Assembly: GCA_002292285.1 (NCBI GenBank)
Contig: DBBP01000026.1
Location: forward strand, 30,209 to 94,208
Source of the DNA: Proteobacteria bacterium UBA981
GTDB taxonomy: Bacteria; Pseudomonadota; Gammaproteobacteria; Ga0077536
Direction: 5' to 3'
DNA: 64,000 nucleotides
In this document: positions 1 to 64,000 of the stretch, one piece after another
How positions within the stretch are numbered: the stretch's first letter is position 1
Layout of the letters: each line of letters begins with the position of its first letter
Translations under genes and position numbers: made by a program
The notes under the pieces: model-generated
The model's input: only the letters and a program-made list of their open reading frames with translations
What the model was told of the DNA's origin: nothing
The model's database searches: none

Positions 1-351
1 GCCGCTGTCATGAGTTGCTTCGACATAGCGTTGATTCCGACGGCAGACGGCGAGTATCGCTCTATTGGGCGCTCACCGTTGAAGCTGCGCGAGTATGCTG
101 CGGCTGGCCGGGTCGTGTTGGCGGCAAGAATTCCGGCGATTGAGGACCTCGAATCTGAAGCGTGGATGCATCTGTTCGATGCCGAGAATCCGAGTAATTT
201 TGTCTCTGCGATAGACGCGCTCGCAGCGCGGCGCGACACATTCTCGGACTTGGGCCAATGTGCACGAAGGTTCGCCGAAGACAATTATGCGTGGCCAATT
301 ATCATCCGAAAGATTGTCCATCAAATAGAGTCGGCAACAGGCGCTACCTAG
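1..351 (+). CDS. Glycosyltransferase family 1 (GT4-like), C-terminal fragment; the 5' end lies outside the window
   Basis: Open frame from nt 1 with no upstream stop. The C-terminal GT-B motif ...LKLREYAAAGRVVLAA... (E-x7-E-like) is typical of group-1 glycosyltransferases. Confidence 0.6.
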   Translation, partial: AAVMSCFDIALIPTADGEYRSIGRSPLKLREYAAAGRVVLAARIPAIEDLESEAWMHLFDAENPSNFVSAIDALAARRDTFSDLGQCARRFAEDNYAWPIIIRKIVHQIESATGAT

Positions 352-405
352 CGCGACCAATTTATCGTCGCCTCAAGCCGGCGATACGCGGAGAACGAAA
401 GAACG

Positions 406-1032
406 ATGACGGATTCGAATTTTGTAGCCGGTAACAGCACGCACATTGATCCCGGCTGTATTGTCGGCTTGAGTTACAAAGACAACGCACCCACGACTCG
501 TTTGGGCGACAATTGCTTCATTCGCGCGGGCTCAATCATTTACGCCGGCGTGGTCATCGGTGACCATGTGCAAACGGGTCACCATGTGATGATTCGCGAG
601 AATACGAAAATCGGTAACCACGTCGTGATCGGCACTAATTCGGTGTGCGACGGCAATACAACCATCGATGCGTTCGTGAAGATAGAGTCCAATTGCTACA
701 TCTCAACGCATTGCAGCATCGGAACGCGGGTATTTCTTGGCCCCGGTGTTGTCCTGACAAACGATCGCTACCCCCTAAAACTCCGCGACACCTACAAGCC
801 GGAAGGCGTCATTCTGGAAGACGGTGTGACCTTGGGTGCGGGTGTGGTCGTATGTCCGGGCGTGACCATCGGTGCCGATAGTTTTGTCGCGGCCGGCGCT
901 GTAGTGACGCGGGATATTCCGCCACGCAGCTTCGTGAAGGGCGTGCCAGGGCAGATTTCGGCATTGCCACCTGAACTCGCAGAACGCAACATGGCGTTGT
1001 CGTGGCGCGGGTTTCTCGACCCAGATTCCTAA
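406..1032 (+). CDS. wbpD: Hexapeptide-repeat (left-handed beta-helix) sugar N-acetyltransferase, WbpD/PglD-like
   Basis: 208 aa with repeated [LIV]-G-x-x-x-x hexapeptides (IGDHVQTGHHVMI, IGNHVVIGTNSV, LGAGVVVCPGVTIGADSFV). GGAGAA RBS sits 8 nt upstream. Context is the adjacent oxidoreductase/aminotransferase and 2-epimerase. Confidence 0.75.
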   Translation: MTDSNFVAGNSTHIDPGCIVGLSYKDNAPTTRLGDNCFIRAGSIIYAGVVIGDHVQTGHHVMIRENTKIGNHVVIGTNSVCDGNTTIDAFVKIESNCYISTHCSIGTRVFLGPGVVLTNDRYPLKLRDTYKPEGVILEDGVTLGAGVVVCPGVTIGADSFVAAGAVVTRDIPPRSFVKGVPGQISALPPELAERNMALSWRGFLDPDS

Positions 1033-3188
1033 GCGGCGAAGGCTCGGCAAGAAATTTTTTTACCAGTGCAGCGTTGGATTACAGAGTATTGAAAATCGGA
1101 CTCATCGGGTGCGGAAAACAAGCACCAAAACATATTTCCGGATTGGCCAAACAAGCTGATGTTGAACTCGTCGTTTGCGACATCAACGCCGAGCGAGCGC
1201 GTGCCGTCGGCGAGAAATTCTCACTCGCATGGACCGACGACGTAGCAGGATTGCTTGCCGATGGCGACATTACTGCCGTTGACATTGCAACCCCGACTAT
1301 GTCGCATGCGCCACTGGTTCTCCAGGCGATTGAGAATGGCAAACACTTCTTCTGCGAAAAGCCACTTTGCCAGAATCTCGATGAAGCGCGGCTGATTGCG
1401 GACACCTGCGCGAAGAAAGGCCTGATCGGCATGGTCGGATATGTTTATCGTTATGCGCCAGTATTCGAAACGGGTCACGCGTTGCTACATCCAGATACGA
1501 CACGAGATCATGTGCTGGGTGAGCCGGTCTCAGCGTGGTTCCGTATCGGCGGCCGCGGTGACCACGAATTGTGGAAGCACAAGAAAGAGTCGTCCGGTGG
1601 CGCAACTTCGGAAATGCTGGTCCATATGCTTGATTTGGCCATCTGGTACTTCGGGGCAGCAAAGTCGGCTCAATTGCTCGCCCACGAACTACGGCGTCCA
1701 ATCAGACACATCGCCGGCGCTGACGTTACCGTTGACGCCGAGGATTTCGTACTGGCGCGATTCGAGATGGAGAACGGCGGATCGGTGTTTATCCAGTCTG
1801 ACTTGCTGACGCCGGCGTTTTCTCAGCACGTAGAGATGCAGTTTGAACGCGGCACATTTTTGGGATCAATCCAGGCGGACTCGCCATCGTTTGTATTCGC
1901 GACCGCGAAATGTGACGACTACGAAGCCGGCAAAACACCGCTCGAGTTTGGACCGGTCAACCTGTTTGAACGCCAAATGGGCGCTTTTTGCGAGCACGTG
2001 CGCAGCGGCACGCCGCTGTCGCGGAATTCGGTCGAAGATTCTTTAAAAGTAATGGAAGCACTCGAAATGCTTCGACAACAATGGGGTGATGCGGTGATTG
2101 GGATATCAGATACGAGTCTGACCGAGAACGAAATCGAGGCAGCTATCAAGGTCCTGCGCTCGGGCATGCTGCGCCAGGGCAAGGAGAGCGATGCGTTCGA
2201 AGAGGAGTTCGCAGAGAAAGTCGGCGCCGCTCACGCGGTTACGTGTGCCAATGGCTCAGCGGCATTGCATCTGGCCTACCTTGCCGCACTTGAGCCGGGT
2301 GACGAGGTCCTGGTTCCTGCGTTTACCTTCATCGCTACCGGCAGCATGGCCTCGATCATGGGGGCGAAACCGATTTTTTGTGATGTTGACCCGAACACAT
2401 TTTTACTCGACCTCGATGACGCAAGATCGAAGATTACTGCAAAGACGAAAGGCATCGCGCCAGTCCACCTGTTTGGCAACCCGTGCGATATAGACGCCGT
2501 GCAACAATTTGCTGCGGATCACGGCCTGAAGATCTTCTGGGATGCTGCACAGAGTCATGGGGCGACTCATCAGCAACGTGACGTCGGTAGCTTCGACGAT
2601 TTCGTCTGTTATTCGTTTTACCCTTCCAAGAATATGTTTGTCGGCGAAGGCGGCATGGTGTGTACGAATAATGCCGAGTACGAGAACAAGCTGCGTTACT
2701 TACGCAGTCACGGCCAGACTGGCAAGTACCACCACACAAGCCTTGGGTTAAATTACCGACTGACTGATATGGAAGCGGCCATCGGTCGGGAGCAGCTAAA
2801 ACGACTGGACAGCATGCTGGCGAGTCGGCGGCGTAACGCGCAACGGATGTGCGCGGGGCTCGATGGCATCGATGGCATCACGGCACAAACAGTCACTGCC
2901 GGCGGTGACCATGCCTGGCATCAGTTCTGTGTGTTGGTGGATAAGCGCGAATTTGGCTGCGACCGCGACGCCTTGTCCGCGCATCTTAAAACTGAAGGGG
3001 TAATGAGTGGGATTCACTATCCTCGTGGCTTGCATCAGCAGCCCATTTTTGAAGAGCTTTACGGCAAAAGCCAGCTTCCGGTAACGGAAGATTTGTCCGA
3101 GCGGATTCTCGCCCTGCCTATTCACCATAGCCTGGTTGATGCAGATATTGACGGGGTCCTTGCGGCGATTGCCAAGATCGCGTCCTAG
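1002..3188 (+). CDS. Fused bifunctional enzyme: N-terminal Gfo/Idh/MocA NAD-dependent sugar-nucleotide 3-dehydrogenase (WbpB/WlbA-like) plus C-terminal DegT/DnrJ/EryC1 PLP aminotransferase (WbpE/WlbC-like)
   Basis: Single uninterrupted 728-aa ORF. Residues about 30-350 carry a Rossmann motif (KIGLIGCGKQA) and Gfo/Idh/MocA features. Residues about 360-728 carry DegT motifs (GKESDAFEEEFAEKVGAAHAVTCANGSAALHLA, PLP-lysine region SFYPSKNMFVGEGG). The ATG at 1002 overlaps the upstream gene by 31 nt; an in-frame TTG at 1089 (L-KIGLIGCG) is an alternative start. Confidence 0.8.
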   Translation: MARVSRPRFLSGEGSARNFFTSAALDYRVLKIGLIGCGKQAPKHISGLAKQADVELVVCDINAERARAVGEKFSLAWTDDVAGLLADGDITAVDIATPTMSHAPLVLQAIENGKHFFCEKPLCQNLDEARLIADTCAKKGLIGMVGYVYRYAPVFETGHALLHPDTTRDHVLGEPVSAWFRIGGRGDHELWKHKKESSGGATSEMLVHMLDLAIWYFGAAKSAQLLAHELRRPIRHIAGADVTVDAEDFVLARFEMENGGSVFIQSDLLTPAFSQHVEMQFERGTFLGSIQADSPSFVFATAKCDDYEAGKTPLEFGPVNLFERQMGAFCEHVRSGTPLSRNSVEDSLKVMEALEMLRQQWGDAVIGISDTSLTENEIEAAIKVLRSGMLRQGKESDAFEEEFAEKVGAAHAVTCANGSAALHLAYLAALEPGDEVLVPAFTFIATGSMASIMGAKPIFCDVDPNTFLLDLDDARSKITAKTKGIAPVHLFGNPCDIDAVQQFAADHGLKIFWDAAQSHGATHQQRDVGSFDDFVCYSFYPSKNMFVGEGGMVCTNNAEYENKLRYLRSHGQTGKYHHTSLGLNYRLTDMEAAIGREQLKRLDSMLASRRRNAQRMCAGLDGIDGITAQTVTAGGDHAWHQFCVLVDKREFGCDRDALSAHLKTEGVMSGIHYPRGLHQQPIFEELYGKSQLPVTEDLSERILALPIHHSLVDADIDGVLAAIAKIAS

Positions 3189-3195
3189 GCGAACA

Positions 3196-3233
3196 CTTCG
3201 GGCGGTGATGCCGGCTTGTTGCAGCGCCCGAAG
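3196..3233. terminator. Inverted repeat (9-bp arms CTTCGGGCG / CGCCCGAAG, 20-nt loop) between convergent genes; possible weak terminator
   Basis: Perfect 9-bp inverted repeat seen directly. The loop is long and the downstream T-tract is weak. Confidence 0.25.
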
Positions 3234-4565
3234 TTATCCGCGTTTTCGGTTGTCGCAGATGCGAGCAAGCGCTGCGCAATAGTCGAGGCTTTCGGTCTCC
3301 CAACACAGGGCATCGGCGGCGCGGTCAAGACGCTCTCTCAGCGCAGGCTGGCCGGTCCGTTCGAGCAAAGACCGAATCGCGCTGGCAATCTCGTTCGGTT
3401 TCTGGGGATCGAAGACTTCGCCGATGCCGAACCCCGCGACGATGGCCTGCATATCCGGCGAGGCAGACACGGCTACGGGTAAGCGGGCCATAATCATTTC
3501 GAAAAAACGATTGGGTAGCGAGTAGAAATTATTCATGCTCGTATTGAGGAAAGGGATAACGCCGACATCGGCGCCGGCGATATAACGGATCAGCTCGTCA
3601 GGCGGGACCGGCGACAGAAAATGGAGCCGCTCCGATAGACCGAGTCCGCGGCCTAAATCCAGCATTGCCTGTTGATACCCTGGAACGTTGCTGGACCCGA
3701 GAATCACGGCGTGGATTTCCTGACCAAGCATCGATAACGCCTGAATAAATTCCTCGACGCCTCGTCCGGGCAGGAATGAACTCATATACAGTACAACGCG
3801 ATCTGTATCCGCCAGTTTGGCGCTCCCGCGTAAACTCGACTCTGAAAATCTTTGTTCGTGCCAGCGGCAATTGCGCACGACAACTGGCGTGGCTATCGCA
3901 TATCGCTTAACCATCCATTGCTGCATCGACGGACCAATCGAGAAACTCAAATCAGCGCGGCGGATAATGCGTGCCTCGGCTGCGGACTCGAAACGTCGCA
4001 GCGTTCGCTGCAGGGGGGTGTTGTGGAAAGTAGACCGGTCATCAACAAACTCAACGGCGTCATACACAAGCAGCGCATTGGATATTCTGGAGAGACTTCT
4101 GGCGCCCCGCAGAGCGGGGGCATCGTGGGCCTGAATCACCTCGAATCGGTGTTGCGCGAGTGCTCGCGTGCTCGCGCGAGCGAAGAGCATGCTGTTAATT
4201 GTGTGACCAAAAGGCAAAACGATAAATCGGGCGGCGCGCACGATGGCGCTGGATATCGATGCCAGCAGACGAGGGCTATTGTCCTTCGAAGGCGCGGCGA
4301 CGAATGCAGCTGATTCGGACTCAGTGGGCGACGGCCGTTTTCGGCGTAGCAGTCGCTCGAGGCGCCGCAGTGGGCGAGGCAGCGTGACCTGCACATACTC
4401 GATGTCCTCAAGACCACGTGAATCCGGACGTTCCAGGGCCGCGATTGTTACCCGCCATCCTGACGCTTGCAGGCTCAAGGCTTGCCGAGACACGCGGGTG
4501 TTCCAGCGAAGATTTTTGGCCGCCAGCAGACAGATTCGTTGGTGGGTTTTAGGAGTCGATTTCAT
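3234..4565 (-). CDS. Glycosyltransferase family 1 (GT4-type, GT-B fold)
   Basis: 443 aa. C-terminal domain has the typical GT1 pattern (...VILGSSNVPGYQQAML..., ...ADVGVIPFLNTSMNNFYSLPNRFFEMIMARLPVAVS...). Confidence 0.8.
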   Translation of the reverse strand: MKSTPKTHQRICLLAAKNLRWNTRVSRQALSLQASGWRVTIAALERPDSRGLEDIEYVQVTLPRPLRRLERLLRRKRPSPTESESAAFVAAPSKDNSPRLLASISSAIVRAARFIVLPFGHTINSMLFARASTRALAQHRFEVIQAHDAPALRGARSLSRISNALLVYDAVEFVDDRSTFHNTPLQRTLRRFESAAEARIIRRADLSFSIGPSMQQWMVKRYAIATPVVVRNCRWHEQRFSESSLRGSAKLADTDRVVLYMSSFLPGRGVEEFIQALSMLGQEIHAVILGSSNVPGYQQAMLDLGRGLGLSERLHFLSPVPPDELIRYIAGADVGVIPFLNTSMNNFYSLPNRFFEMIMARLPVAVSASPDMQAIVAGFGIGEVFDPQKPNEIASAIRSLLERTGQPALRERLDRAADALCWETESLDYCAALARICDNRKRG

Positions 4566-4780
4566 TCACTGGGAATTGGTGCCGCTGCACTGGCCAGCGT
4601 CCGCTACGCGGCAATGGTGGGATAACATGGCGGCCATTCTAACGCTAGAATATGGCCTCCGCAGGTACCTGATTACGGCTGTGCCCGCGGGCACTGTATC
4701 GAAACGCAACGGCTATTCGTACCCGATGCCATTTTGCATCGTCGAGGCAAATCAACATGCCCAGCGACCTTTAGATTTCG

Positions 4781-6160
4781 ATGACAGCTGACCAACCCAG
4801 CCCCTTGCGCGTATTGATGGCGCCGCAAAATTTCGCCGATCAGCCGATGGCGCTGGTCCGCGCATTACGCAAGAAGGGATTCGATGCCCATCAGATCCAT
4901 TACACGGCACATGGGGTTCATCCACTCGGTTACGCGCTCGATCGTGCCATCGAGATTGAGGATCTGGATATCAGGAAACAACTTGAGGTGCTGGAGCAGT
5001 GCCTGGAGGAAGGTTTCGATATTTACCATTTCTGGCAGCGTTCGTTACTCCATGACCGACCGCTACGTGGGTTGACCGGGCTGGACCTGCCGTTGATTAA
5101 GGCGCGCGACGCGAGCATATTTCACCGCTTCACAGGCGCAGACTTGCGCATGTCGGAGAAGGACCGCAGCTTTAACAAATTCAGCCCTTACCATTACGGA
5201 TACACGAATCCGTTCGACGAGAAAAGACAAGCAGCCTATCTCGACTTCCTTAAGGACTACGTTGAGACGTTTTTCGTACAGGACCCCGAGATGGCTCAAT
5301 TCTTCCCGGACGCCAGAATTCTTCCACGTGGCCTTGAACTGGACAATTGGCAGCCGATCGGAATCCAAGCATCCGAGCGCCCTTTAATCGTACACGCGCC
5401 CAGCAATCCGTTGGTCAAGGGGTCCCGATTTATCATGGAGGCTGTCGAGCAGCTTCAGCGCGAAAATCTCAGTTTTGAATTCAAACAACTTGACCGTGTG
5501 CCTCACGAGCAAGCGCGTGAGTGGTACGAGAAAGCAGACATCATCGTCGACCAGATTCTCATCGGGGCTACTGGCGTTTTAACACTCGAAGCCTGGGCTC
5601 TCGCCAAGCCCTGTGTGACTTTTTTACGTGAAGACTTGTTCCAGTCGTTTTATCAGACGTCTGATCTGCCGGTTGCGAATGCGACACCAGACACAATCAC
5701 GACAGTATTGCGAAACTTGATAAAGGATTTCGAATGGCGTGAGGACCTCGCGCGACGAGGCCGTGAAACGGTGGAGAAGTTCCACAACATTAACGATATT
5801 GCCGACCAGTATGCTTCGATATGTGAGCAGGCGCGTATCGGTCGCACCCTATCGAAGCAGGACACCGCCGATGTGCGATTTTTACGGCAGGGAATTGCGT
5901 CTGGCATTGACGACAAACCCGCGCGTTTGAGTTTCGAATTGGGGATGGCGCGCCAGCATCCGAAATTGGCCGCTCTGGGTGGCAGATACTTCAGTCTGCA
6001 ACAACAGTTCTTCGCGGTGTTGTTGCGAATGCAGGTTCGATTGATTCGCACGGTCATTGTCGCCGCTATCTGGCTGGCAGGGCGCGTTAGAGCCGTATTG
6101 GGAAAGGATCGTACGCAGGCCGAGGCGGCGGGCACAGGCAGGAAAAACGACAATCAGTAG
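4781..6160 (+). CDS. GT-B-like putative glycosyltransferase of unassigned family (paralog A of 12482..13741)
   Basis: 459 aa. Shares blocks with the ORF at 12482..13741: VLMAPQNF/VLMAPKNY, YDIYHFW, LIKAR, RFTG.D.R, FVQDPE..QF.P.A...PR.L.L.W, VVHA.SN...KG.RFI..AV..LQ.E.L.F. The C-terminal half resembles a GT1 C-domain (ADIIVDQILIGATGVLTLEAWALAKPCV). Confidence 0.6.
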   Translation: MTADQPSPLRVLMAPQNFADQPMALVRALRKKGFDAHQIHYTAHGVHPLGYALDRAIEIEDLDIRKQLEVLEQCLEEGFDIYHFWQRSLLHDRPLRGLTGLDLPLIKARDASIFHRFTGADLRMSEKDRSFNKFSPYHYGYTNPFDEKRQAAYLDFLKDYVETFFVQDPEMAQFFPDARILPRGLELDNWQPIGIQASERPLIVHAPSNPLVKGSRFIMEAVEQLQRENLSFEFKQLDRVPHEQAREWYEKADIIVDQILIGATGVLTLEAWALAKPCVTFLREDLFQSFYQTSDLPVANATPDTITTVLRNLIKDFEWREDLARRGRETVEKFHNINDIADQYASICEQARIGRTLSKQDTADVRFLRQGIASGIDDKPARLSFELGMARQHPKLAALGGRYFSLQQQFFAVLLRMQVRLIRTVIVAAIWLAGRVRAVLGKDRTQAEAAGTGRKNDNQ

Positions 6161-6264
6161 GCTTGGTTCCTGGTCACCTATCATGATGTTTCGGGCACAG
6201 TCGCGCACAGTGACGTTGTTATGACCGTGGTCGTGAGCAAAATACTAACTAGCGCAGCGCATCT

Positions 6265-7428
6265 ATGAGCACCACAAATCCGAACGAAACACCGCACGAC
6301 AAAGATGGGCTGTATCGGCCAGATCTCAACCCGTGTATCGCAGTGATCGTTGGGACGCGCCCCGGCATCGTGATGCTCGGTCCGGTAATCAAGGAGTTGG
6401 AGCGACGCGCTATCGACCATTTCGTGATTCACACCGGGCAGCACTATTCCCCGAACATGGATGCACAGTTTTTCGCCGATATCGCGTTAAGCGCACCGCA
6501 GTATCGGATTGATGGCACCGCCGCGCACACCACGCACGGTGCGCAGACTGCGCATATGCTGAGTGGAATTGAGGACATTTTGCTGCAAGCCCGGCCGCGC
6601 ATGGTATTGGTCGGCGGAGATGCGAACAGCAATCTGGCCGGCGCCCTGGCCGCGCGTAAACTGGGCATGACTCTGGGGCACGTTGAAGCCGGCGAACGGA
6701 GCTTCGACTGGTCTATGCCCGAAGAGCACAACCGCCGAATGATTGACCACATTTCGGACTACCTTTTCGTGACCGGCGAGAATGCCGTCGGCAACCTTGA
6801 GCGTGAGGGCGTTCAGGGCGCTATTGTCCGGAGCGGTAATCCGATCGTCGACGCCTCTCGCGAGTTTTCCCGACTGGCGCTGGCCAGACCGAACATTGAA
6901 GAACATTTAGGGGTCGCGGACCGTCGCTACGCGATACTGACGATGCATCGTCAGGAGAACGTGGATAACCCGGAGCGGTTACAGGGCGCTCTGCAGGGCG
7001 TATCGGACGCTGCGGTAGCGCTCGGGATACCGACGCTTTTTTTCGTGCATCCGCGAACGCAAAAGCGCCTCGAGGAGTTTAGTTTGCTCGACTGGCTGCA
7101 CGATTGTCCGGGCATTGAATTGAGAGAACCGGCCGGCTATCTGGATTTTCTTGCCTATGTGGCGCGATCTGCTCTCATATTCACGGATTCCGGCGGCGTC
7201 CAGCAAGAAGCGTGCATCCATGGAATTAATTGCGTTACTTTGCGCGATAACACGGAGTGGGTGGAAACAATTGATATCGGGGCTAACCGCCTGGCCGGAT
7301 GTGAACCGATGGCGATCGTCGATGCGGCAAAGGATGCCAGTGCCACGACCTGCAAATGGGAGGTTCCGTTCGGAGACGGGCACGCGGCAGCACGCATTGT
7401 CGATTGCGCCGTCGAAGTTCTTAAGTAG
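6265..7428 (+). CDS. wbpI: UDP-N-acetylglucosamine (or UDP-diNAc-uronate) 2-epimerase, WecB/WbpI family
   Basis: 387 aa. N-terminal VIVGTRPGIVMLGPVI (GTRPE-like motif), HVEAGERSFD (HVEAG.RS motif), and GG...NSNLAGALAA as in non-hydrolysing 2-epimerases. Confidence 0.85.
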   Translation: MSTTNPNETPHDKDGLYRPDLNPCIAVIVGTRPGIVMLGPVIKELERRAIDHFVIHTGQHYSPNMDAQFFADIALSAPQYRIDGTAAHTTHGAQTAHMLSGIEDILLQARPRMVLVGGDANSNLAGALAARKLGMTLGHVEAGERSFDWSMPEEHNRRMIDHISDYLFVTGENAVGNLEREGVQGAIVRSGNPIVDASREFSRLALARPNIEEHLGVADRRYAILTMHRQENVDNPERLQGALQGVSDAAVALGIPTLFFVHPRTQKRLEEFSLLDWLHDCPGIELREPAGYLDFLAYVARSALIFTDSGGVQQEACIHGINCVTLRDNTEWVETIDIGANRLAGCEPMAIVDAAKDASATTCKWEVPFGDGHAAARIVDCAVEVLK

Positions 7429-7462
7429 CCGGGCAGGCGGAGTTTCCCCGTATGGCAGCGCC

Positions 7463-9352
7463 TCATTTTCCCTTCGCGCTCTTCTCCGGAGCCTCATAGC
7501 GCCGTCTGCCATCGCGCCAGTCACCGTGACATATGGCACGAATAAAATCGCCCGCAGCCGAGTTCACTGTTTTCATATCTACAGCGCATACGATCTGCTT
7601 GCCGTCACTAACAAAAAGGTCGCGAGCCGGAGACTTAGCCAGCGTTTTATCGAGGGAATCCGAAACAATACATATAGCGCTCGTCGGGAACAGCTGGCGT
7701 ATCGCTGCGATACCGGTCGCCGACAGCTCGTAGACATACGCGCCTTCGAGTAGCAGCAGGGCAGGGGGGCGTCGGGCGTGCTCAAGACACGCGCAGAGAT
7801 AGTTGGGCAGCTCTGCGCGCATGGCGGAATCGGTTGCGCTGTTTTCCGCCGATGTATTTTGCGAACCAGTACCTTCCATTACAGTTGTTAACCAGGAACG
7901 CTCCCGCTCGGAAAGCGCATCAACATCCACTCCGGTAGCGCGTACAAAGATCACATCTGAATTCGTATTGGTCAGCGCTGTCATCTGCCGCTCGGACGCC
8001 TCACCAGGGTCAGTCGGCCCGAGCATCGCATAAACGCCTCCTGCCAAAAAATCGCCCTGGGTCGCCTGCAATCCGCCCGTTTCAATACCCCAATTGAGAA
8101 CGGCCTGATTTCCCGATGATGGACTCGGGGGTGTCTCCACGGAGGTTTGTGAGGCTCCACGGCTGGCGGAAATATCTGGTGGTGTCTGAGAACCATCGAT
8201 TTCCCGCATGAGTTCGTGCAGCCGAATCAGGTGGGGGAGAAACCGATTCACTGAGGTCACAGTGACCATCAGGCCCTCAAGGCCGTTCATGACAAAGCGC
8301 AATCCGAAAAACAACACCAGCAGAGAGCTGTAACTAACCATGCCCTGGTGCTGTTCTGAAAACATCAGCCAGACAAGAAAGCCAATACCGACCCCGACCA
8401 TAGACGACATGACTATCCGGGATGATTCAAGAACCAGCAGGCGGTTCTCTACCAGTCGATGGAATCCGCTAATGATTTCCGCTTCATTTTCCTCATCATC
8501 CTTATTTCCCCGTGCGTTGTTGCCCGCATCAATACCCGCATCGGGGTCTTCGAACATCTCATCATCGCCGAGAAAGGCGACTTCAGGCGCACTGTTGCCG
8601 GCCAGGAAATTGTTGACCTTTTCTCGAATCGCAGCGCTTCGTTTTGGAGCCTGCACTTCGAGCATGCGGGTAGTCCGTGTCGCACGCAGATTAAGTGGAT
8701 AGGTCATGAAAGCAGCGAATAGCGCGAATAACCCGATTAACGGCAACAGGAGGGGCGCATATAAAGCGATGATTGACAGACCGATCGCGATACTTCCTAA
8801 ATGGCTGATGTTGTACAGGCCCAGCCTGACAATCACGCCGGCGAATCTGGCGTCGGTATTGAGCACTCGCAGAACAGAGTATTTGCTTGCGATTCGCACG
8901 CGCGTGCGAATGGTGTGTAACAAGGCAGTGTCCACTTCAGTCTTGCGTCCGAAGTAGGCGCCGATCTCCGCGAAAAAGTAGCGATACACCCGGCTGTCCA
9001 GCCGAATCGCAATCGAGCGACTTGCATAGTTCAGGGCACCGCCAAGGAAAAACAGAACCACGAATACGGCAATGACCAGGTTTGGGTTGGGTGCAGCCAG
9101 CTCGATTCCAAGCCGGTCGATTCCCGGAAAGCTCGTGAGACGTCCGCTAGTTTGCAGCTGGCCGACCGCACCAACGATTATCCCGAAAGAGAAGCCCTGG
9201 CAGGCAATACTCGACGCTGTCGATATCGACGACAGGAATATGCGCCACGCGAATTGTTTCAGTGCTATTGAGAACAGCCAGCCAAGTAAAGACACATAGA
9301 CTTTGCCGCGAAAGCGCGCATTGTCGATGATGGTGCGAAGGCGTCTAAACAT
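7463..9352 (-). CDS. ABC exporter-like protein (type-I exporter TMD plus degenerate, probably non-catalytic NBD)
   Basis: 629 aa with about 6 TM helices followed by an NBD-like region. Walker A reads GPTDPGEAS (no Lys). The signature LSGGQ is not recognisable. Walker B reads LLLLEGAY (no Asp-Glu). The H-loop reads IVSDSL (no His). An acidic low-complexity insert (DDEMFEDPDAGIDAGNNARGNKDDEENEAE) lies in a cytoplasmic loop. Confidence 0.7.
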   Translation of the reverse strand: MFRRLRTIIDNARFRGKVYVSLLGWLFSIALKQFAWRIFLSSISTASSIACQGFSFGIIVGAVGQLQTSGRLTSFPGIDRLGIELAAPNPNLVIAVFVVLFFLGGALNYASRSIAIRLDSRVYRYFFAEIGAYFGRKTEVDTALLHTIRTRVRIASKYSVLRVLNTDARFAGVIVRLGLYNISHLGSIAIGLSIIALYAPLLLPLIGLFALFAAFMTYPLNLRATRTTRMLEVQAPKRSAAIREKVNNFLAGNSAPEVAFLGDDEMFEDPDAGIDAGNNARGNKDDEENEAEIISGFHRLVENRLLVLESSRIVMSSMVGVGIGFLVWLMFSEQHQGMVSYSSLLVLFFGLRFVMNGLEGLMVTVTSVNRFLPHLIRLHELMREIDGSQTPPDISASRGASQTSVETPPSPSSGNQAVLNWGIETGGLQATQGDFLAGGVYAMLGPTDPGEASERQMTALTNTNSDVIFVRATGVDVDALSERERSWLTTVMEGTGSQNTSAENSATDSAMRAELPNYLCACLEHARRPPALLLLEGAYVYELSATGIAAIRQLFPTSAICIVSDSLDKTLAKSPARDLFVSDGKQIVCAVDMKTVNSAAGDFIRAICHGDWRDGRRRYEAPEKSAKGK

Positions 9353-9730
9353 GTTGCTCAGTTTATCGGCAATGCGGGTTGACCAAAAACGTAATTAAGA
9401 CAGATTGCCTGCCCGGATCTGGCCGAAACCGGCGCCGCCTCAGCCAGGCCAATTCGAATCATTCTCACGGCACAGCAGGCTTCAGAAATGCCATCGACGC
9501 TACGTTCGAATTTTCGCATGGGCCGGCGCGCCACGCTAGCGCGACAAGACTCGCGACCTGAATCAGCCTTCAAAGTTCGTTAGACTTAGCCGCCGTCCGT
9601 GGCGGGACCGTTCTGTACAGGCCGGACGTGTTCACGATTCGAATTTAAGTGGTCCAGGCACGGTAGCGAAATTAGATCGGCAAGTATCCATTCGAAGACG
9701 ACATGGCAACGATGAAACTAGGAGAATTCG

Positions 9731-11203
9731 ATGACTGATGGCGGCCAGCGCGGGCAAGATTCTGAAATTGCCTTACCCGGATTCGGACTGAATATCGCTG
9801 GCCAGTATCCGAGGTTCTATCGCAGGATGGTTGCTGTGCTGGAATGGCAGAATAAACATGTCCCGCTACTGTTTCGACTAGAAATGGTGCTGTTTCGTAC
9901 CATAATTGTCATTGTCGATGCGGTCCTTTGGATTCTGCTTGGTAACTTAGCCCTGACGGGAGTGGCGCCTGGCAAACTGTCACGTGGTTACTCTTCATAC
10001 AGAGGGTCGTCGCGAAGTTACAATTCCCGCGAATTAGTTAATGAGATCGCCCAGCTAAATAGAAAGCTAGAGCGCTATACCCCAAATATCGCGGTGATCT
10101 CATATCTTACTTTCGCCCAGCGCTGTGTCGAAACCAGTACGGCGCTAGCTGCCGACGCGTACGTCGCGCACGGGGTTCAGTCTTTGCCAACGGCGTCTAT
10201 TCTCGCCAACGAGCAGGGCGGGAAATACTATTGCGACTGCATTGAAACCCCTTCGTTCTTTGACCGAGCCTTGCCGGTCAACTGGGATGTGACCAATACC
10301 CATTTTCTGGACAGGGCGTTCGAAAGTTATCTACGTCACGCCGACGGTATCCTCACTGTTGGTTGGACCCTGGCTGATCAGCTAAGGAAGCTACACAACA
10401 ATGTAGCGGTGATTCCGAACTATCGATATGCCGAAACTCTCGCGCCAAATGATTGGTTGCGAGAAAAATGCGGGGTTTCCGAAGACACCGATCTGGTGCT
10501 GTCGTTGAACACGGTAACCGCTGGATTGGATGTTGTGCTGGCGGCACTCGCACTACTTCCTCCTAGCGTACACCTTGTGACTGTAGGTAGGTTCGCCCCA
10601 GTCGGTTACCGAGAAACCTGCGAAAAATATGCGGCAGAACAAGGCGTCCTCGAGCGGTTTCATTGTCTCGATCCCCTTCCGTACAAAGATCTCACGGCGA
10701 CGATTTCGATGGCATCGGCCGGATTGATTGTGCTCGACCCCAGCATTAAGAATGTTCAGGTCTCACTTCCGAATCGAATCTTCGACTATATGTTCGCAGG
10801 GGTACCGATTTGTTCGCCGCTCATTCCAGATATCGCCCGAATTATCGCTGACGAGAATATTGGTGGCATCGTCACTGATCTAAGCCCGGCCGGATGGGCC
10901 GAAACTATCAGTAGCGTGTTGCAAGAAAAGGATAAGCTCCGCGACAACGCGGTCACGGCATCGAAAAAGTACATATGGGAATCAGTCGAGGACGACCTGT
11001 TTGAGTCCCTGGGTAGACCCGCCAGCGTGTGCTACGTCGGCGCAAGCAATTTACGCGAGAACAATCGAACGATGCGCATGGCACGCTCGCTGGTCGCTCG
11101 TGGCGTTGAGGTAACTGTTTGTTACAGATGCAGGCCTGGAGAGACACCTAACGACGCGGCGGTATTGGATGACGGAATCAAGTTCGTATCACTTGCTAAT
11201 TAA
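9731..11203 (+). CDS. Glycosyltransferase family 1 (GT4-type) with N-terminal TM segment
   Basis: 490 aa. AGGAGA RBS 7 nt upstream. The C-terminal domain is GT1-like (LVTVGRFAPVGYRE..., FDYMFAGVPICSPLIPDIARII). Confidence 0.75.
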   Translation: MTDGGQRGQDSEIALPGFGLNIAGQYPRFYRRMVAVLEWQNKHVPLLFRLEMVLFRTIIVIVDAVLWILLGNLALTGVAPGKLSRGYSSYRGSSRSYNSRELVNEIAQLNRKLERYTPNIAVISYLTFAQRCVETSTALAADAYVAHGVQSLPTASILANEQGGKYYCDCIETPSFFDRALPVNWDVTNTHFLDRAFESYLRHADGILTVGWTLADQLRKLHNNVAVIPNYRYAETLAPNDWLREKCGVSEDTDLVLSLNTVTAGLDVVLAALALLPPSVHLVTVGRFAPVGYRETCEKYAAEQGVLERFHCLDPLPYKDLTATISMASAGLIVLDPSIKNVQVSLPNRIFDYMFAGVPICSPLIPDIARIIADENIGGIVTDLSPAGWAETISSVLQEKDKLRDNAVTASKKYIWESVEDDLFESLGRPASVCYVGASNLRENNRTMRMARSLVARGVEVTVCYRCRPGETPNDAAVLDDGIKFVSLAN

Positions 11204-11492
11204 CGATGGACGCGCCCTACCTTCCCGATTGCTGTTGAAAAAAGTGACAAATGACAGGCTGATAATCTGCGGCGCAACTATTCGGACAATTTAACTCACG
11301 ATAGGTAGCGGCAGAGTGGCGCTGCGACATCGGAGGGCGTTTTGACGCTGCCAATTTTCGCCGAACTACGACCGAGCAGGCTCAGAATTTCGGCCACTGT
11401 TGTCCGTAGATTACAGCGCATCGAGGCCACTACCGCCCGTCGCATTGCAACAATAGCGAACGGTATAGTCCACAGCTGCGGATTGCCCTGGG

Positions 11493-12333
11493 TCATGATG
11501 CCAGCGGTAGAAATCGGTTTCTGGAAGCTCCCGCGGTCCCAACCAGCATTGTGCAGGGCGGCCGACTTCGAAATGCCCTCGGTGTGACTTCGACGGTTGG
11601 GTCTATCAACCGCAAAGTAAACGCGAGTCTGTTTGGCACTTCGGTAGAGCGAAGGCCCGGCAGCGCATGACTTGAGCCGTGGATTAGTAGCGGATGGAAA
11701 ATGAAAAACTCCCCGGGGCTGCATAACCAAACGAGAAACAGTGTCCGTGGTTGCGCCTGCAAACCTCGTGTTTCCTCGTCCAGCGAGGAGCTTTTTCGTC
11801 AGGCCAAAACGACTTCGCAATTCCGAGTAATCGAGCAGGTGAGATCCGGGAATGACCACAGCACAATTCTCGGCCGGTGCTGCGGACACAGCAACCTGAA
11901 CTGAAATCTGGTGCTCGTCGGGATTCGCGTGGGTGAGGACCTTCCGATAAGTGTCTCTGTGCAACGGTAAATTCGGAACGCCCGAGAATATTGCCGTTCG
12001 CCAAATCGAGATGTTCGGACCAAGGAGGGATTGGCACGTCGTAATGAGCGCGGACGAACGACATATTGCTGCCGCAACAGGCGAATCCAAATGCGGGTTT
12101 AGCGACCCGGGAATTTCTCCGCGGCGAAAGGATTCTTCAAATCTGGCAGTCACAGATTGGTCAATCCCAGGCAGGGGGCCGGCATACCCGAATTCAGCAA
12201 ATGAAGTAACAACGTCGTCTTCCACGATAGGGACCTCTGAGCAACGAAATGGAACCGACCGATCGGCGTGATAACGTTTGAAACGGATTTCCCTGCCGAC
12301 CGTTCGAGCAGTGGACCTGAGACCGGGAATCAC
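11493..12333 (-). pseudogene. Phytanoyl-CoA dioxygenase (PhyH)-family Fe(II)/2-oxoglutarate oxygenase, disrupted by frameshift(s)
   Basis: The frame starting at 12333 encodes a PhyH-like N-half with the HxD motif (PLHRDTY) and AVVIPGSHLL. The C-terminal motif GEFFIFHPLLIHGSSHALPGLRSTEVPNR (Gxxx[FI]FHxxxxHxSxxNxS...R) lies in a different frame (ORF 11493..11762). A third frame also carries pieces around 11684..12064. Confidence 0.5.
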
Positions 12334-12481
12334 GTCAAGTTGGGGTCGCTTGCCAGCGATTCGCCGTGCCAGGCTGATTGCCTACACAGCCCGTTCTCCC
12401 TGCCGAAAGCCGCAACAGACCGTGGACGATTGCAGCGAATTTCGCGTTGATAATCCATTCCCCGTCGGAACCATCTATTTG

Positions 12482-13741
12482 TTATGGAATGAGTGCTCGT
12501 TTGAACAGGTGTTCGCCTAGTCGGGCTTTTCTGAATTCGTATCTATTTTGAGTTTCAATTCGCGGTTCTCTTTGGCGACTGTTTTGAGTTCGCGGCGTAG
12601 GTAGTTGACCGTTTGTAACGTACTTCTGTGTTGCTGGATTTGTTCGGCGAGGTAGTCGAAATCGCCGAAACCAGGGGCCGTCGGTCCGCTGCGGTCCGCT
12701 GCGGTCCGCGACCTCGTGATAGACCTTGAGCAATTGTTCGGCAACGTTTTTCACGTCGAAGTGCGTTTCGATGAAATGTCGCCCTTGTATCGACAGTTCC
12801 TTTCGGTGCTCCAAGTCTGTAATAAGTAAGCGGAGCTTGTCCTTGATATTGTCCGGATTGACATTTTCTACGGGTACGTTTCCGTAGGCGGGCTTGTACA
12901 AATCGTCACGAATGTAATTCATTGTCGCTTTGCCGAGCGCCATGCATTCCATCGCAAATACGGTCAGACAGCCCTGGTGGAGGTTGTCAATGCAAATGTC
13001 GGCGCCTTTATAGATTTTAATCGCGTCCGAATGCATAAGATTGCTCACCTTTGTGTACCTGAACTTCAGTCCCTCATCTTGCAGTTCGGCGACGGCCTGT
13101 TCGATGAACCGCGTTCCCTTCAACATGTCGTTCGTAGAGGCGTGTACCACCACCGGATGTTTATCATTTTGAAGTCCAACATTCGGCCAATCTTCGAGTT
13201 TCAGGCATCGGGGTACGACGGTGGCTTCAGGAATGAACTGTTGAAGTTCAGGATCTTGAACGACGAATTGGTCAACGTGAGCACGCAAATATTCCACGTA
13301 CCGTCGGAGATCCGTTTCATCGTATGGTGACTCGTACCCATAGTTGTAGAAGCTGTAGGGATTCACCTCTTTATCCAGCGATGGGTAGCGGATGTCGTTG
13401 CCGGTGAACCGATAGATGACCTTCTTCCCGCGTGCTTTAATTAGCGCGATGTCCATGCCCATGAACATCTCATAGGGTCGACCGACGAAGAACATCGAGC
13501 GGTTCCAGAAATGGTAAATGTCATAGTTTTCAGCCAGCGAATCCTGCAGGGCTTTGAGTTGCCCTTCGATGACGTGAGCGGGATCCAGATTTACGGTCTT
13601 GTGTGACCGATAGCCCATCGAAGCGCTCGCATCGGTACTAACGTATTCAAGTTGGTCGACATCTTGTCCCATGGCGCGTAGCCGTTCGCCAAGCAAGTAG
13701 ACTTGGCCGGAATAGTTCTTGGGTGCCATGAGTACTTTCAT
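12482..13741 (-). CDS. GT-B-like putative glycosyltransferase of unassigned family (paralog B of 4781..6160); 3' end disturbed by a 10-bp tandem repeat
   Basis: 419 aa sharing the motif blocks listed for 4781..6160. The last about 70 residues look like out-of-frame translation (Arg/Pro-rich). An overlapping frame (12517..12744) encodes a protein-like coiled-coil tail. GC is lower than in neighbouring genes. Confidence 0.6.
   Translation of the reverse strand: MKVLMAPKNYSGQVYLLGERLRAMGQDVDQLEYVSTDASASMGYRSHKTVNLDPAHVIEGQLKALQDSLAENYDIYHFWNRSMFFVGRPYEMFMGMDIALIKARGKKVIYRFTGNDIRYPSLDKEVNPYSFYNYGYESPYDETDLRRYVEYLRAHVDQFVVQDPELQQFIPEATVVPRCLKLEDWPNVGLQNDKHPVVVHASTNDMLKGTRFIEQAVAELQDEGLKFRYTKVSNLMHSDAIKIYKGADICIDNLHQGCLTVFAMECMALGKATMNYIRDDLYKPAYGNVPVENVNPDNIKDKLRLLITDLEHRKELSIQGRHFIETHFDVKNVAEQLLKVYHEVADRSGPQRTDGPWFRRFRLPRRTNPATQKYVTNGQLPTPRTQNSRQREPRIETQNRYEFRKARLGEHLFKRALIP
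12683..12712. repeat. Direct tandem repeat, 10-bp unit GGTCCGCTGC x2 plus degenerate third copy GGTCCGCGAC
   Basis: Seen directly at 12683-12712. Each 10-bp unit shifts the reading frame by +1. Confidence 0.85.
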
Positions 13742-14040
13742 AGGGATTGCTCGAGAAAATATTGAAATTCGGAAACCGGCGACGGCTATTCGACATCGCC
13801 ATCGAAAAGCATACGTGTTGTTGTCATTTCTTTCGAGGTACCACGGCGGAGCAATTCAAATTTGGCGCTTTTAGTGAGTACGGTTCCACGCTAACCGACG
13901 CAGTTCTCGATCGCTGGGTGATGACGATCTATCTGTCGGGAATCGAATTCATGCCGAGGTAACCGGTTATTTTAAGCGCGGTCTATTCGGATACCGCTGA
14001 TATTTCGCACAGGGAGATATTCACGGCTTTCGTCAGCCTA

Positions 14041-16212
14041 TTATTTCAGATGATCCTCCGTGCCACTCTGCCATCCGAGAGCGGTCGCTATTTGATCCGT
14101 CACAAGCTGCGCAGTGTAAGGGGCGAGATGATCATCGTCGGTGTAGAAAAGCCGGCTTTTATCGTGGGTGTAGCACCGCTGAGTCGTCTCTAAACACAAA
14201 AGTTGGTCCGGAAAAACTCTGTGCAGGCGAGGATGTTCGCCGACGCCATCCAGAATCTGTGAACTTAGTTTCGAGCGCTGCTTGAAGACGGGATAACTCG
14301 TCGTGATCTCCAGCTCTTTGAACGCGCGTAATTGTTGATACTTTGCGTGCTGGTCCAGCTCGCCTTTAACCAGGTTCGGGACGTGCCAACCCACTTCTGG
14401 GATGGGATAGACGATGACGACGGTATGTCCGAGGTCTAGCCACTCTCGGATCATGCCGTGAATTTTCGCGACTACGGTGTCGCCCGGGGTTGCGAATTCG
14501 TCGAGCCGTAAAGACGGTTTAACGTCTTGAGCGGGTTCCAATCCACCCTCACGATTATCGAAGCGAGATCCATTCAAAATTAGCGGGAAGCGGCCTGAAA
14601 GCACGATGGTCGAGGGTTCCTGAGCCGCTAGAAAATCTTTCAAGTCCTGCGTTCGAGCGCGGCATTTAGTATTGTCCTTGCCACCATCCGATCGAATTGT
14701 GCCATAGACAGGCAGGCAAGCGTTGCTGGTTAATTGAGCGTAGTTCGCCCGATTCGCTCGAGCGGCATCCAGCAAGCTCACTGCAAGCGTGCGTGCGTGA
14801 CTATCGCCAACAAGAATCAGAGTCGTCGAGGCGGCCGAGGTCTCGAATCTACAATGCGAATCGATGGCTTGCTTTCGACAAGCCGTTCCATCCTGAACGA
14901 CGTAGCGAGGGCGTGCGCGTTCATACAAGTCAACTAAGACCCCCAGTCGGCTCGGGATCCCATCGTAGTAGTAGATGCCCCCATATGCTGCCAAAAGAGT
15001 TAGAAATGCGGCTAGCGAATAACTGTAGAAATTTCGTCGACAAATTCTGTGGGATTGCCGTGCGGGTCTTTCAATCAGAAAGAAGGATAGCCCTGACAAT
15101 ACGAACGCTATTCCGATACATGCAAGCATCTCGCCCTGGGTCGGCGCCTGGCTTTTCATCCGCGCGAAAGCGAAGAGCGGAAAATGCCACAAATACAGAG
15201 CATATGAGATGAGACCGATCGCGACGAATAGCCGCGTAGACAGAACGTTAGTTATCAGTTCGCCGGGTTTCATAAACCAAATCAACAGCGCGGTGCCGAT
15301 GATCGGAAAGCAAGTTATATAGGAAGGGTGATTTATCGTGTCGTCAAAGAAAATGACTGTGCCCAGGACGAGCGATAGCCCAAGCGCAGGCATGGTCGCA
15401 TCGAGAATTGAATGGCTCAGGCGACCGCGGCCATACGTCAGCTTTGCAAGAAGCGACCCGGTTAACAGTTCCCATGCCCGGGTCGGAAAAAGGAAAAAAG
15501 CAAAGGCCGGCGATTCGTCGCTAGTGTGGTGCGCGAATTGTAACGATATGAGAAGACCGACGATCATTACAGCGCTGATATGAGATTTTAGGAATCGCCA
15601 AAAAAGCACGAGGGCGAGTGGGAATAGCAAGTAAAACTGCTCCTCCACAGACAAGCTCCAGGTATGCAGGAGTGGCTTTAGTGCGCTCGGTGCGGCTGTG
15701 TAACTATCTTCCTGCCAGAACCATACGTTCGAACCGAAAAACAAAGCAGACAAACCCGAACCTGCGAATTCTTTCATCGCTTTTGGCAACATATGCATCC
15801 AGGCGAATGGTAGACAGGCAAGCATTACCGTAAAAAGAGCCGGAAGTATCCTGCGCGCCCGTCTTTCGTAGAAATGCGCGAAGGTGAAAGCTTGTTCGTC
15901 TAGTTCGTGAAGAACAACGGACGTTATGAGATATCCGGAAATAACGAAAAATATGTCCACTCCAATGAATCCGCCCGCGAACATGTCCAATGCCAGAATT
16001 GACGGCCGGGCGTGGTACAACACGACGAGCAACACTGCGATGGCTCGCAGACCATCAATTTCAGGTCGATATTTAACGGGCATCGGGTATTTCGTCGCGG
16101 CCGGATTCAGTAAATCTGGAATCATGTGCAGTGTCCATCTGCGTGAAACACTCGTCAATCTTGTACCTTTGCCGAAACGCTCCGTACATTGCTGAGAATC
16201 GGCTTTGGGCAC
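14041..16212 (-). CDS. Acyltransferase family 3 (OafA/WecH-like) membrane O-acyltransferase with C-terminal SGNH domain
   Basis: 723 aa. N-terminal motif RPEIDGLRAIAVLLVVLYH...FFVISGYLI and about 10 TM helices. C-terminal SGNH-like block (LILVGDSHARTLA). The true start is probably the internal Met at about 16125 (MIPDLL...). Confidence 0.8.
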   Translation of the reverse strand: MPKADSQQCTERFGKGTRLTSVSRRWTLHMIPDLLNPAATKYPMPVKYRPEIDGLRAIAVLLVVLYHARPSILALDMFAGGFIGVDIFFVISGYLITSVVLHELDEQAFTFAHFYERRARRILPALFTVMLACLPFAWMHMLPKAMKEFAGSGLSALFFGSNVWFWQEDSYTAAPSALKPLLHTWSLSVEEQFYLLFPLALVLFWRFLKSHISAVMIVGLLISLQFAHHTSDESPAFAFFLFPTRAWELLTGSLLAKLTYGRGRLSHSILDATMPALGLSLVLGTVIFFDDTINHPSYITCFPIIGTALLIWFMKPGELITNVLSTRLFVAIGLISYALYLWHFPLFAFARMKSQAPTQGEMLACIGIAFVLSGLSFFLIERPARQSHRICRRNFYSYSLAAFLTLLAAYGGIYYYDGIPSRLGVLVDLYERARPRYVVQDGTACRKQAIDSHCRFETSAASTTLILVGDSHARTLAVSLLDAARANRANYAQLTSNACLPVYGTIRSDGGKDNTKCRARTQDLKDFLAAQEPSTIVLSGRFPLILNGSRFDNREGGLEPAQDVKPSLRLDEFATPGDTVVAKIHGMIREWLDLGHTVVIVYPIPEVGWHVPNLVKGELDQHAKYQQLRAFKELEITTSYPVFKQRSKLSSQILDGVGEHPRLHRVFPDQLLCLETTQRCYTHDKSRLFYTDDDHLAPYTAQLVTDQIATALGWQSGTEDHLK

Positions 16213-16531
16213 TGAAGTCTTTAGACGTCGTTAGCAAAATGCACGGGCCCCGCTCATGGGCTACGATTCGACAGGGCCCCGAACGCTGCCCGCATTTCCA
16301 GTCGTTGTATAGGGAATTATTTGCACAGCAGGCGGCAGCAAGGTGGATCATTGACTTAGAATATAGCTTTTTGGGGCAACGTGTTGTCCGGCGCGGGTGG
16401 TGCTTGCACCCCGAAAATTACGATATCGTCGACCCTATCGACCGCACTCATTTCTCAGGCGGTCGCCTGCGCAGAAGTGTGTACTCTTCAAGTAGACCAG
16501 AAGTTTCCGTTATAACGAGTTCGCTACAGAT

Positions 16532-17596
16532 ATGGACCTAACGCGAAACGAACAGATAATTGTTTCTGATCCCGCGACTAACGATGGATTCACGGGTTGG
16601 AATGAATTTGTGCTCGCACAACCCGTGGTAAACCCCTTTCATCTCGCACAATGGCACGAAATCCTGAATCACGTGTTTCAGGTGCAGCCCCTTTACAGGA
16701 TGGGATGCGACGCCACCGGCCGGATTTTGGGAATCGTCCCGGCCTATTTCGCCTCAGGACTTTTCGCGACGCCGCAGGTCGCGACGTTGGATGGCGGCAT
16801 CCTTAGTGCAGATCAGCGCGTCGCCGATTCGCTCCACGCAGAGCTTTCCCTTTCGGCCGGTAATCTAGGCGCACGCCACGTCATGCTAAAAGGCGGAGCA
16901 GCAGCAACAGGCGAAGCTGTCGGCGGTAGCGTATTCAGCAAACGGATCTATCCGGTCGTCGATCTGTCCGCCGGTGTCGATTTCGTTACCCAACGACTGA
17001 ATAAGAAGATGAGGTATCAAATAAAGAAAAGTCAGGCGCTCGGGCTCGAAGCCGTGCAGGCAGACCAGGTACCCCATAGTTTCTACGCTATCTTCGCCCG
17101 TACCCAGAGAGATCTCGGTACGCCGGTGGTTTCTCGAAAATTTTTCGATTCGATGAATGCCGTACTGTCTCCACTGTTGAACTTTACCGGTCTCATGCAT
17201 CACGGGCGCCTCGTCGCGGGTCTTGTTGGAGTGAGCCTCGGTGATACTTACTACAGTCTGTACGCCGCGACAGACCGAGAATACCAGCACAACTATGCGA
17301 ACTATCTCCTCTACCTCAGGGTTATGGAATGGGCCTGCGAAAGGCAGCTCGGTAAGTTTAATATGGGCAGAAGTTCCCCCGGGACCGGCGCCTACCGTTA
17401 TAAGACCAAATGGCGTCCTGTTGATATCGAAGCGCTGTACCGCTGCGATTTTGTGACTCGACGAAACAGGCCAAAGGATTCCGCGATTCTGGAACCGGCG
17501 TCAAACTCAATCGCAGTAAAAGTCTGGAAGCGAATGCCACTGACCGTTACGAACGTTCTGGGGCCGTCGCTGAGAAGCAGGCTTCCGTTTGGCTAA
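16532..17596 (+). CDS. FemAB-family / GNAT-fold (BioF2-like) acyl- or aminoacyl-transferase-like protein
   Basis: 354 aa. The C-terminal half resembles FemAB/Acetyltransf_6 family members (…YYSLYAATDREYQHNYANYLLYLRVMEWACERQLGKFNMGRSSPGTGAYRYKTKW…). Confidence 0.6.
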   Translation: MDLTRNEQIIVSDPATNDGFTGWNEFVLAQPVVNPFHLAQWHEILNHVFQVQPLYRMGCDATGRILGIVPAYFASGLFATPQVATLDGGILSADQRVADSLHAELSLSAGNLGARHVMLKGGAAATGEAVGGSVFSKRIYPVVDLSAGVDFVTQRLNKKMRYQIKKSQALGLEAVQADQVPHSFYAIFARTQRDLGTPVVSRKFFDSMNAVLSPLLNFTGLMHHGRLVAGLVGVSLGDTYYSLYAATDREYQHNYANYLLYLRVMEWACERQLGKFNMGRSSPGTGAYRYKTKWRPVDIEALYRCDFVTRRNRPKDSAILEPASNSIAVKVWKRMPLTVTNVLGPSLRSRLPFG

Positions 17597-17851
17597 GCGA
17601 CTAGAGTGTTGCTAGCAAGGTGAACGCTTGAGCTTAGAAGCGGTGCTCGGTACTTCGAGCGCTTGTACAGATTCGGCTCCAAGGCGGTCATATATTGGAT
17701 AATCAGCGCGGCCAGCTACAGTGAGAAAGGAAAGCTATCATTCAATCTTCAGGTCTTTAGCTTGAGCGTACTTCGGCTGTTACCGCCGACGGCCACGCCA
17801 ATCCCGGTTCGGGCGATAGCTGCTGCGATTGCTGCAGACCAGCGCAGTTTG

Positions 17852-18970
17852 ATGAAATTCAAGCGCGCGTTGACGAACAATTACAGGGTTGTTGATTGTC
17901 ACCTGGCCGCCAGCGCAAGGTTTGCTCTGTACATCCTTGTGCGTACGCTTCACGAGACGAGGACCGATAGTGAGCGCGAGCAAATCATTATTCCCGCCTA
18001 TACCTGTCCATCTGTGGTGGCCGCAATTGTCGCGGCCCGAATGCGACCAATATTTTGTGAGATCAATCCAAGTACGCTAGCTTTTGATGAGCGGTCGCTC
18101 AGTAGTCATTTGGGCAGGAAAACGCTTGCTGTTATATGCGTACACCAGTTCGGGATTCCACACAGGCTGGACACGATAGCGGAACAAATCCGAAACGCTG
18201 GTGCCTACCTGGTCGAAGATGCGGCGCAAGCTATGGGCAGTACTGTGCACGGCCAGGCTGCGGGTACTGTCGGAGATTTCGGGTTGTTCAGTTTCGGTCC
18301 CGGTAAGCCGCTGGCACTGGCAGGTGGAGGTGCTATTACAGTTAACTCAAACGTAGCACGGGACCAGATATCACAGGTTTGGGCGGGCATAACCGAGGGC
18401 ACGCGCATGCGGTCGCTGTTCTCGGCATTCCGCTACGCGGCCCTCGGATTAATTACTCAGCCACTAAGCTGGCGACTGGTACACGTCAACGGTCCGACCC
18501 AGGCGGCGGCATCTGCCGCTGACGACTTGGGTGAGCGCCTCGGTATGGTCCCTTCCCAAGCTGCGGCGGGGTCGTTGTTGCTCGCTGATTTGGATGGCTA
18601 TAACTCGGACAGGCGGCAGACTGCTTTGCGGCTCAAGGGAATCTTATCGGAGCATAAGTGGGTAACAATTCCAGAAACTCCGCAGTCTTCTCCTGACGAT
18701 GCCAAGCCCATGATTCCGATATACCTGCGTTTGCCGGTTATCGTCGCTGATGAGCAAAGAAAGCGGCAGTTGGTCGCAAAGCTATGGCGCGCGGGAATTC
18801 ATCCCGGGACCATGTACGGCAGGTCGCTTGACGATGTTTATCCGCGATATTCGACACACGAGAATCCTGCGGCGTGCCATGTCGCGAGTAATTTGATTAC
18901 GCTACCGACACACCATCATGTTGGGCATGAGGACGTTGAAAAGATTGAGCAGGTGTTTCGATCTGTATGA
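17852..18970 (+). CDS. DegT/DnrJ/EryC1/StrS-family PLP-dependent sugar aminotransferase
   Basis: Motifs IIIPAYTCPSVVAAI, VHQFGIPHRLDTIAEQ...YLVEDAAQAMGS, DFGLFSFGPGKPLALAGGGAI (PLP Lys). The maximal ORF starts at 17663, but the first 63 codons look non-coding. The Met at 17852 gives a typical about 372-aa DegT. Confidence 0.8.
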   Translation: MKFKRALTNNYRVVDCHLAASARFALYILVRTLHETRTDSEREQIIIPAYTCPSVVAAIVAARMRPIFCEINPSTLAFDERSLSSHLGRKTLAVICVHQFGIPHRLDTIAEQIRNAGAYLVEDAAQAMGSTVHGQAAGTVGDFGLFSFGPGKPLALAGGGAITVNSNVARDQISQVWAGITEGTRMRSLFSAFRYAALGLITQPLSWRLVHVNGPTQAAASAADDLGERLGMVPSQAAAGSLLLADLDGYNSDRRQTALRLKGILSEHKWVTIPETPQSSPDDAKPMIPIYLRLPVIVADEQRKRQLVAKLWRAGIHPGTMYGRSLDDVYPRYSTHENPAACHVASNLITLPTHHHVGHEDVEKIEQVFRSV

Positions 18971-19045
18971 CGGTGCGGATCCGCGGCCCCGGATCCTGAT
19001 TGCCTATTTGCACCGCTTTTCGCGAATGAGAGTTTAACTTGTCAG

Positions 19046-20137
19046 TTATTCGCGGACGGGTTTCGAGCTGAACTGACGGATTAACAGAAGGGCCACAACG
19101 GCACAGGCGAACTTAAATAACGTGCCAATCAAAAAGATCAGGTGCGTATGCACCGCCAGAACGCCGGCGTCCGCTTCGCTGTATCCCAGCAAGATAAGGG
19201 CGTATAGCCAACCGACTTCGTGTGTGCCGATATTCGCGACAGCACGTATGGGTAGCACGCTGATTGGCAACTGTAACGCGAACACAACAGCACACAGCGC
19301 GAAACTCACGGTTTGATCGAGCGCCTTTATGACGAAAAAAAAGCCAGCCACAAGGACAGCAATACTGAGTAGCGACAAAAACGTGGCGTTGTAGTAAGTG
19401 CGTGGCTTAACAATGCTGACTGCGGTACGTAAAAATTGGTTGGCAAAAGCACGCAAAGCGTCGAAGTATCGGGAGACGCCCGGCAACGACGCACGGGAGG
19501 AATCTTCTGCAGAGGCTGTCTCCTGATGGCCATTGATTCGTTGCCTTACCAACCCGTTCAGGGCCGAACTGTAATGTAACCCCAGCGGCACGAAGAGTAC
19601 GACGAGACAAACTACGATCCCGGCGATTGATAGTGAGTGCGGGAGGACCGCAACAAAGAACGAGCCGGCAACAAGAAAGCAAATGGTATAGATGCTCAGT
19701 TCTATGAAGCGATAAACGAAAAGTGCAGACGTCGCGGCCCCCATTTCGATACCGTTCCATCTCTTTAACAGCCATATCAATACGGGTTCGCCAACCCAAC
19801 CGGGCAACAGATCCCTGACCGTGGCCTGCGTGAACAGCGTGCCGAGTACTCGATGTGGCGCATCTAAAGACAACATCAAGTGCAGGCGAATGGCGCGGAT
19901 GGCGGTAAAAACGATAATCGTAAGCAGATAGCCTGTTAAATAAGTCCAGTCGAGCGTGAATTCTGCAAGTTGTTCCAGGGACAAATCGGTTTCCCGAATG
20001 AACAACGCCAAAAGACCGAAACCAAATAACGACCCGGCCAGCAAATGCCGCAGCGTTTTTGAACGTACTCCTGGCTCGTTAGCGTTTGCCAGCTTGGCTT
20101 GGGAGCCTTCGTATTTTTTGGAGATTGGCAATTTCAC
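19046..20137 (-). CDS. Flippase-like membrane protein (lysylphosphatidylglycerol-synthase TM-region / UPF0104 family)
   Basis: Multi-TM protein (GSLFGFGLLALF..., IAGIVVCLVVLFVPLGL..., FALCAVVFALQLPISVLPIRAVANIGTHEVGWLYALILLGY). The maximal ORF reaches 20293 but would overlap the upstream gene by 111 nt. An in-frame GTG at 20137 is a plausible start, but the start is uncertain. Confidence 0.6.
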   Translation of the reverse strand: MKLPISKKYEGSQAKLANANEPGVRSKTLRHLLAGSLFGFGLLALFIRETDLSLEQLAEFTLDWTYLTGYLLTIIVFTAIRAIRLHLMLSLDAPHRVLGTLFTQATVRDLLPGWVGEPVLIWLLKRWNGIEMGAATSALFVYRFIELSIYTICFLVAGSFFVAVLPHSLSIAGIVVCLVVLFVPLGLHYSSALNGLVRQRINGHQETASAEDSSRASLPGVSRYFDALRAFANQFLRTAVSIVKPRTYYNATFLSLLSIAVLVAGFFFVIKALDQTVSFALCAVVFALQLPISVLPIRAVANIGTHEVGWLYALILLGYSEADAGVLAVHTHLIFLIGTLFKFACAVVALLLIRQFSSKPVRE

Positions 20138-20181
20138 GTTTTTACTGTCGCCCCGGGCAGGACCCAGGCTACGTTTACGGC

Positions 20182-21525
20182 CTAGGTAACCAAGCCTTGA
20201 GAAAGTCGCTCGGCAGCGTCGCGGCCCTGGCGGATCGCGGTGTGTGTGCCTCGATAATCCGGATAAACTTGCGCCTGCGTTGCGATTAGGCAATTCGCCA
20301 TCGGCAATTCGGGTGGCGGAACGCTCTCACCATATTTTTTCAATATCGCGGGCTGCGCGTCGGCCGCTCGCCACGTGTGCGCATCGATGACCCAGTCGGC
20401 GTCAAAATCGGCGAACATTTTTTCCAGGTGAGCGAGTCCATACGCGATGTAGGCGTCGTCGTCCATGTCGTAGGCTTCCATTCCGGGCGCTGTACTTTGT
20501 GACAGATAAATGATGTGTTCGCCGTTGTATTCTGATGGTGGTCGGAATTGCGTGTGCTCAATGACACCGACAAAAGGAAAGGCCAGATCCCGGTTTGACA
20601 GCCAGTAACAATTAGACAGCGAACGCTTTGACCGAATAATGATTCCGCGCGAATCAAGATAGGCAATCGCGTTGAACGCATCCAGGTTCTGCTGCGGGAG
20701 CGTGTGGGCTAACAGACGTGCTGCCTCAGGTAGCGGAGTCGTAATAATCATGCCATCAAAGGCATGGGCGCTACCGTCGACTTGCAATGTTATCGAAGTA
20801 TTGGCTGACGGGTCTGCTCTGACCAGCTCTGCGCGGGTCTGTTTTCTAATAACGCCGTTTTGAGCAAGAATGTGCGCCTCAATATCATCGAACAATGCAG
20901 AAAACCCACCCTCGTAGTAGGACGATGTCGAGCCCTTCTCACTACGTCCCTTGCGGGCCTTATTACTTTGCAATTTCTGCCACACCCACACCACAGAAAT
21001 CTCGTCTGCGTAGTTTCCGAACCTTGAAACCAATAACTGCTTCCAAAATTTTTCGTAAACATTGTGGTTTCCGTATTTCGTGAACCAGTCCTTGACCGAA
21101 TAGTCGTCTATCGTACGCCAATCGGTTACCGCGCCGAGCTTCCAGATGCCGAAAGCCATGCGCGCCGATTCGGTGAGCGATAAATCTGTATAGCGGAAAT
21201 GATCTAAAGGGTTACGTGTTCGCCAAACGGAATCACGAAAGTAGAATCCATGCTCCATGGAAATGCTGAACTCTTTGGCTTTCAGTCCGAGTACGTCAAG
21301 CAGCCATTCGAAGTTCTCGTCGCCGGCATACCATTGATGGTAGAACTTTTCGAGCCTGTAAGCGCCAGTATCGAAACTTGATGCAAGGCCACCGAGCTCT
21401 GGCTGACTCTCAAAAATCGTGACGCCAATTCCTTTCTCCAATAGCGAAAGGGCTGCGGCGGCACCGCAGAATCCGCCGCCGATGATAGCCACCTGCGGAG
21501 TGGAGTTACTTCGAGGTGCTGTCAT
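20182..21525 (-). CDS. FAD/NAD(P)-binding oxidoreductase (amine-oxidase / protoporphyrinogen-oxidase / UDP-galactopyranose-mutase-like fold)
   Basis: N-terminal dinucleotide-binding motif VAIIGGGFCGAAAALSL...VTIFES...LGG. 447 aa. Confidence 0.7.
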   Translation of the reverse strand: MTAPRSNSTPQVAIIGGGFCGAAAALSLLEKGIGVTIFESQPELGGLASSFDTGAYRLEKFYHQWYAGDENFEWLLDVLGLKAKEFSISMEHGFYFRDSVWRTRNPLDHFRYTDLSLTESARMAFGIWKLGAVTDWRTIDDYSVKDWFTKYGNHNVYEKFWKQLLVSRFGNYADEISVVWVWQKLQSNKARKGRSEKGSTSSYYEGGFSALFDDIEAHILAQNGVIRKQTRAELVRADPSANTSITLQVDGSAHAFDGMIITTPLPEAARLLAHTLPQQNLDAFNAIAYLDSRGIIIRSKRSLSNCYWLSNRDLAFPFVGVIEHTQFRPPSEYNGEHIIYLSQSTAPGMEAYDMDDDAYIAYGLAHLEKMFADFDADWVIDAHTWRAADAQPAILKKYGESVPPPELPMANCLIATQAQVYPDYRGTHTAIRQGRDAAERLSQGLVT

Positions 21526-21648
21526 GCTGTTTTAACTTAAGCGTTTCGGAAAGCATTGTGTCGCCCGGGAACGTTTGCCGCGCGGAAGCGAACATCGGTG
21601 GTCCGTCCGATGTGCGTTTAGCTCGGCGCTCAGAGGTCGGTAAGCCAC

Positions 21649-22449
21649 TCAGTATTCGAAACCGTAATGCCTGGCTTCGGCGGCGCAAATTTTCATGATG
21701 CTGTTTGAATCAAGAACTGGGCCAGCCGCTCTATGTTGGTCAAGCGTAGGGTTCTCGCGTCGTACGTTAATTGAAGTTTCTGAGATACGCTCGGGGTCGA
21801 GTCCGAGATGTTCGACCATATGCCTGGCCAGTTCGACTTTGACGCCTCGCTCGAAAAACAAATCTTCATAGCGGATTGTAAGGCTGGGTTCGGACGAAGA
21901 TGCTATAAACTCGCGAATTCGTGCATTGCGGTATACCCAACGCCACGCAAATCGCTCTGCTTCAGACCACCGACGCCAATCTGGATTCCCGAATTTTGGA
22001 CGGTCACGTGCAAATGGAAGGATTGGGACAAGTGACCGACGCCAGCTATAGCTGCCAAAGCCTATTGACGAGCGTACCCACGCCACCGGGTGCCGAATGA
22101 GATGAATAAGTGCAGTCGGTTTCACGACCGACAGGCGGCTGCCCATGTCAACAATAAAAGGATTGATTTCAACCAACAGGTCTTGATTGCTGCTATTCTG
22201 CAACCAGCTTTCGCGGGAGCTTTTAAACCAGTTTGTCGCAAGTTGAAGCCCCGGACGAGACACGCTGGGCGGGCATTGAGTGGCTATGTTGTTGAGTATC
22301 CTCAAAATACGTGAGGGCTCGCGCTCTTGGGCTACAACTATTTCAGGATAGAGCTGTTCCAGCAGTTTGGTTATGAACGTCGAGCCGGTTCGCCCGGCGG
22401 TCAGGACGTGTGCGTATCGTGAACCGGAATATCTGGCAATTTCTGACAT
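21649..22449 (-). CDS. PAPS-dependent sulfotransferase-like protein
   Basis: 266 aa. 5'-PSB-like P-loop LTAGRTGSTFITKLL near the N-terminus and a 3'-PB-like LIRHPVAWVRSS segment. Confidence 0.65.
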   Translation of the reverse strand: MSEIARYSGSRYAHVLTAGRTGSTFITKLLEQLYPEIVVAQEREPSRILRILNNIATQCPPSVSRPGLQLATNWFKSSRESWLQNSSNQDLLVEINPFIVDMGSRLSVVKPTALIHLIRHPVAWVRSSIGFGSYSWRRSLVPILPFARDRPKFGNPDWRRWSEAERFAWRWVYRNARIREFIASSSEPSLTIRYEDLFFERGVKVELARHMVEHLGLDPERISETSINVRRENPTLDQHRAAGPVLDSNSIMKICAAEARHYGFEY

Positions 22450-22727
22450 CTTTGCTGAGTTGCACTACTTCGATATGGCGTTTCGGGGGGCGCGGGAGAC
22501 ATATGTCTCTTGCAGTTTGTCAGCAGCATTTTACATGGCTTCCAATATTAAAGTGTGCGAGGAGCGACCCGATTTCTGCGATTCGAAACGCGGAGAGCGG
22601 GAACTGGAGCAGATTAGAATCGGGATGCAGATGCCTGGGACGTTGCTCGATGAGACTGATGCGGCGCGGTTTAGCGGCCAGCAGTTATCTCCAAAACGAT
22701 AATCAGCTTGGATAATTACGGCGGTCA

Positions 22728-23549
22728 ATGGCTCAATACTCTCTCAACCAATACGTAGATTTGTTACGCGCGCCTGAAGGCGACAACGGTCCATTGATTC
22801 TAGACCGCGACACCCTGCGGACCGAAGATGGAACAACAAGTTTCCCGGTCGTCGACGGCATCCCACAAATGCTGGGCGCGGAATTTGATCGCGAGGTGGC
22901 GGCGCTCTATGAGGGAAATGCCGCAAAGGGCGGATTCGAGCACTCGACCGTTGGGTATAAGTTCCCGAGTCATTACACACGAATGATCAAGGCGTTCTCC
23001 GTCTTATGCGCACGCTTCGACGAGAACTCAATCGTCGCAGATATTGGTTGTGGACATGGTCAGATGACCAGCGCTATGGCTAAGAAGTTACCGGTGTTCG
23101 GCGTGGATCTATCGAACAATATGTTGCATGAGGCCAAGGTAAACGGTTTGATCCCGTTGCGCGGAGATGCCTCCGCGCTGCCGTTTCGCGACGGCGTGCT
23201 TGACGGTGTCGTTTCGGCTGAAGTTGTGCAGCATTTGCCGGACCTGTACGAGATTTTTGCAGAGATGGCTCGCGTGACCCGTCCTGGCGCAACCATACTG
23301 TTGTCGACATTGAATCGGAAATCGATCGTCAGACGCACAAATCGGAAGCTTCGCGGGTTGGACCTGATCGGACCGGCTCGCCTTCGCGCTATCGAAGACT
23401 TTACCGCTGTGCTGGAGGGCTTCCCGCTTCGTATCGAAGCCGTCTGCTGGGTCATGTCGCCGCTTCCTTTCAACCCGGTTGTGGAAAATGTCAACTTTCC
23501 GCTGAGTGCGCTCGCGCAGAACTATGTATTGTCGATCCGGCGCGCTTAA
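22728..23549 (+). CDS. Class I SAM-dependent methyltransferase with N-terminal Trm112-like (FPVVDGIPQML) segment
   Basis: Motif I VADIGCGHGQMT, post-I acidic residue (VFGVDLS), motif LPFRDGVLDGVVSAEVVQHLPD. The N-terminal about 50 aa resemble the Trm112/YcaR-type motif. Confidence 0.8.
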   Translation: MAQYSLNQYVDLLRAPEGDNGPLILDRDTLRTEDGTTSFPVVDGIPQMLGAEFDREVAALYEGNAAKGGFEHSTVGYKFPSHYTRMIKAFSVLCARFDENSIVADIGCGHGQMTSAMAKKLPVFGVDLSNNMLHEAKVNGLIPLRGDASALPFRDGVLDGVVSAEVVQHLPDLYEIFAEMARVTRPGATILLSTLNRKSIVRRTNRKLRGLDLIGPARLRAIEDFTAVLEGFPLRIEAVCWVMSPLPFNPVVENVNFPLSALAQNYVLSIRRA

Positions 23550-23628
23550 TCGGAACTTTCTGCAGCTGAGTCACTCCGTCCACACGCCGTCAGTTGACTA
23601 ATGGGACGGGGAATCTTGCATTGCAACT

Positions 23629-25515
23629 ATGAATAGCGACGCCGAATTCAGCGTTCCGTATCCGCCCACCAGTCGCTCATACTGGATTGGCGGTGTGTTT
23701 ATATTCTTGGTTTCGGTCGTGGTGTACGCGCCCGGAAATTTTTTCGTTTCCTGGGACCTTTCAACATACCTGGCGTGCGCCCGCAATCTCCTCGACGGCG
23801 CCGGTTTCGTCGATCCTGTTGGACAAGCGGTCGAGAGTCGACTGGGGTTCATAGTGATCCTCGCCGGCGCACTGATCGCTGGCGGGGAATCCCTCGCTAC
23901 GATCGCAGCTGTCGAGACTCTCGGCAGTGCGCTTTTTGTCACGGCCATGTTTCTGCTCGCCTATCGTCTGTTTGGGCCGTTAATCGCTTTTGTGGCCAGC
24001 GGCCTGTTTTTACTATCCCCGGATTGGAATTTTTGGTTACCCCGGCATCTGGACCCGTTCTGGCCCGGGTTCGTACTTTGCAGTCTCGTGGCTTTGCTGA
24101 ACACCAAAGGACGCTTCGAGTGGATGGTTGGAATAGTCGCGGCCTGCTGGCTCGTGTTGGCTTATTCAATCAAGGAAACCGCGATACTTTTTCTACTCGG
24201 GTATGGCGTGCTGCTGTATCTCGGTGCGCTCCCTGGGACAAAAATTCGAACTTGGTGGTTTGTCGGTTCGGTTGTGTTTGCTGCGAGTGTCTTCATTGGC
24301 CTGCGCATATTCGCCGAGGCGGCACCTGTTAACCCGTACGCGGGCGGCCGTCTGAATGTGATTGCAGAACTCTTCAACGACCGGAGCCTCGTTGGCGGCA
24401 TTCTGGCCAGTGCGCAGTGGGCAGCAGTGGGCATCGTGCGCGCGATGTTCGGTTTTTTTGGTGACAGCCGTCTGTTGACAGTGATGCCTTTGTTGCCTGT
24501 GTTCGCCGTCGGATTTGTCATGCACTGCGTGCTGGCACTCAGGGGCCGACCCAGCGACCAGATCATCGTAGTGATGTTCATCGCCTATTTGCCGTTCATG
24601 GCGTTGATCGGCCAGATGAATTTTCGACCGTCCCAGAATCTCTTCTCTGTCGCGCTGATGTATATCTCTATTGCTGCGCTGATCGTTCGTGCAGGGGGCT
24701 TGCTGACTTCCCGACGCTGGTGCCAAGTCTTGAGTGTGGCCATCCTCGCGCTGTTATGCGCGGCATGGCAGGTGGACAACGGCGTTCTAACGATTTCCAA
24801 AAGCTCAGCGCGTAATTATTTTTGGCGAGCATGTTGTGCCCGGCCGGGCACACAGGCATTTGCGCCGCGACTTCGCGGTACGGCGGTCGCAGCTTGGGTG
24901 AACGACAATATTCCACCTGGTGAAACCATCGTAATCGGTGACGCGCCGACGCAGCATGGCATTAATTTCCTGAACGGTCAGCGCAATAAAATCGCTTTCC
25001 CGCCGATTTTCAATCTGACTTTTTCCGGGGCCTGGGCGGATTCTCCACTTGCGCCGCCGGGCTCTGCAAACTACGTCGTCGCGGCAGTCTGGCCCGGGAA
25101 AATATTTCCGCGGCCAGTATTTTTGCTTGAACCGGATTGGTTCATCGAACGCATGGCAGAGTTACAGGCCACCACGATCATATTGTCCAGCGTTGGCATC
25201 GACCCGGCGATCGCACATTGGTTACGTGAAGGTGCTGGGCTCACGCCATTGGCGACAATTGCCAGGCGCAAACGCCATTACGACGTGTACGACATCTCGC
25301 CCTTGCTATCGCGCGAATTTTCGAGATCTCGACAATTGATAGTCAATGACGATTTTTTGCAATACCTGCGGAGAGTCAAAGAAGAGCACCCGGAACATTG
25401 GCAGTGGTATTTGGACGAGCTGTTTGACGACAGATTGAATCTTGACGCCAAAGTTGCGGAGCAGGTGGCGGCGGGTGAATTACCGCCCGAGTTCGCCGTA
25501 CTACCTCGCGAGTAG
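23629..25515 (+). CDS. GT-C fold membrane glycosyltransferase (ArnT/PMT-like, GT39/GT83-type; polyprenyl-phosphate-sugar dependent)
   Basis: 628 aa. Ten or more N-terminal TM helices with an ArnT/PMT_2-like pattern (SWDLSTYLACARNLLDGAGF; ...LLSPDWNFWLPRH...), and a C-terminal soluble domain of about 230 aa. Confidence 0.6.
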   Translation: MNSDAEFSVPYPPTSRSYWIGGVFIFLVSVVVYAPGNFFVSWDLSTYLACARNLLDGAGFVDPVGQAVESRLGFIVILAGALIAGGESLATIAAVETLGSALFVTAMFLLAYRLFGPLIAFVASGLFLLSPDWNFWLPRHLDPFWPGFVLCSLVALLNTKGRFEWMVGIVAACWLVLAYSIKETAILFLLGYGVLLYLGALPGTKIRTWWFVGSVVFAASVFIGLRIFAEAAPVNPYAGGRLNVIAELFNDRSLVGGILASAQWAAVGIVRAMFGFFGDSRLLTVMPLLPVFAVGFVMHCVLALRGRPSDQIIVVMFIAYLPFMALIGQMNFRPSQNLFSVALMYISIAALIVRAGGLLTSRRWCQVLSVAILALLCAAWQVDNGVLTISKSSARNYFWRACCARPGTQAFAPRLRGTAVAAWVNDNIPPGETIVIGDAPTQHGINFLNGQRNKIAFPPIFNLTFSGAWADSPLAPPGSANYVVAAVWPGKIFPRPVFLLEPDWFIERMAELQATTIILSSVGIDPAIAHWLREGAGLTPLATIARRKRHYDVYDISPLLSREFSRSRQLIVNDDFLQYLRRVKEEHPEHWQWYLDELFDDRLNLDAKVAEQVAAGELPPEFAVLPRE

Positions 25516-25620
25516 GGGCCACCATCGTTTGTGTCATCTGCGCTTTTGAACGTCCGTATTTACCGGCGGCGTTCGATGTTCGAACTCGCTTTGGATCGCT
25601 AATCGCGATGCTTATGCCGC

Positions 25621-27666
25621 ATGCAACTGAATCGGCTGGCGATTGAACAAAAAAAGCGACGTGAGGACCGGAGCGAACTAGGGCCAAGCGGGCTCTTGAG
25701 CCTCACAATCAAGCAGAGATGCTGGAAATATCGTATCGGGCTGCGAGTTTGTTCCGTAATAGAATTAATCCGTGATCAACGATTATTTCATTTGTCCAGG
25801 CGGAACTACCGAGTGCAAATAAACAGGGACATTCACGGCGTCGTATGTTGGTCGCTCGTAGTGCTGACGTTACTACTGGTACCGATATTCGCGCTGACTA
25901 CGGGGCCGGATTCCGTATTTTACCTGGAGAAGGGGCTCGACCTATATTTGGGGCGAGGATACGACCATCCGACACGGGGCCCGATTTTCGCGAGCATACT
26001 CGCGACCGCTTTCTCGGTACTGGGGCCCTCCGCGATTGTCGCCACAATCGTTGTTCGCACGTTTTTTCTTCTCAATGTATTAATGGTGTGGCTTTTAGCC
26101 AGACAGTTGTTCGGGGCTGCGGCCGCGAACTGCAGCGTGCTGTTGCTATTGAGTGCCGCGTTCGTGCATGAGTCGACCGGGACGATCGGGCTTGATGCGG
26201 TCTATCCCTTGTTCGTTCTAATCGGGATTTACTTTTCCGTCGTGAGCTTCGAACACGAACGTATCTGGCCAGCTATCGCTGCCGGAGCGAGCTTCGGAAT
26301 CGCGGTCCTTACAAAGGAACTCGCCTTACTCCACGTTGTCTTCCCGTTTGCTTATCTAGTGTTCGACGCGACCCTCAGAAACTCACGGAGGGCCTGGGGC
26401 AATGCTGCGGTCCAATATCTGGTCTGTGCTTTGGCGGTCACACCTTGGCTAATATTTCTCGCGCTGGGCGACGACGGCGTGGCCACCATGGTGGGGAAGG
26501 GCGGCCCCAAGAATCTGCATAAGCTTGCCAGCCTTGACGGGAATTCGTTGATCGATTCAATCAATTTTTATCTCAGCGGCATGCCGCAGTTTTTCCAGCG
26601 CTACGTAGCGCGCGAGTCCGCCATTTGGCCACTGTGGGCGGTTGCATGGGTCTATATGGGCTTCCTCGCTGTGCGCGAGCGCTCGGCGCGCGCTTTGGTC
26701 GTGGCGATTGCTTTGTTCATACCGGTTATGGTCGCCGAAGGGCACGTCTCCATCCGCATAGGACAGAACCACATAGCGTACTGTGTGTCGGTTATCGCAA
26801 GTGGGGCGTTATTGGGCAGAATAATTGACTACGGGTCGGCTCGTGTCTGGCCCAGGTTCGCGCAGGTGTGCCTGTATGTCATGGTCGTGGCGATCTCTAT
26901 CTATCAATTGACTACTGGTCGCGACAACGCACTGAATCGCATTAAGGGCAATTCGACTAGCGCGTTTTTGCTGACTCAAGGGACACTACCGGCCTGGCAA
27001 GTAAAAGGTACCCTCAACGATGATTCGCGGCGCGCCGCAGAATGGGTTTCCGCCAATCTGCCTGAAGGCGAACCGATAGTTGCCGATTATTTGTTGTTCC
27101 GTTCGATGTACGTGCAGTCAGGAGGTCGTTACCCGATCTACAAGTTCCCGTATGACAACCTCGACGTACAGTTGTCGTCGCAGCCGTCAGCGGCGTTTAA
27201 GGATGGCGACAACGAAGGACCGTTATTGTTTCTTTGGAGCCATGTCCGCAGGGATCGATTTTGCAATTGGCAAAGTTCACCATGCATCCTTTTTCACACG
27301 TTTTACGAAGGAACGTTTGCGAAATTTATGGCTGAGCGCGGCGCCCGCTACGTGGTTCTGGGTGCACGCACCTGGTTTCTCAGAGAGTACTTCGACGCTC
27401 ACCCCGCAGCGACACTGAAGCAAGTCATATCGGAGCGGATTCGCATTTACTCCGTTGATGTCGATCAGTCGGTTGGGGAATTCCCGCTGCGCGTAGGCGA
27501 GGAGGTACCGCGGTTGCTTAACAAGGTGGTCTCAGAAGTTCCTGCCGCCGTGCCTTGGTTCGACGAGACAGTACTGCATCAGACACTTCATCTTGAATTG
27601 ATCATTGCTGATCTTGTCAACGGTCCATCGCGCATCGCGCTTTTTCCTAAAGTACCGCCGCTCTAG
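25621..27666 (+). CDS. GT-C fold membrane glycosyltransferase (ArnT/PMT-like), second tandem copy
   Basis: 681 aa with the same architecture as the preceding gene (LGRGYDHPTRGPIFASILA..., multiple TM helices, large C-terminal soluble domain). The first 64 codons look non-coding; an in-frame GTG at 25813 preceded by AGGCGGA is a likely start. Confidence 0.6.
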   Translation: MQLNRLAIEQKKRREDRSELGPSGLLSLTIKQRCWKYRIGLRVCSVIELIRDQRLFHLSRRNYRVQINRDIHGVVCWSLVVLTLLLVPIFALTTGPDSVFYLEKGLDLYLGRGYDHPTRGPIFASILATAFSVLGPSAIVATIVVRTFFLLNVLMVWLLARQLFGAAAANCSVLLLLSAAFVHESTGTIGLDAVYPLFVLIGIYFSVVSFEHERIWPAIAAGASFGIAVLTKELALLHVVFPFAYLVFDATLRNSRRAWGNAAVQYLVCALAVTPWLIFLALGDDGVATMVGKGGPKNLHKLASLDGNSLIDSINFYLSGMPQFFQRYVARESAIWPLWAVAWVYMGFLAVRERSARALVVAIALFIPVMVAEGHVSIRIGQNHIAYCVSVIASGALLGRIIDYGSARVWPRFAQVCLYVMVVAISIYQLTTGRDNALNRIKGNSTSAFLLTQGTLPAWQVKGTLNDDSRRAAEWVSANLPEGEPIVADYLLFRSMYVQSGGRYPIYKFPYDNLDVQLSSQPSAAFKDGDNEGPLLFLWSHVRRDRFCNWQSSPCILFHTFYEGTFAKFMAERGARYVVLGARTWFLREYFDAHPAATLKQVISERIRIYSVDVDQSVGEFPLRVGEEVPRLLNKVVSEVPAAVPWFDETVLHQTLHLELIIADLVNGPSRIALFPKVPPL

Positions 27667-27673
27667 GTCATGG

Positions 27674-28675
27674 TCAGGGTCCGCGTACCCCCTCAGGCGC
27701 CTGCAGATTAAGCTTCAACTCGCTCGCATAATCCGACATAGGTTGGAATTCGAAGTCGTGCAGCAGGCGACAAAGTTTTGTATGCGCCGATTTTAACCCC
27801 GAGTAGTGGGACAGACGTTCTCGCGCAGTAGTGCATGACGGGCGCGGGTGATCAGGATCAAATTCCCAAGGATGAAAATAGAACACGACCGGCTCTCCGG
27901 CCCTGTTTTTAGAAGCTGTAATGCGTTTAACGAGAGAATAGGCGAGATTACGAAACCACACGCCGCCCGAAAACGGCAAGCGCTTCGCCCCTAGCGCAAC
28001 CGTTGTTATTGGTATTTCCACGAGAGAACCGCTGCCCGCGCCAACCACCGACGGGTAGGGGTTTGCTCCGGGCATGCCGTACAACGGGGTACGCACTGGA
28101 AAGACACTCGAATCATAGGATAGGCCACGATCTTGCAGCGCTTGCCAGAACCATGTTGTGTCGTCGCTAACCGAGGTATAGGCCGCCCGATAACCTTGAA
28201 TCGGCGTATCGACCACCGCCCGAACCGCTTCGTAATTTCGCTCTAAATCTTCGCGAAACTCGATTTCCGACATTTTGTCGACCCGCTGATGTCGGTTCCC
28301 ATGAAGGCCGATCTCATGACCGTGGCGGGCAATCTCTCGAAGTACATCCGGGGTTAATCTGGCGATCTCCCCAACGACAAAAAAGGTCGCTTTGATGCCG
28401 TACTGTTGAAATGTTTCGAGCAGGGTGCTGGTTTGGCGTTCTATGCGACTTTCGAATGTCGGCCAACGAGCGTATTGCACCGAGGTGCTCGTCAGCCCCT
28501 GGTACCACTCCTCGAAATCAACGCTGATGCAGTTGCTGATCATGCATCGAAGTATCTCATTTTTAGCACAAAGGCGTTCGGTGAGAATTCGCCCGTTCTT
28601 GTTTGGATGACGGAAATTCACAACAATCTGTCCGGCAGCCGGGGTCACGCTTGGCGTGCCATCGGGCCGCGACAA
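27674..28675 (-). CDS. Polysaccharide deacetylase (NodB-homology/CE4 family)
   Basis: Motifs ISVDFEEWYQ, ...EIARHGHEIGLHGNRHQRVDKMS..., LVEIPITT. 333 aa. An internal Met at about 28546 is an alternative start. Confidence 0.75.
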   Translation of the reverse strand: MSRPDGTPSVTPAAGQIVVNFRHPNKNGRILTERLCAKNEILRCMISNCISVDFEEWYQGLTSTSVQYARWPTFESRIERQTSTLLETFQQYGIKATFFVVGEIARLTPDVLREIARHGHEIGLHGNRHQRVDKMSEIEFREDLERNYEAVRAVVDTPIQGYRAAYTSVSDDTTWFWQALQDRGLSYDSSVFPVRTPLYGMPGANPYPSVVGAGSGSLVEIPITTVALGAKRLPFSGGVWFRNLAYSLVKRITASKNRAGEPVVFYFHPWEFDPDHPRPSCTTARERLSHYSGLKSAHTKLCRLLHDFEFQPMSDYASELKLNLQAPEGVRGP

Positions 28676-29025
28676 CGACGCTGGTTTAGCTCGAATTCTG
28701 TAGCTTTGGGGGGCAACGACGTTACACCGCTCAAGCGCCCCGCGTTGGAGTTGGTGTACGCAAGTCGGTATGATCGAGCGGGCCGTACGAGACGATTAAT
28801 TCGGGCCTTGCGGAGAAGTTCGGCCATCCGGATGACGCATTGCGGACCGCACGACCTCATGCCGACGGCGGGCCGCCAATTGCCCGCGCATTCGTGGGCC
28901 GGCGTTCTCCACAAGCGGTGTTCCATGATGACTTGCAAGCTAGACATTCAGAGGTAGAAACGGAGTTCCCTCGATGCGACTGAGTTCCCGTTTCCGTTTC
29001 GACAGGAGCCGCCAACCACGGTCCG

Positions 29026-30126
29026 GTGGCGAACCACTCACCATGGCGTCAGCGTGGCTGCACAACTCATATGTTTTTTGATTTCTCAAATTTGCGCGCT
29101 TTCGGCTTTGGTGTCGGGGTGTTGCTATTTATCGGCATATTCATCGAGCTGAGGCGGCATCGAACCCGGCGGGTAAGTCCAGCCCCGGTTATTGTTTTCT
29201 CGCTCGTTCTAATGGCCGTTGCCCTTAATCCAGGGTTTGTCGATGCCCCCGCCAGATTTTTGGGATTTGAGGGAATTCCGCGCGGACGGCTACTCGCTTT
29301 GTTGCTGGTATCGGCGTTGCTCGTGTGGCCGGTGGCGATGCGTAACCGGAGTAAGATCAGCCAACTCCACACAGACCTGCTGGCGACTATCCGGCAGTTC
29401 GCCCTCCTCAATTTTCGCTCTACCTATGGTCAGTCGATCGATGCCGGCGCGATTTGGGTCGTCATACCTGTATTTAACGAAGTACAAAATATTCCTTCTG
29501 TGGTGCGGGAATTACCGGCGGTCGTAGGCGATGCGCCGGTGATTGTGCTCATCGTCGATGACGGCAGCTCAGATCAGTCGAGCGCCGTCGCTACGCAGGA
29601 GGGTGCCCGGGTCGCGCGATTACCACTGAATTGCGGCGGCGGTGTTGCGCTGCATGTTGGCTTTGAACTGGCCGTAAGTTTCGACGCCAGGCTTGTCGTT
29701 ACCATGGACGGAGACGGCCAGCATGATCCGCATCAGGTTAAGGACCTCGTCGAACCGATATTATCCGGCGAGGCAGACTTCGTTATCGGCTCGCGCATAC
29801 TCGGAGTGAACAATTCGCCCAATCGAACGAGAGCGGTGGGCATCCGCGTGTTTAGCCGGCTGATAAACCTCTTGACCGGCACGAGAATTACCGATTGTTC
29901 AAGCGGATTTCGCGCGATTTCTCTTGATGTTTTGACGGCAGTCAAGCTGATCGAGCCGCAGTACCACACGCCAGAACTCATAATCGCCACGGTTAAGCGC
30001 AACATGAATCTGGTCAAAGTGCCGATTCAAATTCGCCCGCGATTGTCCGGCGAAAGCAAGAAAGGCGCGAATCTCAAATATGGTTTCATGTTCGCACGCT
30101 CAATCGTCCGTGCCTGGCTTCGCTGA
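29026..30126 (+). CDS. GT2-family polyprenyl-phosphate sugar synthase (DPM1/GtrB/ArnC-like) with about 130-aa N-terminal two-TM extension
   Basis: Catalytic domain from about residue 145: IPVFNEVQNI...VIVLIVDDGSSDQS...TMDGDGQHDP (DxD/DAD-type motifs). Two hydrophobic helices precede it. Confidence 0.8.
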   Translation: MANHSPWRQRGCTTHMFFDFSNLRAFGFGVGVLLFIGIFIELRRHRTRRVSPAPVIVFSLVLMAVALNPGFVDAPARFLGFEGIPRGRLLALLLVSALLVWPVAMRNRSKISQLHTDLLATIRQFALLNFRSTYGQSIDAGAIWVVIPVFNEVQNIPSVVRELPAVVGDAPVIVLIVDDGSSDQSSAVATQEGARVARLPLNCGGGVALHVGFELAVSFDARLVVTMDGDGQHDPHQVKDLVEPILSGEADFVIGSRILGVNNSPNRTRAVGIRVFSRLINLLTGTRITDCSSGFRAISLDVLTAVKLIEPQYHTPELIIATVKRNMNLVKVPIQIRPRLSGESKKGANLKYGFMFARSIVRAWLR

Positions 30127-30590
30127 CCGGTGAGCTGCCGGCTTGTTCATTGGGATGCGTGGCAGCGTCGGAGCATCAGCGCGCGGATCGTACCCGATGG
30201 AGCCTTCTCAGCGACCGCGTACCGATCACCCCCTTGAACATTGAAATCGGCAGTCACTGACGAGAAAACTGAGCGGGTATTGGTGTCTTTGGCCGCCCCC
30301 CACATGGTATTATCCCAGTCGCGCGACGAATCCTTACCCTCTGGACGCGGCCGTATTAGCGCATCAGCCAAATTCTTTGTCGGGCGGTGCCCGGTTAGGG
30401 CGTTCACCGTCGTGATACGTGCGTTATTCGTAGTACCGGGGCGCCCGATTCTTGCGCGTTACAACCACCGCTAAGCGTCTTAATGCCGCGCAGCAAGCGT
30501 GCGGCGTTCAACCTGATCGAAATCGACTGCCGCAGATGCAACATCGAAAGCTCAATTCAACCGCCAGCAGCCGGGGTCACATACCAAACC

Positions 30591-31676
30591 ATGAGTGGAG
30601 AACCAATGCTCAGTAATTATTTTGCTGGTGCAAGAATCGCCGTGACTGGCGCTGCGGGGACCGTCGGGTCTGAACTGGTCCGCCAGTTGCTTGACCTACC
30701 CGTTGCTGAAGTGCGTGCTTTGGATAATAACGAAAATGGATTGTTCTTTTTAGAGCAAAACTATCGTAGCGAACCCAGATTGCATGCTTTCCTGTGCGAT
30801 GTCCGAGAGCGCGACAAGCTCGATCGGATGCTGCCGGGTATGGACTATCTTTTTCATGTCGCCGCACTCAAACACGTGCCTTTGTGCGAGCGCAGTCCAA
30901 CCGAAGCCGTGCGTACAAATATCCTGGGTGTCGAGAACGTCATCCGCGCGTCAATTAACGCCGGGGTTCGCAAGGTGTTGTTTACAAGCTCGGACAAAGC
31001 GGTCAATCCGACCAATGTGATGGGCACATCGAAATTAATGGGGGAACGGCTCATTACAGCGGCCAACGCCTTGACCCAGACTGAGCACGGACCAATTTTC
31101 TCAGCGACTCGTTTTGGCAATGTTGCCGGTTCAGCCGGTTCAGTGGTCCCGTTGTTCTGCCATCAAATTGCCACCAACAAGAACGTCACGCTGACGCATC
31201 GCGAGATGACGCGCTTTCTGATGACGCTCCACGAGGCAGTGCGCCTGGTGTTGCTGTCGATGACGCTCGCCAAAGGCGGTGAGGTATTTGTGACCAAAAT
31301 GCCTGTCGCCCGCATCGAAGATATCGCGCAGGTGTTAGTCGATACCGTGGGCCCTGCCTGCGGGCGCGAACCGGATTCGATCACGATCGAGGAGGTTGGG
31401 CCGCGTCCCGGTGAAAAGATGTACGAAGAGCTGGTGAGTGACGAGGAAGTCCGGCGTACTTTCGAAATTGGCGATCTCTTTACGGTCTTGCCGGCATTCC
31501 ACAACATCTATAACAACATCAGTTTCGAATATCCCGGGTATGAGAAAAAGCCGATCGACCGGGTTTATAACTCCGAGGCTGAAACAGCCATGAGCGTTGA
31601 CGATTTGCGTGAATTTATGACCCTGCCTGGCGTGTTACCCGACGATGTCCGGGCGAAGCTGCGCCTGATTGATTAG
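30591..31676 (+). CDS. Short-chain CapD/PseB/FnlA-like UDP-HexNAc 4,6-dehydratase (Polysacc_synt_2 family)
   Basis: ARIAVTGAAGTVGSEL (Rossmann), ...YLFHVAALKHVPLCERSP... (YxxxK-region equivalent), SSDKAVNPTNVMGTSKLMGERL. The maximal ORF is from 30483; the Met at 30591 gives about 361 aa. Confidence 0.75.
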   Translation: MSGEPMLSNYFAGARIAVTGAAGTVGSELVRQLLDLPVAEVRALDNNENGLFFLEQNYRSEPRLHAFLCDVRERDKLDRMLPGMDYLFHVAALKHVPLCERSPTEAVRTNILGVENVIRASINAGVRKVLFTSSDKAVNPTNVMGTSKLMGERLITAANALTQTEHGPIFSATRFGNVAGSAGSVVPLFCHQIATNKNVTLTHREMTRFLMTLHEAVRLVLLSMTLAKGGEVFVTKMPVARIEDIAQVLVDTVGPACGREPDSITIEEVGPRPGEKMYEELVSDEEVRRTFEIGDLFTVLPAFHNIYNNISFEYPGYEKKPIDRVYNSEAETAMSVDDLREFMTLPGVLPDDVRAKLRLID

Positions 31677-31688
31677 GAACCACAAGGG

Positions 31689-32837
31689 ATGAAAATACTG
31701 ATACTGGGCGGTGACGGCTATCTCGGTTGGCCGACCGCAATGCACTTGAGCGCCCACGGGCACGACGTCGCTGTTGTCGACAATTATCTGCGGCGCCGAA
31801 TGAGTCTTGAGCAGGACGTTGGGCCGCTTTTCCCGGTTCCCAATCTGCATGAGCGTGCCAAGCTGTGGCGAGAAAAAAGTGGCAACGATGTTCGCGTGTT
31901 TGTGGGTGACATGAACGACTGGGATTTCGTTGCGTCGACGTTCACCGAATTCACGCCGGAAGTGATCGTGCATTACGCAGAGCAACCCTCGGCACCGTAT
32001 TCGATGCTCAATCGCGAGACAGCTACCTTAACCCTGCATAACAATCTCGGCGTGACCGCAAATACAATCTTTGCCGTTCGGGAGTTTGCGCCAGACGCCC
32101 ACATCGTCAAGCTCGGCACGATGGGTGAATACGGCACGCCGAACATCGATATCGAGGAGGGCTGGATCGATCTTGAGCACAAAGGCCGTAAAGACCGTTT
32201 CCTGTTCCCGCGCCAGGCCGGCAGCCTGTACCACACCACCAAAATCCAGGATACCGACTTGCTGTGGTTCTATGTGCGCGTCTGGGGACTGCGCGTGACT
32301 GACCTCATGCAAGGACCAGTTTACGGGCTTAGAACTTACGAAAACGACGGCGAGGAAGCGTTGCTGCCGTTTTTTAACTACGACGAAATTTTCGGCACCG
32401 TTGTTAATCGCTTCATTGTACAAGCGGTCGCCGGTTATCCGCTGACGGTTTACGGCAAGGGCGGACAGACGCGCGGTTATCTGAACATCAAGGACACGCT
32501 CAATTGTATTCGCCTGTCGATTGAGAACCCGGCCGATCGCGGTGAGCTGCGCGTGTTTAACCAATTCACCGAAACGTTTTCAGTGAATGAGTTAGCCGAG
32601 CGTGTGCAACAGTGTGGCTCGCGCAACGGCATCGAGGTCAAAATAGAAGCGCTCGAGAATCCGCGTAAGGAGCTTGAAGAGCACTATTACAACCCGGCCC
32701 ACACAGGCCTGCTTGAGCTGGGTCTTGAACCCCATTTCCTCACTGATGACGTGCTGGACGATATGCTGCAAACGGTGCTTCGATATAAAGGCGCCATTCG
32801 GAACGATGTTATTTTTCGTGGCGTCAAGTGGAACTGA
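31689..32837 (+). CDS. sqdB: UDP-sulfoquinovose synthase (SQD1/SqdB/Agl3 family)
   Basis: 382 aa, collinear with the recalled SQD1 sequence throughout: MKILILGGDGYLGW, EQPSAPYSM, HNN..GT.N..FA, KLGTMGEYGTPNIDIEEG, LYHTTK, TVYGKGGQTRGYL, RVFNQFTETFSVNELA, EEHYYN.AHT.L.ELGLEPH. Confidence 0.9.
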   Translation: MKILILGGDGYLGWPTAMHLSAHGHDVAVVDNYLRRRMSLEQDVGPLFPVPNLHERAKLWREKSGNDVRVFVGDMNDWDFVASTFTEFTPEVIVHYAEQPSAPYSMLNRETATLTLHNNLGVTANTIFAVREFAPDAHIVKLGTMGEYGTPNIDIEEGWIDLEHKGRKDRFLFPRQAGSLYHTTKIQDTDLLWFYVRVWGLRVTDLMQGPVYGLRTYENDGEEALLPFFNYDEIFGTVVNRFIVQAVAGYPLTVYGKGGQTRGYLNIKDTLNCIRLSIENPADRGELRVFNQFTETFSVNELAERVQQCGSRNGIEVKIEALENPRKELEEHYYNPAHTGLLELGLEPHFLTDDVLDDMLQTVLRYKGAIRNDVIFRGVKWN

Positions 32838-32920
32838 GCGCAGGCGCGATTCGACACCGGCGTGCTCGTCTTGCTCAGGCCGAGGAATGAAATCCAGCGG
32901 ACACGGGTAATGGACGCGGC

Positions 32921-34057
32921 ATGATCCGCGTCGCGCACATTATTACCGGGCTGGATGGCGGCGGCGCGGAGTTTATGCTGGCGCGTTTAGTGTCGGCGAT
33001 GCCGGCTACTGAATTCGAACACCATGTCATTTCATTGACTGGCGACGGCATCGTCGGGGCACTGCTGCGACAACATGGCGTTCCGGTACACCTGCTCGAA
33101 ATCCGAAAGAATATTGCTGCGCTTGGTTCGAACGCTCGTCTGCGCACCTGTCTACGCGATATCTCACCGTCGATTGTACAAACCTGGTTGTGCCACGCGG
33201 ATCTAATGGGCGGACTGGCGGCGCGCTTCAGCGCGCGCCTACCGGTAGTCTGGGGTGTCCATCAGTCTGATAACGGTGCGCAGTCATCCTGGTCGACCCG
33301 ACTCGTACTCGCAGCCTGTGCGCGTTTGTCATCACATATTCCTCAGCGCGTTATCTTCTGTTCGGAGAGTGCCCGGCAGTCGCGGGTTGTGGCTGGCTTT
33401 CCACCAGAGCGCTGCGAAGTCATCGCGAACGGCGTCGAAGCGACGGAATTTACCCGCAACGAACAAGAGGGTAGGGCCATTCGGGACCAATTAGGTATTC
33501 CCCGCGACGCGCTGGTAATCGCCTATCCGGCCAGATGGCATGTCGATAAAGACCCGCGAAATTTCTTTTCAGCAGCGGCGCTGATTCTCGCCGAACGGCC
33601 CGATGTTCAATTTTTGCTCTTTGGCACTGGGCTTGATGCCAGCAACATCGCTTTGATGGATGCGTTGCGCGAGGTTGAGAATCAAGAAGCCTTTCATTTG
33701 CTGGGCTTCAGAACGGATGTCGTGGCGCTCATGTCGGCATCCGACATGGGCTTGTTGTCATCACGAACCGAGGCGCTGCCGAACGTCATCATGGAAGGTA
33801 TGTCGTGCGGCCTGCCGTTCGTCGCCACCGACGTGGGGGATGTTGCGACACTGATCGGCGACGCCGGAACGGTCGTGCCAGCTCGCGATCCGCAGTCGCT
33901 CGCCACAGCTGTGCTCGCAATAGCGACAAGTGACGCACGCCAACTCGGACAACTTTCCGCTCAGGCGCGCAGGCGCATCGGGGAACATTATTCGCTGGCC
34001 CGAAGTGCCGACCGTTATGCCCACGTGTACCGTGAAGTACTCGGCGAAGTCGCGTGA
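32921..34057 (+). CDS. Glycosyltransferase family 1 (GT4-type)
   Basis: 378 aa. N-domain HIITGLDGGGAE; C-domain ...LLGFRTDVVALMSASDMGLLSSRTEALPNVIMEGMSCGLPFVATDVGD.... Confidence 0.8.
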   Translation: MIRVAHIITGLDGGGAEFMLARLVSAMPATEFEHHVISLTGDGIVGALLRQHGVPVHLLEIRKNIAALGSNARLRTCLRDISPSIVQTWLCHADLMGGLAARFSARLPVVWGVHQSDNGAQSSWSTRLVLAACARLSSHIPQRVIFCSESARQSRVVAGFPPERCEVIANGVEATEFTRNEQEGRAIRDQLGIPRDALVIAYPARWHVDKDPRNFFSAAALILAERPDVQFLLFGTGLDASNIALMDALREVENQEAFHLLGFRTDVVALMSASDMGLLSSRTEALPNVIMEGMSCGLPFVATDVGDVATLIGDAGTVVPARDPQSLATAVLAIATSDARQLGQLSAQARRRIGEHYSLARSADRYAHVYREVLGEVA

Positions 34058-34117
34058 GCATGATGATTTTGGTGCTGTTCGCAGCGCTCGAACGCCGCAA
34101 CCCACGGGCCTGATCTG

Positions 34118-36094
34118 ATGTGTGGCATTACCGGTATATTCGACGTTCGCGGTTTAGACGCGACAACCGCCCTGGATCTCGTCCAGCGCATGGGCAAGCG
34201 CATTCGACATCGCGGGCCCGATGACAGTGGCGAATGGTGTGATGCGACGGCAGGCATCGTGCTTGGTCAACGGCGGCTGTCCATTAACGATTTGTCTCCG
34301 GCCGGTCATCAGCCAATGATTTCCGCTAACGGTCGTTTTGTGATCGTACTGAACGGTGAAATCTATAACTTCATGGACCTGCGCGACGCGCTGGAGTTGG
34401 CCGGTTATCCTTTCCGAGGACACTCTGACACCGAGGTCGCTCTGGCTGCTATTCAGCACTACGGATTCGAAGCAGCACTAAAAATGTTCGTCGGCATGTT
34501 TGCTATCGGCTTGTGGGATCGCGAATCGCGCGCGCTTTATCTGGCTCGCGATCGCGTTGGCGAAAAACCCCTTTATTATTCTCGCGTCGGAAACGCATTC
34601 GCGTTTGCCTCCGATCTGGACGCCCTACGAGAACTACCTGGCTGGTCGCCTGAGATTGATCGGAACGCGCTCGGTTTGTTGATGCAACACTTCTACGTGC
34701 CGGCCCCACGCACTATTTATCGCGATGTCCACAAACTTATGCCGGGTAACTTGCTGACGCTAAGAGCAGACAACTACTCGCTAGAACCCGAACTGCGCAG
34801 TTATTGGTCGGCGGCCGATATTAGCGCCGGGCGAGTGCAATCTTCCGGTGCCCCCGACACGAACGCTGCAGTCGACGAGCTCGATACACTGCTACGCAAG
34901 ACGATTCGGGACAAGATGATTTCGGACGTTCCACTTGGCGCTTTCCTGTCTGGCGGGATCGACTCCTCTACAGTCGTCGCGCTGATGCAGGCTGAAAGCA
35001 TGAACAAGGTAAAGACGTTCAGTATCGGCTTCGGTGAAGCGGAATTTAATGAGGCGCACGAGGCTAAGCGGGTTGCCGAGCACTTGGGTACTGAGCACAC
35101 AGAGTTATACGTCTCTGCCGCACAAGCACAGTCTGTAATCCCCAAGCTGCCCGCCATGTATAGCGAACCCTTTGCGGACTCATCGCAAATCCCGACTTAT
35201 CTCGTTTCAGAGCTGGCCCGTCAGCAAGTGACAGTCGCACTTTCTGGCGACGGCGGTGATGAGCTGTTCGGCGGTTATTCTCGATATCTGCACGCGGAGT
35301 CTTCGTGGCAACGGATAAATCGGCTCCCCCGCGCGCTGCGTATCGCGCTGGGTGGTACCTTAGCTATGATTCCCCCGGCGCGAATTGATGCCATCATGCG
35401 ACCGCTAAAACCTATGCTGCCAGAACGCTGGCGCTACCAGCAGTTCGGCAACAAAATCCACAAGCTCGCAATACTCAGCGAATGTGATAATCCGATGTCA
35501 GTCTATCGGGCACTCATTAGCGCGTGGATGCGGCCATCGCAGGTTGTGATTGGCGGCGGCGACATCGATCTGATCGACACCATGCCCGCATCAATCAACG
35601 AGGTCTCGAGTTTTTCGGAACGCATGATGCTGATGGATTTGCTGACCTATCTGCCGGACGACATTCTCACTAAGGTTGATCGAGCCAGCATGTCCGAAAG
35701 TCTCGAGGTGAGGGTTCCGTTTCTTGACCATCGAGTCATCGAGCATGCGCTACGCTTACCGATTAGTTTGAAGGTCCGAGATGGCGAGGGAAAGTGGTTG
35801 TTGAAGCAGGTGCTCTATCGGTATGCGCCGAAAAGTTTGCTCGACCGACCCAAAATGGGCTTTGGTGTGCCGGTGGGGCAATGGTTGCGCGGGCCATTGC
35901 GGAGCTGGGCGGAGGACCTTCTGGACGGAACCCGATTGCAGCAGGATGGTTTTTTCCACGCGACAGTCGTGCGTGAAAAATGGTCAGAGCACCAGCGGGG
36001 CAAAGCGGACTGGTCCGCGCTGTTGTGGCCAATACTTATGTATCAAGCGTGGTTCGACCATTATGAGCGACATCCCGGGAGCCGTAGTGACTAG
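34118..36094 (+). CDS. asnB: Asparagine synthase (glutamine-hydrolysing)-family amidotransferase (AsnB/WbpS-like)
   Basis: N-terminal MCGITGIF (Ntn Cys2), RGPDDSG, ...NGEIYNF...; synthetase domain SGGIDSS (PP-loop). Confidence 0.85.
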   Translation: MCGITGIFDVRGLDATTALDLVQRMGKRIRHRGPDDSGEWCDATAGIVLGQRRLSINDLSPAGHQPMISANGRFVIVLNGEIYNFMDLRDALELAGYPFRGHSDTEVALAAIQHYGFEAALKMFVGMFAIGLWDRESRALYLARDRVGEKPLYYSRVGNAFAFASDLDALRELPGWSPEIDRNALGLLMQHFYVPAPRTIYRDVHKLMPGNLLTLRADNYSLEPELRSYWSAADISAGRVQSSGAPDTNAAVDELDTLLRKTIRDKMISDVPLGAFLSGGIDSSTVVALMQAESMNKVKTFSIGFGEAEFNEAHEAKRVAEHLGTEHTELYVSAAQAQSVIPKLPAMYSEPFADSSQIPTYLVSELARQQVTVALSGDGGDELFGGYSRYLHAESSWQRINRLPRALRIALGGTLAMIPPARIDAIMRPLKPMLPERWRYQQFGNKIHKLAILSECDNPMSVYRALISAWMRPSQVVIGGGDIDLIDTMPASINEVSSFSERMMLMDLLTYLPDDILTKVDRASMSESLEVRVPFLDHRVIEHALRLPISLKVRDGEGKWLLKQVLYRYAPKSLLDRPKMGFGVPVGQWLRGPLRSWAEDLLDGTRLQQDGFFHATVVREKWSEHQRGKADWSALLWPILMYQAWFDHYERHPGSRSD

Positions 36095-36176
36095 TCTCCA
36101 GGGTGTTGGGCGATGCCGGTGTGCTACGCCAGAGCCTGGCCAAATGCTCGGGCCAACTGCGCGCTTTTGCGCTTGA

Positions 36177-37367
36177 ATGGCCACTGAGGCGAAAGCGTCG
36201 CGGCATGCCATGCCAACCGTGCTGATGGTCGTCACCGAGGATTGGTACTTCATCTCTCATCGCCTGGATCTCGCTTGTCATATTCGCGACGCCGGGTTCA
36301 GGGTTGTTGTCGCAACCCGTGTCGGTGCCCACGAACCAACCATCATTGCAGCGGGTTTGGAGTTTGTTCGGATCCCATTCGAGCGTTCGTTGCGCCATCC
36401 CGTCCGTGATCTGCAAGCGCTGGTGGCTCTGAACAGAGCGATTGCACAATTGGAGCCCGACATCGTCCATTTGGTTTCGTTGAAACCAATATTGTTGGGT
36501 GCGATCGCATTGGCACGAAGACGTCACCGGGCGCCCGCAGTGTGGGCGTTTACTGGCATGGGTTATTTGTTTTCTTCAAACGGTTTCGTTGCGCGGGTGA
36601 TGCGGCCACTCGTTTCGGGCGCACTGAAGCACCTCAATCAAGGGTCTCGCTGCGCGATGATGGTACAGAACGATGCCGATGCCGCCTTACTTCATGAACT
36701 TGGTATCGCGTTACCTGCTCACACGACGATTGTTCCGGGCAGCGGGCTTGCCATGGATAAATTCTCACCAGCCTCGGGCGCGCCGGAAGGGCCGTCGATC
36801 GTACTCATGCCTGCCCGCTTACTGCGCGATAAAGGCATCTACGAATTCGCCGCCGCGGCGCGCCTTGTCCATCAACAGCATCCGCACGTTCGCTTTGTTC
36901 TGGCTGGGCGTTTCGACCGCGATAACCATGGCGCAGTGGCTAACCAGGATCTGCAAACCTGGATTGACGAAGATTTACTCGAATGGTGGGGGCATCGCGA
37001 GGACATGCTGGAAGTCTATCGCCTGGCCTCGATTGTTTGTTTGCCGTCGTATCGCGAAGGCTTGCCCAGAGTCTTGCTAGAGGCCGGAGCGTGCGCGAAG
37101 CCGCTGGTTGCGACTGATGTACCCGGTTGTCGCGATGTTTGCGTCGATGGTAAAACGGGATTGAGGGTCCCTGTCTGTGACAGTGCTGCGCTTGCAACAG
37201 CCATCAGTACGCTGCTCAGCGATCCCGCATACGCACATGCGCTTGGGCTTGCCGCCCGAGAGTTGGTTCGGGAGCGATTTACGATTGAATCAATCGGTGA
37301 ACAAACGATTGCGATGTATCGCGACTTGCTGGTGCGTGCTGCCCAGTCGGACGGGCTATCACGATGA
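36177..37367 (+). CDS. Glycosyltransferase family 1 (GT4-type)
   Basis: C-domain ...ASIVCLPSYREGLPRVLLEAGACAKPLVATDVPGCRDV... (E-x7-E). The likely start is Met 12 (36210). Confidence 0.8.
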   Translation: MATEAKASRHAMPTVLMVVTEDWYFISHRLDLACHIRDAGFRVVVATRVGAHEPTIIAAGLEFVRIPFERSLRHPVRDLQALVALNRAIAQLEPDIVHLVSLKPILLGAIALARRRHRAPAVWAFTGMGYLFSSNGFVARVMRPLVSGALKHLNQGSRCAMMVQNDADAALLHELGIALPAHTTIVPGSGLAMDKFSPASGAPEGPSIVLMPARLLRDKGIYEFAAAARLVHQQHPHVRFVLAGRFDRDNHGAVANQDLQTWIDEDLLEWWGHREDMLEVYRLASIVCLPSYREGLPRVLLEAGACAKPLVATDVPGCRDVCVDGKTGLRVPVCDSAALATAISTLLSDPAYAHALGLAARELVRERFTIESIGEQTIAMYRDLLVRAAQSDGLSR

Positions 37368-38335
37368 CGTCTGCAAGAATAGTTGTGACCGGGGCCGACG
37401 GCTTTGTTGGGCAGAGGCTGTGTGCACGACTCGAGCGCGAGGGCTGGGATGTGCACAAGGTTGTCCGCCGAAGCTCGACCAACGCGCCATCATCCACCAG
37501 CAGCATAATTAGTGATTTGACGGAGTTTTCGGACTGGCCGACGCTGCTTGATGGTGCCCGCGCGGTCGTGCACCTCGCGGCCATGACTCACTCAGGTGGT
37601 TTGCGCGGCGGTGCTGCGCTCGAACGGTACCGCTCGTTGAATGTTGACGTCAGTGGAAACCTGGCGAGAGCGGCACAAGCGTGCGGCGTCTCGAAATTCG
37701 TGTATATGAGCTCCATTAAAGTGAACGGTGAATCTTCCCGCACCGCGGACGGCCGTATGCATGCGTTTAGTCCGAGCGACGTCCCGGCACCGATCGACAA
37801 CTACGGTCGCACTAAATGGGAAGCGGAGAAAAAGCTTGATTCGATACTTGCGGGTTCGTCGACACAATTAACAATTCTGCGACCGCCGCTGATTTTCGGT
37901 CCCGGGCAGAAAGCCAACATACAGCGCCTCATGCGCGCGGTCGCCCGCGAGGCGACGCTGCCGTTCGGCGGGCTTGAGAATCGCCGCAGCTATATCTACG
38001 TCGATAATCTTGCCGCTGCGGTCGCGTTGGCACTGCGGGGACACGACCTTACAGCGCGGACCTACACGCTGGCTGACGTGACCCTGTCTACCCCTGAGCT
38101 GATCCTCGCCATGGCGAAAGCCCTGGGCGTGCCCGTCTCGATGGCCGGTTTGCCGCGTTTCGTTTACCGCGGGCTTGAGCTATTACCGGGGATTGGCCCG
38201 AAAATATCCCGTTTGACGGGTGATTTGGCGGTTGATTCGAGCGCTGCAATTGAGCTGCTGGGTTGGCGGTCTGAAGTAGAGTTCGAGGCTGCGCTAGCCG
38301 TGACCGCCGCGTGGCTCCGCCAGGAACCAGCATGA
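37364..38335 (+). CDS. NAD-dependent sugar-nucleotide epimerase/reductase (short SDR; WbpK/WbpV-like UDP-HexNAc 4-epimerase/4-reductase)
   Basis: RIVVTGADGFVGQRL Rossmann motif, 323 aa. The ATGA overlap with the next gene suggests translational coupling. Confidence 0.75.
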   Translation: MTSARIVVTGADGFVGQRLCARLEREGWDVHKVVRRSSTNAPSSTSSIISDLTEFSDWPTLLDGARAVVHLAAMTHSGGLRGGAALERYRSLNVDVSGNLARAAQACGVSKFVYMSSIKVNGESSRTADGRMHAFSPSDVPAPIDNYGRTKWEAEKKLDSILAGSSTQLTILRPPLIFGPGQKANIQRLMRAVAREATLPFGGLENRRSYIYVDNLAAAVALALRGHDLTARTYTLADVTLSTPELILAMAKALGVPVSMAGLPRFVYRGLELLPGIGPKISRLTGDLAVDSSAAIELLGWRSEVEFEAALAVTAAWLRQEPA

Positions 38336-39351
38336 GTCTGGCGCATATTCTTGGTGTTTTTCTGGTTAGTGCCACGTCGTCGTGGCTGGGCTGCCGCTAT
38401 TTATTGCCACGCTTGTCGGCGGCCGGTATGTGGGACGCGCCGAACCACCGCAGTTTGCACGCCCGCCGCGTGCCGCGCGGGGCGGGACTAGCAATCGCGG
38501 CGGTGGGTCTGGTGATGCTTGCCTGGCTAGTCGCAATCGAGTTGCTGCCCGCACGGAGCGGGGGTATTTTGTTCCTCGCCGGAACCGGCTTCGCCTTTTT
38601 AGGGTGGGATGACGACCGCCACGACCGCTCGGCTGTGCTGCGCCTAATCTGCCAGTTTTCGCTGGCGATTTTTTGTGTCTACGGGATTGGGCTCACTGGA
38701 GACTTCGATGGCGCGTATTGGTGGGGTACCGGTTTCGTTGTGTTCGGATTCGTGTGGCACGTTAACGTGTTTAATTTTATGGATGGCGCTGACGGATTTG
38801 CTGCCGTGCAGGCGATTCTGGTCTGCATTGCGATATGCGCGCTCAATGCGCTGAACAGTCACAGTGGTATCGCGCTGTGGGCGGCCGCGGTCGCTGCAGC
38901 AACCATCGGATTCCTGTACTGGAACTGGGCGCCTGCGAAAATGTTCCTCGGCGACTGTGGCAGTTACTTTCTGGGCTACGTCATTGCAGCGCTTATTTTT
39001 ATCTCTTATTTGAGTGGCGCTTCTTTCGCAGCGTTGGTGATTCTGATCGCGCCGTTCGTTACTGACGCGACATTGACCCTGATCTGGCGAGCACTTCGTG
39101 GTCAACCGTGGTGGCGAGCGCATCGCAGCCACGCTTACCAAAGGCTGGTGTTGTGTGGACGGGCGCCGGCGCAGGTCGCGTTCGGGCTCGCGGCGCTTAA
39201 TGTGGCATTGTGCTGGCCACTGTCGTGGTTGGCGAGTCGTTCGACACACGACAATGTCGTTGCCCTGTTTGCCTACATCCTAACTGGTATTATGTGGGCC
39301 TCCATCGTGCGGGCTAACGGCGATACAGAATCAACTTCGCCAGGTGCTTAA
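38332..39351 (+). CDS. Undecaprenyl-phosphate HexNAc-1-phosphate transferase (MraY/WecA/WbpL family; initiating transferase)
   Basis: NVFNFMDGADG (NxxNxxDGxDG) motif, about 10 TM helices. Start at 38332 (MSLAHILG) overlaps the upstream stop (ATGA). Confidence 0.8.
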   Translation: MSLAHILGVFLVSATSSWLGCRYLLPRLSAAGMWDAPNHRSLHARRVPRGAGLAIAAVGLVMLAWLVAIELLPARSGGILFLAGTGFAFLGWDDDRHDRSAVLRLICQFSLAIFCVYGIGLTGDFDGAYWWGTGFVVFGFVWHVNVFNFMDGADGFAAVQAILVCIAICALNALNSHSGIALWAAAVAAATIGFLYWNWAPAKMFLGDCGSYFLGYVIAALIFISYLSGASFAALVILIAPFVTDATLTLIWRALRGQPWWRAHRSHAYQRLVLCGRAPAQVAFGLAALNVALCWPLSWLASRSTHDNVVALFAYILTGIMWASIVRANGDTESTSPGA

Positions 39352-39394
39352 AGCGCTGGGCTACCTGCGCGCCAGCAACGGAACTTAGATCCCG

Positions 39395-41278
39395 ATGTCG
39401 ATCAGTCCGCGGATTAAGATAATTGCCCACGATCTGTTACAGATCGCGCTGGCCTGGATGCTCGCGTGGCTGGCGCGTTTTAACTTCGATTTGCCGCCGC
39501 AGCCGTTTCTGGATTCGAGTCTTAATGCTCTACCGGTCGTGATTGTGACCCAAGCGGCAATCGCCTGGTATTTTGGCCTGTACCGCGGCCTGTGGCGCTT
39601 CGCGAGCCTCCCGGATCTTTCTAATATTCTGCGCGCCGCGGGGCTGGGCGCCTTGCTCGCGGCCATCGTCCTGTTTCTCGTCAATCGTCTGGACGCGACG
39701 CCACGCTCAGTACTTATTTTGTATCCGGTGTTTTTGGTATTTCTGTTGGGCGGCCCGCGATTGCTCTACCGAATTTGGAAAGACCATGCTTTGCATCTCC
39801 AAACGAATGCAGATGCTCAGCGTGTCATCGTGGTTGGCGGCGGCAACGGCGGTGAGATGCTCATTCGTGACATGTTGCGCGAAGGCAATTACATCCCGGT
39901 TGGGCTCGTCGATGACAACGCGCAGCTGCAACGCTCCAATATTCACGGTGTACCGGTGCTCGGCCAGATTGCGGAGTTGTCCCGTATCGTGCAGCGCCGT
40001 GAAGTCGATCTCCTCGTTATCGCGATTCCGTCGGCAAACAGTGAACAAATGCGGCGCATCGTCGAGTCATGCGAAGCAACCGGGAGGCCATTTCGAACAC
40101 TGCCTCAACTTGACGATTTGTTATCCGGTCGCAGTGGGATAAGTACGCTGCGAGAGGTGTCGCTCGAAGATTTGCTCGGTCGCGACAAAGTTGAGCTGGA
40201 GTGGCAGGCTATTCAATCGTCAATCTCCGGTGAAACAGTACTGGTAAGTGGAGGTGGCGGATCGATAGGTTCTGAGTTGTGCCGCCAGATTGCGACATTG
40301 GGCGTCGCACGTTTGGTTGTTCTCGACAACAGCGAACACAATCTGTACGTGATTGAAAAGGAACTACGGCGTTCCTCACCTGGGTTGAGAGTCGAGTGTT
40401 TGCTCGCTGATGTGCGCGACGGCGTTGCTATCGAGCGCGCATTCTCGACTTTCACGCCGTCCCTGGTGTTTCATGCGGCAGCCTACAAACACGTCCCGAT
40501 ATTACAGACCCAGATTCGCGAAGCAGTCGCGGTAAATGTTCTCGGTACGCTTGAAATGATGAACTGTGCTGACCGCTATGGCTGCTCGAGCTTTGTTCTG
40601 ATTTCTACAGACAAGGCTGTGCGTCCCAGCAGTGTTATGGGTGCCACCAAACGACTTGCCGAGCTGGTTTGCGAGGCGCGTTACCCGCACTCGGATACTA
40701 AGTTTATTACCGTGAGATTCGGCAATGTGCTGGGTTCGGCGGGCAGTGTTGTGCCGCTGTTTCGTGAGCAGATTGCAGCGGGTGGGCCGCTAACGGTTAC
40801 TCACGCTGACGCGACCCGCTACTTCATGACCATCCCCGAGGCGTGTCAGCTGATTATGCAAGCCGGTGCTGTGGGCAGCGGTGGCGAAATATTCGTGCTT
40901 GATATGGGCGAGCCGGTCAATATTACGTACCTCGCAGAGCAGTTAATCAGACTGTCCGGGCACACGCCCGGACTCGACATCGAGATCGTCTACACCGGGC
41001 TGAGGCCAGGCGAGAAACTCAGTGAGGAACTGTTTCGCGACGACGAACATCTGGATCCCACGTCGCACGACAAATTGCTGCTCGCTCAACACGTTCATAA
41101 TGACCGCAACCATATTGAGCAGCTGCTCAGCGATCTGCGTAGCTCGGTCGACGCCTTCGACGAGGAATCGATTACGGCGCTTCTCAGCCAGGCGGTTCCG
41201 GAGTTTGATGTCGTCACAGACAAAAACACCGCCGTCGGCGCGGACAATATCGTTTCATTTTCTCGGAGTGTTCAATGA
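39395..41278 (+). CDS. wbpM: Membrane-anchored UDP-GlcNAc 4,6-dehydratase (WbpM/PglF/CapD large type)
   Basis: 627 aa. N-terminal 4 TM helices, then two Rossmann-like segments ([31 protein letters not shown]) and [24 protein letters not shown] (catalytic region). Confidence 0.85.
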
Positions 41279-42159
41279 GTACGAGGGTGCGCAAAGCTGT
41301 TTTCCCGGTCGCGGGCTTAGGCACTCGCTTCCTGCCGGCAACTAAGGCCAACCCCAAGGAAATGCTGCCAATTGTTGACAAGCCGCTGATTCAATACGCG
41401 GCTGAGGAAGCCGTGGCTGCCGGTATCGAGGAACTCATATTTGTTACCGGGCGCGCCAAGCGTTCGATTCCAGATCATTTCGACAAGGCCTACGAACTTG
41501 AGGTCGAGCTGGAGAAGAGCAATAAGCGTGACATGCTTAATCTGGTGCGGAATATATTGCCCTCTCACGTCGCGTGTATCTACATTCGCCAGGCCGAGCC
41601 GCTCGGCTTGGGGCACGCGGTGTTGTGCGCCCGGCCTGCGGTTGACGATGAGCCTTTCGCGGTGTTACTCGCCGACGATCTAATCGATGGTGGCGAGAAT
41701 GGTTGCCTGACCCAAATGGTTCATCAATTCGAACATTACAACTCGGGCGTAATCGCGGTGCAGCCAGTGCCGGCGGAGGACACTGACAAATACGGGATTG
41801 TGGAAGCGAAAGCGATTGATGACCGGGTCAGCAAAATTGTCAGCATCGTCGAGAAACCGAAACCGGATGTGGCGCCCAGCCAGCTTGGCGTTGTCGGACG
41901 CTATGTGCTGCCGGGCGAGATCATGCGGATTCTGGAGACCACCGAGCGCGGGGCCGGCGATGAGATTCAACTCACGGATGCGATCGCGACACTCATAGAG
42001 CGTCAACAGGTTCTCGCCTACGAATTTGAGGGTGTCCGTTACGATTGTGGCTCGAAGCTCGGCTATTTACAGGCCACAGTCGACTACGCGCTAAAACATC
42101 GTGAGGTAGCAGGTGATTTCGCTGGGTGGTTAGCGACGCGCGTGGAGCAGTTACCTTAG
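41275..42159 (+). CDS. galU: UTP--glucose-1-phosphate uridylyltransferase
   Basis: [39 protein letters not shown], classic GalU N-terminus. 294 aa. The start overlaps the upstream stop (ATGA). Confidence 0.9.
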
Positions 42160-42206
42160 AGGCTGCGCACGGCTCTCGTTTAGATACAAAAGAGGGCATG
42201 CAGCGC

Positions 42207-44066
42207 CTAATCGCCAATGACACCGCCGTCGTCGCGTGTCACCACCAGCAGGCTCGGACGCGGCGGTAACTCGGCGTCAAAGTCCGGCCAGCGCGTGGCG
42301 GGATTGTCGTAACTGGAACCGACCAATCCGTCGACGCCGGGATGCTGGATGGCGAGAAACAGGTTACGTCCGTCCGCGGTGAATTCTGGCCCGCACACCT
42401 CCGCCCCGACGGGCGCCCGAAAAAAGCGGCGAAAGTCGTATTCGCCAGCTGCGTTGGCTGCACATCCCCACAAACCGTCTGCGAAACCGGTAGCGCGCCA
42501 GTTCCTGCCCTGGTCACTGGCTATCCACAATCTTCCCGCCGGGTCGAATGCACAATTGTCCGGTGCTGCGAACCAGCCACCGTCCCCTGTTGTACCAGGA
42601 TAGCGAGCGTTTTGAGACGGCTCGGCAGGATTGCCCGCCAGTGCGAATATTTCCCAGTCGAAACTATCTGCAGCGTGTTCGACAACATCGCCCGGCGCGC
42701 CCGGCGGACGTAAACGCAAGATGTGACCAAACGTATTGCGGCTGCGTGGATTGGCCGCATCGAGCGCGTCGGCGTGACGGGACTGGTTATTTGTCAGCAG
42801 AGCGTAAACCAAACCATCGCGCGGATTCGTTTCAACGTCCTCGGGGCGGTCGAGTTTCGTCGCGCCAAGCAGGTCGGCCGCGCGTCGCGTTTCAATTAAA
42901 ACATCTGCCTGATCGCGGAAACCGTTGGCGTTCGTCAGCGGACCTTCACCATGGCGCAACGGCAGCCATTGCAAGGTATTGTCGTTATGCAGGCGGGCGA
43001 CAAACAGCGTGCCGTCATCGAGTAAGTGCGTGTTCGAAGCACGGTCGTTGGGTGCGTAAACCCCGCTGCTGACAAATCGATACAGATATTCGAAAGCCTG
43101 ATCGTCGGCGGTGTAAACCACTACACGTCCGTCCGGATTAAGCACAACTGTGGCCGCCTCATGCTTGAAGCGCCCCAGCGCTGTTCGTTTGACAGGATTG
43201 CTGCCCGGCGTGTGAGGGTCGAGTTCGACGACCCACCCAAAACGATTGGCCTCGCGCGGCTCGTGGCCGAGGTCAAAGCGTGGGAAGTGTCGCGACCACC
43301 ATCGATATGCACTTCTCGACCCGACGCCATAGCGTTGGTGATTGCGCTGTTCTGCGGGGTCCGTGGCCGCTCCGTGGAACACGAAGTTAAAGTTCTCTTC
43401 GGCCATGAGAACCGTCCCCCAAGGCGTTTTTCCACCGCTGCACGGGTTCAGGACGCCGCGACATGTTCGACCCTGTGGGTCCGCCCGGGTTTGCAAGCGT
43501 GGCGAGCCGGCTGCAGGGCCGGACAATTTGACGAGTGTGTCAGCAGTAATGCGTCGGTTGTAGCCGCCATCAACGACTGACCACTTGCCATCGTGCCGGG
43601 CGATTTCCACTACCGAGTGGCCGACGGCGGCCATTTCTATCGCAGTGCGCTCACGCGTCATCGCGCCATGGATGGTGATTCGGTTGAGCCCGGGCCACAT
43701 GAAGGTGGGGTTGGTATATTCGTGATTGACGCACAGCAGGCCGTGGTCAGAGCCCATGCTACCGAGCGGCAACGGCATAAATGCCACGAAATCGTTGTTG
43801 TAGCCGAAACGCCTGTTTTGCTCCTCAGCATCCATGCTACGGGGGTGCCAGTCGCTCTCCTCACCACTGAGCAAGTCGCCCCAACGCAGCAGTACCTGCG
43901 CGCTATAGCCGGGCGGTAGGTGATGATGGCGATCGGTGCCGTGTGCGAGTCCTTCGAAGCCGAGAGGCGACAAATTCGTGGCAGGTGAGCGCTGCGGCCA
44001 CAGAGTTAACGAGGCCGCGCAGGCCGAGCTACTAAGGTATTGGATGAATTTTCTGCGGCTTGGCAC
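42207..44066 (-). CDS. phoX: Tat-secreted PhoX-family alkaline phosphatase (DUF839 beta-propeller)
   Basis: Twin-arginine signal SRRKFIQYLSSSACAASL. 619 aa with Gly/Asp-rich propeller-like blocks. Confidence 0.7.
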   Translation of the reverse strand: MPSRRKFIQYLSSSACAASLTLWPQRSPATNLSPLGFEGLAHGTDRHHHLPPGYSAQVLLRWGDLLSGEESDWHPRSMDAEEQNRRFGYNNDFVAFMPLPLGSMGSDHGLLCVNHEYTNPTFMWPGLNRITIHGAMTRERTAIEMAAVGHSVVEIARHDGKWSVVDGGYNRRITADTLVKLSGPAAGSPRLQTRADPQGRTCRGVLNPCSGGKTPWGTVLMAEENFNFVFHGAATDPAEQRNHQRYGVGSRSAYRWWSRHFPRFDLGHEPREANRFGWVVELDPHTPGSNPVKRTALGRFKHEAATVVLNPDGRVVVYTADDQAFEYLYRFVSSGVYAPNDRASNTHLLDDGTLFVARLHNDNTLQWLPLRHGEGPLTNANGFRDQADVLIETRRAADLLGATKLDRPEDVETNPRDGLVYALLTNNQSRHADALDAANPRSRNTFGHILRLRPPGAPGDVVEHAADSFDWEIFALAGNPAEPSQNARYPGTTGDGGWFAAPDNCAFDPAGRLWIASDQGRNWRATGFADGLWGCAANAAGEYDFRRFFRAPVGAEVCGPEFTADGRNLFLAIQHPGVDGLVGSSYDNPATRWPDFDAELPPRPSLLVVTRDDGGVIGD

Positions 44067-44189
44067 GGCAATCTCATTCCGGGTGAGACGAGCGCCAGCA
44101 GATTCTACGCCAGTTCATCAGCCTGCGGGTGATTGCAGGCGAGCGGGGCGCGAACGCTATTGAATAGTGACGTCCGGGGACAACGGAAA

Positions 44190-44429
44190 CTAATCCAGTC
44201 CGTCCTGTTCCGCTCGTTTGCGCGCCAGCTCTGTTTGCAAGAACGTTAGTGCTCGCATGGAGTGTTGGTCCTCCGGTTCACCGGCGGCCGCGATGAGTTT
44301 CTCGAGGTCCTCGATCTCTTCATCGATGTCGTCATCCGTATTCTCGTCAAGATCCGGGAAAAACAATTCGAGTTGTTTGAGTCCTTCCACAAGATCGTTT
44401 TGGCCGCGTAAAGCCATGTCTGGTCCCAT
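44190..44429 (-). CDS. Small acidic hypothetical protein
   Basis: 79-aa ORF with a protein-like acidic helical sequence (DENTDDDIDEEIEDLEKLIAAAGEPEDQ). No family recognised. Confidence 0.4.
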   Translation of the reverse strand: MGPDMALRGQNDLVEGLKQLELFFPDLDENTDDDIDEEIEDLEKLIAAAGEPEDQHSMRALTFLQTELARKRAEQDGLD

Positions 44430-44575
44430 TATTGTGCCCTCCGATCATGAGGCAAATAAGCGTATTACACGCTGTACCTTAACCGCGATCTTATTATGAT
44501 CGCTTAATTTACTGATCTTGATGTAAATAATATAGGACGATTACGATCAACTTCAACTCTTTTCCGTAACTTCTT

Positions 44576-45991
44576 ATGAATGACATTCCGAATTCGCCTG
44601 CCGCGCCTGCGCCCAACGACCGCCCGGACGTGATTGATCGGGTCCAGGTCGCCCCTGAAACGACCCTTGCGGTGTTATCTCAGAACGAAGTGACAGCGCT
44701 GTGCCAGAATCATTCCCCAGCGCTGCGAGAGCTGCTGCGGCGCTGCGTTCTGGCGGTCCTGAGCAGTGGCATCGCCAATGACGATGCTGAGGGGCTGTTC
44801 GCTCGTTTCCCAGACTTCGAAGTCGATTTGGTGCAACAGGATCGGGGCGTTCTGCTTGATCTGAAGTCCGCCCCCGCGCTGTCTTTCGTGGGCGACCACA
44901 TGATTCGCGGCGTCCGTGAGCATTTGTTCGCGGTGCTGCGTGACCTCATTTACATCACCCCGGCGCTGGACGCAGAACAACACCTGAGCTTCGCAGGCAG
45001 CGATGGGGTGACTGATGTCGTTTTTCGCATCCTGCGCAACGCGGGCATTCTGGACGCAACACTCAGCCATGGTCTGACAGTGTGTTGGGGTGGGCATGCA
45101 ATTTCGCGCGACGAGTACGACTATACCAAGCAAGTCGGCTACGAACTCGGTTTGCGCGGGCTCGACGTCTGTACTGGATGCGGTCCCGGAGCGATGAAAG
45201 GGCCGATGAAAGGCGCGACCATCGCCCACGCCAAGCAGCGCGTCGATAGCGGGCGTTATATCGGTATCACCGAGCCGGGCATCATCGCAGCGGAGGCACC
45301 CAATCCGATCGTCAACGCGTTGATTATCATGCCCGATATTGAAAAGCGCCTGGAAGCATTCGTACGCCTGGCGCACGGCATCATTATTTTTCCGGGCGGT
45401 GTGGGGACGGCGGAGGAGCTGCTCTATTTGCTCGGCGTTCTGGCTCATCCGGACAACGCGGAACAGGGGCTGACGGTGGTATTGACCGGGCCGCCTGGCA
45501 GTGCTGATTATTTCGCCGCGCTGGATGAATTTGTACGCATGACGCTGGGACCGGCAAGCGCGGATCGTTATCGTATTGTGATTGACGATCCAGCACGGGT
45601 CGCCGAGTTACTCTCAACCGGTAGCGCGTCGAGTATCAAACGGCGCCAGGCGGCTGGCGAGGCGGTTTATTTCAATTGGCAGCTGGTCATCGAACAGGGT
45701 TATCAGAATCCGTTTGTGGCGACCCATGCAGCGATGGCAGAGCTGCAAATCTCAGACGAGTTGCCGAGCCACGAACTTGCGGCGAATTTACGCCGCGCGT
45801 TTTCAGGCATTGTTGCGGGCAACGTCAAGGAAAGCGGCGTACGTGCCGTCGCATCGCACGGTCCATTTCAAATACATGGTCAGGGGCGATTGATCCGCGC
45901 CCTGGATAACCTGCTCCGTCAATTCGTCGCGCAGGGGCGCATGCGCCTCGGCGATCGGGACTACCAGCCGTGTTACGAAATCGTGCAGTAA
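44576..45991 (+). CDS. ppnN: Nucleotide 5'-monophosphate nucleosidase PpnN (YgdH; LOG-family)
   Basis: 471 aa. Matches the recalled PpnN along its length: VCWGGH, CTGCGPGAM, IIMPDIEKRLEAFVR.AHGIIIFPGGVGTAEELLYLLG (PGGxGTxxE LOG motif), LRRAFSGIVAGNVKE, PCYEI. Confidence 0.85.
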   Translation: MNDIPNSPAAPAPNDRPDVIDRVQVAPETTLAVLSQNEVTALCQNHSPALRELLRRCVLAVLSSGIANDDAEGLFARFPDFEVDLVQQDRGVLLDLKSAPALSFVGDHMIRGVREHLFAVLRDLIYITPALDAEQHLSFAGSDGVTDVVFRILRNAGILDATLSHGLTVCWGGHAISRDEYDYTKQVGYELGLRGLDVCTGCGPGAMKGPMKGATIAHAKQRVDSGRYIGITEPGIIAAEAPNPIVNALIIMPDIEKRLEAFVRLAHGIIIFPGGVGTAEELLYLLGVLAHPDNAEQGLTVVLTGPPGSADYFAALDEFVRMTLGPASADRYRIVIDDPARVAELLSTGSASSIKRRQAAGEAVYFNWQLVIEQGYQNPFVATHAAMAELQISDELPSHELAANLRRAFSGIVAGNVKESGVRAVASHGPFQIHGQGRLIRALDNLLRQFVAQGRMRLGDRDYQPCYEIVQ

Positions 45992-45998
45992 GCGCGCA

Positions 45999-47195
45999 TC
46001 AGTAGCCAGTAAGCTCAACATAGCCGAGCCCGTCCAGTGGACGGCCGTGGCGCTCGGCGACTGCAGTCACTGCACCCTCCCAATACCGAAATCGTCCGGT
46101 CCATTCCTGGTCCGCGAGACGTGGACGCATCGCGACGCTCAATCCTAGCCTGGGTACTTCTAAGCGCCAACCGTGCGGATAGCGGATGTTGGTTGCGGCA
46201 CTTGTCCAATAGTCTGTAATGACGATGCTGACGTCGCTGGCTTCCAGGCGCGTCGCGTTACCCGAACTGTCGACGTAGGTGCCGGCGCTGTGCGCGTCAT
46301 CACCGCCGTCGAATTTGCGCAGGCGATAAAACATCAGACTCGACTGGTCTTCGAACTGTACGGCAAACCAATCCCAGCCTTGCTGTTCGCGATCGAGTGC
46401 GCTGGTACTCCATTCGCGATCAAGCCATGCCTGACCTGTGACGTGATGATCCTCGGCGCCAAGTCGTAATCGGCCGCCGGCGGTTAGTCGTGGTACCGAG
46501 TAGTAATAAGAAGCGTTGCCGAGGGCGGCGCTTTTGCGCGACAGCCCGGCGTCACCCTGTTTGATAACGGCGTGCCTGGAGGTCAGGTTCAGATCCAGTT
46601 CGATACTCTGCTGCGCTGCACGCAGGCGCCAGCTCGGCGGCGATGTCTGCGCGTCAAACTCAATACGCCAATCATCGAGCCACACGGCGACGGGCTGCTG
46701 CGACACACCGGCGATAGATGGATGGGCGCGGCTCATGCGCTCGAAGTGATGAAACGAATCATTCTCGATATCGCTGATGGCGAAATGTCCGAGCAGGATG
46801 CGCGGTGTGCGCCAGGCCGATCGCGACTCGAGCGAATCGCGGTCCAGCTCAAAGCGAAACAAGGTTAGCTGAAAGCCGAAAGGCCGCGCATTGCTATCGG
46901 ATAGATGGCCGGTGAAATACCACCACTCAGTACGAAAATCCTTATGCGTGGCGTGATCACGTGGGAACTCAAATGCGGCTGGTTCTTGTGCACGGCTGAA
47001 CTGCGACGTTGCCGGGCTTGCAAGTATGGCCATGGCGCCAGCGCGTTCGGACTTGCTGTTGGCGTGCTCTGAGTGCGGGCGGAAAAGCGCACCGACGACC
47101 AACAGCACGGCGAACAGAAAAAGATTCCTCATCCACACATAGGTACGCCCGCTACGCGCGATCAGCATCGCTTGGTGCCTCCAGTCACCACGCAC
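45999..47195 (-). CDS. AttH/CrtC-like lipocalin-domain protein (hydroxyneurosporene-synthase-like), probable lipoprotein/exported
   Basis: N-terminal hydrophobic signal. FPRDHATHKDFRTEWWYFTGHL is the characteristic AttH/CrtC N-terminal motif. Co-oriented with the FtsX-ABC genes. Confidence 0.65.
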   Translation of the reverse strand: MRGDWRHQAMLIARSGRTYVWMRNLFLFAVLLVVGALFRPHSEHANSKSERAGAMAILASPATSQFSRAQEPAAFEFPRDHATHKDFRTEWWYFTGHLSDSNARPFGFQLTLFRFELDRDSLESRSAWRTPRILLGHFAISDIENDSFHHFERMSRAHPSIAGVSQQPVAVWLDDWRIEFDAQTSPPSWRLRAAQQSIELDLNLTSRHAVIKQGDAGLSRKSAALGNASYYYSVPRLTAGGRLRLGAEDHHVTGQAWLDREWSTSALDREQQGWDWFAVQFEDQSSLMFYRLRKFDGGDDAHSAGTYVDSSGNATRLEASDVSIVITDYWTSAATNIRYPHGWRLEVPRLGLSVAMRPRLADQEWTGRFRYWEGAVTAVAERHGRPLDGLGYVELTGY

Positions 47196-47240
47196 ACCGT
47201 GTTACGCCACAAGTTATGCGCGAGCGTGCCGCGCGCAGGT

Positions 47241-49757
47241 TTATTCATAGCGCAAAGCTCGTGCTGGGTCGGCTCGCACCGCTTGCTCCGCGGGCAACAC
47301 CGTCGCCGCCGCGGCGCCGAGTAGCGCCAGCAAACAAGGCAAAACCAATGCGCTGTTGTTCCAACTAAAATCCATACTCCAACCGAATGACCGCACGTTA
47401 ATAATCTCAATCAACAACACGGCGATGAGCGCGCCGACCGGTAGTGCGATGAGCAGCGCGAGTGCGGTGACGATAAGCGTTTGCGCGTACAGATAACGGC
47501 GCACCAGGGCGCGCCGCCAGCCAACGGCGCGCAACACCGCGTATTCGTGCGCCCGTTCGAGATTTAGCGCTAGCAGGGCATTAAAAACACCCAAGGCGGC
47601 AATCAGCGCCGCAAGCAGGGTTAGTACGTCGGTCACGACGAACGTACGGTCAAAGATCGCCAGTGAGCGCGCGCGCAACTGCGCATTTGGCCACACAGTG
47701 AGATGTTCTTCGGCTTGGAGTTGGCGCCGCAGATCATTCTCGAGCGCATCGAGTGCGACATGATTTGCGGCGTAGATGCCGATGCTATGGGCAAGGTTCT
47801 TGCCCCAATAACGGTGGTAGTTTTCCCAGCTGATAGCGACTACGCCGCGTTCGCTACCATAGTCGGTGTACACGCCCATGACGGTCATTGGCACGATGCC
47901 GTTTGGCGTTGGCAACCGATAGCGATCGCCCACTTCAAGTCGCTGATGCCAGGCGAATGGCTCAGAGACAATGACGTGACCAGGTTGCTTCCAGTTTTCC
48001 CAGATCGCGTCGATGTCGCCATCTATGAAACGGAAGCCGGCGCGCGCAGCTGGCGGCAAGTCGTAGGCTGTAACGCGAGTTTCGACGCCATCGTTATCTA
48101 TGTAGACACGGGCGACCCGGCTCACAGATGCGACCCGTGGGTTTGCCAACACTTGCGTGATGAGCGTGTTGTCGATGGCCGCTTGATCGCGTCGTTCGAA
48201 GTTCTGCGAGACATATAAATCAGCGCGCATAAGTTGCTGCAACCAATCGTCCACTGCCGTGCGAAAACTCCCGACCATGAGTCCGACACCGACGCTGGTT
48301 GCAGTAGCGGCCATTAAGGCGGCGATGGCCAGACCGATCCGGGCCATAGAACGCGTTGCATTTTTCGCAGCGAGGCGTTCCGGCAGAGGAAGCCTAGCGG
48401 CCAGATTGCGCTCGATTGCGTTCAGCATGAGCTGCACAAGGCGCGGAGTTAGCAGCGTCGCTGCCACCACAAGGCAGCCAAGTGCTGCAAATCCGGCGTA
48501 CAGCGAGTGGGTCGTCATCGCGAGCAACACCATCCCCAACAGGGCGCTCAGCACGCCGATCGCAGCGGCATAAGACAACACGGATTGCGACTCGGATTCC
48601 TGTACGGAGAGGCGGACGATTTGCGCTGGTTCGAGCCGGGTCGCTTGCCACGCAGGTAGTATGGCTGCGCACACGGCACTGACTATTGCCAGCAACATGC
48701 CTAGCAACAGTAACCCGGGTGACGCCACGACGGCACTATGAGCCGCTCCGATGTAGTGATCACTGACGGTTTGCGCGACCGGTTCACTGAGGAGTTGCGC
48801 CAAGCCATAGCCAATGGCGTTCCCGACGCAGCCACCGATCGCGCCGAGCAGTAGTGCTTCGGTGAGAATTTGTCCGCCAATCGCGTTGCGGCTAACCCCC
48901 AAAGCGCGTAAGCGTGCATAAAGGGTCTGACGCTGTACGACCAGAAACGTCATTGTGTTGTAGATCATAAACGCGCCAACGAGCAGGGCGAGCATTCCCA
49001 ACGCATCCAGATTGGTGTAGAAAGCGTGAGTTAATTGCTCAGCGCTGGCGAGGTTCTGGCGCCGGTCGGTGAGGCGCAACGTCGGCCCGAGTGCACGCAG
49101 TAATCCGGGTTCTGATATTTCATCGTTCGCCTCACCGGGCCGCTGAAGTTCAATCCGGCTGAGCCTGAAAGGGCGGCCAGCGAGTTCCTGCGCTGTCGCG
49201 ATATCGACGACCAGAGCGTCGACGATCACACGGGTATCAAAGACCTCGATGATCTCCAATTCGCTGGCACCGCGTGGGCCCTGAACGCGCACGGATTGTC
49301 CCGACCGTAGTCCGAGTCTGGTCGCGGTGTGAGAACTGATCAGCGCACTGCCTGGTTGGCGCATGAGACGGGTGAGATCGAGGCCTGCGCCATTGCCAGT
49401 ACCCAGCGCCGGGCCCGTCAGTGGGTCGATGCCAATCACCGGCAGGGAATGCCGCTCACCGTCGCGGTCGAACTCAACCTGAGTATCGACCACGGGCGTG
49501 GGGTGCCAATGCGGAACGGCTATGCGTATCGTCGCGAGTCGTGCTTCGTCGAAGTCGCCATCGATGGCGCTAATCTGATGCGTGGCTCGGCCGAAGATGC
49601 TCTCCAACGATTGGGCAAAGGCAGTTCGTGCACTGAGCTGAGTGATTTGGATGCTGATCACAATGGCGACGCCGAGGGCGATACCGGTGACCGCGAGCAG
49701 GCACTGGCTGCGGTGGTGCAATAGATGGCGAGCGCTGGCGCGGAATAATAAGCTCAA
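47241..49757 (-). CDS. FtsX-like ABC transporter permease, double-FtsX (YbbP/MacB-like)
   Basis: 838 aa. Two repeats, each with a large periplasmic domain followed by a 3-TM FtsX bundle. The stop overlaps the start of the upstream ATPase gene by 4 nt. Confidence 0.85.
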   Translation of the reverse strand: MSLLFRASARHLLHHRSQCLLAVTGIALGVAIVISIQITQLSARTAFAQSLESIFGRATHQISAIDGDFDEARLATIRIAVPHWHPTPVVDTQVEFDRDGERHSLPVIGIDPLTGPALGTGNGAGLDLTRLMRQPGSALISSHTATRLGLRSGQSVRVQGPRGASELEIIEVFDTRVIVDALVVDIATAQELAGRPFRLSRIELQRPGEANDEISEPGLLRALGPTLRLTDRRQNLASAEQLTHAFYTNLDALGMLALLVGAFMIYNTMTFLVVQRQTLYARLRALGVSRNAIGGQILTEALLLGAIGGCVGNAIGYGLAQLLSEPVAQTVSDHYIGAAHSAVVASPGLLLLGMLLAIVSAVCAAILPAWQATRLEPAQIVRLSVQESESQSVLSYAAAIGVLSALLGMVLLAMTTHSLYAGFAALGCLVVAATLLTPRLVQLMLNAIERNLAARLPLPERLAAKNATRSMARIGLAIAALMAATATSVGVGLMVGSFRTAVDDWLQQLMRADLYVSQNFERRDQAAIDNTLITQVLANPRVASVSRVARVYIDNDGVETRVTAYDLPPAARAGFRFIDGDIDAIWENWKQPGHVIVSEPFAWHQRLEVGDRYRLPTPNGIVPMTVMGVYTDYGSERGVVAISWENYHRYWGKNLAHSIGIYAANHVALDALENDLRRQLQAEEHLTVWPNAQLRARSLAIFDRTFVVTDVLTLLAALIAALGVFNALLALNLERAHEYAVLRAVGWRRALVRRYLYAQTLIVTALALLIALPVGALIAVLLIEIINVRSFGWSMDFSWNNSALVLPCLLALLGAAAATVLPAEQAVRADPARALRYE

Positions 49758-50434
49758 GCGCTGGTGTCCCGCAGCGCGCCGCTTTCAAGTTCCAGCACAC
49801 GGTCGGCGCGGCCGATCATGTCCGGGCTATGCGTTGCCATTAATAACGCTGCGCCGGCCTCTCGGACGCAACTTTCGAATTCGTTAACGACCTGTGCGCC
49901 GGTCCGTTGATCGAGATTGCCAGTTGGTTCGTCGGCGATAATGAGCTGTGGATTGTGGATCAACGCGCGCGCGACGGCGGTACGTTGCTGTTCTCCACCG
50001 GAAAGTTGATCGGGATAGCGGCCGGCGAGTTGACCCAGACCAAGACGCCCGAGAATTTTCTCCACTCGTTTGTCATCTAACTCGCCGTTCAGCTCGAGTG
50101 ACATCGCGACGTTCTCCCACACACTCAGCGTGGGCAGCAAATTGTAGGCCTGAAACACGAAGCCGAGGTTGCGGCGTCGAAAAGTGGTGCGCTGCTCATC
50201 ATCCCAGCCAGAACAATCGCTACCTGCGAAGCAAATGCGTCCCGAATCGGGCGCGTCCATTTGTCCTATCAGGTTGAGCAGCGTGCTCTTGCCGGAGCCG
50301 CTGCGACCGATGACGACGACTATTTCGCCGCTGGCGATGTTGAGATCAAGCCGATCGACGACGGCCGGCGCCTCCCGGCTGGCGGAATAGCGCTTGGTGA
50401 GAGCGGTTGCGATTAACAAAGGCGGGGCATTCAT
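49754..50434 (-). CDS. ABC transporter ATP-binding protein (YbbA/LolD-like)
   Basis: Walker [11 protein letters not shown]-loop, signature LSGGEQQR, Walker [13 protein letters not shown]. 226 aa. Confidence 0.9.
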
Positions 50435-50575
50435 GGTGCAAGACTAAATGGCGATCACGACTCCGGCAACGACCGCAGAATTTACAATGTGCTACAAGTC
50501 GCGTGACGTAGTTCAACTTTATCCGTCCCCCAATCCACTATCTTGAATCCACTTCCAATGTTCCCCCTCTTTTAG

Positions 50576-50599
50576 CCCCGCCTCGTGCGGGGTTTTTTT
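50576..50599 (+). terminator. Rho-independent terminator (CCCCGC-ctcgt-GCGGGG followed by T7)
   Basis: 6-bp all-GC stem, 5-nt loop, TTTTTTT tail, seen directly. No plus-strand CDS lies upstream of it. Confidence 0.55.
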
Positions 50600-50755
50600 A
50601 TGGCTGCCCGTACAAGACCTCTGGTGCGACCAGTCTAGCCTGCCAACTCGGTTGCATTTCTGTTACGTAAGTTTGACCTCTGCGCACCGATACTCTAGAA
50701 GGGAGTCGAGAGTGCCGGGAATGGCCCTGCATCAGCGTGAGTAGAATTCGAAACA

Positions 50756-51523
50756 ATGAATCTAAGCGTCATTATTCCGGCCTATAACGAACGCGAAACG
50801 ATTGCCGCGTGCCTGGTCAAGGTCGTTGCGGCTATTCCCGAAGTCGAGAAAGAGATCCTTGTCGTAGACGATGGGTCCACCGATGGCACCCGCGAATGGC
50901 TGGCCGAACACCTGACAGATTTAGCCGCCAGCGACAGTGCTCTCGAAGTAGACGACAGTGGTGGTCTGAAATGCGTCGCTGGCGTCGCGAACTTTCGTTT
51001 TCGGGTGATTTATCACGACGTGAATAAGGGCAAGGGCGGCGCGTTACAAACCGGCATGCAGGCAGCGACCGGGGACGTAGTCGTGATACAGGATGCTGAC
51101 CTCGAATACGATCCGGCAGATTGGGAAGGCATGTTCGACCTCATTGCCAACCGCCAGGTTGCCGATGTCGTCTACGGATCTCGTTTTTACGGTCGCCCGC
51201 ACCGAGCGCTGTATTTTCACCATTACATGGCCAATCGCCTGATTTCGCTCATTTTTAATACCCTCTACAACCAGACCCTTACGGATATTGAAGTCTGTTA
51301 CAAAATGTTCACGCGCGAGGTGCTGCAAAGTTTACGCATCACCGCCAACGATTTTGGCTTCGAAGTACAGTTCAGTGCCCAGGTCGCTCTCGCGCGAAAA
51401 TGGCGAATATATGAAATGGGCATCTCTTATTTCGGACGGACTTACGAAGAAGGCAAGAAGATCAATTGGAAGGATGGCGTGAAGGCGCTCGGCTATTTAT
51501 TCCAATTCCGTTTTTTTCCGTAA
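50756..51523 (+). CDS. GT2-family polyprenyl-phosphate glycosyltransferase (GtrB/ArnC/DPM1-like)
   Basis: SVIIPAYNERETI, VVDDGSTDGT, VVIQDADLEYDP motifs. 255 aa. Confidence 0.8.
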   Translation: MNLSVIIPAYNERETIAACLVKVVAAIPEVEKEILVVDDGSTDGTREWLAEHLTDLAASDSALEVDDSGGLKCVAGVANFRFRVIYHDVNKGKGGALQTGMQAATGDVVVIQDADLEYDPADWEGMFDLIANRQVADVVYGSRFYGRPHRALYFHHYMANRLISLIFNTLYNQTLTDIEVCYKMFTREVLQSLRITANDFGFEVQFSAQVALARKWRIYEMGISYFGRTYEEGKKINWKDGVKALGYLFQFRFFP

Positions 51524-51535
51524 GCATCTGAATCG

Positions 51536-52531
51536 ATGACCCGTAGCCGAATCATCCGCCAATGCGCCATCGGCACCGGTGGGCTAGCTGTCGGCGGATT
51601 ATTCTTGTGGCTAGCGCTGCGCGAAGTTGACGTCGCCGAATTGGGCACGATGATCAGGGGCATCGACGTTTCTGTCTTGCTTGGTGCGGCACTGATTTAC
51701 TGGGTAGCACTCGGATTGCGCACTTTGCGCTGGCACCTGCTGCTGCGCGAGCTGGCTTCGGTTAGTTTGCCTGGGGTCGCCGAAACGCTGCTCGTCGGAT
51801 ATGCAGTAAACAACGTGCTTCCCGCCCGCCTCGGTGAAGTCGCTCGGGCAGCATATGCCAAACGCCGTTTGCGCATTGGTCGCGCCAGAGTGTTTGGTTC
51901 TATCGTGATCGAGCGAGTGCTCGACCTTGTGGCGATCATGGCGTGTTTGCTGATTGGCCTAATCTCGATGCGTCTGACTGACGAGGTTACCCGCGTGCCG
52001 ACTTTCGAGTTGATCGCTATCAACGCGGGCGCTGTGATCGGTGTGATTATCCTCGCCCTGAGCATGCTGCGCTCGGGCACGTTCGGTCGATTTCGGCTAC
52101 CGCGAACGGTTGAAATCGTATTGGCAGACTTTTGTGCCGGCATCGCAACTTTAAACAAGAATTCGCTGCTGCTGTGCACACTGTTGAGTGCCGGCGTATG
52201 GCTATTCGAAGTGGTGGCGTTGAGCCAGGTTTTTACCGCCCTTGGGGTCCACTTGTCGGTTACGCAGGCACTGTTGCTGATGGGCGCGGCGTCCCTCAGC
52301 ACACTGGTCCCCACTGCGCCGGGCTATCTCGGGACTTATCAGCTGGTGTGCGTGCTGGCGATGAACGTGTTTGGTTTCAGTGCGGCGGCCGGAATTGCGG
52401 CGGCGACGGCGACCCAAATTGCGTTATTCGGCTCGGTTACTATCGCCGGCCTGGCGATCGTCATCGTGCGCGCCGTGCGTCGCTACGCGCTCGATGGAAG
52501 AGCTGGGCTGATGGGCCTGGTCTCGCCGTAG
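51536..52531 (+). CDS. Flippase-like membrane protein (lysylphosphatidylglycerol-synthase TM-region / UPF0104 family)
   Basis: 331 aa, about 8 TM helices. Immediately downstream of the GT2 (12-nt gap). Distant paralog of 19046..20137. Confidence 0.65.
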   Translation: MTRSRIIRQCAIGTGGLAVGGLFLWLALREVDVAELGTMIRGIDVSVLLGAALIYWVALGLRTLRWHLLLRELASVSLPGVAETLLVGYAVNNVLPARLGEVARAAYAKRRLRIGRARVFGSIVIERVLDLVAIMACLLIGLISMRLTDEVTRVPTFELIAINAGAVIGVIILALSMLRSGTFGRFRLPRTVEIVLADFCAGIATLNKNSLLLCTLLSAGVWLFEVVALSQVFTALGVHLSVTQALLLMGAASLSTLVPTAPGYLGTYQLVCVLAMNVFGFSAAAGIAAATATQIALFGSVTIAGLAIVIVRAVRRYALDGRAGLMGLVSP

Positions 52532-52583
52532 TTGCTGGGGCAACTCCATTATTCTGTTGTCTGCTTTTGCCTCGTGTGAAGGT

Positions 52584-53306
52584 TTAATCCTTTAGCGAGA
52601 ACGGCGTGAAATCCGTGTCCTTATCGTAGAAATCTTCCGCTTCTGCGCGTTTTAAGGCGCCAATGACGACATAGGTTGCCGGTGTCATGATGACCTCGAT
52701 CATGACTTTAAAAACGAAGTTGAACATCAACACGGTGAGCAGACTGCCGGAGCTCCAAATCCCGTAAAAGGCGATCGGATAGAACACCAGGCTGTCTACG
52801 CCCTGGCCGAGAATCGTTGAGCCAATTGTGCGCGCCCAAAGATGTCGACCGGCGGTCCACACCTTCATTCGCGCCATGACATACGCGTTGATGAAATCGC
52901 CAATCCAGAATGCCAATATCGAGGCCACGACAATTCGCCACGTTGAGCCGAACACCGTTTCCAGAGCGGGTTGAAGTACGTTGTTGAACGGTTCGGCCGG
53001 ACTGGGCGGCAGGTTAATGATGACCTGTGACATAACAGTCGCAAAAATCATCGCGCCGAAACCGGCCCAGATCACCTTGCGTGCTCGCGCATACCCGTAA
53101 ACCTCGGTGAGTATGTCGCCGAAGATGTAGCTGATTGGGAAAAAAATGTTGCCCGCACCGAAGACCAGACTTGCCCCGATCAAGGGCAGCACGAACGGAA
53201 AATCGATTTGGCAGACTTTGCCGGGACCAATCAGATTGGAACACAGCAATACGGTGACGAAACCTGCGGTGAGCAGGGAGTAGTAGCGATATTGTGGACC
53301 GGCCAA
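52584..53306 (-). CDS. yhhQ: Queuosine-precursor transporter YhhQ (VUT/DUF165 family)
   Basis: 240 aa with 6 TM helices. Blocks (GDILTEVYG, GQGVDSLVFYPIAFYG) align with the recalled YhhQ sequence. Confidence 0.7.
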   Translation of the reverse strand: MAGPQYRYYSLLTAGFVTVLLCSNLIGPGKVCQIDFPFVLPLIGASLVFGAGNIFFPISYIFGDILTEVYGYARARKVIWAGFGAMIFATVMSQVIINLPPSPAEPFNNVLQPALETVFGSTWRIVVASILAFWIGDFINAYVMARMKVWTAGRHLWARTIGSTILGQGVDSLVFYPIAFYGIWSSGSLLTVLMFNFVFKVMIEVIMTPATYVVIGALKRAEAEDFYDKDTDFTPFSLKD

Positions 53307-53393
53307 AGGTGTCCCCTAACGATTATTCGTCAGTACGATAACCAGGCACGCCATGGCTAGATACGCCGAGAGACGATGGGCGTCGTCGCCCAA

Positions 53394-53963
53394 CTATCCG
53401 CCGCCCAGCACCAGGCTTTTCAGGCTCTGGCGAATTGATGGGAACGAATGAGTAGCCTGTGACAGCTCGTCGGCGAAGTGCACGACGACATAGGCGTCAC
53501 CCAGGATCCCGCAACTCAAAATTCCAGTGAGCGCTTTACCGTTCTTATCTCCGGTCCAGCGGAACTGGACGAATTCCTGCACACCGACTCTCACTGGGCG
53601 TTTCTGAGCAACGACGAAGAAGCGCTCGTGGGTTGTCTTGAGTTCCGCCAGAAACAGGTTGATGCATTGCACGTTGCTGAGCTCACCGAAACGCTGACGG
53701 ATGTCTGCGCCAGGCATCATCGTGATCATCAACAGTTGTGCCGCGGCCGTAGTGGATGGCAGGTAGGTATAGGTCGCCCCCATCAAGGTTTTCGATTCCA
53801 GCGGCGGACCCAGAAAATCGGGTTTGGCGAACGTGTAGGGTGGGGCGGCACACGCCAAAACGGGCAACATCTGCGCGGTGAGCAAAAGGAGTAATCTGCA
53901 GCGCTCAGCGAATGTCCGGGAGCCCACTCGCCTAAATCCCCAGCTCGGCACGCCATGGCTCAA
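53394..53963 (-). CDS. Hypothetical exported protein
   Basis: N-terminal signal-peptide-like region (RLLLLLTAQMLPVLACAAPPY). The start may be the internal Met at 53870. No family recognised. Confidence 0.4.
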   Translation of the reverse strand: MSHGVPSWGFRRVGSRTFAERCRLLLLLTAQMLPVLACAAPPYTFAKPDFLGPPLESKTLMGATYTYLPSTTAAAQLLMITMMPGADIRQRFGELSNVQCINLFLAELKTTHERFFVVAQKRPVRVGVQEFVQFRWTGDKNGKALTGILSCGILGDAYVVVHFADELSQATHSFPSIRQSLKSLVLGGG

Positions 53964-54891
53964 GCACGCTCTCAGTGAGTCCCGTATGGCTCAACTGGCG
54001 CAGCGCGATCCGCTCCGCGAGCCGGCCGCTACGCGTACCCGCGCGTGCATAGCTGGCGGGCGCTCGCTGTGCGCGTACTGCGGCGCGCAGGCGATTCTTC
54101 TGGTCGACATAATCGCGTTCCCCAAAGCACGAAAGAAGCTCTTCGAAACGTTCGAATGCATGCCCGGAAAATGCGCGCCGCCGGCCGTGCGTGTCGTACA
54201 GAGGATGTTCCGGGTGTACGGTCAGCAACGGGCTCGAACCTGCCGGAATCGGGATATTCGCGGAGTGAGTGCGGCGCCTCTTGAGCAGGTCGGGCAACAG
54301 ATGGGTGTGCGGACCCGTCGGTGTTTGATGGCGGTCGATAGCCTGAAATACCTCGATGCGCGCCACCTTTGATATCGCAACACGCTGCGGACTGGCATCA
54401 ACTATGGCATCGAGCGCCGGGTGGCCGTCGACGACGATGGATTGGCCCGCATAGTGACGCAGCGCGGCGATCAATCCACGATCTTCACTTCGTATGCAGA
54501 AATCGATGTGCGGAAGATTGGCGCCAAGGTCGAATAAAATGGCGTGGCGATCCTGTGGGCGTAGCGCGTCGTGGTCCGCGTACAATTCGGTCAAACTGGA
54601 GCGCCCGGACATCTGCGCGCGCTCACCGCTCCCGATCAGGCTCAGCCCGTGCTGCCAGCTATCAGGATTCTCACTGCGCGTTTCGTAGGCGAGTGCATTT
54701 TGCTGATTGGCAGGACGCTCGACGCGCATGCCGCCGCGGGCGCTGATCACTTCCAAAGCGCCGGCCGCGCTTGAGTTGACGATGGATTCATCGTCCTGAA
54801 ATTCGGCGAGGGCACCAAACCCGCCAATGCTGAAGCCGCATTGGGGATCGCTAGCGCAGGTTTGCAAAAATGTGAATAAATCCAATTGCAT
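53932..54891 (-). CDS. Hypothetical protein
   Basis: 319-aa ORF co-oriented with its neighbours. No family recognised. Confidence 0.4.
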   Translation of the reverse strand: MQLDLFTFLQTCASDPQCGFSIGGFGALAEFQDDESIVNSSAAGALEVISARGGMRVERPANQQNALAYETRSENPDSWQHGLSLIGSGERAQMSGRSSLTELYADHDALRPQDRHAILFDLGANLPHIDFCIRSEDRGLIAALRHYAGQSIVVDGHPALDAIVDASPQRVAISKVARIEVFQAIDRHQTPTGPHTHLLPDLLKRRRTHSANIPIPAGSSPLLTVHPEHPLYDTHGRRRAFSGHAFERFEELLSCFGERDYVDQKNRLRAAVRAQRAPASYARAGTRSGRLAERIALRQLSHTGLTESVLEPWRAELGI

Positions 54892-55039
54892 TCGGCCCTT
54901 GCGGTCGTATTGGGAACGTGCCTCAGAATAACATCAGTGAACGCCGTGCGGTGTCAATCGAGGCGCTGCAGTTAACGCACAAGTAAGCTTGCCGTGGGCA
55001 AACGGTCAGCGCTGGACCGCGTGGTTCGAGCTGAGCGGC

Positions 55040-55798
55040 TCAAGCATCCAGTAGTAAGGCGCGAAGCGCTTGGATTTCCGAAGCGCCGAAGTCCAGATAA
55101 TCCCGCAAATAATTTTCGAAGGTCCCGCATTGCGCATCGATCGCGTCCAGCGCCGCAGCGAGGTATTCGGGACGAGCGGCCATGATAATCGCCACAGCGT
55201 CCTCGTGTGCCTGGGATTCGAATACGTCCACGGCCTGATGTTCGCAATTACTCATTTCATAATCGTCCATGATGGTCTCGCGATTGACGCCGGCGGCGGC
55301 AAGTATGCAAGCGATAATCAGTCCGGTGCGATCTTTACCACTCGTGCAATGGATGAAATGTGGTGCGCGATCATCGCTGATGATGTGGTGCATGACGTCG
55401 CGAAACTGGGATGTGTGCTCAAACGGAATACGGCTATAGTTTTTACACATCAGCTCGAATGCGAGCTCGGCTCCGGCACCGCGATTGTTAATGGCATCCA
55501 TTAACTCGATTGAGCCTTTGGGTAGCAGGCCACGATGAAAAAAATCTGGCGGACTTGTTGTCGGGACCCGATCCGGCGCACGTGCTCGCTCGTCGTCAAA
55601 GCGCAGGTCGATAATGGTCTTCAGATTAAGTGCCGCCAGACGTTCGAGATCACGGCTGGTTAAACGCGACAATCCATCGCCTCGGTAGACGACGCCAAAC
55701 CGTGTTATGCGTCCGTGGCTTGTCGCAAGCCCGCCCAAATCACGCACATTTTTGGCGCCGTCGAAACGGATCACGCGTGGTTGTTGCTCATCATTCAT
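55040..55798 (-). CDS. Protein tyrosine/serine phosphatase (Y_phosphatase3-type, CX5R active site)
   Basis: HFIHCTSGKDRTGLIIA (HCxxGxxRT) P-loop. 252 aa. Confidence 0.7.
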   Translation of the reverse strand: MNDEQQPRVIRFDGAKNVRDLGGLATSHGRITRFGVVYRGDGLSRLTSRDLERLAALNLKTIIDLRFDDERARAPDRVPTTSPPDFFHRGLLPKGSIELMDAINNRGAGAELAFELMCKNYSRIPFEHTSQFRDVMHHIISDDRAPHFIHCTSGKDRTGLIIACILAAAGVNRETIMDDYEMSNCEHQAVDVFESQAHEDAVAIIMAARPEYLAAALDAIDAQCGTFENYLRDYLDFGASEIQALRALLLDA

Positions 55799-55917
55799 GC
55801 AGCATTTGACCTGATTTTTCGGATGGAAGGTGTGGATTCGTTATTCTAATGCGGTGCGGTCCAATGGTCTCGCCGCAAACCGCTGTTCGTCCAGGCCGTG
55901 TCGATGGTGCTCGGTTG

Positions 55918-56268
55918 TCAGCGTTCGGTACGAGCACACATGCGTAAACTGCCAAAGCCCGACTTGACCATGCAATTCTCTCCGCACACATAGCCGCCGA
56001 TCTCCCCAATCTTGAGTTCCGCCATTTTGGCTTTCGAGGCCGCGCGGCACTCTTCCAGGGTGTCGAAAGTGCCCAGGTCGATGGCTTTGGAGGAGTCGAA
56101 CTTGTTGACGTAAACCACAGCATCCCAGCGATGGAATATGTCGCAGGCCGTGAGCAGACCCATAACGACGAGCAGATTTGGCCAACGGCGAAACACACCG
56201 GCTTGTCCAGGCTGCGGACGTGCCTTCACCAACGCTCGTGGTCCTGCCATGTCGCTGTTTCCATCCAT
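55918..56268 (-). CDS. Small hypothetical exported protein
   Basis: 116-aa ORF with an internal hydrophobic signal (LLVVMGLLTAC) and a protein-like C-terminal half. Competing overlapping ORFs exist. Confidence 0.3.
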   Translation of the reverse strand: MDGNSDMAGPRALVKARPQPGQAGVFRRWPNLLVVMGLLTACDIFHRWDAVVYVNKFDSSKAIDLGTFDTLEECRAASKAKMAELKIGEIGGYVCGENCMVKSGFGSLRMCARTER

Positions 56269-56449
56269 TCGCTTCGACTACCGGGTGCCATTCGAATTGT
56301 GAACTGGGTAGCTTATAGTCACGCCAAAGTACGTGTGCGGCAACTATTTCAGACGCCATTAAATGCCAGACAGAATCGAGTTGCTCGGTGATGTCCTGAG
56401 CGCGGCGGCTAAGTAGATGGGGTCTCACTCATAATTTCCGCGGACGAAA

Positions 56450-57889
56450 CTATTGCCGCGATGTCTCACGATGCCCGGTATCGTCGCCATCGGTGTCTAT
56501 TAAACGGCTCTGCCGTGCTCCCATCGCGTCATAAGTCGCGTACTTGTATAGGTCACCAAGTGTCGGGTAGTTAAAGCAGGCTCGAATGAATAGTTGCGCG
56601 TGGCCTTCTACCATGAGGGCCATGAGACCGATGTGCACCAGTTCCGTGGCTTGCTCGCCAATAACGTGAACGCCGAGCAGCTGCATATCTTCGAAGGCGA
56701 AAATCAGTTTCAGGAATCCGTCGCTCTCGCCCATAATCATGCCGCGTGGCTGATCGGCGTAGCGTGCGCGGCCGACAACATAATCGACACCACGTTGGGT
56801 CAGCTCTTCTTCGGTTGCACCTGCCATTGATACTTCCGGGATGGAATACACGCCATACGGTAATACCGGAACGACACCGCGCTTATAGCCGAGCTGAAAG
56901 GCGTGCACCATGGCCCAGCGCGCTTGTTCCATCGATGTCGAGGCCAGTGCAGGAAAGCCAACGACATCCCCGACCGCATAGATATGCGGCACGTTGGTCT
57001 GGAAGTTTTCGTTGGCAACGATCAATCCGCGAGCCGCGGTCTGTACACCGGCCGCATCCAGGGCAAGGTGCTCTATGTTCGACGTGCGGCCCGCGCACAC
57101 GAGAACCGCATCGCATTCGACCGTCTCTCCCGACGCGAGTTGCAGGCGCACCGCGTCGTCGTCGGCGGTGCAAGTTTCTATGGCGTCGTGGCGAATTTCG
57201 ATGCCACTATCGCGCATTCGGTTCATCAATGAGATTGACACCTCACGGTCCAGGAAACCGAGCAGCACGTCCTTCGGGTCGATCAACGTGATTTCGATGC
57301 CGAGAGTCGCGAACGTGCAAGCGTATTCAGTGCCGATTACCCCACCGCCAACCACGATCATGCGTTTCGGCATCTCGTTCAGAGACAAGATGGAATCCGA
57401 ATCGTAAACGCGATTGTCGCCAAACGGGTACTCGCTCGGGTGGCGCGGCGACGATCCTGTTGCAAGCAGGACGACATCGCCCTCGAGCACGGTCTGATCT
57501 GCGCCATCGACCCTGATAGTGTGACTGTCTACGAATGACGCGACGCCATGATAGGTATCAATCTGATGATGATGCAGATTGTTGTCGATGCGCTGGCGTT
57601 CCGAATCCTTGACCTTGCGTTCCTGATGCAAGAACTGTTCAACGTTGGTTTCGCTACCGGATGTCAGGTCGACTCCAAACAGTCGTCGCGCTTTGAACGC
57701 ACTCAGGATCAACGACGTCTCGCGCAAAGTTTTTGATGGAATCGTGCCAGTGTTGGCTGCCGCACCACCGAAATGCGCACTCATTTCGACAATCGCCACT
57801 GACTTGCCGAAGTAGGCGACCTGAGCGGCACCTTTTTCGCCGGCCGGGCCGCCACCGATGACTACGAGGTCATAGTGCTTACGTTCCAT
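56450..57889 (-). CDS. sthA: Soluble pyridine nucleotide transhydrogenase (Si-specific NAD(P)+ transhydrogenase) / class-I pyridine nucleotide-disulfide oxidoreductase
   Basis: HYDLVVIGGGPAGE, GTIPSKTL, and a long collinear match to the recalled SthA (RVYDSDSILSL, DCLLYANGRTGN/AVLVCAGRTSN, YAVGDVVGFPALAS). Lacks the CxxxxC redox disulfide, like SthA. Confidence 0.8.
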   Translation of the reverse strand: MERKHYDLVVIGGGPAGEKGAAQVAYFGKSVAIVEMSAHFGGAAANTGTIPSKTLRETSLILSAFKARRLFGVDLTSGSETNVEQFLHQERKVKDSERQRIDNNLHHHQIDTYHGVASFVDSHTIRVDGADQTVLEGDVVLLATGSSPRHPSEYPFGDNRVYDSDSILSLNEMPKRMIVVGGGVIGTEYACTFATLGIEITLIDPKDVLLGFLDREVSISLMNRMRDSGIEIRHDAIETCTADDDAVRLQLASGETVECDAVLVCAGRTSNIEHLALDAAGVQTAARGLIVANENFQTNVPHIYAVGDVVGFPALASTSMEQARWAMVHAFQLGYKRGVVPVLPYGVYSIPEVSMAGATEEELTQRGVDYVVGRARYADQPRGMIMGESDGFLKLIFAFEDMQLLGVHVIGEQATELVHIGLMALMVEGHAQLFIRACFNYPTLGDLYKYATYDAMGARQSRLIDTDGDDTGHRETSRQ

Positions 57890-58291
57890 TAACTAACTAC
57901 CTCGTCTGCAGACTGAATGGCATCAAAACGACTCATGCCACGAGCGCCGAATGTCGGCGCGATTCGCGAACTGACATTGCGGGGCAGCATCGACATGCCC
58001 GGGGGCGAACGTTTTGAAACCTTCCGATTGAGGGCCGCACCAGACCCTGGCAAATCCGTTTAGCACGGTGGATAGAGAAAAATATTCTAGCGGACTGACC
58101 GGTCTTCACTCCCAATGGCACCACACGCTAACTTGGCTGTGCCATTCTGGCGAGCGCACGTGGCGGACGCATCGGTTAGCGCCGAGCGCGCCTGTCCAGC
58201 CACGTCGACGCGCCAAGCGCCGCCGTGGCAGTGTCCGCCTGCCTTTCAAACTGGCCGCGCGATTTCGACGGTCAGTATGCCGGTCTCAAGC

Positions 58292-59941
58292 TTAGGAGAA
58301 GTCGATTCCCTGATAGTCTTTATCTGCGGCGTGTTCCAGATGTTTTGCGTATTCGACGCCACCTGTGGCAAAGATGTTGTAACGGGTTTTGCCGTATTCA
58401 TGGCCTTCGAGATTAGAGTTGTACCCCGTGATCCAGCTTTGGGCTTTATTCATGAGTAAGCCCTCGTAGCTCAGCTTCACCGCGTCGAACCATTGTTGCT
58501 GCGACGCCGATGTGGCGTCGAAGCGGGTGTGGCCTTTGTTCCACAGGTGCTCCAGCAAGGGCATAACCCAATCGACCGCGATTTCCGAACCGCGCGGAAA
58601 ATTCGCCGCTGCCACTTGTGGTCCGCCGAGCATGACCATATTAGGCATACCGTGAACGAGCATGCCGAGATAGGTTATCGGGCCCTCGGCCCAGGTATCG
58701 CGCAGTTTTTGCCCTGCTACGCCACGAATGTCGATTCGATCGTGGGCGCCGGTAAACGCGTCGAACCCGGTTGCGTAAACAATCACGTCGAACTCAAACT
58801 CGCGGTCCGATGTGCGCAAGCCATTTTCTGTTATGCGCTCGATGGGCGTTGCCTTCGAGTCGACGAGTTCGACATTGTCGCGGTTATAGGCCTCGAAATA
58901 ACCGGTTTCCAACGGTAGACGCTGAATGCCGAAACCGTGGTCTTTGGGGATCAATTTCTCGGCGACGACCGGGTCGTTGACGCGTTGGCGGATACGATCA
59001 GCAATGTATTCAGATACTTCCGCGTTTGCATTCTCGTCAATGAAAATTTCCGGGAAGTTGGCCAACCAGATGCTGAAGCCGGATTCGTCGTAGAGTCGGT
59101 CCCAAAATTCACGGCGTTTTTCCGGTGCCACATCGTAGAAACTTCTCTCATCCGGTATATGTTCGAACGCAGCGGGTGAGCGTGAACAAGCTTCGAAGAT
59201 CTCGTCGTAGCGGGCGCGAATTGAGGCCATTTCCTCCTCTGAGATAGGGCCATTATTCAGGGGTGCGGCCCAGTTCGCGCGCCGCTGAAAAACCGTCAAT
59301 TGACTGGCTTGCCCTGCGACAACCGGGATGATCTGAATTGCCGTCGCTCCGGTTCCAATAATGGCGACGCGTTTGCCGCTCAGATCGGTTAGGTCGTGAG
59401 GCCATTGCTGCGGGTGAAATGAGATCCCTTTGAAATCATCGCGACCCTCGATTTTCGGCAGGGTCGGCGCCGAAAGCGGACCGAGTGCAGTAATCACGAT
59501 TCGCGAAGTCAGCGTCCGCCCGTCGCTGAGTGACAGGCTCCAAGTGTCCGTGTCTTCATCGAAAATCATCGTCTCGACGCGGCAACCGAATTGCATATGT
59601 TCCTTCAGATTTAGTTTGTCGGCGACGAAATTCAGGTAGCGCAAAGTCTCCGGTTGCGGAGAGAAGCGTTCTTTCCAATGCCATTCGTCAAGCAGTTCCT
59701 GCGAGAACGAATAACCATAGGTGTAGCTCTCTGAATCGAAACGAGCGCCAGGATAGCGATTGTTGTACCAGGTGCCGCCGACACCCTCGTTGGCCTCCAG
59801 AACCGTCGCTTTCACGCCCAGGTCGAGCAATCGCTTGATCTGGTAGATACCGGAAACGCCCGCGCCGACGATAATCACTTCATAGTCGTACTGGGCTGCT
59901 TGAGCGTTGGTGCCGCTGGATTGAGTCGCTGTAGTTGCCAT
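58292..59941 (-). CDS. Baeyer-Villiger (type I flavin-containing) monooxygenase
   Basis: Two Rossmann motifs (VIIVGAGVSGI; AIIGTGATAIQ) and the BVMO fingerprint FKGISFHPQQWP (FxGxxxHxxxW[PD]). Confidence 0.85.
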   Translation of the reverse strand: MATTATQSSGTNAQAAQYDYEVIIVGAGVSGIYQIKRLLDLGVKATVLEANEGVGGTWYNNRYPGARFDSESYTYGYSFSQELLDEWHWKERFSPQPETLRYLNFVADKLNLKEHMQFGCRVETMIFDEDTDTWSLSLSDGRTLTSRIVITALGPLSAPTLPKIEGRDDFKGISFHPQQWPHDLTDLSGKRVAIIGTGATAIQIIPVVAGQASQLTVFQRRANWAAPLNNGPISEEEMASIRARYDEIFEACSRSPAAFEHIPDERSFYDVAPEKRREFWDRLYDESGFSIWLANFPEIFIDENANAEVSEYIADRIRQRVNDPVVAEKLIPKDHGFGIQRLPLETGYFEAYNRDNVELVDSKATPIERITENGLRTSDREFEFDVIVYATGFDAFTGAHDRIDIRGVAGQKLRDTWAEGPITYLGMLVHGMPNMVMLGGPQVAAANFPRGSEIAVDWVMPLLEHLWNKGHTRFDATSASQQQWFDAVKLSYEGLLMNKAQSWITGYNSNLEGHEYGKTRYNIFATGGVEYAKHLEHAADKDYQGIDFS

Positions 59942-60510
59942 GGTGATTCCCTTTACTGCTGCTCTTGCTGTCTTCCGAAATTCGTTTCGGCGGACTGTTA
60001 AATTGAAGAATAGCTCAGCGTGGCCAGATATCGCCAGCGTCGCGTGGGTTGGCCCGCTTTCCGCGGTAGGCCGCGGGAGCTAGCTAGGAGCAGGGTGCCT
60101 GGAACCGGGCAGATTGCCGGGATGCGGGCAAGGGCAGGGCCGACGGGCGAAAATTCGGCATGCCAGATTGCTGGTTCGATGTAACCAGGTGGGCGGATGA
60201 GAGCCGATTTTAGCCCTTTAGCCGCGGTTTCGTGCGCTCGGTACACAGCGGCAGTGGCCGGGCATGCTGCCGTTCACCTGTACGAATCGCTACAACGAGG
60301 TAAGACGCGGGCATCGAGCGCGCGGGAGTCGCTGTAAGGCCAAGAACACTTCGGACCTAGTCTTTGATGTCCAGACGGATGTCTGCCGCAGCACTTCAAC
60401 GATCATAAGCAAGCAAGGCACCGTTGTCCGAGGCTATAGCGCTGGAGGGCTGCCCCCGGGGGAGCAGGCAGTTTATTCTTGTGACTCTATGAACTCCCGG
60501 AATAAGTGAC

Positions 60511-61665
60511 ATGGTCAGTTTCTACGCTCGTATCAAAGTAGCTCTGCTGGCGAGCGCCTCGATGCTCGTACCGATCGCTACCGCGGCGGCCGACGCGGGT
60601 GATGGCGAGTGGGTAGAACTCCCGCTCAGCGTGTCGCAGAAATCTTTTGCGCGTGTCATGGCAGTACCTGAAATCACGATGACTACCGGGCTCACCGCAC
60701 AGGTGCTCGTGCCAACTGGTACGGCATTGTTTGACCCCTTTGATTTTCACGTCGTCGACGATAAACGTATGTGGGTCGCCGACGACGGTAAGAACGGCGC
60801 GATTTTCGAGGTCACACTCGACGGTAAGGTCACCATGCTCGCAGACATTCAGCAGCACGCACCTTATGCGATTGACGTCGCCCCGCCCAGTTTCGGTAAG
60901 CACGCGGGCCAGGTCTATGCGATCGCGTTCGCCAGGCCCGAGAAGGCAGGCGGCTGGGAGTTGCCAAACGCCATCACCCGCATCGACCCCGCAACCGGTG
61001 AGGACGAGGTGGTGTGCTTTCTGCCGGAGAATGCCGAGCGGGTACCGGGTTCCGGCGGCTTCTTCGCGCGCTTCGGCCCTGAGGGTTCGCCGTTCGCTGG
61101 TCGCCTGTGGTTGACCGCAGCGAGTAATCACACCATCTATACCATCACGCCGGACGATCAGTGCCAGCCATTCAAGACGCTCGATCTGGATCGCGAAGGT
61201 TCGCCGCGCGGGCTCGCGTTTTCTGCAGACGGTAATCTCATGTTGCTCGGCGTCGCTGCGCCGGCTCCAGCGAATCGCAACAAAACGACCCCCGGGGGCG
61301 GCAGTATTCTGCGCTTGCAGGCAGACGGTGATTTCCGAAGTCCGCCGCTGGTAACCGGCTTGCACGAGCCGGGTGCAATGGCGTATGCCCCGTCGGATTT
61401 CGGACAGTTCAGCGGCGAACTCTTTATTAGTGACGCCGGCGAATGGGACAACGATGTCGAAGCCACTGAACCGATTTCGCGTGACGGTCGAATTTATCGG
61501 ATCGCCGCGGGCGCTAGGCTTGAGATAGTCGCCGAAGGACTGGCAAATCCCGTTGGCGTCGGATTCATCGGCGGCAAAATGGTGTTAACCGATATCAACG
61601 GCGACTTCCATGTTGGCAAACAGAAATTCCCCGATGGCTTTATCTATGTCGTCAGTCCCGAATAG
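60511..61665 (+). CDS. Exported hypothetical protein (beta-propeller-like; SMP-30/NHL-like flavour)
   Basis: Signal peptide MVSFYARIKVALLASASMLVPIATAAA. 384 aa with repeated hydrophobic/Gly/Asp blades. The opposite-strand ORF 60487..61365 is considered spurious. Confidence 0.55.
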   Translation: MVSFYARIKVALLASASMLVPIATAAADAGDGEWVELPLSVSQKSFARVMAVPEITMTTGLTAQVLVPTGTALFDPFDFHVVDDKRMWVADDGKNGAIFEVTLDGKVTMLADIQQHAPYAIDVAPPSFGKHAGQVYAIAFARPEKAGGWELPNAITRIDPATGEDEVVCFLPENAERVPGSGGFFARFGPEGSPFAGRLWLTAASNHTIYTITPDDQCQPFKTLDLDREGSPRGLAFSADGNLMLLGVAAPAPANRNKTTPGGGSILRLQADGDFRSPPLVTGLHEPGAMAYAPSDFGQFSGELFISDAGEWDNDVEATEPISRDGRIYRIAAGARLEIVAEGLANPVGVGFIGGKMVLTDINGDFHVGKQKFPDGFIYVVSPE

Positions 61666-62019
61666 GCGCAGGTTTGAGAACGGATCAATGTTCGAACCGT
61701 GAGTAACGACAAAGTAACGAGTGTTTTAGTAGGCGCGGGATTGTGAACGGGTAGCGAATTTTGTGCTTTGCTTCGTCTACTGAAGTGAGGAGCCTTTTCG
61801 AGTCTGTACCAGCACATCGCGAAGCTACGGAGGCCAGTTTCGGCACCAGGCCTTCAAAAAGGACGGTGGCGAACATTTGCTAAATGTTGCGCTCGAGAGC
61901 CAATGCCAAAGACCCGTATGCACGAAGTCGACGGCGACCTTGGAGTGGTCGCCGTCAGCGTCGGGAGATCATGGTCAGCCGCCGACGAGCTGCTCGGCAA
62001 GCCCTCGGCGGCAGTAGGG

Positions 62020-62874
62020 TCAGCGCAGCTGCGGGAAATAGCTCAGCCGAAACGGTTCGCCGGGGTGCATCCCGACGACTTCTGCCGGTGTGGTCGGCAG
62101 GCCTTCGCTGATCATGCTGGCGTCCTTCTCTGGAACCGGTCGTACCGCGTATTGCGCGTCGTCGCCGTAGAACATCAAACTCAAGCTGCGTCGCCGCTGA
62201 CCAGCTGCGGTGGCGGCGCCACCGTGGAGGATACCCGTGTGAAACATGATCACGTCGCCGGGGCCGGTGTCGAACGAGACGATGTCCCAGTCCTCGCGGT
62301 GCCCCTCAATGTTCGGTAGAGGTTGCATGGATTCGGCCGTGTAGAGCGCCTCAGTCTGGTCATCCGGATCCCATTTCGACGGCACGTAGAGCACGTTGTC
62401 GGCATGCGAACCACGGATGAACTCAAGATTTCCATTCGGCGGGACTGGATCAAGCGGGATCCACAGCCGCGTGAGGTGCGGCCCTTCGACCGGCAGGTAA
62501 GACGCGTCCTGGTGCCAGGGCGAACGGCGAGCCAAGCCCTCTTTTAGCCACACCTGCTCGTAGTAGAACCATACGTCGGTACTGCCCATGCAGGCCTGCG
62601 CGAGATCGGCCACGCAAGTCTCAGCGAACACGCGCTCGAGTTGCTCGACAGCTTTCTCGCTGCGGTTAGTCAAATCGGTGGCAAAACGCCCATCGCCGAC
62701 GACCTGGAGCTCCATTTGCTTGTAGGTCGGATTGTCCATCAGGACCTGATAAGCCTCCTCGAAGATCGCCATTTCGCGCGACGAGAATGCGCCGTGATGA
62801 CAGACCACGCCGTCTTCGCGGTAGCGGGAGACGAGGTCATCGGTGACGGTAGCGGTGCGGGCGGACTGGGGCAT
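62020..62874 (-). CDS. Phytanoyl-CoA dioxygenase (PhyH)-family Fe(II)/2-oxoglutarate oxygenase
   Basis: WHQDASY (HxD), LEFIRGSH, GDVIMFHTGILHGG...R motifs, all intact and in one frame. 284 aa. Confidence 0.75.
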   Translation of the reverse strand: MPQSARTATVTDDLVSRYREDGVVCHHGAFSSREMAIFEEAYQVLMDNPTYKQMELQVVGDGRFATDLTNRSEKAVEQLERVFAETCVADLAQACMGSTDVWFYYEQVWLKEGLARRSPWHQDASYLPVEGPHLTRLWIPLDPVPPNGNLEFIRGSHADNVLYVPSKWDPDDQTEALYTAESMQPLPNIEGHREDWDIVSFDTGPGDVIMFHTGILHGGAATAAGQRRRSLSLMFYGDDAQYAVRPVPEKDASMISEGLPTTPAEVVGMHPGEPFRLSYFPQLR

Positions 62875-63183
62875 GGTGTGACTCCTTGAAATGGCCAGCC
62901 GGCCACCAGCGATTTACGATTCGCGTGGTGGTCCGGTTACGAATGCACACTGGGACGGCGGCTACATTTCGTGGGTAGCGCCGGCCGCGGCGAGTCTCCC
63001 GATAATGACTCAGCGCGATGCCCGGGTCCAGCCTGGCGGATGGTGTTGTGGTGCAAGCGGGTGTTGCGCGCTCAGGTGGTGTAAACGCTGCCGGTGGGTT
63101 GGTGTGGCGTTCTCACGAGAGCACTACACGAGCATTAGGTTCGCGCGAGCGATGTTGGATGCGCATCGCGCTCCCGAAGCGGG

Positions 63184-63864
63184 TTGTTTTCATCAATGCC
63201 AGTGTTGGTGCCTTTGCTCGCCAGTACGCTCGCCAGTACGCTCGCCAAAAAGCGAGATCACAATTTTGAGGTACTTCGGTTCACTTGCTTAGCGTACTTA
63301 GGGTCAGCCGTTTTCGCCTCGACACAAGGCGGTTATCAATGGGGACCTCGATACCTCCAAGCCGTCGTTCCTATTGCTCTTCTGCTTTCCTGGCTTAGCG
63401 TGAAAGATTTGAGGGCGTTCTCAAAACGGTGAGGGATTAGGTACAACCACGCAAAATGGGGGCTCGTTGCGCTGGTCGCCTTGACGGCACTCATGACGGT
63501 GAAGGGCGTTATTTTCATACTCAATGATGTGCAAGAAAGGCGTACCAATGAGGTCGCGCTAAGAAGTGTCGATACTGACTACGTCTTCCATAGAGAATAT
63601 GCGGTGCACCACCCAACGCTAATCAGAACCGCCTACAAAGTTGGCCGGGCAGAAGGTATCCCGACGGTCCTTGACCTCATTGCCAAAGAACGCTTCTCGT
63701 GTGCCATTTATACTCTTGATGCTCAAAAAGTGGAGAAGCAATTACGGGATGCCCAAATCCCGTATGTCCGCAGGGATTCCGGGCGGACAATAATTTACGC
63801 CTCCCCGAATTCCGATCAAAGGCACGAAATTTCGATTTTTTCTGTCTATTCGTTGGCCAGCTGA
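63184..63864 (+). pseudogene. Membrane-protein gene remnant interrupted by an in-frame TGA (63433-63435), in a lower-GC patch
   Basis: ORFs 63184..63432 and 63481..63864 are in the same frame, separated only by a TGA. Both halves are hydrophobic and helix-rich. The N-terminal part contains a 12-bp tandem repeat. GC is visibly lower than in the flanks. Confidence 0.3.
63217..63247. repeat. 12-bp direct tandem repeat CTCGCCAGTACG x2 plus partial third copy
   Basis: Seen directly. In frame (encodes LAST-LAST-LA) within ORF 63184..63432. Confidence 0.8.
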
Positions 63865-64000
63865 CATCTACCGTGCCGGCCGTCAAGAAGGCAACTGCTC
63901 GCGGGTTGGTTCCCCGCTAACCCGACGGGGCTTCGCACCTCCAAGCGGAGAAAGCCTCACAGGGCCTCTTTCCGCACATCCGAAATTGGCGCGGCCTCTC

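Follow-up and report, generated by a model that had tools for sequence, protein, structure and literature searches.

What brings together, on one strand, a sulfotransferase, a flavoenzyme and a flippase-like membrane protein? These genes lie in a 64,000-nt stretch of DNA from Proteobacteria bacterium UBA981 (GCA_002292285.1, contig DBBP01000026.1, positions 30,209 to 94,208, forward strand), which we call the window. The three minus-strand reading frames described in an initial annotation are all present (Table 1), with gaps of 123 nt between sulfotransferase and flavoenzyme and ~44 nt between flavoenzyme and UPF0104 gene. The open reading frame of the latter (20293..19046) starts at a TTG and shares 112 nt with the upstream gene; when orthologues are aligned, the true start falls at the GTG listed in Table 1. 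The order sulfotransferase, flavoenzyme, UPF0104 recurs in the orthologous contigs L001, L006 and L007 at a protein identity of only 45–56%, which indicates that the arrangement is conserved and that these are not chance neighbours. The three genes form an operon within a larger module (about 16.5–32.8 kb), and the functional unit proposed initially, the trio itself, has to be redrawn as this ~16-kb module. Whole-module synteny is seen in the same three metagenomic orthologues at about 50% identity.

Table 1. Genes of the module and their positions in the window
Feature	Position	Strand	Remarks
FemAB-like Acetyltransf_6 protein, probable N-acyl transferase for amino sugar	16532..17596	+	conserved in L001, L013
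DegT/ArnB-type sugar aminotransferase	17663..18970	+	convergent with flippase gene
UPF0104/PplT (LPG_synthase_TM) flippase-like membrane protein	20137..19046	-	probable start GTG 20137; 363 aa
FAD enzyme	21525..20182	-	447 aa
Sulfotransferase	22449..21649	-	266 aa
SAM-dependent methyltransferase	22728..23549	+	divergent from sulfotransferase; conserved partner
GT-C-type membrane glycosyltransferase 1	23629..25515	+	orthologue is PMT_2
GT-C-type membrane glycosyltransferase 2 (PMT_2/ArnT-like)	25621..27666	+	PF13231 52.3 bits; PF02366
Polysaccharide deacetylase with DUF3473, ArnD/NaxD-like position	27674..28675	-	conserved in L001, L005
DUF2304-GT2, polyprenyl-phosphate sugar synthase-like	29026..30126	+	AglJ, PpgS, Dol-P-hexose transferase similarity
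PseB/FnlA-like UDP-GlcNAc 4,6-dehydratase	30483..31676	+	
UDP-sulfoquinovose synthase-like SDR (SqdB/Agl3-like)	31689..32837	+	

We consider it probable (roughly 0.6) that the module encodes a polyprenyl-phosphate-based, GtrABC/Arn-like pathway that decorates a surface glycan outside the cytoplasm, the polyprenyl-phosphate-linked sugar being tailored, sulfation included, before it is flipped. Its GT2 hits the models for AglJ, PpgS and Dol-P-hexose transferase (1e-21 to 1e-30) without reaching any of their equivalog cut-offs, which amounts to homology only. GT-C 1 has no Pfam match of its own and is 47% identical to a 622-aa L001 protein with PF13231; the two GT-C enzymes share 25% identity. 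The DegT aminotransferase keeps its position in L001, L006 and L007 and also occurs in L005. The SqdB-like gene mentioned in the initial annotation is indeed there, matching NF041015 over its full length (E 1.8e-136; 455 bits, cut-off of 575 not reached), and it is conserved at the same position in L001, where identity over its first 113 aa is 79%. The glycan may be sulfonated as well as sulfated, as suggested initially.

In such a pathway, the PseB-like dehydratase, the aminotransferase, the FemAB-like acyltransferase and the SqdB-like synthase would supply an N-acylated 4-amino-6-deoxy-HexNAc-type sugar and/or UDP-sulfoquinovose, and the AglJ/PpgS-like GT2 would put the sugar on polyprenyl phosphate at the inner membrane face. 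Cytoplasmic tailoring by the deacetylase, the methyltransferase, the PAPS-dependent sulfotransferase and the PPOX/PDS-like flavoenzyme would follow. The tailored lipid-linked sugar would then be flipped by the UPF0104 protein, which occupies GtrA's position in related cassettes, and the two GT-C enzymes would pass it to an acceptor, most likely a PEP-CTERM-type exopolysaccharide or LPS. Auxiliary enzymes of three-component systems modify undecaprenyl-P-linked monosaccharides ahead of export (PMC11127046), and in Halobacterium dolichol-P-bound glycans undergo sulfation and methylation (PMC11980604).

The flavoenzyme is an FAD-dependent PPOX/phytoene-desaturase-like oxidoreductase (NCBIfam NF005560, ‘PRK07233’: 364 bits, cut-off 252, residues 11–443), with the N-terminal GxGxxG FAD fold at residues 13–24 (IIGGGFCGAAAA). 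Of the amine-oxidase/UGM-like fold initially ascribed to it, the first half stands, as Pfam Amino_oxidase matches over the full length (69.6 bits). The second does not: the top Foldseek matches of its AF2 model (pLDDT 84.8) are CgoX, PPOX and plant PDS (TM 0.75–0.79), UGM comes only 48th among the fold matches, and with no GLF (PF03275) match at E ≤ 0.01 we rejected UDP-galactopyranose mutase as its identity. Relatives are found in at least 472 species genomes from many phyla, typically in the order GT2, flippase, flavoenzyme. Among 80 loci, likewise from many phyla, a GT2 lies nearby in 59 (the same count at 4 kb and 6 kb) and UPF0104 within 4 kb in 37; in 33 it is directly adjacent on the same strand, upstream in all but one of these (32 of 33). 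GtrA (PF04138) takes the place of UPF0104 in five of the 80 loci and the two never occur together (0/80), that is, they are mutually exclusive in these cassettes. Large polytopic or PMT_2 proteins are often encoded downstream and LPS-core genes surround some of the loci, while 18 have no partner gene by crude detection. A sulfotransferase turned up in none of the 80; the conserved partners of the flavoenzyme are a GT2 and a flippase, not a sulfotransferase.

As to its chemistry, a redox step on the lipid-linked sugar, by analogy to DprE1, ranks first and would be plausible at somewhat less than even odds. Saturation or desaturation of the polyprenyl chain comes second and is somewhat unlikely, and both mutase or isomerase activity and amine oxidation would be quite improbable. 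An SDR partner is near only 23 of the 80 loci, and we know of no member of the amine-oxidase fold that oxidizes sugar hydroxyls.

The LPG-synthase-TM flippase-like identity of the third protein is confirmed by Pfam PF03706 (69.6 bits, cut-off 33.4; profile positions 2–296 of 302), TIGR00374 staying slightly below its cut-off (40.2 versus 43.2), and the lipid-linked substrate envisaged for it is well supported by gene context. UPF0104/COG0392 proteins are predicted flippases and make up the C-terminal domain of AglD (PMC5898192; bioRxiv 10.1101/2022.03.11.483950). Their characterised or proposed substrates, e.g. those of MprF, GpgF and HexF, are all phospholipid or glycolipid head groups (PMC12713373; bioRxiv 10.1101/2022.03.11.483950); that those characterised so far are not polyprenyl-P sugars counts against our reading. 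Accordingly, the GT2 and the tailoring enzymes might instead make a membrane glycolipid that is sulfated (and sulfonated), or a phospholipid head group in modified form, for UPF0104 to flip to the outer leaflet in the way proposed for MprF, GpgSDF and HexSDF, with the flavoenzyme acting on the lipid tail. The logic of synthase, deacetylase and flippase is found in the module, and the closest structural relatives of the flavoenzyme use hydrophobic membrane substrates. Yet such a route is unlikely, given that the module has two conserved PMT_2-like GT-C transferases and that one GT-C (P0031) is fused to a sulfotransferase domain; GT-C enzymes generally take polyprenyl-phosphate-linked donors. 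Furthermore, the GT2 is most like polyprenyl-P sugar synthases, and GtrA stands in for UPF0104 in some flavoenzyme cassettes.

A different alternative sees an ordinary polysaccharide-cluster sulfotransferase, which would act on a nucleotide sugar or an undecaprenyl-PP-linked repeat unit of the exopolysaccharide that other genes of the window encode, its adjacency to flippase and flavoenzyme having no mechanistic meaning. The window is indeed a polysaccharide locus of large size, in which GT4/GT1-type transferases are numerous and PEP-CTERM/XrtA-associated markers occur, and Wzx/Wzy clusters containing sulfotransferases are already known (PMC13390465, PMC11641403). We nonetheless give this explanation little credence, because all eight informative contexts (only eight independent loci) have a UPF0104 gene next to the sulfotransferase or close by, and this adjacency holds down to ~23% identity, even in loci without an exopolysaccharide cluster (L003, L012, L097). 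Fusions of the sulfotransferase also argue against it, one to a PMT_2-like GT-C in an operon with UPF0104 and GT2 genes ([GT-C::ST]-UPF0104-GT2; P0031), the other to a methyltransferase (P0100). The methyltransferase gene adjoins that of the sulfotransferase in L001, L006, L013, L095/L096 and L097. The genes read methyltransferase-sulfotransferase-UPF0104...GT2...GT-C in L013 and sulfotransferase-UPF0104-methyltransferase-GT2 in L097; L005 combines GT2, two GT-C genes, sulfotransferase, UPF0104 and DegT, and L003 has UPF0104, sulfotransferase and a sugar N-formyltransferase.

As the sulfotransferase of the window stays below the Pfam gathering score (Sulfotransfer_3, PF13469: 18.4 bits, cut-off 27), its assignment required a family profile, built from 99 sequences. 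The profile finds OLS ST (E 6.5e-12), CurM ST (2.7e-9) and TPST1 (5.6e-8), and 77 of the 99 relatives match Sulfotransfer_3 at E ≤ 0.01 (best 3.2e-14), which upholds the sulfotransferase-like identity given initially; OLS ST and TPST2 are the top Foldseek matches of the AF2 model (pLDDT 81; TM about 0.5). The 5'-PSB and 3'-PB residues, singled out beforehand as the point of refutation, are in place, Arg20 and Arg119/Ser127 being invariant in the 99-sequence alignment. With G-x-x-R/K-S/T-G-S/T-T as the criterion for the 5'-phosphosulfate-binding loop, this loop is A18-G-R20-T-G-S-T24 (within residues 16–30, LTAGRTGSTFITKLL), in which conservation reaches at least 90% at G19, T21 and G22; its aligned counterparts are PRSGTT in TPST1 and PRSGST in CurM/OLS. 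The 3'-PB motif R-x7-S (R119-HPVAWVR-S127) aligns with VRDGRASVHS of TPST1 and VRHPYAVIES of OLS. E42, also conserved in at least 90% of the 99 sequences, lies ~21 residues past the 5'-PSB Arg and corresponds in the alignment to the catalytic Glu of TPST, in TPST1 the second Glu of CGEE. In TPST2, the active-site residues are Arg78, the catalytic base Glu99 and Lys158 (PMC10951654). The second catalytic Lys, TPST2 Lys158, is absent: the window protein has Ile95 at the aligned position, where the family profile is hydrophobic, so that the catalytic set is not fully TPST-like; the family conserves E94 and N96 around this position. As judged from its sequence, the protein is a PAPS-type sulfotransferase of a divergent Sulfotransfer_3/TPST-CurM-like subfamily and is predicted to be soluble and cytoplasmic. 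Neither it nor the flavoenzyme has a signal peptide or transmembrane segment, and both should thus act before flipping. PAPS-synthesis genes (cysC/cysDN) were not found within the 64-kb window, a point against our reading.

That the activating sulfotransferases of CurM and OLS are the best profile and fold matches could also suggest a transient sulfate leaving group, by which a hydroxyl would be activated and then eliminated or substituted, perhaps in concert with the flavoenzyme, to give a final product without sulfate; this is very improbable, since most sulfotransferase relatives have neither a flavoenzyme nor an obvious elimination partner nearby and similarity to TPSTs, whose sulfate stays, is comparable. 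The 266-aa protein can hardly be a P-loop nucleotide or sugar kinase, for although adenylate and deoxynucleoside kinases figure among the lower-ranked fold matches, its loop AGRTGST has no Walker-A Lys and the sequence profile and family-wide Pfam find sulfotransferases only.

The polyprenyl-phosphate pathway that we favour draws on observed family assignments, conserved synteny, gene fusions and the mutual exclusivity of UPF0104 and GtrA; from there we infer the order of steps, a sulfate acceptor that is lipid-linked and not nucleotide-linked, the choice between O- and N-sulfation, and which glycan is the acceptor. If true, it would constitute a previously undescribed bacterial route for sulfate, and methyl, onto surface glycans. 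More specifically, and only tentatively, we propose that a dedicated PAPS sulfotransferase would modify a single polyprenyl-phosphate sugar in the cytoplasm, which UPF0104 would flip and a GT-C enzyme attach, and that, independently, the NF005560 flavoenzyme would be a widespread ‘fourth component’ altering the lipid-linked intermediate before flipping.

Like GtrABC-type three-component systems, among them the pentofuranose systems described by Kelly et al. 2024 (PMC11127046), the module combines a putative polyprenyl-P-sugar synthase of the GT2 type with a flippase-like protein and GT-C enzymes, and would follow the same logic of auxiliary cytoplasmic enzymes acting on the lipid-linked monosaccharide before export. 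Those systems use GtrA, whereas no GtrA-family flippase was found in the module, where a UPF0104/PplT protein is in the flippase position; their auxiliaries are SDR or DprE1/2 epimerases, those of the module a sulfotransferase, a methyltransferase, a deacetylase and a PPOX/PDS-like flavoenzyme. DprE1/DprE2 (decaprenyl-P-ribose epimerisation) likewise involve a flavoenzyme on a polyprenyl-P-linked sugar in a GT-C-dependent pathway, a role only proposed here; DprE1, however, has the vanillyl-alcohol-oxidase fold, not the amine-oxidase/PPOX fold. With the Arn (PmrHFIJKLM, L-Ara4N to lipid A) and M. tuberculosis PpgS/Rv3779 galactosamine systems, the module shares a DegT aminotransferase, an N-acyl transferase, an undecaprenyl-P-loading GT2, a deacetylase-family enzyme and an ArnT-like PMT_2 GT-C; it differs in having two GT-C enzymes and, in addition, genes for a sulfotransferase, a methyltransferase, a flavoenzyme and an SqdB-like protein. 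The Arn sugar is a pentose, that of the module probably a 6-deoxy-HexNAc derivative. No ArnA (UDP-GlcA decarboxylase/formyltransferase) or ArnE/F domains were found among the scanned window ORFs; the likeness to Arn lies in pathway logic only.

In Halobacterium salinarum, the dolichol-P-bound N-glycan is sulfated (Agl30/Agl31), and also methylated, while still bound to its lipid carrier and before flipping, as proposed here, but this archaeal system works on an oligosaccharide with an oligosaccharyltransferase afterwards (PMC11980604). Structural comparison of VNG1057C, a soluble Halobacterium enzyme, points to sulfatases and suggests that it belongs to a different protein family than the window sulfotransferase (PMC11980604). 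The latter resembles TPST1/2, CurM ST and OLS ST in fold, 5'-PSB Arg, catalytic Glu ~21 residues downstream and 3'-PB Arg...Ser, but is only about 15% identical to them, lacks the Lys158 equivalent, carries a family-specific E94-x-N-P-F and an FGSYxWRR insert, and presumably acts on a sugar, unlike them. Finally, the MprF flippase domain, GpgF, HexF and the AglD C-terminal domain belong to the same Pfam family as the UPF0104/PplT/COG0392 protein of the window and are, like it, genetically coupled to a deacetylase and to a transferase that builds head groups; in contrast to this group, the window protein is coupled to GT-C enzymes and replaced by GtrA in related cassettes, which points to a polyprenyl-P-sugar substrate.

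Reading of the sequence together with the ORF listing confirmed the three co-oriented minus-strand genes described in the initial annotation, which encode a putative sulfotransferase, an FAD enzyme and a flippase-like UPF0104 membrane protein (LPG_synthase_TM, PF03706). An alignment with seven relatives places the start of the conserved UPF0104 protein near GTG 20137, giving a product of 363 aa, and with this start the gaps within the trio are 123 nt and ~44 nt. A consensus scan detected no promoter-like or terminator-like signals inside the trio above shuffled controls. The trio is flanked downstream by a convergent DegT gene and upstream by a divergent methyltransferase gene. Between the convergent DegT and UPF0104 stop codons lies a 7-bp GC-rich inverted repeat (18977-18996, GGATCCG-n6-CGGATCC), which lacks a T-run and is not among the calls of the terminator scan. 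Neighbouring ORFs of the window were assigned by Pfam and NCBIfam scans (see table).

Genes of the trio and of the surrounding module, in window coordinates
Feature	Position	Orientation	Length	Basis or remark
FemAB-like Acetyltransf_6	16532-17596			Pfam/NCBIfam
DegT aminotransferase	17663-18970	convergent with trio		Pfam/NCBIfam
Trio, whole	19046-22449	minus
UPF0104 ORF, long TTG-initiated form	20293..19046	minus		overlaps flavoenzyme gene by 112 nt
Flavoenzyme	21525..20182	minus	447 aa	ORF listing and sequence reading
Putative sulfotransferase	22449..21649	minus	266 aa	ORF listing and sequence reading
SAM methyltransferase	22728-23549	divergent from trio		Pfam/NCBIfam
GT-C protein 1	23629-25515			orthologous to PMT_2 protein
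GT-C protein 2	25621-27666			PMT_2 match
Polysaccharide deacetylase/DUF3473	27674-28675			Pfam/NCBIfam
DUF2304-GT2	29026-30126			most similar to AglJ, PpgS, Dol-P-hexose transferase
PseB/FnlA-like UDP-GlcNAc 4,6-dehydratase	30483-31676			Pfam/NCBIfam
UDP-sulfoquinovose-synthase-like protein	31689-32837			E 1.8e-136; NF041015 455 bits, below 575 equivalog cut-off

Taken alone, the 266-aa protein gave a sub-threshold Sulfotransfer_3 match in Pfam (E 0.0027; 18.4 bits, cut-off 27) and no match in the NCBIfam scan, and a profile of eight sequences reached only E=0.064 against the PDB; its assignment needed a profile of 99 sequences. Close relatives are very scarce, with 8 clusters in 5.8 billion proteins and no annotation for any of them. 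An exhaustive HMMER search seeded with their alignment revealed a broader family, in which 916 representatives pass E<=1e-3 and 285 pass E<=1e-10; most are ~260 aa long. In the alignment of 99 family sequences (A2), six positions are invariant (R20, R119, S127, W171, E195 and N233) and G19, T21, G22, E42, H116 and P121 are conserved in at least 90%. Among solved structures the A2 profile matched sulfotransferases alone, namely OLS ST (4gox, 6.5e-12), CurM ST (2.7e-9), TPST1 (5.6e-8) and TPST2 (~6e-6). In these alignments AGR20TGST falls on the 5'-PSB loop PRSGTT, E42 on the second Glu of the TPST motif CGEE and R119...S127 on the 3'-PB motif; the sulfotransferase claimed initially hence retains both PAPS-binding elements, aligned and conserved across the family. 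Furthermore, 77 of the 99 members match Sulfotransfer_3 individually, OLS ST and TPST2 are the PDB structures nearest to the AF2 model (pLDDT 81), ahead of P-loop kinases, and the loop has no Walker-A lysine. Altogether, we conclude from profiles and model that the protein is a predicted PAPS-type sulfotransferase of a divergent, unnamed subfamily. A kinase identity was rejected on the fold ranking, the profile matches and the Pfam matches of the family. TPST2 uses Arg78, Glu99 and Lys158 as catalytic residues (PMC10951654); unlike in TPST2, the Lys158 equivalent is not conserved here, being Ile95 in the window protein, and the family carries E94-x-N96-P-F. The public JGI gene call (P0001, 204 aa; L098/L099) starts 62 codons late, and with the missing N-terminal part (window 22264-22449) the AGRTGST PAPS-binding loop (5'-PSB) is lost; the long N-terminus is kept in all orthologues. 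For PAPS synthesis, no cysC, cysDN or sat (APS kinase, ATP sulfurylase) was found among window ORFs of at least 180 aa.

The oxidoreductase had initially been assigned an amine-oxidase/UGM-like fold, of which the first half stands: over its full length the 447-aa protein belongs to Pfam Amino_oxidase and to NCBIfam NF005560 ('PRK07233 hypothetical protein'), the latter with 364 bits where the cut-off is 252. A UGM/GLF identity is rejected, as Pfam yields no GLF match and UDP-galactopyranose mutase appears only at rank 48 of the fold matches. Its AF2 model (pLDDT 84.8) is closest to coproporphyrinogen/protoporphyrinogen oxidases and plant phytoene desaturase (TM 0.75-0.79), followed by amine oxidases; by sequence it has no close solved structure, and the best match, to PPOX (E 8e-8), covers the N-terminal 180 residues. 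This large family counts hundreds of full-length matches at ~38% identity, and 472 stretches with a relative are present among GTDB genomes taken one per species, from Pseudomonadota, Gemmatimonadota, Acidobacteriota, Latescibacterota, Nitrospirales, Cyanobacteria, Verrucomicrobiota and others. Literature searches returned no characterised member. The fold is known to support isomerisation, oxidation of C-N bonds, and saturation or desaturation of C-C bonds in hydrophobic substrates. Since we know of no member that oxidises sugar hydroxyls, a polyprenyl-directed or isomerase role stays alive beside a DprE1-like one.

The UPF0104 protein matches PF03706 over the entire profile (69.6 bits), and no solved structure matches it by sequence. 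In the literature, UPF0104 (COG0392, 'PplT') occurs as the flippase domain of MprF, as the predicted flippase GpgF of a GlcN-phosphatidylglycerol operon and, in archaea, as the C-terminal domain of AglD, a dolichol-P-hexose enzyme (PMC12713373, PMC5898192, bioRxiv 10.1101/2022.03.11.483950). A second, unrelated pair of a GT2 (255 aa, AglJ/PpgS-like) and an LPG_synthase_TM protein (331 aa, 165 bits) lies at 50756-52531 of the window, the latter sharing just 26% identity, in the N-terminal part, with the copy at 19046-20137. By gene content, the genome has at least two GT2/UPF0104 systems.

Contexts of the sulfotransferase come from 8 loci obtained by exact-protein look-ups, because scans of genome and metagenome contigs for its relatives came back empty and broader alignments offered no segment sufficiently conserved to serve as a query. 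A UPF0104 gene lies within ~4 kb in 8/8 informative contexts and is adjacent in most. In contig L001, with a sulfotransferase 48% identical, the entire module is present gene for gene, SqdB-like gene included; this UDP-sulfoquinovose-synthase-like gene directly follows the PseB-like dehydratase gene in the window and holds the same position in L001 (1-339; 79% identity over 113 aa). Two further contigs (L006, L007) keep the arrangement methyltransferase / sulfotransferase-flavoenzyme-UPF0104 / DegT, and around more distant relatives the flavoenzyme is missing with the remaining partners retained. L005, a locus from a complete genome, has deacetylase, methyltransferase, GT2, two GT-C genes, sulfotransferase, UPF0104 and DegT; L013 reads methyltransferase-sulfotransferase-UPF0104-?-Acetyltransf_6-methyltransferase-GT2-methyltransferase-GT-C; L097 has sulfotransferase-UPF0104 (overlapping)-methyltransferase-GT2 with an alkyl sulfatase upstream; and L003 has UPF0104, sulfotransferase and a sugar N-formyltransferase. 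A '292-aa unknown' seemingly shared by L005 and L013 was considered as a flavoenzyme substitute and rejected, the two proteins not being homologous. The components are physically linked in two natural fusion proteins: P0100 joins methyltransferase and sulfotransferase, and P0031 (L012:4278-6545) carries a sulfotransferase domain C-terminal to a PMT_2-like GT-C membrane domain, in the operon order [GT-C::ST]-UPF0104-GT2 with overlapping UPF0104 and GT2 genes. In P0031, crude hydropathy places a Lys/Arg-rich tail after the last hydrophobic segment, which weakly suggests that its sulfotransferase domain is cytoplasmic.

The alkyl sulfatase of L097 (256-3036; Lactamase_B, Alkyl_sulf_dimr and Alkyl_sulf_C) lies with a LysR regulator directly upstream of the sulfotransferase operon. 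The L001 module is flanked (14648-18840) by MBOAT, acyl-carrier (PP-binding) and AMP-binding genes reminiscent of Dlt-type acylation, and in L005 (10804-13942) the sulfotransferase has an MBOAT gene as neighbour; both are absent from the window's module.

Three sampled contigs with the flavoenzyme have the order GT2-UPF0104-flavoenzyme(-PMT_2), the genes overlapping by 4 nt; in two of these contigs the surroundings are LPS-core genes (heptosyltransferases, KdtA). We extended this to 80 flavoenzyme loci from named species genomes, in which ORFs were called and searched with iterated profiles seeded from the window proteins. A GT2 lies within 4 kb in 59/80 (the same number in a first count at 6 kb) and UPF0104 in 37/80, directly adjacent on the same strand in 33 and upstream in 32 of these; in ~20 loci a large polytopic protein, in several cases matching PMT_2, follows immediately downstream. 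Five loci (L021, L031, L049, L073, L080) lack UPF0104 and encode a small membrane protein of the GtrA family (PF04138, 70-88 bits) just upstream of the flavoenzyme gene, the position held by UPF0104 in 37 other loci, and the two never occur together (0/80). This alternation is the best evidence that UPF0104 here handles a polyprenyl-P-sugar. Extended SDRs are near 23/80, DegT near only 1/80, and a sulfotransferase relative in 0/80. Judged by these neighbours, the flavoenzyme is probably a component of polyprenyl-P-sugar cassettes in general, and its pairing with the sulfotransferase is specific to the window's small clade.

Further polysaccharide genes occur in the window. A 728-aa fusion of a GFO_IDH_MocA oxidoreductase and a DegT aminotransferase (1002-3188), preceded by a hexapeptide acetyltransferase (406-1032), resembles the WbpB/WbpE pairing for 3-amino sugars. 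ORFs of 629, 345 and 419 aa (7463-9352, 11296-12333, 12482-13741) have no or marginal Pfam matches, the latter being weak PhyH and weak Glyco_trans_1_2. An AT3+SGNH O-acyltransferase (14041-16212), an XrtA/PEP-CTERM-type amidotransferase (34118-36094; TIGR03108, below cut-off) and a CrtC-like lipocalin beside a MacB-type ABC pair (45999-50434), together with sub-cut-off matches of the FemAB-like and deacetylase genes to PEP-CTERM-associated models, suggest an XrtA-linked exopolysaccharide locus.

The overall reading of trio and module rests on comparative genomics, and the mechanistic model combines these facts with established knowledge of the GtrABC, Arn and PpgS/Rv3779 systems. We propose, with a probability of about 0.6, that an amino sugar would be made, loaded on polyprenyl phosphate, deacylated, flipped and transferred by a GT-C protein, with methyltransferase, sulfotransferase and flavoenzyme acting as additional steps in the order tailor, flip, transfer. 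This order fits the fact that sulfotransferase and flavoenzyme both have no signal peptide and that PAPS and FAD chemistry is cytoplasmic. By analogy, two precedents lend credibility to the tailoring of lipid-linked sugars in the cytoplasm: undecaprenyl- or decaprenyl-P-ribofuranose is converted by SDR or DprE1/2 enzymes before export (PMC11127046), and in Halobacterium a dolichol-P-bound tetrasaccharide is sulfated by Agl30/Agl31 and also methylated (PMC11980604). More speculatively, and bearing on whether sulfate would go onto oxygen or nitrogen, the deacetylase adjoining the sulfotransferase recalls NDST logic.

To our knowledge, few sulfated glycans have been described from bacteria, the sulfotransferases behind them are little charted and no PAPS is available on the periplasmic side. 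A genetic tie between the sulfotransferase and the GT2/flippase/GT-C cassette would show a route by which a charged, PAPS-derived group can reach that side; UPF0104/PplT proteins would gain a definite substrate, a polyprenyl-P-sugar, and a pathway context would be assigned to a large flavoenzyme family without a name, which hundreds of species encode beside genes for LPS and exopolysaccharide modification. Such tailoring enzymes are of use in glycoengineering and could account for unexplained surface-charge or phage-resistance phenotypes. In the searchable literature we found no description of a sulfotransferase subfamily dedicated to a three-component/Arn-type system, of UPF0104 as its flippase, or of the very widespread NF005560 flavoenzyme as its fourth component. 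All the proteins fall into known superfamilies, and in its overall logic the module follows the known three-component and Arn systems: it has the parts list of a GtrABC/Arn-type pathway, to which methyltransferase, sulfotransferase and flavoenzyme are extra in the window.

Follow-up and report, generated by a model that had tools for sequence, protein, structure and literature searches.

Paired GT-C glycosyltransferases in a cassette that most likely attaches an amino sugar to a cell-surface glycan

Results and Discussion

We analysed a 64,000-nucleotide stretch of DNA (the window) that carries two adjacent genes for GT-C glycosyltransferases, ORF1 (23629..25515, + strand) and ORF2 (25621..27666, + strand). 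Together with a lipid-sugar synthase, a deacetylase and a flippase-like protein encoded nearby, the paired enzymes are most likely responsible for adding an amino sugar to a glycan of the cell surface, and we think it probable that they form the last step of an Arn-like pathway that decorates a periplasmic acceptor. The two proteins are anciently diverged paralogs, referred to here as type A (ORF1) and type B (ORF2), of a rare sub-family of the PMT_2/ArnT clan.

Two adjacent paralogs of a rare family

ORF1 (628 aa) and ORF2 (681 aa, or perhaps ~625 aa if translation begins further downstream) are separated by 105 nt, with exactly the coordinates and lengths of the initial annotation. Because the ORF2 protein has exact copies called as genes on 23 metagenome contigs, where ORF1 adjoins it wherever room allows, and because a profile of 84 relatives matches both proteins (E=1e-130 for ORF1, E=3e-159 for ORF2), we regard these as real genes and not chance ORFs. 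The profile found no other match in the window. ORF1 and ORF2 are paralogous over their full length (25% identity over 614 columns, E=1e-8); ORF1 is 47% identical, also over its full length, to the protein L008_622, and ORF2 is 44-45% identical to its orthologs P0004 and P0005. Since the first ~55 residues of ORF2 are an extension absent from its 624-625-aa orthologs, and alternative starts are present at TTG 25792 and GTG 25813, the figure of 681 aa may overestimate its length.

The family comprises 242 cluster representatives (E<=1e-30) among 1.84 billion and represents a rare branch, so far unstudied, of a familiar type of system. One type A and one type B gene occur together in four independent loci (the window, L008, L010/L011 and L015), with the gene order swapped in L010/L011. 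The single relative from a reference genome set is a Gammaproteobacteria MAG, and the hosts of the family appear to be Gram-negative.

By hydropathy each protein has a hydrophobic N-terminal region of ~370 aa followed by a soluble tail of 245-250 aa, in line with the polytopic N-terminus and large soluble C-terminal domain that had been described for both. An AlphaFold (AF2) model of ORF1, built on a 2-residue variant that is 99.7% identical (pLDDT 90.9, pTM 0.92), shows about 11-13 membrane helices and then an alpha/beta domain. This C-terminal domain (~245 aa) had no Pfam match and no significant PDB match in the family, and showed no relation to anything solved, the periplasmic domain of ArnT included. 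By family-averaged charge, the N-terminus lies inside, as do the loops at ~116, 199-206, 305-307 and 360-362, and all of the conserved polar residues together with the C-terminal domain lie outside; this charge bias, along with analogy, suggests that the C-terminal domain is periplasmic.

GT-C assignment and catalytic motifs

ORF2 passes the Pfam models PMT_2 (52.3 bits, cutoff 26.1) and PMT (24.8 bits, cutoff 22.7), which are also matched by 65/70 and 13/70 family members, respectively. The HMM check proposed in the initial annotation thus succeeds for ORF2, while on the type A side PMT_2 is matched by the ORF1 ortholog L008_622; ORF1 has no Pfam match on its own, a point absent from that annotation. 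When the ORF1 model was searched with Foldseek, the top match was ArnT (5f15, E=2e-7), followed in order by AglB/STT3/PglB, DPY19, ALG9, AftD/AftB and Pmt4, and all 26 matches at E<=1e-3 were GT-C enzymes. Comparison of the family profile with E. coli ArnT by hhalign gave 92% probability (E=5e-7) over a similarity limited to about 200 TM-core columns, and paired D43 with ArnT D31, Y47 with Y35, D142 with D135 (in a common 'LDP') and K182 with K179. The family sequence profile found no solved GT-C structure at E<=1, and the ArnT equivalog model gave no match. As ORF1 has no Pfam match of its own and the family profile no solved GT-C match at E<=1, the assignment of ORF1 rests on transitivity, on hhalign and on the predicted structure of its variant. 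For the pair, Pfam, Foldseek and hhalign agree with the PMT_2/ArnT-like GT-C identity first suggested.

Published motifs of the GT-C/PMT clan include M1, an Asp in EL1 that is catalytic or metal binding; M3, RxD in EL2; M4, KE(T/Q) in EL3, of which the Lys binds the donor phosphate; and an Arg before TM10 that also binds the donor phosphate (PMC7801869). Both proteins have the loop-1 Asp, R..LD in EL2, KE in EL3 and the Arg before TM10. The conserved residues are D43, Y47, R71, R139..D142, K182-E183, R333 and Q336 in ORF1, and D97, Y101, D192, K232-E233, R379 and Q382 in ORF2; across members D43 is conserved in 81/84, D142 in 84/84, K182 in 82/84 and R333 in 78/84, and all four are found in both proteins. 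These residues correspond to the clan motifs, and the ArnT/PMT-type loop motifs noted initially are real: D43/D97 lie in the first external loop, and RxxLD, KE and the Arg are kept in both. The family resembles the PMT/ArnT/TMTC1-4 clan in having about 11 TM helices and then a luminal/periplasmic C-terminal domain, and in its EL1 Asp, EL2 R..D, EL3 KE(T/Q) and EL5 Arg motifs. It differs in having a single Asp and not DD/DE in EL1, R-x-x-D and not R-x-D in EL2, and a novel alpha/beta C-terminal domain in place of TPR or MIR.

These results bear on two other functions that could be proposed for the pair. The enzymes could supply the O-antigen polymerase and/or ligase (Wzy/WaaL-like) that the surrounding cluster seems to lack, given that no Wzx, Wzy or WaaL was recognised in the glycan cluster of the window and that both proteins are large and polytopic. 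However, an HMM assignment to a Wzy or ligase family, named initially as the result that would speak against GT-C identity, was not obtained: Wzy_C/O-antigen-ligase Pfam models matched neither ORF1, ORF2 nor any of 70 relatives. The fold matches at E<=1e-3 are all GT-C enzymes with a lipid-linked sugar donor, with no WaaL, Wzy or SEDS protein among them, the clan motifs that bind the phosphate of such a donor are present, and the Und-P-sugar synthase that travels with the family suggests a monosaccharide as donor. A role as Wzy or WaaL, already disfavoured, is thus highly improbable. We also consider it very unlikely that the pair glycosylates secreted or envelope proteins, by PMT-/TMTC-like O-glycosylation or in an OST-like manner. 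The PMT matches of ORF2 and 13/70 members, the high rank of STT3/AglB/PglB among structural matches, and a layout of 11 TM helices plus a luminal C-terminal domain as in TMTCs (PMC7801869) would fit such a role, but the OST and PMT matches are generic to the GT-C fold, the C-terminal domain lacks a Pfam or significant PDB match, and acceptor domains of the MIR, TPR or WWDYG type are absent. Moreover, the conserved neighbours make a dedicated modified sugar inside polysaccharide clusters.

The conserved neighbourhood and the proposed pathway

Gene context was counted in 8 independent loci that each offered 5 kb or more of surrounding sequence; they represent the nearest relatives of the query and were not drawn at random from the 242 clusters. 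A GT2 and/or DUF2304 gene was present in 7/8, a NodB deacetylase in 6/8, a methyltransferase in 6/8 and an LPG_synthase_TM gene in 5/8. The family GT-Cs sit in large polysaccharide clusters with several GT4/GT1 genes and a WecA/WbpL-type initiating transferase, and these clusters also hold an AT3-SGNH acyltransferase or ABC-2 exporters.

Three neighbouring genes would provide the donor sugar. The PseB/FnlA-like UDP-GlcNAc 4,6-dehydratase (30483..31676, +; Polysacc_synt_2 312 bits; TIGR03589 258 bits, below the cutoff of 408), which has the same position in L008 and is present in L007 and L015, probably catalyses the first step. A DegT/DnrJ/EryC1-family sugar aminotransferase with an ArnB-type role (17663..18970, +, with public gene calls beginning at 17762) is supported by a Pfam DegT match of the identical L001 gene and by NCBIfam sugar-aminotransferase matches of 56-97 bits; DegT aminotransferases are also found in L007, L008, L011 and L015. 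The Acetyltransf_6/FemAB-like N-acyltransferase (16532..17596, +; PF13480 58 bits; TIGR03019 165 bits, below the cutoff of 260), with counterparts in L008, L011 and L015, is proposed by analogy as the functional equivalent of the ArnA formyltransferase step. Dehydratase, aminotransferase and FemAB/GNAT-type acyltransferase would together yield an N-acylated amino-deoxy-hexose nucleotide.

The sugar would then be transferred to undecaprenyl phosphate on the cytoplasmic face by a GacJ::GacI-type fusion of DUF2304 (GacJ-like; 26.1 bits, cutoff 25.5) and GT2 (GacI/PpgS/ArnC-like; Glycos_transf_2 73.6 bits) domains, encoded at 29026..30126 (+; public gene calls begin at 29071). This protein has three N-terminal TM segments. 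Its best NCBIfam scores are to AglJ (105.6 bits) and PpgS (92.3 bits), with ArnC at 46.3 bits, and it shares 28% identity with E. coli ArnC (E=6e-15). In L008, L011, L012 and L016 family GT-Cs have an ortholog of this synthase as a neighbour (33-58% identity), and the GT2s near family GT-Cs are mutually orthologous. Both the AglJ/PpgS matches and the GacJ-type DUF2304 fusion strengthen its earlier designation as a predicted polyprenyl-phosphate-sugar synthase.

Between the GT-C pair and this synthase lies a NodB-type deacetylase (27674..28543, -; Polysacc_deac_1 78 bits plus DUF3473 136 bits; open frame reaching 28675), which the initial annotation had overlooked. It scores 252 bits to TIGR03006, just under the cutoff of 276, and is weakly similar to E. 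coli ArnD (24% identity over 126 aa, E=4e-7). To our knowledge TIGR03006, the closest named family (XrtA-locus deacetylases), has no known substrate. Orthologs adjoin family GT-Cs in L007, L008 and L012 (50-65% identity); the deacetylases of L011 and L015 are 27-30% identical to that of the window and lack DUF3473. We propose that the enzyme acts like ArnD, stripping the N-acyl group off the lipid-linked sugar in the cytoplasm; it could instead act on the nucleotide sugar or on an Und-PP-linked repeat unit. Since N-terminus and hydropathy revealed no signal peptide or TM segment in the deacetylase, the methyltransferase or the 266-aa protein described below, all three are placed in the cytoplasm.

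Further tailoring of the lipid-linked sugar may involve the class I SAM methyltransferase (22728..23549, +; Methyltransf_11 73 bits), which precedes ORF1 by 79 nt in the same orientation, and the 266-aa, weakly sulfotransferase-like protein (21649..22449, -; Sulfotransfer_3 E=0.0027, below threshold). Family GT-Cs have methyltransferase genes at their side in L007, L008, L011, L015 and L016; the 266-aa protein is 48% identical to a syntenic 266-aa protein of L008, and L011, L014 and L016 have clear sulfotransferases next to family GT-Cs. An FAD-dependent amine-oxidase-family oxidoreductase of the PRK07233 type (20182..21525, -; NF005560 364 bits, cutoff 252; Amino_oxidase 69.6 bits) keeps its position in L008. 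The LPG_synthase_TM 'flippase-like domain' membrane protein (19046..20137, -; PF03706 69.6 bits; TIGR00374 40.2 bits, below the cutoff of 43.2; open frame reaching 20293), whose family is represented near family GT-Cs in L007, L008, L011 and L014, is a candidate flippase that would carry the lipid-linked sugar to the periplasmic leaflet.

There both GT-Cs, with their catalytic loops facing the periplasm, would transfer the sugar to an acceptor, most probably the Und-PP-linked polysaccharide of the surrounding WecA/WbpL-initiated cluster. No Wzx, Wzy or ABC exporter that would bring this polysaccharide to the periplasm was recognised in the cluster of the window. Each enzyme may have an acceptor position of its own, or the two may function as an A/B pair. 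The initial annotation had envisaged a Gtr/Arn-like three-component system repeated twice, for two different sugars. The three-component logic fits the neighbourhood, but the repetition and the two sugars found no support. Two complete systems would combine GT2 29026, flippase-like 19046 and one GT-C, and GT2 50756, flippase-like 51536 and the other GT-C. Indeed, the window has two GT-Cs, two AglJ/PpgS-type GT2s and two LPG_synthase_TM proteins, the two GT2s are divergent (24% identity), as would suit different sugars, and no GT-C adjoins the second pair, which would need a partner encoded elsewhere. However, this pair (50756..52531) is located about 8.6 kb beyond the glycan cluster, with PhoX, PpnN, CrtC-like and MacB-type ABC genes in between, and its GT2 is non-orthologous, falling as an outgroup (24-29% identity) to all GT2s found with family GT-Cs, which share 33-58% identity with the 29026 gene. 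Related loci have just one GT2 alongside the GT-C pair; in L008 and L011, 16-22 kb of sequence holds the A+B pair, one GT2 and one LPG_synthase_TM gene, with no second copy of either. Two complete systems therefore seem unlikely.

Comparison with known systems

In the Arn pathway, which adds L-Ara4N to lipid A, the order of action is ArnC, ArnD, ArnE/F and ArnT (PMC12690121). The cassette would parallel it role for role, with the DegT aminotransferase as ArnB, the N-acyltransferase as the formyltransferase domain of ArnA, the GT2 as ArnC (28%), the NodB-fold de-N-acylase as ArnD (24%), a small or polytopic flippase, and a GT-C as ArnT (best fold and hhalign match). Because of its deacetylase, aminotransferase and acyltransferase we call the system Arn-like rather than Gtr-like. 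In contrast to Arn, the window proteins reach no ArnT, ArnC or ArnD equivalog score, the flippase candidate is LPG_synthase_TM and not SMR-type ArnE/F, the cassette encodes two GT-Cs, both ending in a novel domain, the GT2 shares its chain with a GacJ-type domain, and the sugar probably derives from UDP-GlcNAc 4,6-dehydration and not from UDP-GlcA. The location of these genes within a polysaccharide cluster makes lipid A an improbable acceptor.

Modification of lipid A or core by ArnT/FlmK/Lgm-like addition of a cationic amino sugar nevertheless deserves consideration, as ArnT is the best match by structure and by profile, and GT2, deacetylase and GT-C reproduce the exact logic of Arn and of Francisella FlmK (PMC12690121, PMC4402001). 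We find it rather improbable: the ArnT equivalog model is not matched, the profile similarity covers only about 200 TM-core columns, the C-terminal domain is unlike any solved one, including that of ArnT, and family members occur in large polysaccharide clusters and not in compact lipid A operons.

Decoration of a polysaccharide, the reading we prefer, has several precedents. In Gtr-/GT136-type systems a polyprenyl-P-sugar synthase, a flippase and a GT-C carry out post-polymerisation periplasmic glycosylation; a further periplasmic domain for acceptor binding is present in some of these GT-Cs, and certain loci encode several GT-Cs (PMC11127046). The cassette shares the synthase, flippase and GT-C logic of such systems (Shigella/Salmonella GtrA/B/*, Citrobacter youngae ORF12-15), but it lacks a GtrA or MATE flippase, adds a deacetylase and sugar-tailoring enzymes, and has GT-Cs of the PMT_2 clan, not GtrII or GT136, with a C-terminal domain that cannot be recognised as a CBM. 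DUF2304 is GacJ, a partner that forms a complex with the Und-P-GlcNAc synthase GacI and activates it; natural GacJ/GacI fusions are documented, and the GT-C GacL then moves the sugar to pre-made polysaccharide outside the cell (bioRxiv 10.1101/180810). The GacI/GacJ/GacK/GacL system of Streptococcus pyogenes, which adds the GlcNAc side chain of the group A carbohydrate, is thus alike in its DUF2304 plus GT2 Und-P-HexNAc synthase and its GT-C transfer. It differs in having one GT-C, outside the ORF1/ORF2 sub-family, a Wzx-type flippase and no deacetylase, and the hosts here appear to be Gram-negative.

In mycobacterial/corynebacterial arabinogalactan, lipid-linked GalNAc is deacetylated before GT-C transfer, and Rv3632 is a GacJ/DUF2304 homolog (PMC9671496). 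The resemblance to this PpgS-Rv3632-Rv3779 GalN decoration extends to the window GT2, which has PpgS among its best NCBIfam matches (92 bits). Rv3779 belongs to a different GT-C family and is the only GT-C of that system, whose deacetylase and flippase are 'as yet unidentified' (PMC9671496), whereas the cassette described here contains candidates for both.

Identity of the two tandem membrane proteins

Both genes lie exactly where the initial annotation had placed them, at 23629..25515 (+, 628 aa; ORF1) and 25621..27666 (+, 681 aa; ORF2). They are separated by 105 nt, and a methyltransferase gene that is read in their direction lies 79 nt before ORF1. The identical ORF2 protein was found on 23 metagenome contigs, and ORF1 adjoins it wherever the contig is long enough. 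By hydropathy each protein has a hydrophobic N-terminal region of ~370 aa followed by a soluble tail of 245-250 aa. Since the two align end to end, tail included (25% identity over 614 columns, E=1e-8), we regard them as old paralogs with a single architecture. A profile HMM built from 84 relatives of the two proteins, which together we call the family, matched ORF1 and ORF2 at E=1e-130 and 3e-159, and matched no third GT-C in the window. ORF2 has an N-terminal extension of ~55 aa (25621..25812) that is very basic (16 K+R in the first 68 residues) and is missing from its orthologs of 624-625 aa; translation may begin not at ATG 25621 but at TTG 25792 or GTG 25813.

Comparison with GT-C family HMMs, proposed in the initial annotation as a check, agreed with its reading for ORF2, which passes the Pfam PMT_2 model of the PMT/ArnT clan (PF13231; CAZy GT39/GT83-like) with 52.3 bits against a cutoff of 26.1 and, narrowly, the PMT model with 24.8 bits against 22.7. 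On its own ORF1 had no Pfam match whatsoever, and nothing significant was found in the PDB by sequence with ORF1, ORF2 or the family profile. Since ORF1 lacked a Pfam match and neither protein had a PDB sequence match, the assignment of ORF1 needed other evidence. Membership of PMT_2 is direct for ORF2 and reaches ORF1 solely by transitivity: L008_622, a full-length ORF1 ortholog (47% identity) from the related locus L008, does match PMT_2, and when 70 relatives were tested singly PMT_2 was passed by 65 and PMT by 13. ORF1 is among the few divergent members of the family.

An AlphaFold2 model of ORF1 was obtained with the 84-sequence alignment (pLDDT 90.9, pTM 0.92); the sequence modelled was the relative P0001, which differs from the ORF1 of the window at 2 of 628 residues. 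When the model was compared with the PDB by Foldseek, ArnT (5f15) ranked first (E=2e-7, probability 1.0, TM 0.49/0.56), followed by AglB/STT3/PglB, DPY19, ALG9, AftD/AftB and Pmt4, and all 26 matches at E<=1e-3 were GT-C enzymes. Alignment of the family profile with E. coli ArnT by hhalign gave a probability of 92% (E=5e-7) over ~200 core columns. The core of the initial reading, GT-C enzymes of an Arn/Gtr-like kind, was right, and we consider the GT-C identity of the pair close to certain. We also looked for assignment to Wzy or O-antigen ligase, which had been named as the outcome that would speak against GT-C. This identity was rejected, since no Wzy_C/O-antigen ligase Pfam match was returned for ORF1, ORF2 or the 70 relatives, and WaaL, Wzy and SEDS proteins were absent from the 26 Foldseek matches at E<=1e-3. 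No ArnT model was present among the NCBIfam matches at E<=0.01, and neither phmmer nor the family profile found the ArnT chains in the PDB. ORF1 and ORF2 appear to work like ArnT yet are not its orthologs.

Conserved residues, topology and the C-terminal domain

In ORF1 numbering, D142 is invariant (84 of 84 relatives), and strong conservation was also seen for P322 (83/84), Y47 and K182 (82/84 each), D43 (81/84), R333 (78/84) and R71 and Q336 (75/84 each); E183 is present in 64/84. ORF2 retains every conserved family residue, the equivalents of D43, Y47, D142, K182-E183, P322, R333 and Q336 being D97, Y101, D192, K232-E233, P368, R379 and Q382. The hhalign alignment places D43 on ArnT D31 (in the 'PDE' of periplasmic loop 1), Y47 on Y35, the Asp142 of an 'LDP' motif on D135, and K182 on K179. 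In the GT-C/PMT clan, EL1 carries a DD/DE motif whose first Asp is catalytic/metal binding, EL2 an R-x-D motif and EL3 a KE(T/Q) motif whose Lys binds the donor phosphate, while a conserved Arg before TM10 binds the phosphate of the lipid-linked donor (PMC7801869). The conserved family residues correspond to these published motifs.

Helix parity in ORF1 alone gave an ambiguous topology and was replaced by charge bias averaged over the family. This assigned to the cytoplasmic side the N-terminus (+2.1 net) and the loops at ~116, 199-206, 305-307 and 360-362, and to the periplasmic side EL1 (34-88, with two loop helices), EL2 (129-143), EL3 (182), a long EL4 (232-288), EL5 (330-333) and the C-terminal domain. 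The predicted topology is self-consistent, with 11 TM helices, N-in and C-out, and all motifs outside, and agrees with the published arrangement of TMTCs, one branch of the clan.

Residues 385-628 of ORF1, modelled alone from a 32-sequence alignment (pLDDT 90.2, pTM 0.85), form an alpha/beta domain followed by a helical sub-domain. Foldseek of this isolated C-terminal domain against the PDB gave no match at E<=1e-3. The best matches, to Rossmann-like methyltransferases (E=0.055, TM ~0.25), were generic and below significance, and therefore no fold was assigned. No Pfam domain was found here in any of the 70 relatives, nor any PDB profile match; a marginal GH57 match (E=0.036) was absent with a domain-only profile and was discarded. 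W423 is the sole strongly conserved residue of the domain (74/84). Other GT-Cs carry extra periplasmic acceptor-binding modules (PMC11127046), and by analogy we conjecture that this domain may recognise the acceptor.

Family size and the pairing of two types

A word-indexed homolog search gave one or two relatives per protein, with none new when the profile was used, and was followed by an HMM search run exhaustively over 1.84 billion cluster representatives. This returned 242 proteins at E<=1e-30, 516 at 1e-10 and 3497 at 1e-3, and most of the top 150 matches span the whole profile, including the C-terminal domain. By reciprocal BLAST the relatives fall into two types, A (ORF1, L008_622, L010_615, P0002, P0010 and P0029) and B (ORF2, P0004, P0005, L010_618, P0007 and P0015). 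Adjacent A and B genes were seen in the window and in L008 (A then B in both) and in L010/L011 (B then A), a Gammaproteobacteria MAG that was the sole relative in the species-representative genome set, which does not include the genome of the window. A further locus, L015, has a type A gene with a split type B gene 4 kb away among IS elements. In these parts of L015 (15964..17648 and 2115..7021), which also hold several IS/transposase genes, the type B gene is reduced to pieces of 211 aa and 350 aa with the N-terminus missing, owing either to decay of the copy or to a frameshift in the assembly.

Identity between orthologs from different loci is low (26-47% for type A, 32-44% for type B), so the A/B pair is ancient and has persisted, with the catalytic residues preserved in A and B alike. 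The initial annotation had envisaged a three-component system repeated twice and delivering two sugars, and the window does hold a second AglJ/PpgS-type GT2 (50756..51523, 255 aa) with its own LPG_synthase_TM gene (51536..52531, 331 aa; 84 bits against TIGR00374, above cutoff). This reading was not borne out. The second gene pair (50756..52531, +) is flanked by MacB-type ABC genes on one side and a Vut_1 transporter gene on the other, has no adjacent GT-C, and is found ~8.6 kb past the end of the polysaccharide cluster and behind PhoX, PpnN, CrtC-like and MacB-type ABC genes. The two GT2s of the window share 24% identity, and its flippase-like proteins can barely be aligned with each other; moreover, the GT2 at 50756 is an outgroup to all GT2s accompanying family GT-Cs, and A+B pairs elsewhere come with a single GT2. 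A complex of A and B, or one donor used at two acceptor sites, is more parsimonious than two sugars.

A conserved gene set around the GT-C genes

The first 42 kb of the window (1..42159) are an O-antigen/EPS-type cluster that ends before PhoX. It contains sugar-nucleotide enzymes, several GT4/GT1 genes, an AsnB-type amidotransferase, a WecA/WbpL-type initiating transferase (38311..39351) and a WbpM/PglF-type dehydratase (39395..41278). Before the GT-C pair are genes for a FemAB/GNAT-type acyltransferase (Acetyltransf_6; 16532..17596), a DegT aminotransferase (17663), an LPG_synthase_TM 'flippase-like' protein (19046), an FAD amine-oxidase-family enzyme (20182..21525, -), a 266-aa protein that is weakly sulfotransferase-like (21649) and a methyltransferase (22728). 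Beyond it are a NodB+DUF3473 deacetylase (27674..28543, on the strand opposite the pair), a DUF2304::GT2 fusion (29026), a PseB-like 4,6-dehydratase (30483..31676) and a UDP-sulfoquinovose-synthase-like protein (31689..32837, +; 455 bits against NF041015, below the cutoff of 575). L008 has the same gene set around its GT-C pair in identical order.

We compared gene content across 8 independent loci, each offering 5 kb or more of context (the window, L007, L008, L010/L011, L012, L014, L015 and L016). A GT2 and/or DUF2304 gene is near the family GT-C in 7 of the 8, a NodB deacetylase and a methyltransferase in 6 each, and LPG_synthase_TM in 5; a clear sulfotransferase is present in 3 (L011, L014 and L016) and a faint one in one more. 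The GT2s of the other loci are orthologs of the window gene at 29026 (33-58% identity). Orthologs of the window deacetylase are present in L007, L008 and L012 (50-65% identity); L011 and L015 have NodB proteins that are more distantly related to it. The sulfoquinovose-synthase-like gene, directly behind that of the PseB-like dehydratase, and the recurring sulfotransferases hint that these glycans contain a sugar that is sulfonated or sulfated. We noted that the PseB-like and sulfoquinovose-synthase-like pair occurs also in L015 (864..2030; 64% identity). The product of 20182..21525 passes the NCBIfam equivalog 'PRK07233 hypothetical protein' (364 bits against 252), and L008 keeps this FAD amine-oxidase gene between those for the flippase-like and 266-aa proteins.

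Likeness to the Arn pathway and a proposed route

The best NCBIfam matches of the GT2 at 29026 were AglJ (105.6 bits), PpgS (92.3) and ArnC (46.3), and it shares 28% identity with E. coli ArnC (E=6e-15). The GacJ family corresponds to DUF2304, and GacJ-GacI fusions occur naturally; Rv3632, the mycobacterial homolog of GacJ, stimulates PpgS, and in the Gac system the GT-C GacL moves the sugar onto polysaccharide (10.1101/180810). For the family GT-Cs, context speaks well for a polyprenyl-phosphate-linked sugar donor, since a synthase of the GacJ::GacI/PpgS type lies beside them in 7 of 8 loci. The deacetylase at 27674 has the NodB fold of ArnD (24% identity over 126 aa, E=4e-7), and its gene adjoins the GT2 and GT-C genes. 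The enzyme has neither a TM segment nor a signal peptide, so its substrate must be at the cytoplasmic face.

The Arn pathway uses ArnB, the ArnA formyltransferase, ArnC, ArnD, ArnE/F and ArnT (PMC12690121), and the cassette, including its aminotransferase and N-acyltransferase, matches it role for role. All six Arn-like roles are present in the window (DegT, Acetyltransf_6, GT2, NodB, LPG_synthase_TM and the GT-Cs at 23629/25621) as well as in L008 and L011, with most of the set in L015. Related amino-sugar systems are those of Francisella FlmK (PMC4402001) and mycobacterial PpgS/Rv3779, a GalN pathway whose deacetylase and flippase are still unidentified (PMC9671496). As for the Gtr system, a GtrB-like GT2 is present in the window, no GtrA match was found among the genes scanned in and around the cassette (ORFs <100 aa being partly covered), and Glucos_trans_II matched one of the 70 family members and neither window ORF.

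On the strength of the matched roles and these precedents, we propose a sequence of loading, de-N-acylation, flipping and transfer, in which we infer the substrate of the deacetylase, the role of the flippase, the sugar and the acceptor. An N-acylated amino-deoxy-hexose nucleotide would be made and its amino-deoxy-hexose loaded on Und-P. The lipid-linked sugar would then be de-N-acylated, perhaps methylated or sulfated, and flipped, whereupon A and B would transfer it to an acceptor in the periplasm, for which the glycan made by the cluster itself is the most probable candidate. Lipid A/core is another possible acceptor, ArnT being the nearest structure, but is disfavoured by the polysaccharide-cluster context and by the fact that no ArnT equivalog score was reached; it is also possible that the pair are protein glycosyltransferases, a reading for which we found no specific support. 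A fuller version of the proposed route, which we offer tentatively and think rather unlikely to hold as a whole, would make A and B an obligate hetero-pair, like Pmt1-Pmt2 or EmbA-EmbB, whose C-terminal domains recognise the acceptor. The cassette would then place a de-N-acetylated 4-amino-6-deoxy-hexosamine, possibly N-methylated or sulfated, on a surface polysaccharide of the host, probably a gammaproteobacterium to judge from its sole relative among the reference genomes, with the NodB+DUF3473 and LPG_synthase_TM proteins as deacetylase and flippase for polyprenyl-phosphate amino sugars.

Periplasmic GT-C decoration of surface glycans determines which serotype and phage receptors a cell displays and how well it resists cationic agents. 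The principle of a polyprenyl-phosphate sugar that is flipped and then transferred by a GT-C is well established, and a handful of such systems have been dissected (Gtr, Arn, Gac, PpgS/Rv3779 and GT136). New here are a rare sub-family of PMT_2 whose C-terminal domain is a fold orphan, the conserved A/B pairing, and a conserved accessory set that includes a candidate deacetylase and flippase. One conserved gene set thereby joins candidates for the two steps that still lack an assigned enzyme in the mycobacterial analogue, and the cassette offers a concrete, testable entry point.

Other features of the surrounding cluster

The polysaccharide cluster (1..42159), which may extend upstream of the window, has no recognisable Wzx, Wzy, Wzz or Wzm/Wzt-type exporter. 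A 629-aa polytopic membrane protein encoded at 7463..9352 (-) is 43% identical to a 541-aa protein of L007 and has no Pfam or NCBIfam match at a threshold as loose as E=0.1; this protein might be an exporter of the cluster that went unrecognised. In L012 the family GT-C adjoins ABC-2-type transporter genes.

Three genes resemble markers of XrtA/PEP-CTERM EPS loci, all below equivalog cutoffs: the deacetylase 27674..28543 (TIGR03006, 252 bits, cutoff 276), the acyltransferase 16532..17596 (FemAB-like TIGR03019, 165 bits, cutoff 260) and the amidotransferase 34118..36094 (TIGR03108, 585 bits, cutoff 817). Genes for XrtA itself or for PEP-CTERM proteins were not seen in the window. The window has no tRNA, rRNA or Rfam family above gathering score in its 64 kb; its GC content is 51-60% and its GC skew slightly positive throughout.

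An AT3+SGNH (OafA-like) acyltransferase is encoded at 14041..16212 (-). Enzymes of this type modify glycans on the periplasmic face, and its presence fits a heavily decorated surface polysaccharide. Finally, the products of 4781..6160 (+, 459 aa) and 12482..13741 (-, 419 aa) are paralogs, weakly GT1-like (Glyco_trans_1_2), that are 61% and 41% identical, respectively, to a 481-aa protein encoded beside the GT-C in L007.

Follow-up and report, generated by a model that had tools for sequence, protein, structure and literature searches.

A SqdB-like enzyme and a Pen/CapD-like dehydratase, encoded side by side in a gammaproteobacterial glycan operon, suggest a route to a sulfonated sugar

The window (the whole 64,000-nucleotide stretch of Proteobacteria bacterium UBA981 that was analysed) contains a glycan locus of ∼ 42 kb, in which a co-directional operon extends from 30606 to 42159 on the + strand, its genes separated by 12–83 nt or overlapping. 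The operon opens with a gene for a Pen/CapD-like Polysacc_synt_2 dehydratase (30606..31676, 356 aa; longest open reading frame from 30483), whose stop codon lies 12 nt ahead of the ATG of an SQD1/SqdB-family SDR gene (31689..32837, 382 aa; AAGGG 3–4 nt 5′ of the start codon). Directly 3′ follows a GT4 glycosyltransferase (32921..34057, 378 aa), the candidate sulfosugar transferase, and then an AsnB-type glutamine amidotransferase of the XrtA/PEP-CTERM type, WbpS-like (34118..36094), a second GT4 (36177..37367), an extended SDR (epimerase/reductase, 37364..38335) that overlaps both of its neighbours and differs from the 'SDR3' of other loci, a WecA/WbpL-family polyprenyl-phosphate HexNAc-1-P transferase as the initiating enzyme (38311..39351), a membrane-anchored WbpM/PglF-like UDP-GlcNAc 4,6-dehydratase (39395..41278) and GalU, UTP-glucose-1-phosphate uridylyltransferase (41275..42159; TIGR01099, 374 bits, cutoff 327). 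galU overlaps the wbpM stop codon and is the final gene of the operon. The neighbours listed in the first-pass annotation, namely a CapD-like gene, GT4s, an AsnB-like gene, a WbpL/WbpM pair and galU, are all in place. A WecA/WbpL-family initiator, nucleotide-sugar genes and several glycosyltransferases are united in one operon, as in an Und-PP-glycan locus. Pfam recognized no Wzx, Wzy or Wzz in the locus, which has several membrane ORFs without assignment.

Upstream of the operon lie genes for a PMT_2 (ArnT-like GT-C) membrane glycosyltransferase (25621..27666, + strand), a polysaccharide deacetylase with DUF3473 (27674..28675, − strand) and, 480 nt before the dehydratase gene, a DUF2304-GT2 polyprenyl-phosphate glycosyltransferase resembling AglJ, PpgS and ArnC (29026..30126, + strand). 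The last of these is a possible alternative exit route, as a lipid-phosphate-linked sugar. PhoX adjoins the glycan locus. The window gave no tRNA, rRNA or Rfam matches, and its nearest named relatives are gammaproteobacterial MAGs.

The top PDB match of the 31689..32837 product (phmmer) is Arabidopsis SQD1 (1qrr/1i24, E 3e-136), to which residues 2–381 align without a single gap at 50% identity. The protein had been proposed to belong to the SQD1/SqdB family, and this assignment holds. An ordinary UDP-glucose 4-epimerase is excluded because the runner-up PDB families, UDP-glucuronate decarboxylase and GalE, score no better than E ∼ 1e-11 to 1e-3 (7e-12 for the first of them). Similarity to Pal (6bwl) is negligible (E 3e-4). 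The NCBIfam model NF041015 (UDP-sulfoquinovose synthase) matches the protein end to end with 455 bits (E 2e-136), below its curated cutoff of 575 bits; this cutoff was dropped as a membership test, since it is also missed by the characterized Arabidopsis SQD1 (483) and by Sinorhizobium meliloti SqdB (332). Its JGI annotation is UDP-sulfoquinovose synthase. The translation contains all four motifs quoted earlier (KLGTMGEYGTPNIDIEEG, TVYGKGGQTRGYL, RVFNQFTE.FSVNELA and EEHYYN), each aligned with SQD1, and also the NAD site of GxxGxxG type (GGDGYLGW), GTMGEYG and YHTTK.

A check on the catalytic Thr/Tyr/Lys and the His had been recommended, and all four residues are conserved. In SQD1 numbering (window numbering in brackets) the protein retains T145 (T144), M146 (M145), E148 (E147), Y149 (Y148), Y182 (Y181), H183 (H182) and K186 (K185), and with them the Thr145/Tyr182/Lys186 triad and the [ST]MG...YHxxK signature with His183. 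Three other sites are substituted: R101 by P (P100), R229 by F (F228) and D231 by N (N230). These substitutions mark a clade, which we denote clade A, that lacks Arg101, Arg229 and Asp231; the window protein is, judged by its sequence, a member of it and separate from every characterized UDP-sulfoquinovose synthase. All 85 loci have Pro101, and so do the 120 closest homologues. R101, R229 and D231 are kept in every SqdB found with a lipid-glycosyltransferase partner (R-type); bacterial R-type proteins are 38–53% identical to the window protein. A large third clade (clade C, 555 bits on NF041015) has P101 but keeps R229 and D231 and has no Pen-like partner; P101 alone was therefore rejected as a marker of clade A. 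Automatic annotations as 'UDP-sulfoquinovose synthase' span at least three clades, with characterized members in one only.

One locus (L038) carries a canonical R-type SqdB together with a clade-A gene, and another (L049) a clade-A together with a clade-C gene. Since both types are present in L038, R-type and clade-A genes are probably not redundant, and the co-occurrence in the two loci argues that the clade-A product differs from the R-type product. Position 101 corresponds to K84 of GalE and G102 of WbpP, a sugar-contacting wall position in these related epimerases. We kept this as a lead only; published mutants do not bear out a simple rule linking small residues at this site to N-acetyl substrates (bioRxiv 10.1101/2020.05.26.111013).

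The gene upstream of sqdB, referred to here as the partner, matches PF02719 (Polysacc_synt_2) with E 3e-93; among solved structures it comes closest to Pen (6bwc, E 1e-75), which is a UDP-GlcNAc 5,6-dehydratase (PMC8987622). With the Polysacc_synt_2 fold it has the [ST]DK acid/base pair, in the motif SSDK...VMGTSK ([ST]DKxnMx3K), in which the catalytic Tyr of Yx3K is replaced by Met (VMGTSK), as is likewise the case in PglF/CapE (PMC8987622, Table 1). Identity is 40% to Pen and 37% to FnlA-like 4,6-dehydratase/epimerases. By these comparisons the partner is a UDP-GlcNAc C6-dehydratase homologue; it forms its own subfamily. Because it is barely closer to Pen than to the FnlA-like enzymes and has Met for Tyr, it may yield, in place of a 5,6-ene, a 4-keto-6-deoxy sugar, which would not be open to sulfite addition; no signature in the sequence tells the two outcomes apart.

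The first-pass annotation had listed the CapD-like gene among the flanking genes. It is present as described, but is not mere context: it is the sole neighbour conserved with clade A across phyla. The partner was found at 74 of the 80 clade-A genome loci, which span at least 12 phylum-level groups, and in 60 of the 80 it lies directly upstream on the same strand, the stop and start codons often overlapping; none of the remaining neighbours is conserved in more than 36. Cassette carriers include Desulfatibacillum alkenivorans DSM 16219, Histidinibacterium aquaticum and Rubrobacter marinus. Conversely, in metagenomes 47 homologues sharing ≥ 47% identity with the partner were informative, and 40 of these have a clade-A SqdB next to them, compared with none of the 24 at 39–46% identity. 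Seven partner homologues have no adjacent SqdB, two of them with CysH and a methyltransferase instead. The partner was absent from all control loci with an R-type or clade-C SqdB (0/10). Congruence between the partner and SqdB trees is weak (mirror-tree, r = 0.23), too weak to serve as evidence of co-evolution, and this argument was dropped. A search for Rosetta-stone fusions returned homologues of 680–1100 aa that are SqdB proteins with insertions of 300–400 aa or C-terminal extensions, not CapD fusions.

PAPS/APS reductase (CysH) makes sulfite. A cysH gene was not found in the window, but CysH is encoded inside the operon of eight genome loci from five phyla and at four metagenome loci, mostly ≤ 3.5 kb away and on the same strand; by our own estimate chance alone would account for ∼ 0.6 of such loci. 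These genes pass NCBIfam NF002537 (235–261 bits, cutoff 154). Sulfite chemistry is supported by this dedicated reductase in related loci. DegT aminotransferase or NeuB genes are also found in many related loci; Pse-pathway genes are not generally present there.

We consider it fairly probable that the genes at 30606..31676 and 31689..32837 are a two-enzyme cassette whose product, a UDP-sugar sulfonated at C6, goes into the O-antigen-type glycan that the rest of the operon assembles. In the proposed mechanism, whose order of steps, substrate and product we infer, the Pen/CapD-like SDR would oxidize a UDP-hexose at C4 and eliminate water across C5–C6; family precedent suggests UDP-GlcNAc as the substrate and a 5,6-ene as the product, as with Pen of Bacillus thuringiensis. 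The SQD1-like enzyme, predicted to add sulfite by its homology to SQD1 and Agl3, would then use its bound NAD+ to form the 4-keto-5,6-ene, add sulfite to C6 and reduce C4 again, giving UDP-6-deoxy-6-sulfo-GlcNAc, or UDP-sulfoquinovose if the pair acts on UDP-glucose. Finally, the adjacent GT4 would place the sulfosugar on the undecaprenyl-diphosphate-linked repeat begun by the WbpL-like transferase. The 5,6-ene is plausible as a hand-over intermediate because Agl3 forms UDP-glucose-5,6-ene without sulfite (PMC4388408). As to the product, we favour UDP-6-sulfo-QuiNAc over plain UDP-sulfoquinovose. The full pathway, in which a dedicated Pen-like UDP-GlcNAc 5,6-dehydratase and the clade-A enzyme, joined in some genomes by a PAPS/APS reductase of their own, give UDP-2-acetamido-2,6-dideoxy-6-sulfo-D-glucose ('N-acetylsulfoquinovosamine'), or an epimer where a third SDR is present, is put forward tentatively, as a proposal with somewhat less than an even chance of being right. 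To our knowledge SQD1 and Agl3 need no helper enzyme, and this counts against a two-enzyme cassette.

Three other explanations were weighed against this cassette. The SqdB-like enzyme could act alone, converting UDP-glucose from GalU and sulfite to UDP-sulfoquinovose for the polysaccharide, while the CapD-like gene makes an unrelated 6-deoxy-HexNAc for the repeat unit of that polysaccharide. In favour of this are the full set of catalytic residues at 50% identity to SQD1, the JGI annotation, and galU, translationally coupled at the operon end and in keeping with a UDP-glucose substrate; the dedicated CysH in related loci fits any sulfite-using enzyme. We nevertheless regard it as rather unlikely. 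It leaves unexplained why the partner is directly upstream at three-quarters of the loci (60/80) when their other genes differ, and why its subfamily is found beside SqdB-like genes and otherwise not. Arg101 is essential in Agl3, the R101A mutant of which is inactive (PMC4388408), and is Pro throughout clade A; L038 moreover holds an R-type and a clade-A gene. galU does close the same locus, as had been pointed out, but as an argument about the substrate it is weak because GalU stands beside the cassette in only two of 80 other loci. The loss of Arg101 and Arg229 bears on a further reading as well: if these two residues bind sulfite in SQD1, clade A, which lacks both, may not use sulfite. A non-sulfonated sugar would result if sulfite addition has been lost and the partner product is either processed in a Pal-like manner (5,6-ene to 4-keto-6-deoxy) or receives another nucleophile. 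Every SqdB found alongside a lipid glycosyltransferase has kept the two arginines, Pen–Pal provides a precedent for a split dehydratase (PMC8987622), and DegT aminotransferases or NeuB genes occur in many related loci. Set against these points are the retained SQD1-specific TMGEY and YHxxK motifs, the negligible similarity to Pal, the PAPS/APS reductase genes embedded in 8 + 4 related loci and the general lack of Pse-pathway genes there, so that we judge this outcome improbable.

A classical sulfolipid role, with UDP-sulfoquinovose made for SQDG and the adjacent GT4 as an SqdX-like diacylglycerol sulfoquinovosyltransferase, seems to us very improbable indeed. SqdX/SQD2 is itself a GT4, the 378-aa GT4 comes after sqdB in the place that sqdX takes in some cyanobacteria (PMC13436972), and PhoX adjoins the locus. 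However, the GT4 at 32921..34057 is not SqdX-like: it resembles the sqdB-adjacent transferase of Microbulbifer over only 50 residues of generic similarity, and what the window GT4s share with an sqdB-adjacent SqdX-like transferase is no more than generic GT-B similarity. Nor is the 32921..34057 gene conserved between clade-A loci. The sqdB genes found with sqdD/sqdC or sqdX-like partners all encode R-type proteins, 38–41% identical to the window protein. The earlier view that the context is one of polysaccharide rather than sulfolipid is borne out: the operon goes on into wbpL and wbpM, and neither an SqdD (GT8) homologue nor SqdX is encoded in the window. The surface glycan containing sulfoquinovose that had been suggested stands in part. 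An SQD1-family enzyme, a glycan operon and sulfur chemistry agree with it; the distinctness of clade A, its loss of Arg101, Arg229 and Asp231 and the pair in L038 mean that the product may not be plain sulfoquinovose.

Reviews up to 2026 treat sulfoquinovose as a product of phototroph sulfolipid metabolism and, among glycans, allow for archaeal N-glycans alone (PMC13436972, PMC12421959). In the literature searched we found no description of the cassette, and nothing relevant on sulfoquinovosamine, 6-C-sulfo sugars or sqdB in bacterial polysaccharide, capsule or EPS. The pairing of clade A with its partner points, at the level of sequence and gene order, to cell-surface glycans of bacteria that contain a sulfonated sugar not yet described. 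If the more tentative pathway from UDP-GlcNAc is right, C-sulfonated amino sugars would be present in the surface glycans of bacteria from at least 12 phyla, the carriers including sulfate reducers, anammox bacteria, Chloroflexota and marine Gamma- and Alphaproteobacteria. They would constitute a new biogenic organosulfonate pool apart from phototroph sulfolipids. More generally, a conserved sulfosugar cassette in non-phototrophs would make their surface glycans permanently anionic without phosphate, and would give the sulfur cycle a second source of C-sulfonated sugar, which might also be chemically of a second kind. The pair would also show how the work of an SQD1-type enzyme can be divided between a dehydratase and a half that adds sulfite, and would supply candidates for how rare sulfosugars are made, among them sulfofucose, a product of Thermoplasma acidophilum, which has an SqdB homologue.

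Among known systems, SQD1/SqdB (Arabidopsis; cyanobacteria, Rhodobacter, Sinorhizobium), which serves SQDG, shares with the window protein the fold, length, NAD site, T/Y/K triad, His183 and TMGEY. The window protein differs in belonging to a separate clade with R101P, R229F and D231N, and its gene has an obligate Pen-like partner in a glycan operon in place of sqdX, sqdD or sqdC. We know of no FnlA/CapE/WbjB or PglF/WbpM enzyme that pairs with an SQD1-like enzyme. These UDP-GlcNAc 4,6-dehydratases have the Pfam family and the [ST]DK...M-x3-K motif in common with the partner (PMC8987622), but identity to it is 37% or less. In the Pen–Pal system of Bacillus thuringiensis (pseudaminic acid synthesis), as in the mechanism proposed here, a Polysacc_synt_2 enzyme hands a 5,6-ene on to another extended SDR (PMC8987622); unlike that system, the window has no Pse-pathway genes, its partner has Met for the catalytic Tyr, and its second enzyme is SQD1-like, not Pal-like. 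Agl3 of Sulfolobus acidocaldarius is likewise an SQD1-family enzyme that feeds a glycan, not a lipid, and forms a 5,6-ene (PMC4388408); unlike the window enzyme it is archaeal, acts alone on UDP-glucose, needs Arg101 and serves protein N-glycosylation.

The ORF at 31689–32837 (+ strand) encodes a 382-aa protein that the first-pass annotation had assigned to the SqdB/SQD1 family, and the assignment is borne out. In a search of solved structures the protein aligns gap-free with Arabidopsis SQD1 (1qrr/1i24) over residues 2–381 (E 3e-136, 50% identity), as against E 7e-12 at best for other SDR sugar enzymes. The four motifs quoted in that annotation are all present and align with SQD1; the catalytic Thr, Tyr and Lys and the His that it singled out are kept (T145, Y182, K186 and H183 in SQD1 numbering), as are M146, E148 and Y149. 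The difference in E values and these conserved residues exclude an ordinary 4-epimerase. The NCBIfam model for UDP-sulfoquinovose synthase, NF041015, matches end-to-end at 455 bits, below its cutoff of 575, but this cutoff is uninformative because Arabidopsis SQD1 itself reaches 483 bits and Sinorhizobium SqdB 332. The highest score among the proteins compared was 555 bits, from the uncharacterised clade C (see below). Since the cutoff excludes true members, pipeline annotation of the family is uneven; most members carry only the name 'NAD-dependent epimerase/dehydratase'.

In a tree, cluster representatives at 50% identity fall into three groups. Clade A (the window protein and relatives) has Pro at the position of SQD1/Agl3 Arg101, in 85/85 loci and in the 120 closest database homologues, and has also replaced Arg229 and Asp231. 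The Agl3 R101A mutant is inactive (PMC4388408). Clade B has R/R/D at positions 101, 229 and 231 and holds plant SQD1 together with Sinorhizobium, Marinovum and Microbulbifer genes that accompany sqdD/sqdC or an sqdX-like glycosyltransferase. Clade C (P/R/D) is large, comprises haloarchaea and many uncultured bacteria, and often lies in glycan loci with sulfotransferases. Redundancy of the clades is unlikely because two of them co-occur in single loci: a Deltaproteobacteria MAG (L038) carries R-type and clade-A genes 2.5 kb apart (6359–7507 and 10001–11146), and a Rubrobacteraceae MAG (L049) has clade A and clade C in one cluster (10001–11146 and 19366–20511). PAPS-dependent sulfotransferase genes and members of the sulfatase family adjoin the clade-C genes of L092, L093 and L095, and likewise a locus with only the partner described below (L102, 3755–4687), all within glycan clusters; in some bacteria a single glycan may thus undergo both C-sulfonation and O-sulfation. 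Many family members of 680–1100 aa (P0126, P0133, P0145, P0152, P0159, P0163, P0164, P0174, P0186, P0200–P0202) are ordinary SqdB sequences split by insertions of ∼ 300–400 aa at recurring sites, after residues ∼ 144 (splitting the catalytic motif GT|MGEYG), ∼ 192 and ∼ 235; the insertions look like inteins. P0168, P0238, P0248 and P0261 carry C-terminal extensions of ∼ 430 aa.

The SqdB-like gene has a conserved partner. We fetched 80 genome loci whose SqdB-like proteins are 60–83% identical to the window protein and clustered all neighbours; the only conserved family consists of homologues of the CapD-like gene at 30606–31676. The partner was found by tblastn in 74/80 loci (two more are incomplete), and in 60/80 it immediately precedes the SqdB-like gene on the same strand, < 200 nt away and frequently with its stop codon overlapping the next start codon. 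Going by their record titles, the loci come from Gamma-, Alpha-, Beta- and Zetaproteobacteria, Magnetococcales, Desulfobacterota, Myxococcota, Verrucomicrobiota, Planctomycetota (including anammox bacteria), Chloroflexota, Actinomycetota (Rubrobacter), Acidobacteriota, Gemmatimonadota, Bacteroidota and one archaeon, and the glycosyltransferases and other genes flanking the pair vary between them. When the partner was used as query against metagenomes, a clade-A gene stood beside 40 of 56 homologues at ≥ 47% identity (9 of the 56 sequences end too early) and beside none of 24 at 39–46%. None of ten control loci carrying SqdB of other types has a partner orthologue. The pairing in both directions and the controls therefore identify the partner as a dedicated subfamily and the two genes as a module. 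L038 only appears to break the rule: its partner gene is found ∼ 15 kb off, still on that contig (L133). At L137 (704–2672) and L141 (1846–5199) a partner-subfamily dehydratase adjoins a methyltransferase and CysH, and no SqdB-like gene occurs within 4–5 kb; the link from partner to sulfite supply may not always run through an adjacent SqdB-like enzyme.

A cysH gene lies inside the operon in 8/80 genome loci (Verrucomicrobiota, three Chloroflexota, Bacteroidota, Alpha-, Gamma- and 'Delta'-proteobacteria), within 3.5 kb and on the same strand in seven, and turns up in four more loci of the metagenome set. Chance would give ∼ 0.6 loci, by a rough estimate that assumes ∼ 1.5 copies of cysH in a 4-Mb genome and windows of 20 kb; no CysH was found in the ten control loci, and none in the window. 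All five proteins examined match the NCBIfam phosphoadenylyl-sulfate reductase (235–261 bits, cutoff 154), an enzyme whose product is sulfite. This co-occurrence suggests that the cassette performs sulfite chemistry. In L052, L071 and L074 the order is CysH–SDR–partner–SqdB–SDR. A third conserved SDR of ∼ 330 aa, with the motif FASSGAP..PYGASKLAGEGYCSAY (FASSGAP...PYGASK), follows the SqdB-like gene in 36/80 loci and also a clade-C gene in L095 (L006, 8951–9958; L048, 11140–12135; L015, 11140–12165; L074, 11219–12211; L095, 7197–8183; and 31 further loci); the window has no copy. It may be a sulfosugar epimerase or reductase and could bear on sulfofucose biosynthesis.

In the window the pair opens a run of nine + strand genes (30606–42159), with gaps of 12–83 nt or overlaps between neighbours: the Pen/CapD-like dehydratase, the SqdB-like enzyme, a GT4, an AsnB-type amidotransferase, a second GT4, an SDR, a WbpL/WecA-family initiating transferase, a WbpM/PglF-like dehydratase and GalU (374 bits, cutoff 327). 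The polysaccharide surroundings described earlier, with galU last, were thus all recovered, and the reported lack of an SqdX/SqdD context holds: the window has no SqdD (GT8) and no SqdX-like GT4, both GT4s having only generic GT-B similarity to an sqdB-adjacent transferase. Upstream are an AT3-SGNH O-acetyltransferase, methyltransferases and, within 22728–30126, one such methyltransferase, an unassigned 628-aa ORF (23629–25515), an ArnT-like PMT_2 GT-C (25621–27666), a DUF3473-containing deacetylase encoded on the other strand and a DUF2304-GT2 polyprenyl-phosphate glycosyltransferase (29026–30126). This set resembles ArnC/deacetylase/ArnT-type systems, which decorate envelope glycans via a lipid-phosphate-linked amino sugar. 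The same DUF2304-GT2 architecture lies directly downstream of the clade-C gene in L092. The upstream WbpB/E/D/I-type genes, including a WbpD-like hexapeptide acetyltransferase (406–1032), a 728-aa WbpB–WbpE-like fusion of GFO/IDH/MocA oxidoreductase and DegT aminotransferase (1002–3188) and a UDP-GlcNAc 2-epimerase (6265–7428), suggest that a 2,3-diacetamido-uronic acid is made by a pathway whose oxidase and transaminase steps are fused. Positions 1 to ∼ 42 kb therefore form a single large glycan region, beyond which lie PhoX and unrelated genes. An LPG_synthase_TM ORF (19046–20293, − strand) overlaps an amine-oxidase-like flavoprotein ORF (20182–21525) by ∼ 110 nt, a miscalled start codon in one of them being the probable cause; a second GT2/LPG_synthase_TM pair lies outside the main locus (50756–52531). 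The nearest relatives of the source organism are Gammaproteobacteria MAGs. The contig recurs in many metagenomes, and in every copy the PhoX alkaline phosphatase gene (42207–44066, − strand) abuts the operon end. Phosphate limitation is the classical trigger of sulfolipid substitution; the adjacency might reflect co-regulation with a phosphate-free anionic glycan or, equally, coincidence.

The broader suggestion of a sulfonated glycan at the cell surface is supported, while sulfoquinovose from a stand-alone SqdB, the specific product first proposed, is doubtful. The literature searched, with incomplete coverage, yielded no account of the cassette, of any sulfonated HexNAc or of a part played by sqdB in making bacterial polysaccharides, and all substrates and products of the cassette are our inference. 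The partner would convert UDP-GlcNAc to a 5,6-ene, to which the SQD1-like enzyme would add sulfite, giving UDP-6-sulfo-QuiNAc. To our knowledge no sequence rule tells 5,6- from 4,6-dehydratases. Among solved structures the partner is closest to B. thuringiensis Pen (6bwc; E 1e-75, 40% identity), although FnlA-like enzymes are nearly as similar (37%), and the partner has Met for the catalytic Tyr, as in PglF/CapE. A dehydratase review names only TunA, Pen and SQD1/Agl3 as 5,6-dehydratases, and in it UDP-GlcNAc is the substrate of every characterised Polysacc_synt_2 dehydratase (PMC8987622). Without sulfite, Agl3 forms UDP-glucose-5,6-ene (PMC4388408). The relation to Pen, the UDP-GlcNAc precedent and the Agl3 5,6-ene together make hand-over of a 5,6-ene followed by sulfite addition the simplest chemistry.
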